The notes under the pieces: generated by a model
What the model saw: only the letters and a program-made list of their open reading frames with translations
Database searches by the model: none
What the model was told of the DNA's origin: nothing
DNA from: Erysipelotrichia bacterium
Lineage (GTDB): Bacteria; Bacillota_I; Bacilli_A; Erysipelotrichales; Erysipelotrichaceae
DNA length: 24,000 nucleotides
Assembly: GCA_018333955.1 (NCBI GenBank)
Contig: JAGXSD010000042.1
Span: forward strand, 10,629 to 34,628
Direction: 5' to 3'
Position numbers and translations under genes: made by a program
Shown: positions 1 through 24,000 of the stretch, in pieces
Position numbering within the stretch: the first letter of the stretch is position 1
Layout of the letters: each line of letters begins with the position of its first letter

Positions 1-520
1 ACTCATCATCATGTTCTTCATGAGGTAATGCCTCTGCTAAACCTACCGTAGCAACCACTAGCCCAAAACTTAATGATAAAGACAATGAAAGTCCAACCAC
101 AGTGGCAATGATTGCGGAGGGAAGCGTAGAGATAATTTTAGATAATAATCTAAAAATCATAACCCCCACAAACATTTCTAATCCGATGATTAAAGTATTT
201 AATCCTACAAGGGTTACACCACTATGTCCAAGTGATGCAAGAATGGTATTCACCACCAAAATGGATAGAAACGCCATTTTTGGACCCACCATAAGCCCTG
301 CAAGCACCGCTAAAGTAAGATGCACAGGCACAATAAATAACGGAACTGACATTGTAATTAACATTAATGCAGACATCATGGCTGCAAGTGGAACAAGACG
401 ACGTGCTTCCTCTTGATTCCAACCTTTAAATATCATGAATAAGATCCCAACAACTAAGATTAATGCAGGAACCCAGATCCACCATGCTAATATCCCATCT
501 GGAATATGAATATGTGACAT
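1..520 (-). CDS. CbiM/NikM-family Co/Ni uptake membrane protein (ECF-type substrate-capture component). Only the N-terminal part is present because the gene runs off the left edge.
   Basis: Absent from the ORF track because it has no in-window stop. Minus-strand translation from ATG 520..518 reads MSHIHIPDGILAWWIWVPALILVVGILFMIFKGWNQEEARRLVPLAAMMSALMLITMSVPLFIVPVHLTLAVLAGLMVGPKMAF... The N-terminal HIPDG motif followed by TM helices is the CbiM/NikM hallmark. AAGGAG (534..529) lies 8 nt upstream of the ATG. Confidence 0.6.
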   Translation of the reverse strand, partial: MSHIHIPDGILAWWIWVPALILVVGILFMIFKGWNQEEARRLVPLAAMMSALMLITMSVPLFIVPVHLTLAVLAGLMVGPKMAFLSILVVNTILASLGHSGVTLVGLNTLIIGLEMFVGVMIFRLLSKIISTLPSAIIATVVGLSLSLSLSFGLVVATVGLAEALPHEEHDDE

Positions 521-536
521 AAATAACACTCCTTAT

Positions 537-551
537 TGCGAATGATTCGCA
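537..551. promoter_or_regulatory. Perfect 7-1-7 palindrome TGCGAAT-G-ATTCGCA, a candidate operator in the leader of the CbiM-like gene
   Basis: Read directly: tgcgaatgattcgca is its own reverse complement around the central base. It sits between the predicted -10 (569..564) and the RBS (534..529). Confidence 0.35.
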
Positions 552-563
552 TTTGCAAGTAGT

Positions 564-591
564 ATTGTATCATTATTCTTTGTTTTGTCAA
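564..591 (-). promoter_or_regulatory. Sigma-A type promoter for the CbiM-like gene
   Basis: On the minus strand: -35 TTGACA (591..586), 16-nt spacer, -10 TACAAT (569..564). Confidence 0.5.
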
Positions 592-592
592 A

Positions 593-612
593 CAAAAAGG
601 CTCACTTGAGCC
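593..612 (-). terminator. Rho-independent terminator ending the feo operon
   Basis: Minus strand reads GGCTCA-AG-TGAGCC (612..599) followed by TTTTTG. The stop codon of the small ORF (604..602) lies inside the stem. Confidence 0.6.
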
Positions 613-766
613 GTTCTTTTTGATAATCTTGAATCCATGAAGGTGTTTCCTGAGTTGATAAACACCGTGCACAGACACTTTTTTGTTTTCGATGTCGCTG
701 TATTAGGATGGTTGTAATGGTTCCATAAATCAAAACAACGATTCCACCCACGATCCAATCACCCAT
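602..766 (-). CDS. Small single-TM protein coupled to feoB, possibly of the FeoB-associated Cys-rich membrane protein type (54 aa)
   Basis: ATG at 766..764 overlaps the feoB stop (ATGGGTGA). Sequence is MGDWIVGGIVVLIYGTITTILIQRHRKQKSVCARCLST...: one TM helix, a basic stretch, then a CxxC. The operon terminator follows this ORF rather than feoB itself. Confidence 0.45.
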   Translation of the reverse strand: MGDWIVGGIVVLIYGTITTILIQRHRKQKSVCARCLSTQETPSWIQDYQKERLK

Positions 767-2171
767 GAGTGGCAACCTTATGTCGAGCAAACATCATATA
801 AGCATAACCTAACCCTAATACAAGTAGGCTCACAAACCAACCGCTCGCCAGTTGTTGAGTGAAAATCAGTGTTCCAACTTGGTAAATCAACATGGCCACA
901 ACATACCCTACAATAAGTTGATAACCTATCGCAAAAAGCAACCATTTATTTGATTTAAGTTGTGTTTTCATTGCTCCAATCGCCGCAAAGCAAGGAGGTG
1001 TGAATAAATTAAAGGCAAGAAATGATAAGGCACTTAATGACGTTAAGCCCCCTACACCAGCTAATGCTTCACGGGCACGATCAATCCCAATCACATCAAA
1101 ATCAGATGAAACACTAAAGACAAAGATCACAGCAAGCGCTCCAACCACTTCCTCTTTGGCAACAAAACCTGATAATGCGGCGGCCGCAAATCCCCAAAAT
1201 CCAAATCCTAGAGGAATAAGAAGAAATGCTATGGGACTTGAGATAAAGTAAAGAATACTTTCTTGAGTTGATTCAACCATTTGAAATTGAAAATTAAAGT
1301 TTGCACTTAACCATATCATTCCATTCATTAGCACAATAATCGTAGCCGCATTCTTAATAAATTCTTTTGCGCGCTCAACCATGGATTTAAATGCTAAAAC
1401 AAGTGAAGGAGCTTTGTATTCCGGAAGTTCTATGACTAACATTTGATGAGTTGTTGAAGATGGGTTAAATACATATTTAAGTCCAAGTCCAGATAAGTAG
1501 ATGACAAACACCGCTAATGCATAGACAAGTAATGTCATGTAGGCTTGTTCAAAGAAAAAGACACTGAGTAGTAATGCGATAATTGGTAATTTTGCGCCAC
1601 AAGGTACAAAAGGTGTCAACATGATGGTCATATGTCGTTGACGCTCATCTTTGATTGTTTTTGTCGACATAATCGCAGGAATACTACACGCTGTTCCAAT
1701 ATACATGGGAATGATGGAAGCTCCTGATAATCCTAAATGAGAGAAGTAATGATTAAACACTAAAGCAACTCGGGCCATATATCCTGAATCTTCAAGCATT
1801 TGCAAGAAGAAAAGTAGGACCATAATTAATGGTAAAAAACCAATGACCGCAATAAAACCACCAATAATACCTTCACTCAATAATCCACTCCATAATGGTG
1901 AAACATTATTTGAATCCATGAATGAAGCTACAAGCTCCGCAAAGATTTCAAGCTGCCCTACTAATAAGTCTGACAACCAAGGACCTATCCATATTTGAGA
2001 AAGTGAAAACACACTCCACATCACTAAAGCAAAAATAACTAACCCCAAAATAGGGTGTGTTAACCAAAGATCTAGTTTATCTGAGGTGTTCAATTCTAAT
2101 ACTTTGTTTTGCTTTAACACCATTGAAGCAAGTTCGTGTGCTTTTTTTGAATAATTCTCGTGATGTGACAT
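759..2171 (-). CDS. feoB: Ferrous iron transporter FeoB, membrane (nucleoside-recognition/gate) portion, encoded as a separate polypeptide (470 aa)
   Basis: Polytopic membrane protein with FeoB-like blocks (DKLDLWLTHPILGLVIFALVMW, LPLIMVLLFFLQMLEDSGYMARVA, GAKLPI). The likely start MSHHENY at 2171..2169 overlaps the upstream stop in TAATG and is preceded by AGGGAAGAG. Confidence 0.85.
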   Translation of the reverse strand: MSHHENYSKKAHELASMVLKQNKVLELNTSDKLDLWLTHPILGLVIFALVMWSVFSLSQIWIGPWLSDLLVGQLEIFAELVASFMDSNNVSPLWSGLLSEGIIGGFIAVIGFLPLIMVLLFFLQMLEDSGYMARVALVFNHYFSHLGLSGASIIPMYIGTACSIPAIMSTKTIKDERQRHMTIMLTPFVPCGAKLPIIALLLSVFFFEQAYMTLLVYALAVFVIYLSGLGLKYVFNPSSTTHQMLVIELPEYKAPSLVLAFKSMVERAKEFIKNAATIIVLMNGMIWLSANFNFQFQMVESTQESILYFISSPIAFLLIPLGFGFWGFAAAALSGFVAKEEVVGALAVIFVFSVSSDFDVIGIDRAREALAGVGGLTSLSALSFLAFNLFTPPCFAAIGAMKTQLKSNKWLLFAIGYQLIVGYVVAMLIYQVGTLIFTQQLASGWFVSLLVLGLGYAYMMFARHKVATHG

Positions 2172-2701
2172 TACTCTTCCCTCGTACAAACAACTTGACA
2201 TTGATATTTCTGTGTAATAATTGCATCCACTAAATCTTGTAACCCAATCTTTTTATTCGCTTGAGTGCAGATTACGGGCACCTTAATCATATTGGATAAC
2301 ATCTCAGGATCAATATTGATTTTTTTCTTTTTCGCAATATCCATCTTGTTAATCACAACCACCATAGGAATGTTGTGTTCTAATAGTTGCAATGTGAATT
2401 CAAGTGATCTTTCAAAACTTAATATATCAATGACATTCACGATCACATCAATATGTCTTGATTTTAAGTATTTCACAGTAACATCTTCATCCAAAGTATA
2501 AGAGTTCATTGAATACGTTCCTGGAAGATCAGAAATCATGATAGTTTCACTTTTACAATCATAATGACAATGAAGTTGTGCTTCTTTGCGCTCCACAGTC
2601 ACTCCAGCCCAATTGCCGATTCTTTCTGAAGAAGCTGAGAGTTGATTAAAGATGGTGGTTTTACCACTATTAGGATTACCCACTAAAGCTGCTTTAATCA
2701 T
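2171..2701 (-). CDS. feoB: FeoB small-GTPase (G) domain protein (176 aa)
   Basis: MIKAALVGNPNSGKTTIFNQLS (G1/P-loop), DLPGTYS (G3) and NKMD (G4). ATG 2701..2699 overlaps the feoA 3' end (CATGATTAA). Confidence 0.85.
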   Translation of the reverse strand: MIKAALVGNPNSGKTTIFNQLSASSERIGNWAGVTVERKEAQLHCHYDCKSETIMISDLPGTYSMNSYTLDEDVTVKYLKSRHIDVIVNVIDILSFERSLEFTLQLLEHNIPMVVVINKMDIAKKKKINIDPEMLSNMIKVPVICTQANKKIGLQDLVDAIITQKYQCQVVCTREE

Positions 2702-2918
2702 GAGTGACCTCAATCTGGTGAGCACTCGATGAATCAAGTCCGTATCGAACACCTTTTATGGATACAATCACGTGATGTTTATGTCGAAGAACTAAAAAGC
2801 ATGGTTCATTAATACTAAATCCTAAACGTTGCAAACGAAAAAGACTTGAAGGATCTCCCTTCATGTTTACAATCTTAAGTGGTGTCACAATTGGACATGT
2901 CATTAAAGTATTCACCAT
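2694..2918 (-). CDS. feoA: FeoA-family small protein (74 aa)
   Basis: SH3-like FeoA pattern (LKIVNMKGD...RLQRLGFSINEPCFLV...VSIKGVRYGLDSSSAHQIEV). GAGGA lies 5 nt before the ATG. It sits immediately upstream of and overlaps feoB. Confidence 0.8.
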   Translation of the reverse strand: MVNTLMTCPIVTPLKIVNMKGDPSSLFRLQRLGFSINEPCFLVLRHKHHVIVSIKGVRYGLDSSSAHQIEVTHD

Positions 2919-3029
2919 AAACGTCCTCGATTTTTTGTCTTACAAATATAGTGTATCTATTTTAAAGACAAATCACAAAAAAACCTTTAGAATAAAAAGA
3001 AAATGGTACGTTTTATTACTTTATTATGA

Positions 3030-3047
3030 GTTAAATCACAATTTAAC
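3030..3047. promoter_or_regulatory. 18-bp inverted repeat GTTAAAT-CACA-ATTTAAC in the feoA / 3069-gene divergent region
   Basis: Read directly from the sequence: 7-bp perfect arms. Function is unassigned. Confidence 0.25.
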
Positions 3048-3068
3048 TATCATCCATGAAGGAGTCTT

Positions 3069-3641
3069 ATGATAAAGAAAATATATCACATCAGCATTGA
3101 AAAAATGCCCTATTGGTTAGGTTTAATTTCAACTCTTGCATTCGCTTTTTTTATTGCGGTGGTGCTCCCATCTCAAAGTGCTCTGGCCATTGAAAATGGA
3201 TTACTTGAAAGCATCGATACTTCATGGTTTTATAATGCACGTCAACTTTACGAAATTGCGCAAAGTTACGGTGAGAGTGGTCGCTCATTCTACATCACAC
3301 AACGTTGGACTTTTGACTTAATTTGGCCTGTGGTCTATTTTTCGTTTATTTTCTCATTAAGTGCACTACTTTATAATGCGATTGGGCTTTCAAAAATGAA
3401 CCGATGGATATTATCGTTCAGTTGGTTTAGCATTGGTTTCGATTATTTAGAAAATATTATGGTATCTATTGTCATGATGCGCTATCCTGCACAAACTTGG
3501 GTTATCGCCGATCTTGCAGGGACTGTGACAAGTCTAAAGTGGATTTTCTTATCCTTGAGTTTTATTGTCTTATTCTTCCTCATCATCTTAAAGATGGTTC
3601 AGTGGATACTGTGGAATCGACGCAAAACCGACGCAAAATAA
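3069..3641 (+). CDS. Uncharacterised integral membrane protein (190 aa, about 5 TM)
   Basis: GAAGGAG lies 4-5 nt before the ATG. Hydrophobic helices run throughout. I recognise no family. Confidence 0.6.
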   Translation: MIKKIYHISIEKMPYWLGLISTLAFAFFIAVVLPSQSALAIENGLLESIDTSWFYNARQLYEIAQSYGESGRSFYITQRWTFDLIWPVVYFSFIFSLSALLYNAIGLSKMNRWILSFSWFSIGFDYLENIMVSIVMMRYPAQTWVIADLAGTVTSLKWIFLSLSFIVLFFLIILKMVQWILWNRRKTDAK

Positions 3642-3670
3642 CAATAATCGTGTGATTTTGAGAGATAAAG

Positions 3671-3699
3671 TTGTCACAGGGTATCATGTTTTGTATAAT
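3671..3699 (+). promoter_or_regulatory. Near-consensus sigma-A promoter for the M23 peptidase gene
   Basis: -35 TTGTCA (3671..3676), 17-nt spacer, -10 TATAAT (3694..3699). Confidence 0.55.
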
Positions 3700-3737
3700 G
3701 GGCTTGGCAGAATTTAAATCGTGTACATAATTAGAAA

Positions 3738-4922
3738 GTGGTGAGCATGAAGAAATTACGACTGAAAAAGAAATCCATCGTCATTTTGATAGCCATATTA
3801 GGGTTATTCATTGGCACTTATTACTCAACTGAAGCATTATTTTCTGAGTTCATTAGCGGGGAATTTTCAATAAGCGAAGCACCTATTCAAGGATATGCTT
3901 TTATTGTGAATGAAGAAACATGGTTTGTATTAGAAGATCCTCGTGAAATGAAATATGTTATCGATGAATATCAAAAACCGATGATAGCTCGCTTAAATGA
4001 TAAAAGCAACATTACTTCCATTGAATTTGTGGAGGATGTTAAGATTAAAGAAGTCATGTACAGTGGTACTTTCTCAAGCGCAAAAGATGCCCTTGCGAAA
4101 CTTAATGAAAATAAAGATGAAGCGCAACTCTACACTGTTATGAAGGGTGATACGATGTGGGATATCGCAGAGCGTTTCAACATCTCCTTCAGACAACTCG
4201 CAACTTATAATAGCGATATTAACTTAGATCGTATTTGGCCAGGCAATGTCATCACATTACAACCGTCCAAACCTAGTCTTGATGTCATTATCACTACGAC
4301 TCAAGTCGTGGAAGAATCCATTCCTTATACCAACGAAATCATTCGTGATAATACTTTAATCTCAACGGCACGGGTTGTGGTCAAGCGTGGGATTGAAGGC
4401 ACTAAAAACGTAACGTATGCCATTAAAACATTAAATGGTTTCCCTCATGTGGTTGAAGTGATTAATGAAGAGATTCTATCTGAACCTGAAGGTGGGATCT
4501 TAAAAGTTGGAACTCAAACAACCATGAAGCGTCGTTCAGCTACAGATTTCGGGGTTACTGTTGGTCGATACACTAGTGGTTTTGGTTATCGACTTCATCC
4601 AATTACAGGACGAAGAGAATTCCACTATGGTATTGATATTGCGGGTCCTCAAGGCACAGTCATTAAAGCTTATGCGGCTGGAACTGTCACACGAGCACAA
4701 TTCTCAAGTGGCTACGGTAACTACATTGAAATAAACCATGGTGGTGGCTTATCAACACTATATGCTCATTTATCAAAGATTAATGTCTCAGTAGGAACTC
4801 GAGTCACGGTAGGACAACAAATCGGTCTAATGGGAAGTACAGGAGTGAGTACTGGATCTCATCTTCACTTCGAAGTTAAACGTAATGGGACCCCTGTAAA
4901 TCCACTCAATTATCTAAACTAA
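3738..4922 (+). CDS. Secreted/anchored peptidoglycan hydrolase with LysM, G5 and M23 metallopeptidase domains
   Basis: N-terminal signal/anchor (KKSIVILIAILGLFIGTYY). LysM: YTVMKGDTMWDIAERFNISFRQLATYNS. G5-like: VVVKRGIEGTKNVTY...LKVGT. M23: HYGIDIAG...GNYIEINHGGGLSTLYAHL...GSTGVSTGSHLHFEV. The start is ambiguous between GTG 3738 and ATG 3747. Confidence 0.85.
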   Translation: MVSMKKLRLKKKSIVILIAILGLFIGTYYSTEALFSEFISGEFSISEAPIQGYAFIVNEETWFVLEDPREMKYVIDEYQKPMIARLNDKSNITSIEFVEDVKIKEVMYSGTFSSAKDALAKLNENKDEAQLYTVMKGDTMWDIAERFNISFRQLATYNSDINLDRIWPGNVITLQPSKPSLDVIITTTQVVEESIPYTNEIIRDNTLISTARVVVKRGIEGTKNVTYAIKTLNGFPHVVEVINEEILSEPEGGILKVGTQTTMKRRSATDFGVTVGRYTSGFGYRLHPITGRREFHYGIDIAGPQGTVIKAYAAGTVTRAQFSSGYGNYIEINHGGGLSTLYAHLSKINVSVGTRVTVGQQIGLMGSTGVSTGSHLHFEVKRNGTPVNPLNYLN

Positions 4923-4945
4923 TCCACGATTTTCGTGGATTTTTA
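4921..4945 (+). terminator. Rho-independent terminator
   Basis: AATCCACGA-TTT-TCGTGGATT followed by TTTT, starting at the stop codon. Confidence 0.7.
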
Positions 4946-4956
4946 CTTGGAGGGTT

Positions 4957-5487
4957 ATGAATACTTTAATTGAATTATTTACTAATCATGATATCTTCTA
5001 TGCGGTGGGAGGATCGTGGATGCTAAAGCATATGGGACTAGAGATTACCCCTCACGATATCGATATCTTTATGCATGAAAACGATATTCAAAAAGCTGTG
5101 AATCTCTGTTTAGAGGTGGCTTTGCTTCAACCTCCGATTGCATCAGGACCTTTTCTAACTCCATATTTCTACCGCTTTCATATGAAAGATACACGAGTGG
5201 ATCTTATGGCAAACTTTGGTTTTGCTCATGAAGAGGGACATTATCATGCCATCTTTGATGAACTAAGTATCGTGAAGCATATCGAAAAAGATGGTCTTAG
5301 TATCCCTTTAATGTCTCTTGAAGAATGGTTTGTGATGTATGAGATGATGAAGCGAGAAAAACAGGTCAAGCTGATTGAAACCTATTGGAGTAAGTATGGA
5401 ATTGAGTTTCCACATTTACTGAAGCGACAACTCCAACTCAATATTCCAATTCATGTGAAAACTAAGATTGAAGAATTAATGAAATAA
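4957..5487 (+). CDS. Nucleotidyltransferase-fold protein (Lnu / ANT(2'')-like minimal NTase), 176 aa
   Basis: GGAGGG RBS. The N-terminal FYAVGGSWMLKHMGLEITPHDIDIF fits the G[GS]-x(9-13)-DxD NTase signature. Size is similar to lincosamide/aminoglycoside nucleotidyltransferases. The substrate is unknown. Confidence 0.45.
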   Translation: MNTLIELFTNHDIFYAVGGSWMLKHMGLEITPHDIDIFMHENDIQKAVNLCLEVALLQPPIASGPFLTPYFYRFHMKDTRVDLMANFGFAHEEGHYHAIFDELSIVKHIEKDGLSIPLMSLEEWFVMYEMMKREKQVKLIETYWSKYGIEFPHLLKRQLQLNIPIHVKTKIEELMK

Positions 5488-5520
5488 ACGATCACCTTTC
5501 GTTCAGATGATCGTTTTTTT
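5486..5520. terminator. Hairpin terminator shared by convergent genes
   Basis: AAACGATCA (5486..5494) pairs with TGATCGTTT (5508..5516), followed by a T-run to 5520. It overlaps the last codons of the minus-strand gene. Confidence 0.55.
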
Positions 5521-6901
5521 GTGGACTATTTAGTGATAAAGCTAAGATAAACCAAAGAGGGACATAGGCATAACTATCAAATTGAAGCATGTTCGAAAAT
5601 ACCACAATGAGTATGAGAATAATCCAATCTCGATGAATTGAGACAGAATTCCATGCAGCTTGAATACTTTTATAGGTAAACCAAGAAAATAGTGCTGATC
5701 CAACAAGTCCTCCTTCACCCAGTAGACGAGTGAAGATGTTTTTTGGATTGGAATTAAGTCGTCGGATGTTCGAAGTTACCTCTTCAACTCTTAATAATCG
5801 AGGAAATTGAAGTCTGACAATGTTAGGAAAGAAATATCGATAGTTTCCTACTCCTACCCCAAAAAGTGGGAATCGTCTAAACATGACAAGCCCAATCCAA
5901 GGATACAATAAGCGAACCGCCACACTTCCATCAAGATAAACCAAATCAATTAATGAAGAAATATTCATCGCACGACGAAGGCGTGTAAGAAAATGAGCTC
6001 GTGGGTAAAGTGTACTGGCCAAATAATAGAAGCCTATGGTCGCAACAAAAAGTATTCCTAAAGCAATCATCATTTTAAAAATCCATTTTGGTCGTAATAC
6101 AAGCACCCCAATAAATCCTGCAATGATGAATGTGAACAGTCCTTGCAATGAGAAACTTAATACTAAAACCACCACACTTAAACCAAACAATATCTTAAAG
6201 AGTAAACTCTTTTGAGCTTTAAACAACAAAAATGGCATTGAGAATATCATTTGCATGGCTGCCCATGAAGGTTCACCTGATAACCATTGAACACGAGGGT
6301 AAGCCTTTCTCGCAAAGAAAACGACAATGTTTTCTTTAAGTTCAATCGGAAGCCATTGAAAGAAGATCAATACTTCCAGTATTCCAAAGATAACTAAAGG
6401 TGCATATACCCATGCCATGAGGCCTAATAAAGATCCAACCCAAGACTCAAAGGTAACACTAGATTGATTCAGTAATCTAAAAAACAAATCATAGGATACA
6501 AAGGCCATACCACCTAATCCAAGGGTAAACAGCCCATTTAAAAAACCATCCAAAGGTAACATGAATTGTCTTGTGCGAATCCATGAAACAAGCAATGACA
6601 TGATGAAAAACGCAATCAGTATTCCATATCGTTTAAAGACGAACTTAAAAATGTTCCATTTTTGCTCAGATAGTAATAAACCTGTTTGAAATACAAAGGC
6701 AACAATTAAAAAGATGATTGATAATGGTCGATAGGATGTTGGAAATAATCCTACAAATGCATCAATGGGAAAAGTAATTAATGATAACACCACAAGAACA
6801 TACACGATAAAAGTACACCATCTTATTAGCTTTGACGGAATATTTTGCCACTGTCTCATCAAATCATGATGAGTTTTTAACATAAATGAGTTTAAAAGCA
6901 T
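5492..6901 (-). CDS. Large polytopic membrane protein (469 aa, at least 10 TM), possibly O-antigen ligase/polymerase (Wzy_C)-like
   Basis: Long hydrophobic ORF. The C-terminal block NPKNIFTRLLGEGGLVGSALFSWF resembles the HN..L....E.G..G motif region of Wzy/WaaL-type proteins, but the family call is weak. No SD is present. Confidence 0.4.
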   Translation of the reverse strand: MLLNSFMLKTHHDLMRQWQNIPSKLIRWCTFIVYVLVVLSLITFPIDAFVGLFPTSYRPLSIIFLIVAFVFQTGLLLSEQKWNIFKFVFKRYGILIAFFIMSLLVSWIRTRQFMLPLDGFLNGLFTLGLGGMAFVSYDLFFRLLNQSSVTFESWVGSLLGLMAWVYAPLVIFGILEVLIFFQWLPIELKENIVVFFARKAYPRVQWLSGEPSWAAMQMIFSMPFLLFKAQKSLLFKILFGLSVVVLVLSFSLQGLFTFIIAGFIGVLVLRPKWIFKMMIALGILFVATIGFYYLASTLYPRAHFLTRLRRAMNISSLIDLVYLDGSVAVRLLYPWIGLVMFRRFPLFGVGVGNYRYFFPNIVRLQFPRLLRVEEVTSNIRRLNSNPKNIFTRLLGEGGLVGSALFSWFTYKSIQAAWNSVSIHRDWIILILIVVFSNMLQFDSYAYVPLWFILALSLNSPQKNDHLNER

Positions 6902-6907
6902 ATTCGT

Positions 6908-6916
6908 ATTATACCA
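6908..6916 (-). promoter_or_regulatory. Extended -10 (TGgTATAAT) 6 nt upstream of the ATG at 6901, a leaderless-mRNA candidate
   Basis: Minus strand reads TGGTATAAT-acgaat-ATG, with no SD nearby. Confidence 0.4.
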
Positions 6917-6941
6917 TATCCTTTTTTGTGTTGTTTTCTAC

Positions 6942-8639
6942 TCACATCATGATTCTAAGTAATCCAAGTGTAATCACCCCTACTAGAAACAAAAGTGTAT
7001 ACTTCCAGCCCATGGATAAAAATTGAGTGGGTTTAAGTCTTCCGGCATTAAGTACAACAAGGTGAGTTTGATATCCTAATACATTCATAAATGAGGCACT
7101 TGCTAAGATGGCAATCATGAGCACAAGCACTCTAAACTCAACTTGTACCACGTCATTAAGCATTGCACTAAAACTTAACATCATGGTGGCTGCAACGCCA
7201 TTATTCATAACTTCAGTAAACATCATGGTGAGAAGCGCTATTGAAATCACAAAAGCCCAAAGTGGAATGTTTGTTAAAAATGAACCTAAATGATGACTGA
7301 GTTCTGCTTTAATGATTGGTGCTTGAAACACATGAGCCAAAACAAGTCCAGCATACAGCGACAACATTAGTTTAGGCTGTGATTCCACCTTAAGTGCTTT
7401 AAGTGACATGTCTTTATTGAGAACACTAAGCACAAGCAATATTGGCATGGATACCACATAGGGAACCCATTGAAATACACCCCCAATAATCGCAAAAACA
7501 AACAACACTGAAATAATCGTATTTTTGAAAGTAATTTTATCTGAAACACTATGACGTGAAACTTGTTGGAAAGCAGGATGATGTAAATCATCCTTGGCAT
7601 GCATGACAATAAGTACGGTATCCTTGGCCTTTAAGATGACATCTTGATATGTTCTGATTAATGGTTGACCATATCTTACAATCCCTACAATAATCCCATG
7701 AAGTTGATCTTTAAGTTTAATATCCTTAATGCTTTGATGAAAGTCTTGAATCACCATCGCCTCAACAAGATGAACTTCATCCATGACAGATTTCGATTCA
7801 ATCAAATCTAATCCGCTAAACTGCGTAAGGTGATGAAATAAAGCAACATTACCTCCAAAGAATAATTGATCATGAGCATGCAGGATGGTGTGTTCATTAA
7901 GTGGAAATACAGTTTCACCATGTCTTAATATCAAAGTCGCATACGATTGATTAAGATGCTGTGTGCTTGCTTCCTTAAGCGTTAAACCAATCAAAACTGA
8001 ATTTTCATTGATTTCAAATCCAATAAGATGATCGTGAAGTTGGGCATAGGTTACTTGAACTTGAGTCGATTTAGTTTTTCCTAAATCATGAAGTAACAAT
8101 AAGGTCGCTATCATGGTTAAGGGGAAAGCAAACACTCCAGTCTCAAAAAATCCCAGTGGTGGATATTGATGTTCGATTAACCAAGCATTGACTAATAGGT
8201 TTGTACTTGTCCCAATGAGGGTCAACATCCCTCCAAAAATACTGGCATACGATAATCCAATCCACCATTTGTGATGCGTCGTCTTGACCTTCTCATGAAT
8301 CATTGGAAGTAAAATCATGACCAAGGGAATGTTATTGATGACTGTGGAAAGTGTGATAATCAAGCAAAGAATTAAACTTGGATGAACACTGGCCACAGCT
8401 TTCATTTGAATCTTATAAATCCAAGGTTGACGCTTAATCACTCCACTCATGAGCACTAGAAAGAAAATAGTGAGTAAAGAAGGATTAAAGAGAAGGTTCC
8501 ACCAACTTATTAATGGAATCCACCCAATGAATGTGAAAAGCAGTGCGCTCACAAGCAAGAGTAAATGAGGAGGAATATTTTTAATATTCATCCATGCAAT
8601 CATGACAATAAAGTATATAAAGAGTCCTAGTAAGTTCAT
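6942..8639 (-). CDS. SLC13/ArsB-NhaD-superfamily anion permease with two central TrkA-C (RCK_C) domains (565 aa)
   Basis: Two membrane halves flank two soluble repeats (GFEINENSVLIGLTLKEAS...ILRHGETVFP...LHAHDQLFF and VEAMVIQDFHQSIKDIKLKDQLHGIIVGIVRYGQPL...ILKAKDTVLIV), which are typical TrkA-C inserts. Confidence 0.6.
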   Translation of the reverse strand: MNLLGLFIYFIVMIAWMNIKNIPPHLLLLVSALLFTFIGWIPLISWWNLLFNPSLLTIFFLVLMSGVIKRQPWIYKIQMKAVASVHPSLILCLIITLSTVINNIPLVMILLPMIHEKVKTTHHKWWIGLSYASIFGGMLTLIGTSTNLLVNAWLIEHQYPPLGFFETGVFAFPLTMIATLLLLHDLGKTKSTQVQVTYAQLHDHLIGFEINENSVLIGLTLKEASTQHLNQSYATLILRHGETVFPLNEHTILHAHDQLFFGGNVALFHHLTQFSGLDLIESKSVMDEVHLVEAMVIQDFHQSIKDIKLKDQLHGIIVGIVRYGQPLIRTYQDVILKAKDTVLIVMHAKDDLHHPAFQQVSRHSVSDKITFKNTIISVLFVFAIIGGVFQWVPYVVSMPILLVLSVLNKDMSLKALKVESQPKLMLSLYAGLVLAHVFQAPIIKAELSHHLGSFLTNIPLWAFVISIALLTMMFTEVMNNGVAATMMLSFSAMLNDVVQVEFRVLVLMIAILASASFMNVLGYQTHLVVLNAGRLKPTQFLSMGWKYTLLFLVGVITLGLLRIMM

Positions 8640-8645
8640 AGTTTG

Positions 8646-8654
8646 ATTATTTCA
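8646..8654 (-). promoter_or_regulatory. Extended -10-like TGaAATAAT 6 nt upstream of the ATG at 8639, a leaderless candidate
   Basis: Minus strand reads TGAAATAAT-caaact-ATG, with no SD. Confidence 0.3.
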
Positions 8655-8705
8655 AAAAAGTATCTAAGAGTTTTAGAAATTTTTATCGTTTGATTTGTGA
8701 AAGAA

Positions 8706-9155
8706 TTAGAAATTTGTGATATTTTCATGCTTTAAGAGCACTTTCTTTAAATCTAATCCACTTGAAAAACCACCTAATCCATTGCTAGCAAGCACTCGAT
8801 GACATGGCACCACAATTAAAACAGGATTTTTTGAAATGGCTTGTCCCACGGCACGTGAAGCTTTGGGTTGTCCAATCATTGTTGCAATCTCACCATAAGT
8901 CTTAACTTCTCCAAAAGGGATGGACTGCAATGCTTTAAAAACACGTTTTTGAAACTCAGTATGATCAAATGCAATGAGCCAATCAAAACTAGTTTTGTGG
9001 CCATGCTCATACGCTTTTAAGTCCTCAATCCAACGTATATGACTTGGATCAATCACAATGTCCTGATGCTCAACACGATTTAAAGAACTGACTTGTTTCT
9101 CGTCCGCAATTAGCTGAAATGTTGTCCCTAAGAAGGGAAATGTACTTGTTTTCAT
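8706..9155 (-). CDS. ogt: Methylated-DNA--protein-cysteine methyltransferase (Ogt/MGMT)
   Basis: IPFGEVKTYGEIATMIGQPKASRAVGQAISKNPVLIVVPCHRVL contains the PCHRV active-site motif and a DNA-binding helix-turn-helix. Confidence 0.9.
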   Translation of the reverse strand: MKTSTFPFLGTTFQLIADEKQVSSLNRVEHQDIVIDPSHIRWIEDLKAYEHGHKTSFDWLIAFDHTEFQKRVFKALQSIPFGEVKTYGEIATMIGQPKASRAVGQAISKNPVLIVVPCHRVLASNGLGGFSSGLDLKKVLLKHENITNF

Positions 9156-9161
9156 GTCAAT

Positions 9162-9170
9162 ATATTAGCA
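9162..9170 (-). promoter_or_regulatory. Extended -10 TGcTAATAT 6 nt upstream of the ogt ATG, a leaderless candidate
   Basis: Minus strand reads TGCTAATAT-attgac-ATG. The only SD-like GAGGAA lies about 20 nt away. Confidence 0.4.
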
Positions 9171-9308
9171 CATTTCCTCTTTTTCATATTAAGGAGTTCG
9201 TTTCTTTCTCATTAAAGGTGTCGATTCATCACTCGATAAGACTTTAAAGAGTGGAAATTAATCGCATTTAAGAAACGAAACAGGTACAATGATGTTAGTA
9301 CCATAAAA

Positions 9309-9322
9309 TGTGAAACATCACA
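9309..9322. promoter_or_regulatory. TGTGA-N4-TCACA inverted repeat in the leader of the ICMT-like/crtP operon
   Basis: aaaTGTGAaacaTCACAaaGGAG lies directly after -10-like TAAAAT (9304..9309) and before the RBS (9324..9328). Confidence 0.3.
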
Positions 9323-9334
9323 AAGGAGTCAATC

Positions 9335-9913
9335 ATGCCTTTCTTTTCATTTGAAATTCATAACATTCTTTTTTATATCATTACTATTTTGTGGAATCTA
9401 GAATTTCTAATCTTTAGATCAAAGTATAAAGGGAATAACTACTCAGATAAACAATCCTTCAAAACTATTTTAATCGTAATTGTTACCATTATTGCAGGAA
9501 CCATTGGTTATAATCTCTTAGGTCTATTCACTTTACCTGAATATACCTATGTGTATTTTAATTATGCAGGGATAACTTTATATACCATTGGCATTATTTT
9601 GAGATACAGTGCAAGTATCACTTTAGGACGATATTTCACTCGCAATGTGGAGGTGTCTTCTAATCAAGAACTCATTTCTCATGGTCCTTATAAACTTTTA
9701 GCTCATCCTCTTTATTTAGGGTTATTCCTACTAGTATTAGCCGTCCCAGTGTATTTTGGGCAGTTAGTGTGGATTTTTGGGGCAATATTCTTTTTTGGAC
9801 GTGTCATATTGAATAGAATGAATAGTGAAGAAAAAGCACTAGAAGCATCTTTAGGAGATACTTATGTTAAATGGCGTTCAAAGCGTTATCGTTTTATTCC
9901 TTGGATGTATTAA
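9335..9913 (+). CDS. Isoprenylcysteine carboxyl methyltransferase (ICMT/PEMT)-family membrane methyltransferase
   Basis: About 5 TM plus the C-terminal block ELISHGPYKLLAHPLYLGLFLLVLAVPVYFG, characteristic of the ICMT/phospholipid methyltransferase family. AAAGGAG RBS. crtP follows 9 nt downstream. Confidence 0.7.
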   Translation: MPFFSFEIHNILFYIITILWNLEFLIFRSKYKGNNYSDKQSFKTILIVIVTIIAGTIGYNLLGLFTLPEYTYVYFNYAGITLYTIGIILRYSASITLGRYFTRNVEVSSNQELISHGPYKLLAHPLYLGLFLLVLAVPVYFGQLVWIFGAIFFFGRVILNRMNSEEKALEASLGDTYVKWRSKRYRFIPWMY

Positions 9914-9922
9914 AGAGGTCAA

Positions 9923-11410
9923 ATGAAAAAGAAAGCGATTGTACTTGGAGCAGGTCTAGGTGGACTTAGTGCCGCAATCTCATTGGCACAACTTAATGAA
10001 TATGAAATTCATGTCTTAGAAAAAAATTCACATCGTGGTGGTAAACTTAATATCATTGAAAAAGATGGATTTAAGTTTGATTTGGGTCCTTCAATTGTCA
10101 CTATGCCTTATATCTTTGAGAAACTTTTTACCATGCACGGAAAGCGAATGGAAGATTATCTAATCTTTGAGCCTGTTTTTCCTCATTGGAGAAATTTCTT
10201 TGAAGATGGCACCATCTTAGATATCACTTCCACACTTGATGAGATGCTTAGTAATGTAACTTTAACATCTAAAGATTTAGAAGAACTTAAAGCTTTCTAT
10301 GATTACAGTGAAAAATTATACAAGTTTTCCAATGCGGTTCTCTTTGAAAATCAAAGTGAGCGAAAACTTGATACAATGAAACACTATCCACTCACACACA
10401 TCATTTCTGATTCAGACATGTTCCATACGATGGATGAAGGAGTAAGAACGTATATCTCTAATCCATATCTTATTGATATTCTTAATTATTTCATTAAATA
10501 TGTCGGTTCCTCTCCTTATGATGCCCCTGCAGTTTTAAATCTTCTTCCTTATATTCAATGGAAGTTTGGATTATGGTATGTGAAAGGTGGATTATTTGAA
10601 ATCTCGAATGCCTTGACAACCTTAGCCCATGAACTAAACATTACATTCCATCATAACGTTCAAATTGTGGATGCTAAGATGGATTCAAAAAAGATAGCAG
10701 CTCTAATTAGTCAAGATGGTACCCATTATGAAGCCGATTTATTCATCTCAAACATGGAAGTCATCCCATTCTATAAATTCATTACCAAAGAATCTTCATC
10801 ATTTCTTAAACCTTATGAAAAGAAATATGGTCCCGCATGTTCGGGTTTTGCACTTCACTTAGGCGTGAATAGAACATATCCTCAATTGGCTCATCATAAC
10901 TTCTTTTATTCTAAAAACTCAAAACAAAACTTTGATAATATCTTTCATCACAACATCCTGAATGAAGATCCTACGATTTACTTAGTTGCTCCTATGAAAT
11001 CTGATCCAGATTTAGGACCTCAAGGAAGTGAAATCATTAAGATTCTTCCTCATATTCCAGTAATCGATCCAAATCATCCATTCACAGATCAAGATTATGA
11101 AACCTTTAAACACCATGTCCTTGATAAACTAGAACGTATGGGACTGACTGATTTAAGGAAGCATATTGTGGTGGAAGAAACATGGACACCTCACACCATC
11201 TTAGAAGCTTATCAATCTAATCAAGGATCTATCTATGGGGTTGTCAGTGATAAAAATAAAAACATGGGATTTAAGACACCCAAGTTTAGTTCTAAATACA
11301 AGAACTTATTCTTTGTCGGGGGAAGTGTAAATCCTGGGGGTGGTATGCCTATGGTGATTCTTTCTGGTCAACAAGTTGTTGAGCAAATCAAAACCAAAAT
11401 AAAAGAGTGA
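9923..11410 (+). CDS. crtP: CrtP (CrtNb)-type 4,4'-diapocarotenoid oxygenase, FAD-dependent CrtI family
   Basis: GAGLGGLSAA dinucleotide-binding site. Long blocks match my recollection of S. aureus CrtP: DLGPSIVTMPYIFEKLF, ISNPYL..L.YFIKYVGSSPYDAPAVLN, ISNMEVIP, YPQLAHHNFF, DPTIYLV, LDKLERMGLTDLRKHI, FFVGGSVNPGGGMPMVILSGQQV. Confidence 0.8.
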   Translation: MKKKAIVLGAGLGGLSAAISLAQLNEYEIHVLEKNSHRGGKLNIIEKDGFKFDLGPSIVTMPYIFEKLFTMHGKRMEDYLIFEPVFPHWRNFFEDGTILDITSTLDEMLSNVTLTSKDLEELKAFYDYSEKLYKFSNAVLFENQSERKLDTMKHYPLTHIISDSDMFHTMDEGVRTYISNPYLIDILNYFIKYVGSSPYDAPAVLNLLPYIQWKFGLWYVKGGLFEISNALTTLAHELNITFHHNVQIVDAKMDSKKIAALISQDGTHYEADLFISNMEVIPFYKFITKESSSFLKPYEKKYGPACSGFALHLGVNRTYPQLAHHNFFYSKNSKQNFDNIFHHNILNEDPTIYLVAPMKSDPDLGPQGSEIIKILPHIPVIDPNHPFTDQDYETFKHHVLDKLERMGLTDLRKHIVVEETWTPHTILEAYQSNQGSIYGVVSDKNKNMGFKTPKFSSKYKNLFFVGGSVNPGGGMPMVILSGQQVVEQIKTKIKE

Positions 11411-11426
11411 GATATCACTCTTTTTT
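11401..11426. terminator. Bidirectional hairpin shared by the convergent crtP and 11415..11933 genes
   Basis: AAAAGAGTGA-GATA-TCACTCTTTT. The stems contain both stop codons (TGA 11408..11410 on plus, TGA 11417..11415 on minus). Confidence 0.55.
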
Positions 11427-11933
11427 AATCCAAGGACTGAAGTATATAGGACTATGTGAAGCTACTTTATAAAATAAAACAATGATAAGCGCAATAAAAT
11501 CCCAAGTCATTACATAGACAAACAAATCACTTTGATAAGCTTGTCGATACACACTCCAATCTCCAAAAATCAAGGCCCATAGCAACATTAGGGTTAGAAT
11601 GATATCGATTGATCCTAATAGAAAAAATGAATATTTTTTTAAAGGCTGAGGTTTACTTCTAAAAAGAAATTCTAAAGGAAATAATACAAATCCACCTAAT
11701 CCAAATCCTAATAAAGTAAGCATACTTTGCCACCATGGCTTCTTATCATTGATAGAAAGAATTAAAAAATACATTGGAATAAGTCCTAAAGCATTAAAGA
11801 CAAACCATAAGGAAGGATCAAGGTTTAAACTAAACACTTGATTTAAGAAATCACTTGATGCTCCATTGAGTGAAGCATTGATTGTAACCATCACTAGCAC
11901 AATCCAAATCAATAGTGGCACTCGTCGTTTCAT
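11415..11933 (-). CDS. Uncharacterised small membrane protein (172 aa, about 5 TM), last gene of the ABC1-kinase/CrtN-paralogue operon
   Basis: Its start overlaps the upstream stop (ATGA, 11933..11930). It is hydrophobic throughout. I recognise no family. Confidence 0.6.
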   Translation of the reverse strand: MKRRVPLLIWIVLVMVTINASLNGASSDFLNQVFSLNLDPSLWFVFNALGLIPMYFLILSINDKKPWWQSMLTLLGFGLGGFVLFPLEFLFRSKPQPLKKYSFFLLGSIDIILTLMLLWALIFGDWSVYRQAYQSDLFVYVMTWDFIALIIVLFYKVASHSPIYFSPWIKKE

Positions 11934-13417
11934 TTTAAGTCATCCTTCAAAAGTTGGGTACTGATGAGTGCTGATTGATAGATGGTGGGTAATCCACTTC
12001 CAGGATGAGTTCCTCCACCCACCAGATACAAATTAGGGATATCATTAAAGCGATTATGAGCTCTAAAATACAATAATTGATCAAATGAATGAGCCATATT
12101 AAACGTTGCTCCTAAATAAACCCCGAAATCATCACGCCAGTCAAATGGTGTAATGACTTTCATGGCTTGTATATGCTTTGTGATATCTTTACATCCAGCT
12201 CGCTCCTCTAAAAATTGAAGTACACGTTGAGTATAGTCTTCTTTAAGAACGTTCCAATCAATATCAGCGAGTGTATTAGGAACAGGAACTAAGACATAGA
12301 GTGCGCTATGCCCAACAGGTGCTATTGAAGGGTCAAGCTTCACAGGATTATGAACATAGAAACTTGCATCTGGGGTTAATACTAATCGCTCAGTCATATC
12401 GAGTACATTACTGCGATAATCTTCGGAGAAGATTAGATTATGATGATGAAGATGCTCATATTGAGTATCAAGACCTAGATAAAGCATAAAAGTTGAACAC
12501 GAATAATTCTTTTTACTAAGCTTTTTATTGTTCCATGAAGGACGATGTTTTTCATCGACTAATTCTTGAATACTAGTTGCAAAATCTCCATTAAGAATCG
12601 CTCCATCCACATCAATCTTCTGCTCATTAACAATTATTGAAGTCACTCTTTGATTCTCAATTTCAAGTTGATTGACACGCGCATTAAAGTGAAAGGTTGC
12701 CCCAAACGATTCGGCTTCTTCCTTCATGGCTTGGGCTAATGCATTTAATCCTCCCTTCACATGAAATAAGCCATAGGCATGTTCCATGTAGGAAAGAATT
12801 GAGAATGCACTAGGGCACTGCCATGGTGACATACCTAAGTATTTTGCTTGAAAAGCCATTGCATATATAAGTTCTTCGTCCTTAAAGAAACGTTGTAATC
12901 TTTGGTATAAAGATCTGAATGGATCTAGGTATGGAAGTCCTGTCACAACATCAGGATGTAAATAATCACTAATCTTAGTGAATGGCAGTTTCAAAACCTT
13001 TGAAATCGCACTAAATCGTTTGCCTTCTTCTTTCAGATATTGATCATATCCTCGCTCATTTCCTGGGAAAACACGAGATATTTCTTCTCGCATTACACTT
13101 GGATTGCTACTAGGATAGATTTTCTTATGCTTAAAAATCAGTTGATATAAAGGATCTAGTGGGATAAGGGTGACTTTATCGTCAAGTTTTCGATTCACCT
13201 TTGCAAAGACTTCATCCAGTAAAGGTTTATATAAAAAGAATGTTGGTCCAATATCAAAATGGTAGACATCCTCCAATGTTAAGCGAGCGTTGCGACCTCC
13301 TACGTGAGGTTTTGCTTCATACACATGGACATCGTATCCATCATGGGCTAATAACATCGCCGCTGCAAGTCCACCTGGACCAGCTCCAATAATCGCAATC
13401 TTTTTCTTACTTTCCAT
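11930..13417 (-). CDS. Third phytoene-desaturase-family FAD oxidoreductase (CrtN/CrtI paralogue, possibly CrtNc-like), 495 aa
   Basis: IAIIGAGPGGLAAAMLLA...VGGR Rossmann motif, FDIGPTFF, KGGLNALAQAM, and C-terminal LYLVGGGTHPGSGLPT. The likely start MESKKK at 13417 is preceded by AAGGAG 7 nt upstream and overlaps the kinase gene by 11 nt. Confidence 0.75.
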   Translation of the reverse strand: MESKKKIAIIGAGPGGLAAAMLLAHDGYDVHVYEAKPHVGGRNARLTLEDVYHFDIGPTFFLYKPLLDEVFAKVNRKLDDKVTLIPLDPLYQLIFKHKKIYPSSNPSVMREEISRVFPGNERGYDQYLKEEGKRFSAISKVLKLPFTKISDYLHPDVVTGLPYLDPFRSLYQRLQRFFKDEELIYAMAFQAKYLGMSPWQCPSAFSILSYMEHAYGLFHVKGGLNALAQAMKEEAESFGATFHFNARVNQLEIENQRVTSIIVNEQKIDVDGAILNGDFATSIQELVDEKHRPSWNNKKLSKKNYSCSTFMLYLGLDTQYEHLHHHNLIFSEDYRSNVLDMTERLVLTPDASFYVHNPVKLDPSIAPVGHSALYVLVPVPNTLADIDWNVLKEDYTQRVLQFLEERAGCKDITKHIQAMKVITPFDWRDDFGVYLGATFNMAHSFDQLLYFRAHNRFNDIPNLYLVGGGTHPGSGLPTIYQSALISTQLLKDDLK

Positions 13418-14621
13418 ACACCATCTCCTTAAACTCCTCAATAAATTGACCCACTTCTTTCATAAGCACAGAATCAGGATTTCCTTTAAGTACAATACCA
13501 TCCATATACATATGAGACTTAATAATCGCAAACATGCCTTTCTCAAATTCCATGCCTGATTCAACCCCTAATTTAATCGTCTGCATCATCTTTTTAGTTA
13601 ATGATTCCTCAGACACACTTTTCCCTTCAAAATCTTTGTATAGTTCTTTTAAACCTTCAATATAGCGATCAAGTTTCTTGCCTTCAATGCCTTTAAACGC
13701 CATTTCATTGAGTGAGCGCGCACATCCTTCATAGTTAGCATTGGATAAATTTGCCATAAAATTGAATAAACCAAATCTAATTTTGTCATCCACATGGGCA
13801 ATCGCGCCGGTATCAATAAAGTAAAATCGGGAATCCTTGTATATCATATTTCCTGGATGTAGATCCCCATGAAATGTCCCACTATGATACATATAAAAAC
13901 CATGAAGGCGGAATATTTCAAGTAAATCATCATTGCTTAGCACCTTTAATGGAAGAATCGCATCCACGGTTGGACCATCTAAAAACTCAGAGACAAGGAT
14001 TTTTTCACTGGATAGAGATTCATAGATTTTTGGAAATCCTAGTCGAGATAAATCAAATTTGTCTTTGTTTTGATAATATATTTCCCTAAGAATTTTGCCA
14101 TGAGCAATCTCATTGCGTAAATCAAGTTCGGCTAAAGTATACTCTTTAATATATTCAATGATTCCAATTGGATCTGCCACTTTAGCTAGCTTAGGATAAA
14201 AGAAGATTGCAATCCTCATTAAACGATCAAGTTTACGAACATCTTTTTCAAAATCTTTGGTGAAATCTTGTTTAATGATTTTTATAACAACCTCATCTTT
14301 GTTTTTAAGCCGTGCGCGATGAACTTGCCCTACCGAAGCACTGCCGATAGGATTTGGATCTATCCATTCAAATTGCTCTTGCCAAGACGCATCTGTAAAA
14401 TCATGAATAAGTTTAAAAACATCTTCTGAAGGAAGAGGTAGCGTTGAACTATATAACTGGGCTAAATGAGTGCATTGTTCATGGCTCAAGAAATCAACTC
14501 GAAGAGCGAAGGTTTGAGCTATTTTGACAGCTAAAAGACCTTTGCGCTGTATCGCTTCAAGGTCTGCTTTCTTCTTTGAAAAAATCATGCTCATAAGATG
14601 AATAAAACTAATTGCATTCAT
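13407..14621 (-). CDS. ABC1/UbiB/AarF-family atypical protein kinase, soluble (404 aa)
   Basis: VKIAQTFALRVDFL (KxGQ-like), IGSASVGQVHRARL, VVIKIIKQ (catalytic Lys), ELDLRNEIAHG, ILVSEFLDG, FHGDLHPGNMIY and YFIDTGA. The start is ATG 14621, with AAAGGAG 7 nt upstream; the track's TTG at 14645 is less likely. Confidence 0.8.
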   Translation of the reverse strand: MNAISFIHLMSMIFSKKKADLEAIQRKGLLAVKIAQTFALRVDFLSHEQCTHLAQLYSSTLPLPSEDVFKLIHDFTDASWQEQFEWIDPNPIGSASVGQVHRARLKNKDEVVIKIIKQDFTKDFEKDVRKLDRLMRIAIFFYPKLAKVADPIGIIEYIKEYTLAELDLRNEIAHGKILREIYYQNKDKFDLSRLGFPKIYESLSSEKILVSEFLDGPTVDAILPLKVLSNDDLLEIFRLHGFYMYHSGTFHGDLHPGNMIYKDSRFYFIDTGAIAHVDDKIRFGLFNFMANLSNANYEGCARSLNEMAFKGIEGKKLDRYIEGLKELYKDFEGKSVSEESLTKKMMQTIKLGVESGMEFEKGMFAIIKSHMYMDGIVLKGNPDSVLMKEVGQFIEEFKEMVYGK

Positions 14622-14680
14622 GCCTAGACTCCTTTTAAAAATCAACTAAATCAAGTGTATCATATTCATTGAGCCCAATT

Positions 14681-14713
14681 AAACAAAACACCTGTCGAAC
14701 TATTCGACAGGTG
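14681..14713 (-). terminator. Strong rho-independent terminator after the heliorhodopsin gene
   Basis: Minus strand reads CACCTGTCGAA-TAG-TTCGACAGGTG (14713..14689), an 11-bp perfect stem, followed by TTTTGTTT. Confidence 0.8.
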
Positions 14714-14719
14714 AATGAA

Positions 14720-15505
14720 TTATGGTTGCATGGCCCCAAAGAGGACTAACCAAGCTAGGACTGATTTTGCGGCTAAAGAAAGCACAATGTAGGTTCTTTC
14801 CCCATACAAATAATCTTTCCATTTTCCAACACCTAAATATTGAAGAATCATGTTAATTGGGAATGTATTAAATGCTACAAAGTAAGTTCCAACAATCGCC
14901 CAAACAAACCAAGGAATTTGATCCAGTGTTGCACTTGATCCACTCATGTACATAATAATAGCAATCCATGGTGCTAATCCCGCAACACTACCCCAAATAA
15001 ATGGTCCCCAGTTGACATTCTTTTTATCGACTCCTGCATTCAGTAATTCCATATCTAATCCGAATAAGTTCATGGATGCATTGATTAGGAAGATTAAGAT
15101 GAGGGTCACCACATCATAAATACCAAATAATGTTGCGATTAATACAATCATAATGGATGATGATAATGCATATTCAAACCATCTGAATTGGTTTACACCA
15201 CGCTTTAAATCATTGGTATAACGATCTTTTGATAATACAATGAGAAAGTGAGCAAAAGCAGAAATCAGTAAGAATGATGAGACGAGGACTGCGAACGGTA
15301 AATCAAATAAATCTTTAGTGGCCACTGCTAGACTCATGGTGGTGACGTCAAAGAATTGATAGGTTTGTGTGATGGTTGGTGTAAAGCGTGCTAAACGTTC
15401 AAATCCAATCGTCGCTAGAAATAACATCCCTAATCCTTGAACTAAATGGAAGAAACCCATAATTAAATTAAATCGTCTTAGTTTGAAAAAATTGTCTTGA
15501 GTCAT
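14720..15505 (-). CDS. Heliorhodopsin (7-TM retinal-binding photoreceptor with inverted topology), 261 aa
   Basis: Blocks match the heliorhodopsin family as I recall HeR 48C12: GFFHLVQ, AFAHFLIV, FRWFEYALSSSIMIVLIA (counterion Glu), INASMNLFG, and GERTYIVLSLAAKSVLAW (Schiff-base Lys, codon 14767..14765). A KLRRF basic cluster precedes TM1. The start is ATG 15505, with AAGGAGAAGG 5 nt upstream. Confidence 0.9.
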   Translation of the reverse strand: MTQDNFFKLRRFNLIMGFFHLVQGLGMLFLATIGFERLARFTPTITQTYQFFDVTTMSLAVATKDLFDLPFAVLVSSFLLISAFAHFLIVLSKDRYTNDLKRGVNQFRWFEYALSSSIMIVLIATLFGIYDVVTLILIFLINASMNLFGLDMELLNAGVDKKNVNWGPFIWGSVAGLAPWIAIIMYMSGSSATLDQIPWFVWAIVGTYFVAFNTFPINMILQYLGVGKWKDYLYGERTYIVLSLAAKSVLAWLVLFGAMQP

Positions 15506-15530
15506 AACCTTCTCCTTTTCGGTTAAGACT

Positions 15531-15559
15531 ATTTTAGATGAAGTCATCCATGAAAACAA
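15531..15559 (-). promoter_or_regulatory. Candidate dedicated promoter of the heliorhodopsin gene
   Basis: Minus strand: -35 TTGTTT (15559..15554), 17-nt spacer, -10 TAAAAT (15536..15531). It is preceded by a short GTTAAG-GCA-CTTAAC hairpin (15574..15560) that overlaps the upstream stop codon. Confidence 0.45.
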
Positions 15560-15569
15560 GTTAAGTGCC

Positions 15570-16253
15570 TTAACTATTAAAAATCATTATTTTCATATCA
15601 AGTCCTTGTCTATTTTGATAAAAATCTTTCGGAATGTATGTCGCACCTTGATGATGAATAAGAAAAGCAGCACATGCCAATGACGTCGCATCAATGATAT
15701 CGAGATGGTAATACTGAGGAAAGGAATTTAGAGCATGTTCTAAATCTTCTTTCAACCAAGTAAAGTGATGAACTAAACAATCGATTCTTTCTTGTTTACC
15801 TAATGGATTATGTTTTGAGTATGTGCAAGGTTTCCCTTGTAGTCTTTCAAAGATGAGTTCTGGAAAGGATTCATGAATATTTAAGTGAGGATGTTTTAGT
15901 ACAAAATCATTCACTTCTCTAATAATAGGAATGATATGAAAAGATTGCTTGCTTAAGCCTTTTTTAAGAATATCTCTATTGATATGGTTTGCTTCCTCAT
16001 AACTTTGAGCATTTAAGGTTTGTAATGCGGGAACATTAAATACACTGGAGGCTCTTCCCTGAACCAGTTTTCTAATCAAAGGTTCAGGTCTTTGTTCGTT
16101 AGTTGAACTTGGACATCCAATCGGAACATCAATCAGAATTAGATCATTGTAATCATGAATGCTTTCTAATGACTTTTCTACTTTGATGATTAATCTTTGA
16201 TTTTGAATGATAGCAAGCATATATCCTTGTTTACATCCATCTATACCCATCAT
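15570..16253 (-). CDS. DUF429-family protein (predicted RNase-H-like fold), 227 aa
   Basis: MMGIDGCKQGY...LIDVPIG...RASSVFNVPA...SFHIIPIIREV...ESFPELIF fits the DUF429 pattern (GIDG.., D.PIG, SSVF..P, E.HPE..F). AGAGGTG lies 7 nt before ATG 16253; the track start at 16286 is less likely. Confidence 0.6.
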   Translation of the reverse strand: MMGIDGCKQGYMLAIIQNQRLIIKVEKSLESIHDYNDLILIDVPIGCPSSTNEQRPEPLIRKLVQGRASSVFNVPALQTLNAQSYEEANHINRDILKKGLSKQSFHIIPIIREVNDFVLKHPHLNIHESFPELIFERLQGKPCTYSKHNPLGKQERIDCLVHHFTWLKEDLEHALNSFPQYYHLDIIDATSLACAAFLIHHQGATYIPKDFYQNRQGLDMKIMIFNS

Positions 16254-16325
16254 AAGGGACACCTCTTGACTTGTGTAATTGTTCATGATTTAATAACCAC
16301 AGTATACTAGAAAAAGAGGTTGAAG

Positions 16326-16799
16326 ATGAATCAAATACTATATGGTGTAACTTTCACTTTATTAGGAATTTCTGCACTCAAAGATCTTAAAAAGACAAAA
16401 CAAGCCTTAATGAAAGCTTGGAAAGGATTTGAAGGAATGCTTCCTCAGATTCTTACGATTATCCTAGTTATTGGAATTATCATTGCGGTGTTATCTCCTG
16501 AACAGATTGCTTCAATTATGGGGGAACAATCAGGTTGGTGGGGAATTATGTTAGCTTCACTCATTGGAGCAATCACTTTAATGCCAGGATTCGTAGCCTT
16601 TCCACTTGCAGCTACATTACTTAATAACGGAGCAGGACTATCGCAAATCGCAGCTTTTATCTCTTCACTTATGATGGTTGGTTTTATTACCCTTCCACTT
16701 GAAATTCAACACTTTGGAAAGAAAGCTGCATTACTTCGCAATGGATTAGCATTCCTATTCTCATTTGTCGTTGCGATTTTGATTGGAGTTATACTATGA
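16326..16799 (+). CDS. Predicted permease, first subunit of a two-gene split permease (UPF0718/ArsP-like type)
   Basis: Hydrophobic 157 aa (LIGAITLMPGFVAFPLAATLLNNGAGLSQIAAFISS). Its stop overlaps the next start (ATGA at 16796). It resembles the two-component membrane permease pairs annotated in streptococci. Confidence 0.5.
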   Translation: MNQILYGVTFTLLGISALKDLKKTKQALMKAWKGFEGMLPQILTIILVIGIIIAVLSPEQIASIMGEQSGWWGIMLASLIGAITLMPGFVAFPLAATLLNNGAGLSQIAAFISSLMMVGFITLPLEIQHFGKKAALLRNGLAFLFSFVVAILIGVIL

Positions 16800-17335
16800 A
16801 GAAACAACCATTCATTAAACGATATCAATCTGTCATCATTATGATTGGAGTTTATACTATCCTTTATTTCATGTCAGCATCCATCTTTTCTACTGCCCTT
16901 AGTGGTTCAAGACAATCGCTTATTGAGTTATTAATTGTGGTGCCACCCATCTTTATTTTGATTGGACTACTTGATGTTTGGGTTGAAAAAGAGAAAATGA
17001 TGAAACTCATGGGTCCTGAGTCAAAAGGAACTGGCATCCTCATTGCCTTTTTACTCGGCTCACTTGCAGCTGGTCCACTGTATGCAGCATTTCCAGTGGC
17101 CATCACGCTTCTTAAGAAAGGATCTTCATTTAGAAACATTCTTGTGCTATTAGGAGCCTGGTCCACAACCAAGATTCCGATGTTGATGTTTGAATCTGCT
17201 TCAATGGGGTTAAACTTTACAATCACTCGCTTTATCATTAACTTGTTTGGGATTATGGCCATTGCATTAATCTCTGAAAAAGTGCTAAGTGAAAAAACAA
17301 TGATAAGTATTGGTGAGCGCTATAGTGAATCATAA
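16796..17335 (+). CDS. Predicted permease, second subunit of the split permease pair
   Basis: Hydrophobic 179 aa (LLGSLAAGPLYAAFPVAITLLKKGSSFRNILVLLGAWSTTKIPMLMFE), translationally coupled to the previous gene. Confidence 0.5.
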   Translation: MKKQPFIKRYQSVIIMIGVYTILYFMSASIFSTALSGSRQSLIELLIVVPPIFILIGLLDVWVEKEKMMKLMGPESKGTGILIAFLLGSLAAGPLYAAFPVAITLLKKGSSFRNILVLLGAWSTTKIPMLMFESASMGLNFTITRFIINLFGIMAIALISEKVLSEKTMISIGERYSES

Positions 17336-17341
17336 GGGTTT

Positions 17342-17371
17342 GGAAACAACACAAGTTGTTTCCTTTTTTTA
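17342..17371 (+). terminator. Rho-independent terminator
   Basis: GGAAACAAC-ACAA-GTTGTTTCC followed by TTTTTTT. Confidence 0.8.
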
Positions 17372-17419
17372 TTGTGTTAAGAGGTAAAACTTGTTAACAT
17401 AGGTTTTAGTGAGGTTCTT

Positions 17420-17953
17420 ATGAAAAAAATAGTATTGGGATTAATCTTTGTTCTGCTTAATTTTAATATTACTCTAGGTAATTCAGTGATTAATCTGATT
17501 CCTACATTTTTAGGGTATTTCTTCATTATGAATGCATGTGTGAGTTTGGCTGATAAGACATCAAATAATCGTTATCTTGAAACTAGAAAACTTGCATTAC
17601 TACTCTTTGTTATCAATCTATTCATCTATGCATTAGACTTACTAGGGCTAGGAGCAATTAATCCATTCTTCTCAGCAGTTGTTGGAATCTTAAATCTTGC
17701 CTTATCTTTATTCTTCTTACATCGTTTAACTCAAAGCATTACTGAAACATCTCAATTTGATTTATCTGAGGTTTGGATTAAAGAGATTAACTCAATCTTT
17801 AAGTGGATTGTTGTGTTAAGTATTGCGGGGACAATTTTGTTAATTGCGCCAATCTTTGCGTTGTTGGTGCTTGTCATCTCGATTGTATTTCATGTTCGCT
17901 ACATTTATAAACTGCATACCTTGAATCAAACACTTGATTCTCAATATCTATAA
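17420..17953 (+). CDS. Uncharacterised membrane protein (177 aa, about 5 TM)
   Basis: AGTGAGG RBS. The ORF is hydrophobic. I recognise no family. Confidence 0.55.
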   Translation: MKKIVLGLIFVLLNFNITLGNSVINLIPTFLGYFFIMNACVSLADKTSNNRYLETRKLALLLFVINLFIYALDLLGLGAINPFFSAVVGILNLALSLFFLHRLTQSITETSQFDLSEVWIKEINSIFKWIVVLSIAGTILLIAPIFALLVLVISIVFHVRYIYKLHTLNQTLDSQYL

Positions 17954-17957
17954 ACAT

Positions 17958-17990
17958 AAGGCGAGTCTTTCATGAAAGACTCGCCTTTTA
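17958..17990. terminator. Bidirectional hairpin between convergent genes
   Basis: AAGGCGAGTCTTTC-AT-GAAAGACTCGCCTT, a 14-bp stem followed by TTTTA. The trhO stop (17990..17988) abuts the stem. Confidence 0.7.
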
Positions 17991-18893
17991 CATTTCTAAA
18001 TTAAGTTTTACAGCATATCGATTACGTGGATGTTCACGACATGCTTGTGAACATGAGCCATAATGTTTTATTTCATTTTCTTCACTACAAATGATTTGCT
18101 TATTGCAATCAGGATTCGCGCAATTGATGTAGCGCTCACAAGGTTCACCTGTAAAGTAGTCCTTGCCGACAATCACATGTTCAACTCGATTAATTGGCAC
18201 ACTAATACGCTCATCAAAAACATAACATAAACCATCCCATAATTGACCTTGCACAACAGGATCTTGACCATAGGTTACAATCCCACCATGAAGTTGCGCA
18301 ACATCTTTAAATCCTTCTCGTTTTAACCAACCCGAGAACTTCTCACAACGGACTCCTCCGGTACAATACGTGATAATTCTCTTATCTTTGAACTCATCCT
18401 TATGTTCACGAATCCAATTTGGTAGTTCTCTAAACGTTTCAATTTCAGGACGAATGGCACCTTTAAAATGACCCAAGTCATATTCATACGTATTTCGTGC
18501 ATCAATGACGATGGTATTAGGATCTAATAATCGCTCATAAAATTCTTTGGGTTCTAGATACTCCCCTGTAAGTTCTAGTGGGTTCACATCATCTTCTAAT
18601 GAGAAATTCACGAGTTCATTCTTAATCTTAATCTTCATTTTTTTAAAGACATGGCGATCACTTGAATCAATTTTAAACACAATGCCTTTAAATAACATTG
18701 AGTCACTCATAGTTTTCATATAGGCTTGTGTATCCGCAAAAAGCCCTGAGACTGTCCCATTAATTCCTTCATGAGTGACATAAATGCGACCTAAAAGATT
18801 CAAAGAATGGCATAATTTCATATGTTCTTCTTTAAATGCGATAGGATCTTCGATATGTGTATAGTGATAATACAGTAGTATTTGATAATCCAT
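17988..18893 (-). CDS. trhO: Rhodanese-domain tRNA uridine(34) hydroxylase (UPF0176/YceA/TrhO family)
   Basis: [50 protein letters not shown], and active-site [10 protein letters not shown], followed by a C-terminal Cys-rich tail. The start is ATG 18893, with AAGAAGGGAAG upstream. Confidence 0.85.
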
Positions 18894-18962
18894 ATTGACT
18901 TCCCTTCTTAACTTTCTAATTCTATCAATCAACGTCCAATAACTCAACTAAGACACATTATT

Positions 18963-18990
18963 CAAAATAAAAACCTCAAAATTGAGGTTA
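18963..18990 (-). terminator. Rho-independent terminator of the crtM operon
   Basis: Minus strand reads AACCTCAA-TT-TTGAGGTT followed by TTTATTTTG. The stop codon 18990..18988 lies in the stem. Confidence 0.6.
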
Positions 18991-19785
18991 GCGAACAAAG
19001 GTATGAATAAGTGGAGTAAATATGGAAATGGTAATCATATTTGATAGAAAATTGACCATATGATTATCCATCCAAACGACACCCGAAACAAGTATATCAT
19101 TGGAATGTTGCATCATCTCAACAAGTTCATGACTGGCGGTTTTAAACTTAGCTTGGAATAATTCTCCTAGAATTGAATCCATAATTGATCCACCAAATCC
19201 AGCAAGTGTGGTTAATGAAAACAATGTTAAAGTGAGAAATGTCCATCCCGAGTAAGAAACTAAGACAGGGAGTGCTATGAGTGTAATAAAGAGTGATCCA
19301 AACCAAGAAGCAATAAGCCCTAACCAAGTCACTCCACCAGATAAACCTGATTGAATATGATTGCGTTTGATAAGCGTCCAAGGGGTCTCATAGGATAATG
19401 AACCTATCTCTGATGCCCATGTGTCCGACGTTGCGGCAGCCATGGATATGATACCAAAACATAAAATCCAAATCGAAGGACTTAAGTAATACCAGACACT
19501 TGCAACCCCTAGCATACTTCCATTCGCCACAACATTCACCCAAGATCGTGGCTCATGATCTTTAACATAGGGTTTAATATTGGGTATAAATTGAACAAGC
19601 ACTTTGCTGATGAGTAATGATGAAAACAAGAATGACATCATCAAAATATAAAAGATTGGATGTCCAAATCCTAAGACAGTAAAACCAAGCACAAAAGAAG
19701 CAATCGCGCCTGAAAGAGTTAATTTATTCTTTATGAATAATCCCCAACTGATGAGAAGATTAAAAATCAATGAAAACAGAAGCAT
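18988..19785 (-). CDS. DUF92/TMEM19-family membrane protein (family of the plant VTE6 phytyl-phosphate kinase)
   Basis: VVANGS, SDTWASEIG, SGLSGGVTWLG and GFGGSIMDSILGELFQ match the DUF92 conserved blocks. Its start lies 1 nt after the upstream stop. Confidence 0.75.
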   Translation of the reverse strand: MLLFSLIFNLLISWGLFIKNKLTLSGAIASFVLGFTVLGFGHPIFYILMMSFLFSSLLISKVLVQFIPNIKPYVKDHEPRSWVNVVANGSMLGVASVWYYLSPSIWILCFGIISMAAATSDTWASEIGSLSYETPWTLIKRNHIQSGLSGGVTWLGLIASWFGSLFITLIALPVLVSYSGWTFLTLTLFSLTTLAGFGGSIMDSILGELFQAKFKTASHELVEMMQHSNDILVSGVVWMDNHMVNFLSNMITISIFTPLIHTFVR

Positions 19786-19786
19786 A

Positions 19787-20446
19787 TTACACCAACATCA
19801 ATAGATAGCTTAATAGTGAAGCACCTAAAGGTAAAGTAATATTATCAAACCCATCTTTAGTGTAAAGTTCAAGTGCTGCACTTACAACACCAACACAAAG
19901 TGCTTTGACACCCCACCATGCATCACCCATAGAAGCGAACACAAATCCTGAAATCGCGAAACCAAAGAAAAATACCATCAGAGATCCTTCAATGGATTTA
20001 AAACCAGATCCAATCTTAATCTTTGTATTTCCAAACTTCTCTCCCACAACCGCTGCAAAGCCATCACCATACCCCATGGTGAGTATTCCAATCGCTCCAA
20101 TGGCTTCTAATCCACGTGTGAAGGTCACAAGCGTTAAGATAAGCAAGGATATGACATAATACACCGTGCCTAAGTCTTTCTTTGAACCATCACGCTCCAT
20201 AGCTTTAAAGGTTTGATTTTTATATGAATACGTATTGATGATCACAAAAGCAGCTGGAGTAATGGCTGCCATCCAAACATTATCAAAAAAGAACATCGCA
20301 ATAAACCACCAATTCGACACCATAATATGAATAAACTTTCGTGAAGATTCTCCGTTGAAGATTTTCTTCGCAGAAAGTACAGTACTAATCCCAATAATCA
20401 CAAAGATATACGCAAATGAGACGATAAGACCATAAACATTATTCAT
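19787..20446 (-). CDS. CTP-dependent polyprenol kinase family protein (VTE5 phytol kinase / dolichol kinase / farnesol kinase family)
   Basis: SRKFIHI, GYGDGFAAVVGEKFGNTKI....FKSIEGSLMVFF and DNITLPLG are the family signature blocks. Its start overlaps the crtM stop (ATGA 20446..20443). Confidence 0.75.
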   Translation of the reverse strand: MNNVYGLIVSFAYIFVIIGISTVLSAKKIFNGESSRKFIHIMVSNWWFIAMFFFDNVWMAAITPAAFVIINTYSYKNQTFKAMERDGSKKDLGTVYYVISLLILTLVTFTRGLEAIGAIGILTMGYGDGFAAVVGEKFGNTKIKIGSGFKSIEGSLMVFFFGFAISGFVFASMGDAWWGVKALCVGVVSAALELYTKDGFDNITLPLGASLLSYLLMLV

Positions 20447-21303
20447 AAACTGAGTTGTGTCCTTTCTAAGGTTGCTTTTTTAATCAACTGATGAACTTGA
20501 TTTTGTAATGCAATGAAATCCTTAACTTTACAGCGCGTACTTAAACAATCATAGTGATTTTCTCTTACTGCATTAAGGATACCTCGATAGTATACAATAG
20601 CTTGCGTAATCGCAACAAGAGCATCTTGATCATAGTATTTCAAATCTTCAATCGCATGATCATAAAACTTAAGGGCTAAACTCGCAAGATGTTCCCACAC
20701 CTTTATGAATGAATCATTCACTTTCTTGTCTTGAATGGCATGAATAATCTCATCATTGAGGAGCGATTGCGGTAGATAAATTCTGTTTTTTTGATGATAA
20801 TCCTCACCAACATCACGTAGTATGTTCGTAATCTGCATAGCATATCCTAATTCAATGGCACTTTGTTCGATACGTTGATGATGTTGGGTTGCTAGTATTG
20901 GTAATAACATAAGTCCTACACTACTCGCCACATGATAACTATACTTTAATAATGCTTCTTCATCCTTGATGCCTTGAAAGTGGTTGTCCATTTCTTGACC
21001 AATAATCATATCTTTAAATGGTGTTAATGGAATATTAAAGCGTTGTATGGTATCTGACAAAGCCCATAATATCGGATGATTGTCATTCATGGATTCTAAG
21101 TGATCGAGTGCCGAAGCAAATTCATGAAGTTTGTCTATATCTTGAAGTTCATCTATTGCATCATCCACTTCACGACAAAAACCATACACTGCGAATACTC
21201 CTTGACGTTTATGAAGGGGTAGATCTTTAAACGCCATATAGAAGGATTTAGAGTGTTTTTGAATAATCTTTTCACATCGGTGATAGGCTTGACTCAATTT
21301 CAT
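20443..21303 (-). CDS. crtM: 4,4'-diapophytoene (dehydrosqualene) synthase, squalene/phytoene synthase family
   Basis: KHSKSFYMAF, VYGFCREVDDAID (first Asp-rich motif), and NILRDVGEDY (second). The size and blocks match S. aureus CrtM as I recall it. The C30 versus C40 assignment rests on the co-occurring CrtN/CrtP. Confidence 0.8.
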   Translation of the reverse strand: MKLSQAYHRCEKIIQKHSKSFYMAFKDLPLHKRQGVFAVYGFCREVDDAIDELQDIDKLHEFASALDHLESMNDNHPILWALSDTIQRFNIPLTPFKDMIIGQEMDNHFQGIKDEEALLKYSYHVASSVGLMLLPILATQHHQRIEQSAIELGYAMQITNILRDVGEDYHQKNRIYLPQSLLNDEIIHAIQDKKVNDSFIKVWEHLASLALKFYDHAIEDLKYYDQDALVAITQAIVYYRGILNAVRENHYDCLSTRCKVKDFIALQNQVHQLIKKATLERTQLSL

Positions 21304-21309
21304 ATCAAA

Positions 21310-21318
21310 AGTATAGCA
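21310..21318 (-). promoter_or_regulatory. Extended -10 TGcTATACT 6 nt upstream of the crtM ATG, a leaderless candidate
   Basis: Minus strand reads TGCTATACT-tttgat-ATG. No SD lies within 20 nt. Confidence 0.4.
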
Positions 21319-21323
21319 TAGCC

Positions 21324-21343
21324 CTTGTCTCTTGTCTTACAAT
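21324..21343 (+). promoter_or_regulatory. Tandem CTTGTCT-CTTGTCT repeat abutting -10-like TACAAT of crtN
   Basis: cCTTGTCTCTTGTCTTACAATagactcaGGAGAaatgtATG. The repeat occupies the spacer of crtN and the -35 area of crtM. Confidence 0.35.
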
Positions 21344-21360
21344 AGACTCAGGAGAAATGT

Positions 21361-22899
21361 ATGAAAAAAGTGATTATTGTTGGGGCTGGAATTGGTGGCC
21401 TTGTAAGTGCTATAAAACTGAAACATCATGGATATGATGTCACGATTATTGAGAAGAATGAGCGAATCGGTGGAAAGATCAATCAAATAAAAAAAGATGG
21501 ATTTACCTTTGATATGGGTCCTACGATTGTGATGATGCCTCAACTTTATGATGAGGTTTTTAAATATGTCTTTCGAAATCCTGAAGACTACTATACAAAA
21601 ACTCAACTCAATCCAATTTATAATGTCTATTTTTCTAAAGAAGACAAAGTTGAGGTGAATACAGATTTAGTGCATCTTACCAAATTTCTTGAAGGCATGA
21701 GTGAACAAGAAGCATCTGGATATTTTAACTATCTTAATGATATTTATCGCCGATACATAATTGCGAAAGAACATTTCTTAGAAAAAACATTTAATAAGGC
21801 GAGTGATGTTTTAAACTTTAAAACCCTTCTTAATGGATTTAAGTTAAAAACCTTTGATACTGCATATCATTCAGTATCTAAGTTTGTGAAGAATGAAAAA
21901 CTAAGAAAACTACTCAGTTTTCAAACGTTATATATTGGAATCTCACCTTATGTAGGACCTTCGATTTACTCCATTATTCCTATGGTTGAAACTTTATATG
22001 GTATATGGTTTTTTAAAGGTGGAATGTATGGCTACATTCAAGGACTTGAAAAACTCATTCAAGAAATGGGTATAAAAGTCATCTTAAATACAACGGTCGA
22101 TGAAATCTTTATTAGTAATTTGAAAGCTAAAGGGGTGGTCATTGGTGAAGAGATCTTATGTGCTGATATCGTGATTAATAACACGGATTTCCCTTATGCA
22201 ATGAGAGAACTGATTAAGAACGAAAAGCATCGCCCTAAATACACCAACAAAAAACTTTCAAACATGGATTACTCATCCTCTGCGTTTATGATGTATTTGG
22301 GTCTAAACAAGAAACTAGATCATCTCAATGTTCATAATTTATACTTGTCCCCAGATTTTGAAGGAAACATCAAAGATATCTTTAGTGCTAAACTACCCCC
22401 TACGCCATCCATGTATTTCTATGTTCCTTCTAAACTTGATGAAAGTCTTGCCCCAGAAGGACATGAAGCGCTATACATTCTTGTCCCTGTTCCTAATCTA
22501 AAAGGATTTCCACACACTTGGGATGACAAACTCATTGCATCCTATCGCAAAGAAATCTTTGATCGCATTGCGAGTGAAAACATTATTGAAAATTTAAGTG
22601 ATCATATCGTCAGTGAAACCATCCTTACACCTCTAGATTGGCAAAAACAAGTTCATGCCCACTATGGAGCAACCTTCGGTCTTGCGCCAACATTAAGACA
22701 AAGTAATAACTTCAGACCTCAACCTATGTTTAAAGGAATCAAACATTTCTATCATACAGGCTCATCAATCCATCCTGGAGCTGGAATTCCAATTGTCATG
22801 ATGAGCGCTCAGTTATGCGTCAATGAAGTTTTAAAATATGATCCTAATGGAGGGTCTTTTGCATGCAAAGTTTATGCACAAGAATATGAAAACGCTTAA
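21361..22899 (+). CDS. crtN: 4,4'-diapophytoene desaturase
   Basis: Blocks match S. aureus CrtN as I recall it: VIIVGAGIGGL, KKDGFTFDMGPTIVMMP, KLLSFQTLYIGISP..GPSIYSIIPM.E, FKGGMYG, YSSSAFMMYLG, LAPEG, IVSETILTP.DW, and HPGAGIPIV. Confidence 0.85.
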   Translation: MKKVIIVGAGIGGLVSAIKLKHHGYDVTIIEKNERIGGKINQIKKDGFTFDMGPTIVMMPQLYDEVFKYVFRNPEDYYTKTQLNPIYNVYFSKEDKVEVNTDLVHLTKFLEGMSEQEASGYFNYLNDIYRRYIIAKEHFLEKTFNKASDVLNFKTLLNGFKLKTFDTAYHSVSKFVKNEKLRKLLSFQTLYIGISPYVGPSIYSIIPMVETLYGIWFFKGGMYGYIQGLEKLIQEMGIKVILNTTVDEIFISNLKAKGVVIGEEILCADIVINNTDFPYAMRELIKNEKHRPKYTNKKLSNMDYSSSAFMMYLGLNKKLDHLNVHNLYLSPDFEGNIKDIFSAKLPPTPSMYFYVPSKLDESLAPEGHEALYILVPVPNLKGFPHTWDDKLIASYRKEIFDRIASENIIENLSDHIVSETILTPLDWQKQVHAHYGATFGLAPTLRQSNNFRPQPMFKGIKHFYHTGSSIHPGAGIPIVMMSAQLCVNEVLKYDPNGGSFACKVYAQEYENA

Positions 22900-23072
22900 C
22901 TTATCGCTCTTTTAAATTCTCTCACAATTTAATGTTAAAAAACGAATAATTTCACAAATTACCTCTATACATTCAGTCATAAAAGGAGTAAACTCTTTGA
23001 GTATGAGTTCACACTCATCGAATCATTTTTAAATCATATCCTTAGATATGGACACCTTTACTCAAACAAAAG

Positions 23073-23093
23073 TTTGTGATTAAAATTCACAAA
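23073..23093. promoter_or_regulatory. Palindrome TTTGTGA-N7-TCACAAA just upstream of/overlapping the -35 of the DUF1622 gene promoter
   Basis: Read directly from the sequence: 7-bp perfect arms. Confidence 0.3.
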
Positions 23094-23098
23094 TAAGG

Positions 23099-23126
23099 TT
23101 GTCAAATAAATCTAAGATGGTATACT
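23099..23126 (+). promoter_or_regulatory. Sigma-A promoter with extended -10
   Basis: -35 TTGTCA (23099..23104), 16-nt spacer, TGgTATACT (23118..23126). Confidence 0.55.
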
Positions 23127-23133
23127 AAAAATG

Positions 23134-23149
23134 TGTGAGATTTTTCACG
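23134..23149. promoter_or_regulatory. TGTGA-N6-TCACG inverted repeat at the predicted transcription start
   Basis: aTGTGAgattttTCACGa lies 8 nt downstream of the -10. Confidence 0.3.
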
Positions 23150-23165
23150 AGAAAGAGGGCGCACT

Positions 23166-23549
23166 ATGTTTGAGACAATTTATCATTTTATTGAATACTT
23201 CGTACAAGACTTTACCAAAATTATGATTGTGATGATGGAACTTGTTGGTTTATTAATAATCATCTATTCTTCTATCATTACCCTTACACGATTCGTCAAA
23301 CTTAAATACAACCAAACTTCAACGGATATACGAATTCGCTTAGGTCGAGGTATCTCATTTGCACTTATGTTTTATCTCGCCGCCGAGATTTTACGTTTAA
23401 TCTTAATCCGTGAGTATAAAGATTTGTTTATTGTGGGGGCGATTATTGTGCTTCACGTGATTGTGACGGTACTTATTGCTTGGGAAGTGTCTCACTCAAT
23501 TCACGTCATGAAGGAAGAACGTGAATTAGACCACGATTGTTTTGATTAA
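23166..23549 (+). CDS. DUF1622-family small membrane protein (127 aa)
   Basis: AAGAGGG RBS. IRIRLGRGISFALMFYLAAEILRLIL fits the DUF1622 conserved core. It has 3-4 TM helices. Confidence 0.55.
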   Translation: MFETIYHFIEYFVQDFTKIMIVMMELVGLLIIIYSSIITLTRFVKLKYNQTSTDIRIRLGRGISFALMFYLAAEILRLILIREYKDLFIVGAIIVLHVIVTVLIAWEVSHSIHVMKEERELDHDCFD

Positions 23550-23563
23550 GAAATATAATATGC

Positions 23564-23586
23564 AAGGCAGAAATGCCTTTTTTTTA
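23564..23586 (+). terminator. Rho-independent terminator
   Basis: AAGGCA-GAAA-TGCCTT followed by TTTTTTTT. Confidence 0.75.
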
Positions 23587-23618
23587 TGCATAAGACATGT
23601 AATCTTTCAAAGATGAGA

Positions 23619-23624
23619 TACAAT
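23619..23624 (+). promoter_or_regulatory. -10-like TACAAT 6 nt upstream of the ATG at 23631, a leaderless candidate
   Basis: gaTACAAT-attctt-ATG, with no SD. The -35 is poor. Confidence 0.3.
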
Positions 23625-23630
23625 ATTCTT

Positions 23631-24000
23631 ATGAACGTTCTAAAAAAAATATACATAACACATGATCAAATAACCTCTTATATAAAGGAATCTTTTCCTG
23701 ATCTTGTTCAACCAAAACACTTGTATTCCCCTTCTTTTGAAGATCTTCAATCTCTTTTATCTCGACTAAATCCTATCCGTTATGGTCAAGATCGAAATTA
23801 TCTGAATGGTTCAGTGACTCATCTAAGTCGCTATATTAGTAGTGGCCTTCTTTCAACGAGTGAATGTATTGATATTTGTATTCATCACTTTGGACTCGAT
23901 GCTTCAATACCCTTGATTAAACAGCTTGTTTGGAGAATCTATTTTAAGCACAAACTTTTTCATTATCCTCATGCATCTTATCAAAATATCGGCAATTATA
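23631..24000 (+). CDS. Photolyase/cryptochrome-family protein beginning at the FAD-binding helical domain. Only the N-terminal 123 codons are present because the gene runs off the right edge.
   Basis: Absent from the ORF track because it has no in-window stop. Translation reads MNVLKKIYITHDQITSYIKESFPDLVQPKHLYSPSFEDLQSLLSRLNPIRYGQDRNYLNGSVTHLSRYISSGLLSTSECIDICIHHFGLDASIPLIKQLVWRIYFKHKLF... YGQDRNYLNGSVTHLSRYISSGLLS and QLVWRIYF resemble the Y..RN.L.G..S.LSPYL..G.IS and EL.WREF blocks of DNA photolyases. In canonical enzymes those blocks lie about 200 residues into the protein. Confidence 0.5.
   Translation, partial: MNVLKKIYITHDQITSYIKESFPDLVQPKHLYSPSFEDLQSLLSRLNPIRYGQDRNYLNGSVTHLSRYISSGLLSTSECIDICIHHFGLDASIPLIKQLVWRIYFKHKLFHYPHASYQNIGNY

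Follow-up and report, generated by a model that had tools for sequence, protein, structure and literature searches.

By its sequence organization, the window (the whole 24,000-nucleotide stretch analysed here, from an Erysipelotrichia bacterium) carries a single minus-strand operon of three genes, which encode a UbiB/ABC1-family protein (ABC1), a CrtI/CrtN-type desaturase (CrtI_B) and a 172-aa membrane protein (mem172) (Table 1). ABC1 belongs to a subfamily that, judged from gene neighbourhoods, is genetically tied to CrtI across many bacterial and archaeal phyla. The explanation that fits best, and which is somewhat probable, is that the operon is part of a carotenoid gene island in which the ABC1 ATPase would aid the canonical desaturase, with mem172 as an accessory.

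Table 1. Features of the operon and of its surroundings in the window
Feature	Position	Strand	Basis
mem172, 172-aa five-helix membrane protein, unclassified family	11415..11933	-	ORF; ATGA overlap with desaturase stop
CrtI_B, predicted CrtI/CrtN-type FAD-dependent (diapo)phytoene desaturase, 495 aa	11930..13417	-	TIGR02734; RBS; overlap with ABC1
ABC1, predicted UbiB/ABC1-family atypical kinase-like ATPase, soluble, 404 aa	13407..14621	-	PF03109; motifs; AF2 model
Putative promoter of the operon itself: candidate -10 region TATGATACACT	14660..14672 (approximate)	-	Conserved string
Intrinsic terminator 3' of heliorhodopsin gene, upstream operon boundary	14689..14713	-	11-bp stem, then T-run
Terminator common to operon and convergent CrtI_A gene, downstream operon boundary	11401..11424	-	10-bp stem, then T-run
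Heliorhodopsin (context)	14720..15505	-	PF18761 E=3.5e-91; NF038020 286 bits; ATG 15505 after GGAG RBS
Convergent operon: ICMT-like methyltransferase and CrtD/CrtP-like CrtI_A (context)	9335..11410	+	PF04140, PF04191; TIGR02734 328.8 bits
Rest of island (context): DUF92, 219-aa membrane protein and SQS_PSY (CrtM-like); divergent CrtI_C	18988..22899	- (CrtI_C +)	Pfam, NCBIfam

Layout of the operon and the carotenoid island

All features described in the earlier note were found in place on the minus strand. The ABC1 reading frame extends from 13407 to 14645, and its start was taken as the ATG at 14621, which has a GGAG 7 nt upstream. The ABC1 stop codon (TAA, 13409-13407) lies beyond the ATG of CrtI_B at 13417, giving an overlap of 11 nt (ATGGAAAGTAA), and the AAGGAG ribosome binding site of CrtI_B is found at 13430-13425; CrtI_B is predicted to be translationally coupled to ABC1. 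Relatives with 76-89% identity in ABC1 repeat the three-gene order, and the overlapping reading frames are retained in close relatives.

The upstream terminator has a folding energy of -16.9 kcal/mol (z = -6.6 against shuffles), and a hairpin with a T-run is present at the equivalent position in the related loci L001, L004 and L176, where the stem sequences differ. A conserved string, TATGATACACTT, lies between this terminator and the start of ABC1; the window, L001 and L004 share it, and L176 keeps part of it. The consensus promoter scan did not call this -10-like box because a good -35 is absent. The downstream terminator has a value of -11.5 kcal/mol (z = -3.6). The family assignments, overlaps and operon proposed earlier are all borne out.

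The heliorhodopsin gene lies directly upstream of ABC1. The two genes are separated by a strong terminator and by the conserved -10-like box, a layout that argues for heliorhodopsin being a separate transcription unit, with read-through possible. Moreover, the adjacency is kept only in relatives with ABC1 at least 76% identical and is gone at 68% (locus L175). The tie between heliorhodopsin and the module, on which the earlier note had remarked, is weakened both by the terminator and by a linkage limited to close relatives.

The operon is part of a carotenoid island, probably C30 and CrtM-based, in an Acholeplasma/Erysipelotrichia-grade member of the Bacillota. A SQS_PSY gene and two further CrtI paralogues are found within 9 kb, the former 7 kb from CrtI_B, and beyond close MAGs the nearest named relatives of this synthase are CrtM-like proteins of Bacillales and Carnobacteriaceae. 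SQS_PSY is also in the same cluster as the ABC1-CrtI pair in L175 and L176. In L175, where ABC1 is 68% identical, the arrangement is SQS-219aa homologue-DUF92-AldH / CrtI_A-ICMT / ABC1-CrtI_B-acyltransferase, followed by mevalonate genes; the pair there is embedded in a complete cluster for carotenoids of the C30-acid type and for mevalonate. The C30 pathway assumed earlier is plausible, and its support from the CrtM-like relatives and the L175 cluster is indirect.

Properties of the encoded proteins

ABC1 matched Pfam PF03109 over profile positions 3-242 of 244 (E=2.2e-43; 148.6 bits against a gathering cut-off of 22.9), and its translation contains KIAQ, GSASVGQVHRA, VVIKIIK, FHGDLHPGN and IDTGA. 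AVKIAQ aligns with ALKLGQ of COQ8A, the K and Q being retained and the G replaced by A, while GSASVGQVH aligns with AAASIGQVH, the Ala-rich loop that replaces the Gly-rich loop. VVIKI, HGDLHPGN and IDTGA align with the COQ8A and Rv3197 equivalents (catalytic Lys, HxDxHPGN and DxG) and are invariant in 15 homologues. No transmembrane or hydrophobic segment was predicted (maximum KD19 1.33). The AF2 model (pLDDT 86.6) matched 7udq, 5i35 and 4ped in Foldseek with E about 1e-14 and TM 0.64-0.71 over ~400 columns, and it superposes on full-length COQ8A. An assignment as UbiB sensu stricto was rejected: ABC1 scored 171.6 bits against a cut-off of 487.55 for TIGR01982 and 110.2 against 667 for NF003404, it has no C-terminal membrane anchor of the kind found in E. 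coli UbiB, and it is surrounded by carotenoid rather than ubi genes.

A true regulatory protein kinase, phosphorylating the desaturase or another pathway enzyme in the manner of plant plastoglobule ABC1K1/K3, would agree with the intact catalytic motifs (Lys, HGDLHPGN, IDTGA), with weak Pfam matches to Pkinase and RIO, and with the influence of plant ABC1Ks on prenyl-lipid and carotenoid metabolism. This is nevertheless very unlikely. The KxGQ-type element and Ala-rich loop, which in COQ8A keep protein substrates out and promote ATP hydrolysis, are both present in ABC1, whose model superposes on that protein, and a regulatory kinase would not usually be tied so tightly, one-to-one, to its target enzyme in an operon. 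Most likely, given the shared fold and published work on COQ8A, ABC1 is a UbiB-family ATPase rather than a protein kinase.

CrtI_B matched TIGR02734 (crtI_fam) at profile positions 2-492 of 504 with 451.6 bits (cut-off 238.1) and NAD_binding_8 with 2.3e-12, and it has an N-terminal FAD-binding GxGxxG Rossmann motif (IIGAGPGGLAAA) that is invariant in the family alignment. It reached no NCBIfam equivalog cut-off (CrtID, 307 against 640 bits). Its best PDB match was Pantoea CrtI (4dgk, 252 bits), with 198 bits for CrtD (4rep), while the two other CrtI-family proteins of the window gave CrtI/CrtD scores of 247/253 and 181/263, CrtI_A being nearest to CrtD (4rep, 263 bits). In a neighbour-joining tree that is weakly resolved, with very short internal branches, CrtI_B falls in the core CrtI/CrtN clade, interleaved with CrtI/CrtN of classic clusters, both those of the flavobacterial crtZ/crtY type (CrtI) and those of the CrtN-AldH-CrtNb type (CrtN). 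CrtI_A groups with the second (CrtNb-like) gene of the latter type. By bit score and tree placement, CrtI_B is thus the most canonical CrtI/CrtN-type enzyme among the three, and calling it a CrtN/CrtI paralogue, as had been done, is misleading. It is the predicted canonical CrtI/CrtN-type desaturase of the pathway, and its predicted substrate is C30 or C40, diapophytoene or phytoene.

The third protein, mem172, has five hydrophobic segments and matched neither Pfam (to E 10) nor NCBIfam. Its AF2 model is all-helical (pLDDT 78) and found no fold match in the PDB. An ABA4-like (DUF4281) identity was rejected, since the profile-profile hhalign probability was 0.2% and no Pfam match appeared at E up to 10. 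The family comprises 89 remote representatives with the conserved motifs DP..VFN.LG..P and D.FVHIMT.DF. Gene mem172 lies downstream of the ABC1-CrtI pair in L176 and divergent from it in L062 and L067, and in L095 it overlaps CrtI where ABC1 is absent. It therefore appears to track CrtI, including at a locus without ABC1. Relatives elsewhere are linked to CrtI, to an SDR and to peroxide-stress genes. Probably, mem172 is a lineage-restricted desaturase accessory.

In the proposed mechanism, ABC1 would spend ATP to expose a bilayer-buried, extremely hydrophobic polyprenyl substrate (diapophytoene or phytoene) to the desaturase, as has been suggested for UbiB/COQ8 in quinone synthesis. Its cargo may alternatively be a lipid electron acceptor made accessible to the membrane-peripheral flavoenzyme. 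Protein mem172 might dock the desaturase at the membrane or form a substrate site, and such extraction and presentation could involve protein-protein contact. The earlier note had suggested lipid handling for the pigment pathway as one possibility; an accessory role of this kind is the best reading, and it fits the complete carotenoid and mevalonate cluster of L175.

Distribution of the ABC1-CrtI pair

A survey for CrtI within 1.5 kb of ABC1 took in 80 species genomes, those carrying the nearest ABC1 relatives. Such a gene was found in 69 of them, with CrtI_B as the best match in 68, and in six of the 11 others a contig end truncates the locus. CrtI precedes ABC1 in 33 genomes and follows it in 28; the two genes are divergent in five and convergent in three, and the flanks vary between genomes. 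Carriers are found in the Mollicutes, Bacillota, Thermodesulfobacteriota, FCB and PVC groups, CPR, DPANN and MGII archaea. The pairwise distances of the ABC1 and CrtI proteins correlate (r=0.59, Mantel p=0.001). Linkage in relatives had been set beforehand as the point on which the proposal could fail, and it holds; the pairing, formerly regarded as unusual, is in fact a widespread conserved module. A merely chance or hitch-hiking neighbour is effectively refuted by this linkage, which persists in independent species genomes despite changing order, orientation and flanks, and the overlapping frames of close relatives speak against it as well. A literature search found no paper describing the ABC1-CrtI pair. 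Conservation of the pair gives a poorly understood ATPase family a defined partner enzyme for testing.

The reverse linkage is weak, with ABC1 at only 16 of 80 CrtI_B-like metagenome loci. Many bona fide CrtI/CrtN loci have no adjacent ABC1, and since many of these enzymes work without one, the ATPase is not generally required.

Some of the pair's hosts are labelled, in MAG taxonomies taken as deposited and possibly wrong, as Saccharibacteria, Parcubacteria, Woesearchaeota, Fusobacteriaceae and Izemoplasmataceae, lineages not known as carotenoid makers, and there the substrate may differ from a carotenoid precursor. It is conceivable, though rather unlikely, that in most lineages the pair is a self-contained module acting on a non-carotenoid lipid (polyprenol, quinone side chain, squalene or scavenged host lipid) in membrane or oxidative-stress homeostasis, the carotenoid setting seen here being a secondary recruitment. 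In the survey the pair stands alone among variable flanks, about 62 of the 69 loci lack a synthase for phytoene or squalene within 10 kb, and SQS_PSY within that distance is confined to MGII and one Paceibacterota locus; carriers of the pair also include CPR, DPANN and lineages of strict anaerobes. Thiol-peroxidase-fold neighbours recur, namely GPx with MarR in Acholeplasmataceae, YtfJ/AhpC-TSA-like proteins in Thermodesulfobacteriota and Trx-like proteins in MGII; AhpC-TSA and GSHPx account for six and four of 119 flanking genes, and relatives of mem172 adjoin GPx-MarR, OsmC, and MsrAB with YaaA. However, absence of a synthase within 10 kb is weak evidence because carotenoid genes are often dispersed, and the peroxidase neighbours would equally fit an antioxidant carotenoid role or H2O2 from an O2-reoxidised flavoenzyme. 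The ABC1-linked CrtIs are inseparable by sequence from CrtI/CrtN of proven context, with no distinguishing residues and no separate clade, and the pair is found among carotenoid genes in the window, L175, L176 and MGII, where the archaeal loci read ABC1-CrtI-Trx-ABA4-like-SQS_PSY.

Slightly less likely still is an ancient, horizontally mobile and self-sufficient two-gene lipid-modifying module, kept in organisms unable to make carotenoid precursors (CPR, DPANN, Izemoplasma-like Mollicutes and other anaerobes), where its substrate for desaturation would be some other polyprenyl lipid or a scavenged one, and the UbiB-like ATPase would serve as lipid extractor. If true, the module would be a system for remodelling membrane lipids, or an antioxidant system, that has so far gone unrecognised, and the carotenoid operon of the window would be one specialisation of it.

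Improbable, too, is that ABC1 handles the electron acceptor, delivering or extracting a quinone or other lipid oxidant for reoxidation of the FAD in CrtI, a function that would matter most in low-oxygen organisms. UbiB-family proteins (UbiB/COQ8/Cqd) are tied to quinone handling, and CrtI requires O2 or quinones as acceptor, as in Pantoea. Pair carriers seem enriched in anaerobe-labelled lineages, and unlinked CrtI/CrtN loci include aerobe-typical clusters of the flavobacterial and CrtN-AldH-CrtNb types, a pattern that is an impression from MAG labels. On the other hand, MGII archaea and the light-exposed organism of the window are not anaerobes, and CPR and many Mollicutes are not known to have quinones.

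Comparison with known systems

ABC1 shares PF03109, the KxGQ-type element, the Ala-rich loop and the catalytic motifs with UbiB/COQ8 (ADCK3), and its model has the same predicted fold (TM 0.65-0.71 to COQ8A). By analogy, both would be accessory to flavin-dependent enzymes acting on polyprenyl lipids. In contrast to UbiB/COQ8, ABC1 is far under the UbiB equivalog cut-offs, has no transmembrane helix and carries alanine for the KxGQ glycine (KIAQ), and its conserved partner is a CrtI-type desaturase instead of Ubi or Coq enzymes. Its best sequence matches among solved structures are Rv3197 (MABP-1) and MSMEG_1954 (74.5 and 70.7 bits), soluble mycobacterial members of the UbiB family, some 400-450 aa long, for which there are complexes with ADP and AMPPNP. 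These are described as macrolide-binding ATPases and have no known CrtI partner; ABC1 scored 85.5 bits against the cut-off of 800 for NF050082. The plastoglobule ABC1Ks of plants and cyanobacteria are likewise ABC1 domain proteins tied functionally to carotenoid and prenyl-lipid metabolism, but they are regulators of eukaryotes with multiple paralogues, for which phosphorylation of targets has been reported, and they are not paired one-to-one with a desaturase in an operon.

On the desaturase side, the known (diapo)phytoene desaturases are CrtI (Pantoea) and CrtN (Staphylococcus, Methylomonas). Like them, CrtI_B passes TIGR02734, clusters among CrtI/CrtN of classic carotenoid operons and has synthase and tailoring genes nearby. 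It differs from them in its predicted translational coupling to a gene of the UbiB family and to one for a novel membrane protein, partners that the known systems do not need. The Firmicute C30 carotenoid-acid pathway (CrtM, CrtNa/Nb/Nc or CrtN/CrtP/AldH, and tailoring) is resembled by the three CrtI-family paralogues and CrtM-like synthase of the window, and by the AldH and acyltransferase of L175. The carboxyl-methyltransferase-like gene of the window is consistent with methyl-ester end products, which are known from Planococcus and Halobacillus. Unlike that pathway, the genes of the window are spread across three or four transcription units, and ABC1, mem172, the DUF92 protein, the 219-aa membrane protein and an embedded heliorhodopsin are added to them.

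The ABC1-CrtI_B-mem172 operon

The three minus-strand genes that the earlier note had described, namely the UbiB/ABC1-family gene (ABC1), a CrtI-family desaturase gene (CrtI_B) and the gene of a 172-aa membrane protein (mem172), are present exactly as claimed. Their coordinates and those of the other features of the window are listed in the table below. The hairpin that separates heliorhodopsin from ABC1 has a folding energy of -16.9 kcal/mol (z = -6.6). A hairpin with a T-run also occurs in the heliorhodopsin-ABC1 spacer of three relatives (L001, L004 and L176), with different stem sequences, and is followed by a conserved TATGATACACT box. Because terminators bound the three genes and the hairpin, T-run and box recur in the spacer of these relatives, the region is best read as a predicted operon of its own, lying beside the heliorhodopsin unit rather than belonging to it, with read-through possible.

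Features of the window, with coordinates, strand and signals
Feature	Coordinates	Strand	Remarks
FeoB, two overlapping ORFs	759-2752	minus	G-domain 2171-2752; Gate/FeoB_C 759-2201
ICMT/PEMT-like membrane methyltransferase and CrtI_A (CrtD/CrtP-like)	9335-11410	plus	one operon
Second terminator	11424-11401	minus	3' of mem172 gene; common to convergent CrtI_A
mem172	11415-11933	minus	172 aa; start 11933; ATGA overlap with desaturase stop
CrtI_B	11930-13417	minus	start ATG 13417, 11 nt before ABC1 stop; AAGGAG 7 nt upstream
ABC1	13407-14645 as listed	minus	real start ATG 14621; GGAG upstream; 404 aa
Terminator 3' of heliorhodopsin stop	14713-14689	minus	11-bp GC-rich hairpin and T-run
Heliorhodopsin	14720-15505	minus	directly upstream of ABC1-CrtI_B-mem172
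DUF429 gene	15570-16286	minus	directly upstream of heliorhodopsin; 10 nt away from the longest heliorhodopsin ORF
ArsP_1-type permease, two overlapping genes	16320-16799, 16796-17335	plus	
SQS_PSY (CrtM-like), 219-aa membrane protein, DUF92/TIGR00297 protein	18988-21303	minus	overlapping operon

The ABC1 product matches PF03109 (E=2.2e-43), and its translation contains all five motifs quoted in the earlier note. The KIAQ motif, the Ala-rich loop, the Lys and the HGDLHPGN and IDTGA motifs align to their counterparts in human COQ8A and in Rv3197, a soluble mycobacterial ABC1 protein. No hydrophobic segments were found in ABC1, which is predicted to be soluble. Its AF2 model (pLDDT 86.6) superposes on full-length COQ8A with a TM of 0.65-0.71, and its scores lie far below the UbiB equivalog cut-offs. 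Judged by its sequence, ABC1 is a member of the UbiB family but not UbiB itself. The closest named matches are from Acholeplasmataceae and Tenericutes MAGs (about 64% identity). No ABC1-CrtI fusion proteins were found among the top 120 ABC1 homologues, and two long ORFs in high-GC loci, considered as fusions, were rejected as ORF-calling artefacts. No plasmid-borne copies were found at E of 1e-30 or better.

The mem172 protein has five hydrophobic helices and had been assigned to no known family, in agreement with the lack of any Pfam or NCBIfam match even at E of 10. Foldseek against the PDB returned no fold match with E below 2. An ABA4-like (DUF4281) relationship was considered because an ABA4-like gene comes after CrtI in the MGII archaea, and was rejected (hhalign probability 0.2%). 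Weak DUF2834 matches occurred in the flank survey and among mem172 relatives; none of the 10 small flanking proteins scanned carried this domain. When 1.84 billion representatives were searched with a profile, 89 relatives of 160-230 aa emerged, which share the motifs DP..VFN.LG..P, LGF.LGAF and D.FVHIMT.DF and have no Pfam family. The mem172 gene lies downstream of ABC1-CrtI in the window and in L176, and is divergent from the pair in two Bacillota MAGs. At locus L095 it overlaps a CrtI_B-like gene, with no ABC1 there. More distant members are located beside GPx-MarR genes, in the vicinity of OsmC, or beside an overlapping SDR gene close to which MsrAB and YaaA also lie.

Conservation of the ABC1-CrtI pair

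One genome per species was scanned with an ABC1 alignment, and the 80 closest loci were kept. A CrtI gene lies within 1.5 kb of ABC1 in 69 of them, and CrtI_B is the best match for 68 of these 69 desaturases, at 39-47% identity. Among the 11 loci without the pair, six end at a contig edge beside ABC1. The order of the two genes varies (CrtI followed by ABC1 in 33 loci, ABC1 followed by CrtI in 28, divergent in five and convergent in three), and the flanking genes otherwise differ almost entirely between loci. Pairwise distances of ABC1 and CrtI correlate (r=0.59, Mantel p=0.001), with a contribution from shared organismal history. According to the depositors' labels of the MAGs, the hosts include Acholeplasmataceae, Izemoplasmataceae, Bacillota, Clostridia, Veillonellaceae and Fusobacteriaceae; Thermodesulfobacteriota, Deltaproteobacteria, Gammaproteobacteria and Acidobacteriota; Ignavibacteria, Bacteroidota, Delongbacteria and Fibrobacterota; Verrucomicrobiota, Kiritimatiellia and Lentisphaerae; and four CPR groups, Woesearchaeota and MGII Poseidoniaceae. 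That ABC1 and CrtI came to be adjacent by chance is scarcely conceivable, and we exclude it.

In the reciprocal scan of metagenome contigs with a CrtI_B-type alignment, 80 loci were kept (41-52% identity). ABC1 was adjacent to the CrtI_B-like gene in 16 of them, and it lay in a CrtN-AldH-CrtNb-type cluster in another 16. The gene was next to SQS_PSY in four loci and in a flavobacterial crtZ/crtY-type cluster in four; the context was cut by a contig end in 18, and 22 had no recognised neighbour. CrtI_B passes TIGR02734 with 451.6 bits. Against solved structures it scores 252 bits with Pantoea CrtI and 198 bits with CrtD, as compared with 247 and 253 bits for CrtI_C and 181 and 263 bits for CrtI_A, the other two CrtI-family proteins of the window. 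In a crude NJ tree, ABC1-linked desaturases are interleaved with those of classic clusters and form no exclusive clade. CrtI_B falls within a Mollicutes/Bacillota clade whose members are all ABC1-linked, CrtI_C branches together with the second desaturase encoded in Bacillota crtM clusters, and CrtI_A groups with CrtNb/CrtP-like enzymes. A sequence signature of ABC1-linked desaturases was sought and rejected, as no column separates linked from unlinked proteins, the best-discriminating column differing by only 0.38. By its sequence, CrtI_B appears to be an ordinary desaturase. The two scans, the tree and the column comparison thus indicate a one-way association: CrtI accompanies this ABC1 subfamily essentially always, while CrtI itself does not need ABC1.

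Several neighbours of the pair recur. A GPx-MarR gene set follows it in four loci (L008, L009, L012 and L051) labelled Acholeplasmataceae, Mariniplasma and Bacillota, and a YtfJ/AhpC-TSA-like gene lies between ABC1 and CrtI in Thermodesulfobacteriota. More generally, thiol-peroxidase-fold or peroxide-stress genes (GPx and MarR, YtfJ/AhpC-TSA-like, Trx-like, OsmC, MsrAB, YaaA) recurrently adjoin the pair and the distant mem172 relatives; besides the four loci mentioned, they were seen in L023, L029, L043, L080-L085, L088, L091 and L093. A DUF2141 gene accompanies CrtI and ABC1, either between them or to one side, in 10-11 loci, mostly of the FCB group. It encodes a secreted protein of about 145 aa and separates the two genes in L019, L022, L026, L035, L037, L039 and L079 (Ignavibacteria, Bacteroidota, Delongbacteria).

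The pigment island and its relatives

The window is a pigment island. The methyltransferase and CrtI_A, a candidate pair for the methyl esterification of carotenoid acids, remain together in L001, L004 and L175; the last of these is a relative with a 68% identical ABC1 and also has an aldehyde dehydrogenase nearby. The same three loci keep the SQS_PSY operon, from which CrtI_C is divergent in the window. The closest named relatives of SQS_PSY are from Erysipelotrichaceae and Erysipelothrix MAGs (74-76% identity), followed by CrtM-like proteins of Bacillales and Carnobacteriaceae (43-47%). DUF92 is the family to which VTE6, the phytyl-phosphate kinase of plants, belongs, and the 219-aa protein has a GYGDGFAAVVGEKFG motif that recalls prenol kinases of the VTE5 and dolichol-kinase types. 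The 219-aa protein has no family match, and its identity as a VTE5-like prenol kinase is without profile support. The two proteins may salvage prenols as a pair and so supply the carotenoid synthase.

The order heliorhodopsin-ABC1-CrtI_B-mem172 is kept in the relatives with 76-89% identical ABC1. L175 has neither heliorhodopsin nor mem172; its ABC1 and CrtI_B overlap by 8 nt and share a single compact cluster with SQS_PSY, a homologue of the 219-aa protein, DUF92, the aldehyde dehydrogenase, a hexapeptide acyltransferase and CrtI_A-ICMT. Such a gene set is the one expected of a C30 carotenoid-acid pathway, as in the firmicute CrtM/CrtN/CrtP/AldH pathway. Mevalonate genes follow directly (10782-14668 of L175), encoding two GHMP kinases, diphosphomevalonate decarboxylase and an FMN-dependent IDI-like protein.

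Among the genes of the whole window, no retinal-forming enzyme of the Blh/Brp type could be recognised. Should the products of the island be acyclic C30 carotenoids, the retinal source of the heliorhodopsin is not accounted for. Exogenous carotenoid antennae have been proposed, in a 2025 preprint, as ligands of heliorhodopsins.

Other features of the window were recorded as well. The DUF429 gene is also upstream of heliorhodopsin in L001 and L004 and absent in L176. FeoB is split, as is the ArsP_1-type permease, the latter also in L001 and L004. The GC content is about 33-39%, and the taxonomic signal is mixed, ABC1 pointing to Acholeplasmataceae/Tenericutes and the synthase to Erysipelotrichaceae/Erysipelothrix.

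Possible role of the pair

In the operon, a gene of the UbiB family is coupled to that of a canonical CrtI-type desaturase, and this coupling is deeply conserved. The pair stands in a carotenoid-cluster context both in the window's lineage and in MGII Poseidoniaceae, where the order TrmB-like regulator-DUF1295-ABC1-CrtI-Trx/AhpC-like-ABA4-like (DUF4281)-SQS_PSY-GT2 is conserved (L080-L085). The MGII cluster also adjoins photolyase and an SRPBCC/epimerase gene. In a profile search of all six-frame ORFs, SQS_PSY was found within 10 kb of the pair only in MGII and in one Paceibacterota locus. In the lineages that seem to lack synthases the substrate of the pair might be other than a carotenoid, which we consider unlikely.

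The roles proposed here for ABC1, CrtI_B and mem172 are drawn from sequence and context. In view of the COQ8A-like fold and motifs and of published COQ8/UbiB work, the activity of a lipid-responsive ATPase is more likely for ABC1 than that of a protein kinase; that ABC1 is a regulatory kinase seems very improbable. In the simplest role, ABC1 would give CrtI, a peripheral flavoenzyme, access to a C30 or C40 hydrocarbon buried in the bilayer. The same proposal has a variant in which access would be to the lipid electron acceptor of CrtI; that ABC1 handles this acceptor and not the substrate is, in our judgment, distinctly unlikely. For such access, mem172 may offer a membrane site in some Bacillota and Mollicutes.

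We found no account, in open-access papers and bioRxiv, of a UbiB-like/CrtI module that is operonic and prokaryote-wide, and no mention of the ABC1-CrtI pair in the heliorhodopsin papers available there. The subfamily is predicted to be soluble, occurs in many prokaryotic phyla and has CrtI as its only conserved genetic partner. This indicates that many CrtI-type desaturases of uncultured and of anaerobic lineages have an unrecognised accessory factor, which matters to pathway reconstruction and carotenoid engineering; mem172 extends the list of parts by a membrane-protein family that is unclassified. The pair provides a simple and direct test bed for the lipid-presentation hypothesis, since CrtI has been studied in depth as a membrane-peripheral flavoenzyme, gives colour read-outs in E. 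coli and has an established liposome assay; the pair is also a tractable system in which to study the biochemistry of the UbiB family. What UbiB/ABC1/ADCK proteins do biochemically is still under debate, the proposals being kinase, ATPase and lipid extractor. UbiB-family proteins and CrtI enzymes are each well known; among the former are COQ8A/B, disease genes in humans, and the plastoglobule ABC1Ks of plants, already connected to prenyl-lipid and carotenoid metabolism.

Follow-up and report, generated by a model that had tools for sequence, protein, structure and literature searches.

Introduction

Solved structures are available for two heliorhodopsins (HeRs), TaHeR from a Thermoplasmatales archaeon (PDB 6IS6) and 48C12 (6SU3, 6UH3). 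The HeR described here, encoded in a window of 24,000 nucleotides (the whole stretch of DNA that was analysed), belongs to the same family and shares their 7-TM fold, whose first loop is a long beta-hairpin. All three proteins have in common the Schiff-base Lys, the counterion Glu, the His pair and the equivalents of Ser82 and Ser243. Identity to the two solved structures is 41-43%; at the fenestration the present protein has Pro216 in place of Ala, a feature shared with eukaryotic Cv06, Met219 is found where 48C12 has Gln213, and the host is a low-GC member of the Bacillota, unlike those of TaHeR and 48C12.

TfHeR from Trichococcus flocculiformis (Bacillota) is a regulatory helper of a class II CPD photolyase; it does not pump, and basic residues in its cytoplasmic loops bind the photolyase (PMC9769723). 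Like the present HeR it comes from a Firmicute, ends in MQP (the end of TfHeR being read from a primer), carries basic residues, placed by prediction in our protein, in cytoplasmic loops two and three, and has photolyase-related genes nearby. The photolyase of TfHeR is encoded in the same operon, whereas here the photolyase-like genes start 8.1 kb off, as separate units on the opposite strand, and they differ in kind, one encoding a 256-aa protein with FAD_binding_7 only and the other a protein of the DPRP family.

Thermoplasmatales HeRs with a Zn-finger are flanked by carotenoid and photolyase genes (PMC8612252). Both there and here the HeR gene is found amid phytoene desaturase, amino-oxidase, SQS_PSY and photolyase-type genes, a setting that was read as photoprotection. 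Unlike these proteins, the present HeR has no N-terminal Zn-ribbon domain, and the pathway encoded beside it appears to be a bacterial C30 (CrtM-type) one without lycopene cyclase, whereas the archaeal loci include lycopene cyclase. Cv06 from Chromera velia (PDB 9VFC) has the fenestration residues F, C/S, G, F, N and P, all matched here, and the segment FNTFPINM is identical in both. Unlike our HeR, Cv06 is eukaryotic and has long insertions, and its carotenoid binding is a proposal (10.1101/2025.11.27.691015); the carotenoids made beside our HeR are probably acyclic C30 pigments. The best structural matches outside the HeRs are antenna type-1 rhodopsins (xanthorhodopsin; Kin4B8, PDB 8I2Z), which share a 7-TM retinal fold with a lateral opening but belong to another family, have the opposite topology, reach a TM score of about 0.55 at 12% identity, and are proton pumps. 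Stand-alone helR genes form the majority, 275 out of 448 (PMC11109279).

The heliorhodopsin gene and its product

The gene and its key codons are as follows.

14720..15505, minus strand: heliorhodopsin coding sequence, 261 aa, start ATG at 15505
15448..15446, minus strand: codon of H20
15250..15248, minus strand: codon of H86
15175..15173, minus strand: codon of counterion E111
14767..14765, minus strand: codon of Schiff-base K247

Inspection of the minus-strand ORFs places the start at ATG 15505, which is preceded by an RBS. A longer ORF starting from TTG 15559 was rejected, since that TTG belongs to the conserved -35 hexamer and since the homologues begin at an ATG behind an RBS.

The original prediction, made from the DNA letters, called the product a heliorhodopsin rather than a type-1 rhodopsin on account of the blocks GFFHLVQ, AFAHFLIV, FRWFEYALSSSIMIVLIA, INASM and GERTYIVLSLAAKSVLAW, and took the KLRRF cluster before TM1 to fit an N-in topology; each of these six peptides occurs verbatim in the 261-aa product. 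Profile searches agree. The Pfam Heliorhodopsin model PF18761 is matched over its full length (profile 1-242 of 242) with an E-value of 2.8e-91 and 305.6 bits against a cutoff of 26.7, and was the sole family found at E-values up to 10, with no match to the type-1 model Bac_rhodopsin. The NCBIfam equivalog NF038020 'heliorhodopsin HeR' scores 286.3 bits against a cutoff of 100, and the PDB matches are TaHeR (E-value 4e-53) and 48C12 (3e-47). Homologues that share 70-76% identity with it already bear the name 'heliorhodopsin HeR [Erysipelotrichaceae bacterium]'. Judged by its sequence, the product of 14720..15505 is a heliorhodopsin, not a type-1 rhodopsin.

Mapping onto the HeR structures confirms H20, H86, E111, K247, S82, S243, N105 and W109, all eight of which are invariant among 29 homologues. 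K247 aligns with K241 of 48C12 and K238 of TaHeR, as expected of the Lys that had been proposed to bind retinal; the proposed counterion E111 aligns with the counterion Glu at E107/E108 (48C12/TaHeR), and the two His that had been singled out align with H23 (H20) and with H80/H82 of 48C12/TaHeR (H86). The AF2 model (pLDDT 80) has strands at 44-53 and 58-68 and reproduces the 7-TM fold of solved HeRs, in which helices 1 and 2 are joined by a long beta-hairpin. By means of Foldseek it was scored at TM 0.88/0.92 to 6IS6 and 0.85-0.90 to 48C12, and at approximately 0.5-0.6 to type-1 rhodopsins, so that structure prediction, too, returned the HeR fold. The inverted topology that had been suggested is in line with the computed K+R counts, 13 for the loops on the side of the N-terminus and 3 for those opposite, a charge distribution that, by the positive-inside rule, fits a cytoplasmic N-terminus. 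K161/K162 and K228/K230 are predicted to sit in the cytoplasmic loops that match those of TfHeR R162 and K227, an equivalence that is approximate.

Promoter, palindrome and terminator

The following elements surround the gene.

15512..15517, minus strand: RBS AAGGAG, 6 nt before the ATG; AAAGGAG in orthologous loci
15531..15536, minus strand: -10 hexamer TAAAAT; TAnAAT in 6/6 orthologous sequences of the upstream alignment
15554..15559, minus strand: -35 hexamer TTGTTT; 3/6 to consensus, invariant in six sequences
15561..15573, minus strand: perfect palindrome TTAAG-gca-CTTAA (TTAAGgcaCTTAA), candidate operator for a dimeric transcription factor
15570..16286, minus strand: DUF429 gene (RNase H-like superfamily), with its start at 16253 according to the gene callers
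14681..14713, minus strand: HeR intrinsic terminator, an 11-bp stem CACCTGTCGAA/TTCGACAGGTG with loop TAG, then TTTTGTTT
14659..14686, minus strand: promoter-like element of the next unit, TTGTTT-16 nt-TATGAT; -10 block TATGATACACTT conserved

A promoter at 15559..15531 and a terminator with an 11-bp stem at 14713..14689 had been proposed, and from these that HeR is expressed independently of its neighbours. The terminator is well supported: the hairpin has six GC pairs in its stem, a folding energy of -20.1 kcal/mol and a z-score of -4.4, and the stem is kept in the five loci of the closest clade (L001-L005), with a compensatory change of C-G to A-T at the stem base in L005. For the promoter, conservation and strength diverge. 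Both hexamers and the 17-nt spacing are kept in five orthologous loci, as are the RBS and the terminator, even though synonymous sites are nearly saturated between these loci; the spacing is 17 nt throughout the six sequences while the spacer sequence varies. On the other hand, TTGTTT-17 nt-TAAAAT agrees with the consensus at no more than 8 of 12 positions and stays below the threshold of the promoter scan. Promoter-like matches in the region are no commoner than in shuffles (14 versus 12.8). Comparison of the orthologous loci shows that HeR carries its own predicted promoter, with weak -35 and -10 hexamers, as well as an RBS and an intrinsic terminator. No Rfam family reached its threshold in the window.

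Independent expression is favoured by this conserved promoter, the RBS, the terminator and the downstream element at 14659..14686, which is promoter-like only and would serve the unit of ABC1 kinase, CrtI-family gene and 172-aa membrane protein. The claim is weakened at the other end, where the DUF429 gene stops a mere 64 nt upstream on the same strand and no terminator was found between the two genes, so that read-through from DUF429 into HeR is possible.

The same arrangement raises the question whether DUF429 and HeR form a two-gene operon in which the RNase H-like protein would be the partner of HeR. Besides the common strand, the short gap and the lack of a terminator between them, it can be put forward that DUF429 is the sole direct neighbour of HeR kept in all close relatives, namely L001-L005 and L081-L084 as well as the window. 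None of the other 75 loci has the pair, and DUF429 diverges fast, at 49-54% amino acid identity where HeR has 93-97%, which gives no sign of co-constraint. Moreover, a conserved promoter separates the two genes, and DUF429 is outside the ten recurrent helR partner groups (PMC11109279). We found no solved structural relative of DUF429, and the literature gives only its membership of the RNase H-like superfamily. All in all, a functional DUF429-HeR pair is improbable.

The palindrome TTAAGgcaCTTAA abuts the -35 within an invariant block (15554..15577), overlaps the DUF429 stop codon and has its centre some 43 nt upstream of the inferred start site (approximately 15524). It is invariant in the window, L001-L005 and L081, and a related TTAA(G/T)(G/T)CACTTAA precedes HeR in L015, L017, L019, L021 and L022. 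The motif is present in 13 of 80 HeR upstream regions where about one is expected, and the perfect palindrome occurs just once in the window, as it does in L001, L004, L015, L081 and L082; other near-matches in the window are all within coding regions and none is perfect. The palindrome is a feature specific to the regions preceding HeR, and it turns up again in other clades. Co-regulation with the carotenoid and photolyase genes by means of this palindrome was considered and rejected, since no second copy was found upstream of those genes in the window. No transcription factor gene was found in the window, nor adjoining HeR in L015 or L019, both of which carry the motif.

Genomic neighbourhood

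The surrounding genes are listed in the order in which they depart from HeR, downstream and then upstream.

11415..14621, minus strand: downstream operon of the next three genes
13407..14621, minus strand: ABC1/UbiB-type atypical kinase, ATG 14621 by gene calls
11930..13417, minus strand: CrtI-family desaturase
11415..11933, minus strand: 172-aa membrane protein, no family assigned
9923..11410, plus strand: third CrtI-family oxidoreductase
9335..9913, plus strand: ICMT-like methyltransferase
18988..22899, mixed strands: second carotenoid block, consisting of the next four genes
18988..19785, minus strand: DUF92 gene
19787..20446, minus strand: 219-aa membrane protein, adjoining the CrtM-type gene
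20443..21303, minus strand: CrtM-type synthase, closest to solved CrtM-type dehydrosqualene synthases
21361..22899, plus strand: divergent CrtI-family desaturase
23631..24000, plus strand: 5' part of a photolyase FAD-binding-domain protein of 256 aa, cut by the window end

The gene is embedded among isoprenoid-pigment genes, as originally described, with carotenoid genes on both sides. The 219-aa ORF beside CrtM has no match in Pfam, NCBIfam or PDB. On identical contigs the 256-aa gene is followed by a 134-aa ORF and then by a 506-aa DPRP photolyase-related protein. These photolyase-like genes are on the plus strand and start 8.1 kb from helR with nine genes between; helR and photolyase are not in one operon here.

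Carotenoid genes adjoin HeR in the closest clade alone (L001-L005) and in none of the remaining 75 related loci. Even in L005 the ABC1 kinase and CrtI-family desaturase genes are absent from the corresponding position. No neighbours shared beyond lineage-level synteny were found by tblastn of 24 window proteins against the 80 loci and by clustering of 531 neighbouring ORFs; the largest neighbour cluster, a DEAD-box helicase-like gene, covers 11 loci and belongs to another clade. Because it is conserved in one genus-level clade only and is partly missing in L005, the neighbourhood of carotenoid and photolyase genes may be coincidental. A separate observation concerns L019, where a PAS-GGDEF-EAL-hemerythrin-GAF protein is encoded upstream of HeR.

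Retinal supply and possible carotenoid binding

No domain of Blh/Brp, a carotenoid oxygenase or a lycopene cyclase was found in the window or in 20.8 kb of identical contigs. The synthase, being closest to solved CrtM-type dehydrosqualene synthases, indicates a C30 pathway. Such a local C30-type pathway would not be able to supply retinal, and no retinal route is visible at the locus; retinal would therefore come from outside the cell or by another route.

The carotenoid-gene setting would be explained if HeR were a two-antenna harvester whose lateral fenestration takes up a carotenoid, here a C30 pigment made by the cell itself, as second chromophore. Flanking carotenoid genes on both sides and the FNTFPINM segment shared with Cv06 are compatible with this. 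C30 diapocarotenoids are acyclic and have no ring for the fenestration, and the carotenoid linkage is missing in all 75 other related loci. The preprint in which the fenestration motif was defined (in 48C12 numbering, opposing aromatics at 162 and 206, Gly at 169 and small side chains at 166 and 210) favours exogenous ring-bearing xanthophylls, and its carotenoid binding to HeRs derives from structure and docking rather than from bound pigment (10.1101/2025.11.27.691015). The motif, as a sequence motif only, is present in our HeR, with F169 and F212 as opposing aromatics, non-bulky S173 and P216, and G176 and N213; it is also found in 91% of HeRs and so does not single out this protein (10.1101/2025.11.27.691015). 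We consider such a two-antenna harvester improbable.

The motif bears in addition on a role as light-driven ion transporter. Some viral HeRs are reported to transport protons (PMC12873467; 10.1101/2025.11.27.691015), but the ion-transporting subfamily is without the fenestration motif that our HeR has (10.1101/2025.11.27.691015), and TfHeR, from another Firmicute, showed no pumping (PMC9769723). Ion transport by the present protein is thus extremely unlikely.

Selection, host and origin

Compared with L001, HeR has a dN of 0.036 and a dS of 1.2 (dN/dS 0.029), and its dN is the lowest among 18 neighbouring genes; synonymous sites are near saturation among the compared loci. Its identity is 93-97% in the closest genomes, which are Erysipelotrichaceae and Erysipelothrix MAGs. 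Horizontal transfer was rejected, given a uniform GC content and a dS as high as that of the neighbours. HeR is native to this genome and under very strong purifying selection. Erysipelotrichaceae are monoderm Bacillota, and a monoderm host is what is expected of a heliorhodopsin.

A dN/dS of 0.03 together with the invariance of K247, E111 and both His in the 29 homologues argues for a maintained chromophore site. This weighs against a light-independent or vestigial HeR with a structural or other dark function, a reading that draws on the lack of a retinal pathway seen locally and on the origin of many related genomes from groundwater and digester or anaerobic reactor samples. The photolyase-like and carotenoid genes at the locus suggest that the organism meets light. 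Furthermore, bacteria that carry rhodopsins but no known retinal genes are reported to form functional pigments all the same (PMC7734400). A dark function is very improbable. The reading as a genuine, functional HeR of an uncultured Erysipelotrichaceae (Erysipelothrix-like) bacterium, together with the whole of the explanation that follows, is one that we hold to be likely.

Proposed working

The weak -35 and the palindrome centred near -43 suggest that a dimeric transcription factor controls the promoter or is needed for its activity, in which case HeR would be made conditionally, as a monocistronic message. Upon binding all-trans retinal, obtained from outside the cell or by another route, it would act as a slow-cycling, non-pumping photoreceptor. 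Related HeRs modulate photolyase, glutamine synthetase and an ABC transporter, and by analogy the present one may use its basic cytoplasmic loops to modulate partner proteins. In this genus it would do so from within a putative photoprotection neighbourhood, made up of genes for C30 carotenoid synthesis and photolyase-like genes, a placement that suggests a role in the light-damage response without proving it.

Significance

The gene had been put forward as the best candidate in the window for an undescribed light-responsive system, and this is not borne out. The family is a curated NCBI equivalog, homologues already carry the HeR name, standard annotation would name the gene correctly, and stand-alone genes are the majority (275/448, PMC11109279); HeR beside carotenoid and photolyase genes has also been described (PMC8612252), and the linkage here is found in one clade only. 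The locus contributes one more HeR and some details of its regulation, but it does not stand for a new type of system.

As the physiological role of HeRs is only partly understood, a well-defined genomic context is of use wherever one is found. The present locus provides a clean and strongly constrained HeR, with a conserved promoter and a candidate operator for fishing out the regulator, and the nearby carotenoid and photolyase-like genes suggest testable partners. A bolder version, to which we give an outside chance, would have a dedicated dimeric regulator at TTAAG-N3-CTTAA and a photoprotection module with the C30 carotenoid and photolyase-like genes, in which HeR either uses the cell's own acyclic carotenoid as antenna or sets carotenoid synthesis or repair by light. 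If true, this would provide a defined regulon and a physiological role for heliorhodopsins in a Bacillota lineage.

Family assignment, residues and fold

The minus-strand ORF has its 3' end at 14720 and can be extended mechanically as far as TTG 15559; from ATG 15505, preceded by AAGGAG, it encodes the 261-aa heliorhodopsin (HeR), which contains every peptide block originally quoted for it. A Pfam search of this protein returned PF18761 (Heliorhodopsin) over all 242 profile positions (E-value 2.8e-91, 305.6 bits) and no second family, type-1 rhodopsins included, up to E<=10. There is therefore no rival type-1 match, as had been proposed. The NCBIfam equivalog 'heliorhodopsin HeR' scored 286.3 bits (cutoff 100), therefore routine annotation would name the gene correctly, and several relatives with 70-76% identity already carry the name 'heliorhodopsin HeR [Erysipelotrichaceae bacterium]'. 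About 4,300 relatives were found at E<=1e-20, and the best solved-structure matches were 6IS6 (Thermoplasmatales HeR, TaHeR; E-value 4e-53), 9VFC (Chromera HeR) and 6SU3/6UH3 (48C12; ~3e-47). Alignments to the solved structures of 48C12 and TaHeR were used to map the functional residues.

Functional residues and their equivalents in 48C12 and TaHeR
K247 (codon 14767..14765, minus strand): Schiff-base Lys; K241, K238
E111: counterion; E107, E108
H20: His pair; H23, H23
H86: His pair; H80, H82

The predicted Schiff-base Lys, Glu counterion and two His thus all align with their known equivalents and, like the further conserved HeR residues S82, S243, N105 and W109, do not vary among 29 aligned homologues (69-95% identity). 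An AlphaFold2 model built from this alignment (pLDDT 80, pTM 0.76) has seven helices and a long beta-hairpin joining helices 1 and 2. By Foldseek it obtains TM-scores of 0.85-0.92 on HeR structures and of ~0.5-0.6, at 12% identity, on the best type-1 rhodopsins. When hydropathy and homology are used to place the helices, the N-terminal-side loops hold 13 Lys and Arg and the opposite side three, which fits the predicted inverted, N-in topology. Sequence analysis could hardly make the family assignment more secure.

Origin and selection

The closest genomes are uncultured Erysipelotrichaceae and Erysipelothrix MAGs, represented by the orthologous loci L001-L005 (93-97% protein identity); the identical protein occurs on 17 public contigs. 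Compared with L001 the protein is 97% and the DNA only 84% identical (dN 0.036, dS 1.2, dN/dS 0.029). This dN is the lowest among 18 genes compared, dS is near saturation to the same degree as in neighbour genes, and GC content is uniform throughout the window; therefore the gene is native, vertically inherited and under strong constraint. Many close relatives come from MAGs whose names (CROMO, HGW, AnMBR; L004, L009, L012, L024, L037 and other related loci) suggest groundwater, serpentinite wells and anaerobic reactors, which raises the question of how so strongly conserved a photoreceptor comes to be common in habitats that are mostly dark. The bins of relatives at ~70% identity include Chloroflexi, Saccharibacteria and even diderm groups, raising the question of the extent of transfer or mis-binning.

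Transcription unit and candidate operator

The predicted terminator at 14713..14689 was confirmed: its 11-bp stem (-20.1 kcal/mol, z -4.4) is followed by TTTTGTTT. The proposed promoter, TTGTTT-17-TAAAAT, matches the consensus at only 8/12 positions, under the promoter-scan threshold, and promoter-like matches in the region show no excess over shuffled sequences. Among six sequences (the window and L001-L005), however, the TTGTTT and TAnAAT hexamers are kept at a constant distance of 17 nt while the spacer varies freely. The RBS is kept too, as are the terminator stem (L005 has one compensatory base-pair change) and a second promoter-like element (TTGTTT-16-TATGAT, 14686..14659) between the terminator and the ABC1 kinase gene. 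Because of this conserved footprint an independent transcription unit is plausible, with better support than the window by itself could give. Against it, the DUF429 gene on the same strand stops 64 nt ahead of the HeR ATG with no terminator between, so that read-through from DUF429 may occur.

Adjoining the -35 on its upstream side is a 24-nt block (15577..15554, minus strand) with one variable position (C/G) among the six sequences, a near-invariance that contrasts with the near-saturated synonymous sites; it is also found in the same-species contig L081. It contains the following element.

15573..15561, minus strand: perfect palindrome TTAAG-gca-CTTAA (TTAAGgcaCTTAA), abutting the -35, centred ~43 nt before the inferred start site

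The window holds a single perfect copy, as does each of L001, L004, L015, L081 and L082. Five more distant Erysipelotrichaceae loci (L015, L017, L019, L021, L022), whose HeRs are only 73-74% identical and have different neighbour genes, carry relatives of the form TTAA(G/T)(G/T)CACTTAA 63-98 nt ahead of the HeR start. Overall, the pattern occurs in 13 of 80 HeR upstream regions versus ~1 expected, and in other Erysipelotrichaceae clades this position is taken by different palindromes (GCAATTtAATTGC; GTAAAGTaACTTTAC). We infer that dimeric regulators probably control the HeR promoters of Erysipelotrichaceae; an activator would be compatible with the weak -35 and a site close to -43. A search for a regulator gene near HeR in the window, or beside HeR in the palindrome-bearing L015 and L019, gave none. 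The gene divergent from HeR in L019 (6309..9374, minus strand) encodes a 1021-aa PAS-PAS-GGDEF-EAL-hemerythrin-GAF signalling protein, in agreement with earlier remarks on c-di-GMP signalling genes near HeRs.

Neighbourhood and carotenoid genes

The gene was correctly placed among isoprenoid-pigment genes, with CrtI-family genes on both sides and a CrtM-type synthase upstream.

Gene neighbourhood
Downstream: ABC1/UbiB-type kinase, CrtI-family desaturase, 172-aa membrane protein
Further downstream: another CrtI-family gene, ICMT-like methyltransferase
Upstream: DUF429, split ArsP-type permease, membrane protein, rhodanese-domain protein, DUF92
Upstream, beyond DUF92: 219-aa membrane protein, CrtM-type synthase, CrtI-family gene
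23631..24000, plus strand: 5' part of a 256-aa protein with photolyase FAD-binding domain, cut by the window end; the region continues in L081 (1..1875, minus strand)

The synthase is nearest to solved CrtM entries and dehydrosqualene synthases. Because it is CrtM-like and accompanied by three CrtI paralogues and no cyclase, the gene content indicates a putative C30 pathway. Pigments of the C30 type are acyclic and cannot be turned into retinal, and neither the window nor 20.8 kb of identical contigs showed a Blh/Brp or carotenoid oxygenase; a HeR locus with no visible retinal source is a local detail worth recording.

The gene for the ICMT/PEMT-like membrane methyltransferase (9335..9913, plus strand) is followed after 10 nt by a CrtI-family gene, a pair conserved in L001; that the enzyme methylates a carotenoid acid is only a guess. 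Two membrane-protein genes (18988..20446, minus strand), the 219-aa ORF and DUF92, adjoin the synthase gene, which the first overlaps. The 219-aa ORF has no Pfam, NCBIfam or PDB match and carries GYGDGFAAVVGEKFG, which we take to resemble phytol/polyprenol kinases; DUF92 presumably includes the plant phytyl-phosphate kinase VTE6. If this likeness holds, the two could convert salvaged isoprenoid alcohols to the CrtM diphosphate substrate. At 16320..17335 (plus strand), two adjacent overlapping ORFs of 159 and 179 aa both align with one N-terminal stretch of the ArsP_1 'predicted permease' profile; since L001, L002, L004 and L005 keep the arrangement, it is apparently no frameshift but a true permease encoded by two genes (a split or duplicated half).

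The unusually short 256-aa photolyase-like protein has the FAD-binding domain only and lacks the domain that photolyases carry at the N terminus. After its gene, identical contigs carry a 134-aa ORF that belongs to no known family, then the gene for a 506-aa DPRP photolyase-related protein.

Besides the same-species contigs L081-L084, the neighbourhood is common to L001-L005 only: in the other 75 loci CrtI, CrtM, ABC1 and DUF429 genes are absent within 10 kb of HeR, and clustering of 531 neighbouring ORFs gave no family common to loci beyond lineage-level synteny. In L005 neither ABC1 nor CrtI stands between HeR and the 172-aa gene. The HeR-carotenoid linkage is genus-specific and not strict. 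A partnership of HeR with the DUF429 protein, whose gene adjoins it on the same strand in this genus, is a minor alternative.

Contigs with identical HeR diverge beyond the MGMT gene (L081 16829..20786 versus window 5492..8639): L081 has Bac_transf, glycosyltransferase and sulfotransferase genes, the window and L082-L084 a CitMHS transporter and then a Wzy_C gene (L083 stops before Wzy_C is identifiable). This is a strain-level replacement at a surface-polysaccharide locus.

Comparison with known heliorhodopsins

Co-transcribed neighbours were described for 173 of 448 surveyed helR genes (PMC11109279), so the majority stand alone. While the heliorhodopsin observation as a whole was confirmed, the proposal of an undescribed light-responsive system is not supported: the family is known and the stand-alone arrangement is its commonest. 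No paper treating heliorhodopsin together with Erysipelotrichaceae was found in the literature searched. In Thermoplasmatales, carotenoid and photolyase genes flank Zn-finger HeRs (PMC8612252). TfHeR, from another Firmicute, does not pump and uses R162 and K227 of its cytoplasmic loops to bind a class II CPD photolyase (PMC9769723); the window protein has K161/K162 and K228/K230 in the corresponding loops, matched by loop and not by direct alignment. A carotenoid-binding fenestration has been proposed for 91% of HeRs (2025 preprint, 10.1101/2025.11.27.691015), and F169, S173, G176, F212, N213 and P216 fit its motif, as in most HeRs; a carotenoid antenna is a minor alternative. The window HeR is most likely a conditionally expressed, non-pumping regulatory photoreceptor, for which the candidate operator and the genus-specific photoprotection neighbourhood are local details worth recording.

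Follow-up and report, generated by a model that had tools for sequence, protein, structure and literature searches.

The window, i.e. the whole 24,000-nucleotide stretch of Erysipelotrichia DNA that was analysed, carries on its minus strand a crtM-type carotenoid synthase gene followed by genes encoding a small membrane protein, here called K1, and a DUF92 protein. This operon is best explained as the local instance of a widely conserved (crtN)-crtM-K1-DUF92 cassette. As for its function, the best overall explanation, to which we give an even chance, is that the three genes work as one unit in which K1 and then DUF92 would phosphorylate a prenol, the product feeding CrtM. K1, as a putative member of the CTP-dependent lipid-alcohol kinase group (SEC59/DGK1/VTE5/FOLK), would convert an all-trans prenol into its monophosphate and DUF92 would add a second phosphate onto this prenyl monophosphate, the two proteins most likely acting consecutively. 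In the window operon, the product would most likely be farnesyl diphosphate (FPP), the sole substrate of the C30 synthase CrtM, and the pair could top up or recycle FPP while carotenoid synthesis is on. Gene order, translational coupling, homology at the family level, conservation across phyla and fusion of K1 with DUF92 are observed, and from there the kinase chemistry, the CTP donor, the farnesol substrate and this physiological role are inferred.

An ORF check and direct reading of the sequence place the three ORFs exactly where a first-pass annotation had put them (Table 1). The translational coupling that it described, an ATGA overlap followed by a 1-nt gap, can be read in the sequence, and so can the motifs that it listed for K1 (RKFIHI, GYGDGFAAVVGEKFG, KSIEGS and DNITLP) and for DUF92 (DTWASEIG and GGSIMDSILGE). 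Its single terminator at the end of the unit corresponds to a hairpin with a T-rich tail (AACCTCA-ATTT-TGAGGTT, 18989-18972), located by a scan immediately 3' of the DUF92 stop codon. This hairpin has a folding energy of -9.4 kcal/mol (z = -3.5), and none of 200 shuffled sequences folded equally well. Within the crtM-K1-DUF92 unit, the scan revealed no T-tailed, terminator-like site. Just 5' of crtM, a consensus scan found a promoter-like AAGACA-17-TATACT sequence with a TG (9 of 12 consensus matches). The overlap, the 1-nt gap and the single terminator make one transcription unit the best explanation of this layout. It should be emphasized that the chaining of the three genes is not a matter of chance, since equally tight junctions recur elsewhere: crtM-K1 junctions, seen in 53 loci, mostly range from -14 to +41 nt, with a 4-nt ATGA-type overlap in 12 of them, and K1-DUF92 junctions, seen in 77 loci, mostly range from -4 to +25 nt, the two genes being fused in some other loci. 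Besides the divergent crtN-type gene, the locus also holds further CrtI-family genes, and photolyase-related genes lie just past the window edge.

Table 1. Features of the crtM-K1-DUF92 locus (positions are those of the window)
Feature	Position	Strand	Remarks
crtM-type 4,4'-diapophytoene (dehydrosqualene) synthase	20443..21303	-	286 aa; first gene of the unit; PF00494 SQS_PSY
K1, polytopic membrane protein, putative CTP-dependent prenol kinase	19787..20446	-	219 aa; SEC59/DGK1/VTE5-like via homologues
DUF92/VTE6-family membrane protein, putative prenyl-phosphate kinase	18988..19785	-	265 aa; PF01940
ATGA stop/start overlap, crtM stop with K1 start	20443..20446	-	read directly from the sequence
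1-nt spacer, K1 stop (TAA) to DUF92 start (ATG)	19786..19786	-	read directly from the sequence
Intrinsic-terminator-like hairpin and T-run, end of the unit	18963..18989	-	scan; fold energy
Promoter-like site in the 57-bp divergent crtM/crtN spacer	21310..21338	-	consensus scan alone; weak evidence
Divergent crtN-type (CrtI-family) desaturase	21361..22899	+	512 aa; TIGR02734 crtI_fam, 430 bits

The first gene had been annotated as the dehydrosqualene synthase CrtM, a name that its analysis upholds. Its product matches PF00494 (SQS_PSY, E 1.5e-61), and the solved structures closest to it are CrtM enzymes, namely 8is6 (1.6e-60), 5iys and the S. aureus CrtM 2zco (8e-35). Both Asp-rich motifs, DDAID and DVGED, align with those of S. 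aureus CrtM, and F25 of the window protein (in SFYMAF) aligns with F26 of the S. aureus enzyme (in SFSYAF of 2zco). In directed-evolution work on CrtM, this latter residue is reported to be a bulky Phe that limits the chain to C15 substrates, and its equivalent is invariant in all nine cassette CrtMs that were aligned. NCBIfam scores are unable to separate HpnD, CrtB and CrtM; it is from its closest structural relatives and from the retained F26 position that the window synthase looks C30-type. The HpnCDE squalene route was considered and rejected: there is a single SQS_PSY gene and the adjoining oxidase scores as CrtI/CrtN type (430 bits), not as HpnE (38 bits).

Conservation of the cassette was surveyed in both directions. 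Looking forward from K1, 80 genomes with a homologue were surveyed, 77 of which are informative for DUF92. The DUF92 gene lies immediately 3' of K1 in 67 of these 77, and at least three further genomes have the two fused. In 33 of the 80 genomes, crtM directly precedes K1 in the same orientation, and the crtM-K1 order spans Bacillota, Mycoplasmatota, Thermotogota and Spirochaetota. When crtM is found within 10 kb of K1 in the 80 genomes, it is always the directly preceding gene and never elsewhere; furthermore, crtN adjoins crtM-K1-DUF92 in 25 of them. In the reverse survey, which started from metagenomic relatives of crtM, K1 is downstream in 20 of 77 loci, all 20 with crtN upstream; where the crtN is closely related (24 loci), K1 is present in 16. 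A random placement relative to crt genes, which the first-pass annotation had named among the outcomes that would count against it, is not what is seen, and the link between K1 and crtM is strongly non-random. Fusions tie the two membrane proteins together as well: seven or more loci have a K1::DUF92 ORF, of about 480-500 aa. Among the top 150 representative clusters, about 47 have a length of 455-532 aa, and all ten of these that were tested have K1 followed by DUF92. That DUF92 always accompanies K1 was tried as a rule and rejected: in Bacillaceae, the DUF92 gene adjoins a 5-formyl-THF cyclo-ligase gene, without K1. As for a mobile element, a tblastn search of K1 against 72,556 plasmids gave no match.

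The pair was at first proposed to be dedicated to C30 carotenoid synthesis. This wording is too strong, K1-DUF92 being found without an adjacent crtM in 47 of the 80 genomes. Presence and absence of crtM are intermixed inside the clades of the K1 tree and, in a close Erysipelothrix relative (L005), an intact K1-DUF92 pair stands beside a decayed crtM. A pair that lacks crtM, or outlives it, must have a role independent of the adjacent crtM, so that its substrate need not be farnesol. The best explanation is a module of two genes that stands on its own, often but not always joined to crtMN, and is no carotenoid-only device. Its other neighbours include a photolyase gene, directly 3' of DUF92 in 17 loci, and a heliorhodopsin gene, adjacent in 12; in three loci (L053, L059 and L077), the pair occurs with both of these and without crtMN. 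In the window itself, a heliorhodopsin gene is located 3.4 kb from DUF92, and the locus is best explained as sitting in a light and oxidative-stress island. A protein with a PF14249 (Tocopherol_cycl) domain adjoins the pair in 21 of the 80 genomes. In loci that lack crtMN, its gene directly precedes the pair in the same orientation; it is also found within the crtN-crtM-K1-DUF92 operons of L105, L106 and L108.

These neighbourhoods give some weight to another reading, rather unlikely in our estimate, where the enzymology is the same and the substrate or purpose differs. Geranylgeraniol, phytol or another prenol would be salvaged for a product other than a C30 carotenoid, for example an isoprenoid lipid, chromanol-like or other, to whose synthesis the tocopherol-cyclase-like neighbour would contribute, and crtM would be nearby only through a shared light and oxidative-stress regulon. 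The many pairs without crtM, the one that persists beside the L005 pseudogene, the photolyase and heliorhodopsin neighbours and the PF14249 gene placed directly upstream where crtMN are lacking all fit such a role, and the characterised relatives VTE5 and VTE6 use phytol (PMC9782597). However, where crtM is close it always directly precedes K1, co-oriented and often overlapping, a closer arrangement than a shared regulon would call for. Furthermore, no UbiA-type prenyltransferase, which chromanol synthesis requires, was found among the recurrent neighbours, and the tocopherol-cyclase-like gene in the operons of L105, L106 and L108 fits a role in carotenoid modification.

The two-step phosphorylation of a prenol also depends on the families to which K1 and DUF92 belong. 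HMM assignment, which the first-pass annotation had proposed for both proteins, succeeded for DUF92 (PF01940) and failed for K1. Neither Pfam, even at E<=10, nor NCBIfam gives a match for the window K1, and PF01148 (CTP_transf_1) matches 3 of 22 of its homologues (50-85% identity; best E 9.1e-8). A search of the PDB with the K1 profile found nothing. The 651 K1 homologues, found on many contigs and some of them 100% identical, are named SEC59/DGK1/VTE5, diacylglycerol/polyprenol kinase or, by JGI, phytol kinase (names from NCBI, UniRef and JGI), and some sources label them phosphatidate cytidylyltransferase. Alignment of 22 homologues revealed seven invariant residues: R36, K37, H40, D128, E193, D201 and N202. 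In the polyprenol kinase of Plasmodium falciparum (PfPolK), R29, K30 and H33 (R-K-x-x-H) were proposed to clamp the phosphates of CTP, and R36-K37-x-x-H40 of K1 agrees with this motif (PMC10849223). The AF2 model of K1 (pLDDT 88) has TmCdsA as its top fold match in the PDB, with E > 0.01. The polyprenol kinase label first given to K1 consequently lacks an HMM match of its own but draws support from several indirect lines, i.e. the homologue names, the PF01148 matches of three homologues, the R-K-x-x-H motif and a weak match to the CdsA fold, all of which would place K1 in the SEC59/DGK1/VTE5 group.

The DUF92 protein matches PF01940 over residues 10-252 of 265 (E 1.7e-51; 175.4 bits for a cut-off of 27.5). 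COG1836 is equivalent to pfam01940 (PMC5898192) and At1g78620 belongs to COG1836 (PMC3223725); the assignment to the VTE6 family made in the first-pass annotation is thus solid. The protein scores 83.2 bits against TIGR00297, under the equivalog cut-off of 205.85, and by this measure is a divergent subfamily, although JGI still labels its homologues as TIGR00297 family. Two Asp residues, D121 (in DTWASEIG) and D203 (in MDSILG), are invariant in the alignment, and the two conserved Asp of DUF92 proteins were described as equivalents of the metal ligands of CdsA (Makarova 2015, PMC5898192). The AF2 model (pLDDT 88) gives four top PDB fold matches, all of them TmCdsA and weak (E > 0.01), while a PDB sequence search with the DUF92 profile returned one spurious nucleoporin match only. 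Comparison of the K1 and DUF92 profiles by hhalign was not significant (E 0.056, probability ~1%), GDGFAAVVG of the former being aligned with SDTWASEIG of the latter.

Some of this evidence can be turned towards membrane lipids. K1 and DUF92 could be CdsA-like cytidylyltransferases, or a DGK1-like diacylglycerol kinase, that remodel the membrane when a hydrophobic carotenoid is inserted. We consider this improbable, even though neither model resembles any solved structure other than CDP-DAG synthases, the PF01148 family is one of cytidylyltransferases and the names 'phosphatidate cytidylyltransferase' and 'diacylglycerol/polyprenol kinase' occur among the homologues. In overall size and in its R-K-x-x-H clamp, K1 agrees with the prenol-kinase branch (PMC10849223), JGI places the homologues as phytol kinase, and DUF92 belongs to the family of a characterised phytyl-phosphate kinase, VTE6. 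Moreover, two consecutive and often fused enzymes suit a two-step phosphorylation better than the remodelling of lipids.

Carotenoid and retinal gene clusters are found beside proteorhodopsin genes. By analogy, the block made of the tocopherol-cyclase-like gene, crtN, crtM, K1, DUF92 and photolyase could be an isoprenoid chromophore or antenna pathway for heliorhodopsin, fed partly by salvaged prenols, and this would explain the pigment source of heliorhodopsin-bearing bacteria without known retinal genes. The heliorhodopsin gene is divergently adjacent to crtN-crtM-K1-DUF92 in eight loci (L040, L043, L065, L066, L073, L075, L092 and L114), it adjoins K1-DUF92 alone in the three loci without crtMN mentioned above and it is close by in the window. 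This role appears very unlikely, however. In most cassettes, heliorhodopsin is missing from the vicinity, C30 diapocarotenoids are without the end group that an ionone ring requires and no recurrent cleavage oxygenase was found among the neighbours. Carotenoid and photolyase genes near heliorhodopsin were previously interpreted as photoprotection (PMC8612252). Chance adjacency or spurious ORFs, for which nothing but the missing HMM match of K1 could be invoked, can be dismissed given the number of K1 homologues, up to 100% identical, the confident predicted folds of both proteins and a gene order kept across four phyla, the surveys already refuting it.

The preferred reading, prenol phosphorylation ahead of CrtM, relates the cassette to several known systems. 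VTE5 and VTE6 of plants and cyanobacteria belong to the same two families (COG0170-type and DUF92/COG1836), and the logic proposed for the pair is theirs: a free isoprenoid alcohol is phosphorylated twice, to the monophosphate and on to the diphosphate, to supply a prenyl-consuming pathway. Unlike them, the genes described here are carried by non-photosynthetic bacteria, in an operon where their translation is coupled to that of a C30 carotenoid synthase; the proteins are often fused and their likely substrate would be C15 farnesol rather than C20 phytol. FOLK of Arabidopsis and PolK of P. falciparum are also small polytopic CTP-dependent prenol kinases, to which K1 is likened through the published PfPolK clamp motif, but for neither of them has a partnering second kinase been identified, whereas here a putative one is adjacent or fused. 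The association of COG0170 with COG1836 was known earlier as an archaeal fusion (Makarova et al. 2015, PMC5898192). Such fusions (e.g., Mbar_A3310 of Methanosarcina barkeri) combine these two domains in an identical order, and each domain is related to the CdsA cytidylyltransferase superfamily; the fusions were discussed for glycosylation and lipid carriers, with no reported link to a carotenoid synthase (PMC5898192).

Searches of the literature combining crtM or dehydrosqualene with DUF92, with farnesol or phytol kinase or with the carrier genera found no account of the arrangement. The first-pass annotation was not aware of a description in a non-photosynthetic monoderm, and these searches agree with it, but the restriction to monoderms does not hold, the cassette being also present in Thermotogota and Spirochaetota. 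According to reviews of 2022 and 2026 (PMC9782597, PMC13022625), farnesol and geranylgeraniol salvage genes are known solely from photosynthetic organisms and Plasmodium, and the second kinase for these alcohols (FOH/GGOH) is still missing. The operon is a testable bacterial candidate for a farnesol salvage pathway. The position of VTE5-like and VTE6-like genes, often fused, directly behind the FPP-consuming and colour-producing CrtM could provide a pigment read-out of both steps, and the operon might be used as a ready-made part that feeds prenols into terpenoid production. The pair is common in anaerobes, wall-less Mycoplasmatota and CPR bacteria, which raises the question of the free prenols that its carriers meet in nature.

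Like the cassette, the classical C30 operons (crtOPQMN of S. aureus and those of L. plantarum and E. limosum with crtMN) associate a CrtM of the F26 type with a CrtN-type desaturase, but prenol-kinase genes have not been described there, whereas K1 and DUF92 follow crtM here. To our knowledge, the crtMN operons of S. aureus and L. plantarum function without such kinases, which counts against the salvage of FPP. In Eubacterium limosum, crtM and crtN lead to the C30 carotenoid 4,4'-diaponeurosporene (PMC11611032). The cassette itself is present in Acetobacterium (L081), which also belongs to the Eubacteriaceae.

The gene for K1, a VTE5/SEC59/DGK1-like protein and putative CTP-dependent prenol kinase, lies between a crtM-type synthase gene and DUF92, a VTE6-family gene, in a three-gene unit divergent from a CrtI-family gene (crtN). 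Reading of the sequence reveals that the crtM stop and K1 start codons overlap as ATGA (20446-20443) and that one base separates the K1 TAA from the DUF92 ATG. A hairpin (7 bp; -9.4 kcal/mol, z = -3.5 versus shuffles) and a T-rich tail follow the DUF92 stop. The three minus-strand ORFs, the overlap, the 1-nt gap and the terminator reported by the first-pass annotation are thus all borne out, and every motif that it quoted (such as RKFIHI in K1 and DTWASEIG in DUF92) is found in the sequence. Only 57 bp (21304-21360) lie between the divergent start codons of crtM and crtN, too little for the two promoters to avoid overlap with one another or with coding sequence; a promoter-like site is present in this spacer. 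The window has a G+C content of about 36%, and its closest named relatives are Erysipelothrix and Erysipelotrichaceae MAGs.

Features of the window and of surveyed loci (L-handles)
Source	Feature	Position	Strand	Details
Window	FeoB, Gate/FeoB_C ORF	759-2201	-	
Window	FeoB, FeoB_N ORF	2171-2752	-	
Window	ICMT/PEMT-type methyltransferase	9335-9913		
Window	CrtI-family oxidase	9923-11410	+	
Window	172-aa ORF	11415-11933		no family match; overlaps next gene
Window	CrtI-family oxidase	11930-13441	-	
Window	ABC1/UbiB-type kinase	13407-14645		
Window	heliorhodopsin	14720-15559	-	PF18761, E 3.5e-91; 3.4 kb from DUF92
Window	DUF92	18988-19785	-	265 aa; PF01940, E 1.7e-51
Window	K1	19787-20446	-	219 aa
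Window	crtM-type synthase	20443-21303	-	286 aa; PF00494 SQS_PSY, E 1.5e-61
Window	CrtI-family gene (crtN)	21361-22899		divergent from crtM
L005	crtM remnants	7485-7934		residues 1-76, 97-117, 216-247, 249-270
L043	photolyase	11449-12849		
L053	photolyase	2752-4158		
L092	photolyase	8283-9683		
L085	DUF92 and 5-formyltetrahydrofolate cyclo-ligase	4439-5783		Bacillaceae
L086	DUF92 and 5-formyltetrahydrofolate cyclo-ligase	4439-5786		Bacillaceae
Related loci	heliorhodopsin			L040, L043, L053, L059, L065, L066, L073, L075, L077, L092, L114
Related loci	Tocopherol_cycl			L009, L011, L032, L037, L040, L043, L046, L048, L059, L060, L063, L065, L066, L073, L077, L081; metagenome L092, L100, L105, L106, L108, L114

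The best solved relatives of the synthase are all C30 enzymes: 'CrtM' 8is6 (1.6e-60), 5iys and S. aureus CrtM (8e-35). Both Asp-rich motifs are present, and F25, invariant across nine CrtMs from such cassettes, aligns with S. aureus F26, the residue that restricts CrtM to C15 substrates. NCBIfam models fail to tell HpnD, CrtB and CrtM apart for this synthase. For the neighbouring oxidase, an HpnE identity was rejected (38 bits versus 430 bits for CrtI/CrtN-type). The product shown for crtM plus crtN of E. limosum is 4,4'-diaponeurosporene, in a study that makes no mention of K1/DUF92-type genes (PMC11611032).

The neighbourhood survey that had been suggested for the pair was run on one genome per GTDB species, scanned with a K1 alignment, and six-frame ORFs of the 80 resulting loci (K1 44-85% identity) were searched with the window proteins. 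DUF92 is immediately 3' of K1 in 67 of the 77 informative loci and fused to it in at least three more. The co-oriented gene just before K1 is crtM in 33/80 loci (30/74 with enough upstream sequence), and crtM occupies no other position within 10 kb of K1; in 25 loci, crtN goes with the cassette. Between crtM and K1, most gaps measure -14 to +41 nt (53 loci, with a 4-nt overlap in twelve); between K1 and DUF92, most measure -4 to +25 nt (77 loci). The crtM-linked loci span Bacillota (Erysipelotrichaceae, Tissierellales, Clostridium, Desulfosporosinus, Acetobacterium/Eubacteriales), Mycoplasmatota (Acholeplasmataceae, Mariniplasma), Thermotogota (Petrotoga and relatives) and Spirochaetota (Sphaerochaetaceae), the last two making the initial restriction to monoderms too narrow. 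The K1 tree largely follows taxonomy, with clades mixing presence and absence of crtM.

In the reverse direction, 80 metagenome loci around CrtM relatives (77 informative) were surveyed. K1 lies directly 3' of the crtM relative in 20, all with crtN upstream; it is present in 16 of the 24 loci whose crtN is closely related, and in none of the 43 without adjacent crtN. Furthermore, an exhaustive HMMER search gave 2,120 representative clusters (E<=1e-3). Among the top 150, some 47 fall at 455-532 aa, and each of the ten long representatives tested is a K1::DUF92 fusion (P0190, P0192, P0194, P0195, P0208, P0222, P0255, P0287, P0298, P0327). Such fusions, about 470-530 aa in size, are common and also occur at L044, L047, L049, L078, L119, L122 and L149. 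Their hosts include Candidatus Saccharibacteria (CPR) and Tepidanaerobacteraceae, and some fusions come after crtN-crtM. The fusions are a strong argument for joint action of the two proteins.

Plants and cyanobacteria have an established VTE5-VTE6 pathway. For the present pair, operon structure, homology at family level, conservation and fusion are shown. The best-supported model, to which we give about even credence, is a comparable two-step module coupled to crtM: prenol would be converted to prenyl-phosphate, then to prenyl-diphosphate, presumably with CTP as donor and farnesol as substrate. Transcribed and translationally coupled with crtM, it would replenish or recycle FPP when the carotenoid branch is on. 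A COG0170-COG1836 fusion was already noted in archaea (PMC5898192), and according to reviews of 2022 and 2026 (PMC9782597, PMC13022625), the only organisms known to have prenol kinases are photosynthetic ones and Plasmodium. In agreement with the first-pass annotation, no description of K1/DUF92-type genes in crtM operons was found in open-access full texts; an earlier description is possible. The finding would overturn nothing; for a pathway with genes that have been sought for decades, it supplies a bacterial candidate that is widespread and easy to assay.

Salvage 'dedicated' to C30 carotenoid synthesis, as first proposed, is too strong, because K1-DUF92 is the constant core, has other partners and persists beside a decayed crtM, crtMN being accessory. 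In L005 (Erysipelothrix MAG, K1 85% identity), crtM is fragmented with an internal deletion while crtN, K1 and DUF92 are intact; in L007, both crtM and DUF92 are lost. Unbiased clustering of neighbour genes revealed further partners. A Tocopherol_cycl protein (PF14249, E 1e-15; about 320-330 aa; no NCBIfam match) is encoded near K1-DUF92 in 21/80 loci, and therefore VTE1-, VTE5- and VTE6-like genes cluster in non-photosynthetic bacteria. Its gene is immediately 5' of the pair where crtMN is absent (some Erysipelotrichaceae, Sphaerochaetaceae), or 3' of DUF92 inside the crtN-crtM-K1-DUF92 operon (L105, L106, L108); the window and L001 have none. It could be a carotenoid hydratase or cyclase, or serve chromanol formation. 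The same chemistry on a different prenol, giving a different product within a shared regulon, is an unlikely alternative. A DNA photolyase gene (PF00875) immediately follows DUF92 in 17 loci, mostly of Acholeplasmataceae, seemingly as part of one operon. In Bacillaceae (Parageobacillus, Bacillus mesophilus), DUF92 overlaps the end of the 5-formyl-THF cyclo-ligase gene without K1, and therefore also has an unrelated context.

A profile check of both proteins succeeded for one of them. By sequence, DUF92 is assigned unambiguously at the Pfam level; it scores 83 bits against TIGR00297, under the cut-off of 206. The gene later named VTE6 is At1g78620. The latter is the plant COG1836 member with a predicted role in phytol-phosphate metabolism (PMC3223725), and pfam01940 corresponds to COG1836 (PMC5898192). 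K1, the weak point, has no match among NCBIfam models, nor in Pfam at thresholds up to E<=10. Its assignment is suggested by the names of its 651 homologues ('SEC59/DGK1/VTE5 family', 'diacylglycerol/polyprenol kinase family', at JGI 'phytol kinase'), by PF01148 in 3/22 of them (best E 9e-8), by its fold and by R36, K37 and H40, invariant in the alignment. These reproduce the R-K-x-x-H of Plasmodium prenol kinase, for which a role as a 'charged clamp' on the CTP phosphates has been proposed (PMC10849223). The confident AF2 model of K1 (pLDDT 88) has TmCdsA chains as its top four PDB matches (probability up to 0.98 for the best three, E only 0.035-0.17); TmCdsA is again first, more weakly, for DUF92 (pLDDT 88). 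This agrees with the HHpred link to CdsA reported by Makarova et al. (PMC5898192), and direct profile comparison of K1 with DUF92 gave no significant similarity. CdsA-like chemistry instead of kinase activity appears improbable beside the clamp motif.

The crtM-K1-DUF92 unit lies in a light and oxidative-stress island together with heliorhodopsin, the ABC1 kinase, two further CrtI-family genes and the methyltransferase, with photolyase-related genes just outside the window. Heliorhodopsin occurs in 12 loci of the neighbour survey: in Acholeplasmataceae its gene directly neighbours crtN-crtM-K1-DUF92 in divergent orientation, and in L053, L059 and L077 it stands beside K1-DUF92-photolyase without crtMN. 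A pigment pathway for heliorhodopsin is a very improbable role for the cassette, and chance adjacency, with crtM-linked loci in four phyla, is negligible. A second carotenoid block (methyltransferase, two CrtI-family oxidases, 172-aa ORF, ABC1 kinase) occupies 9335-14645. Plant ABC1 kinases regulate tocopherol cyclase. Elsewhere in the window, FeoB (759-2752) is split into two overlapping ORFs, which could come from a frameshift, from decay into a pseudogene or from faulty assembly.
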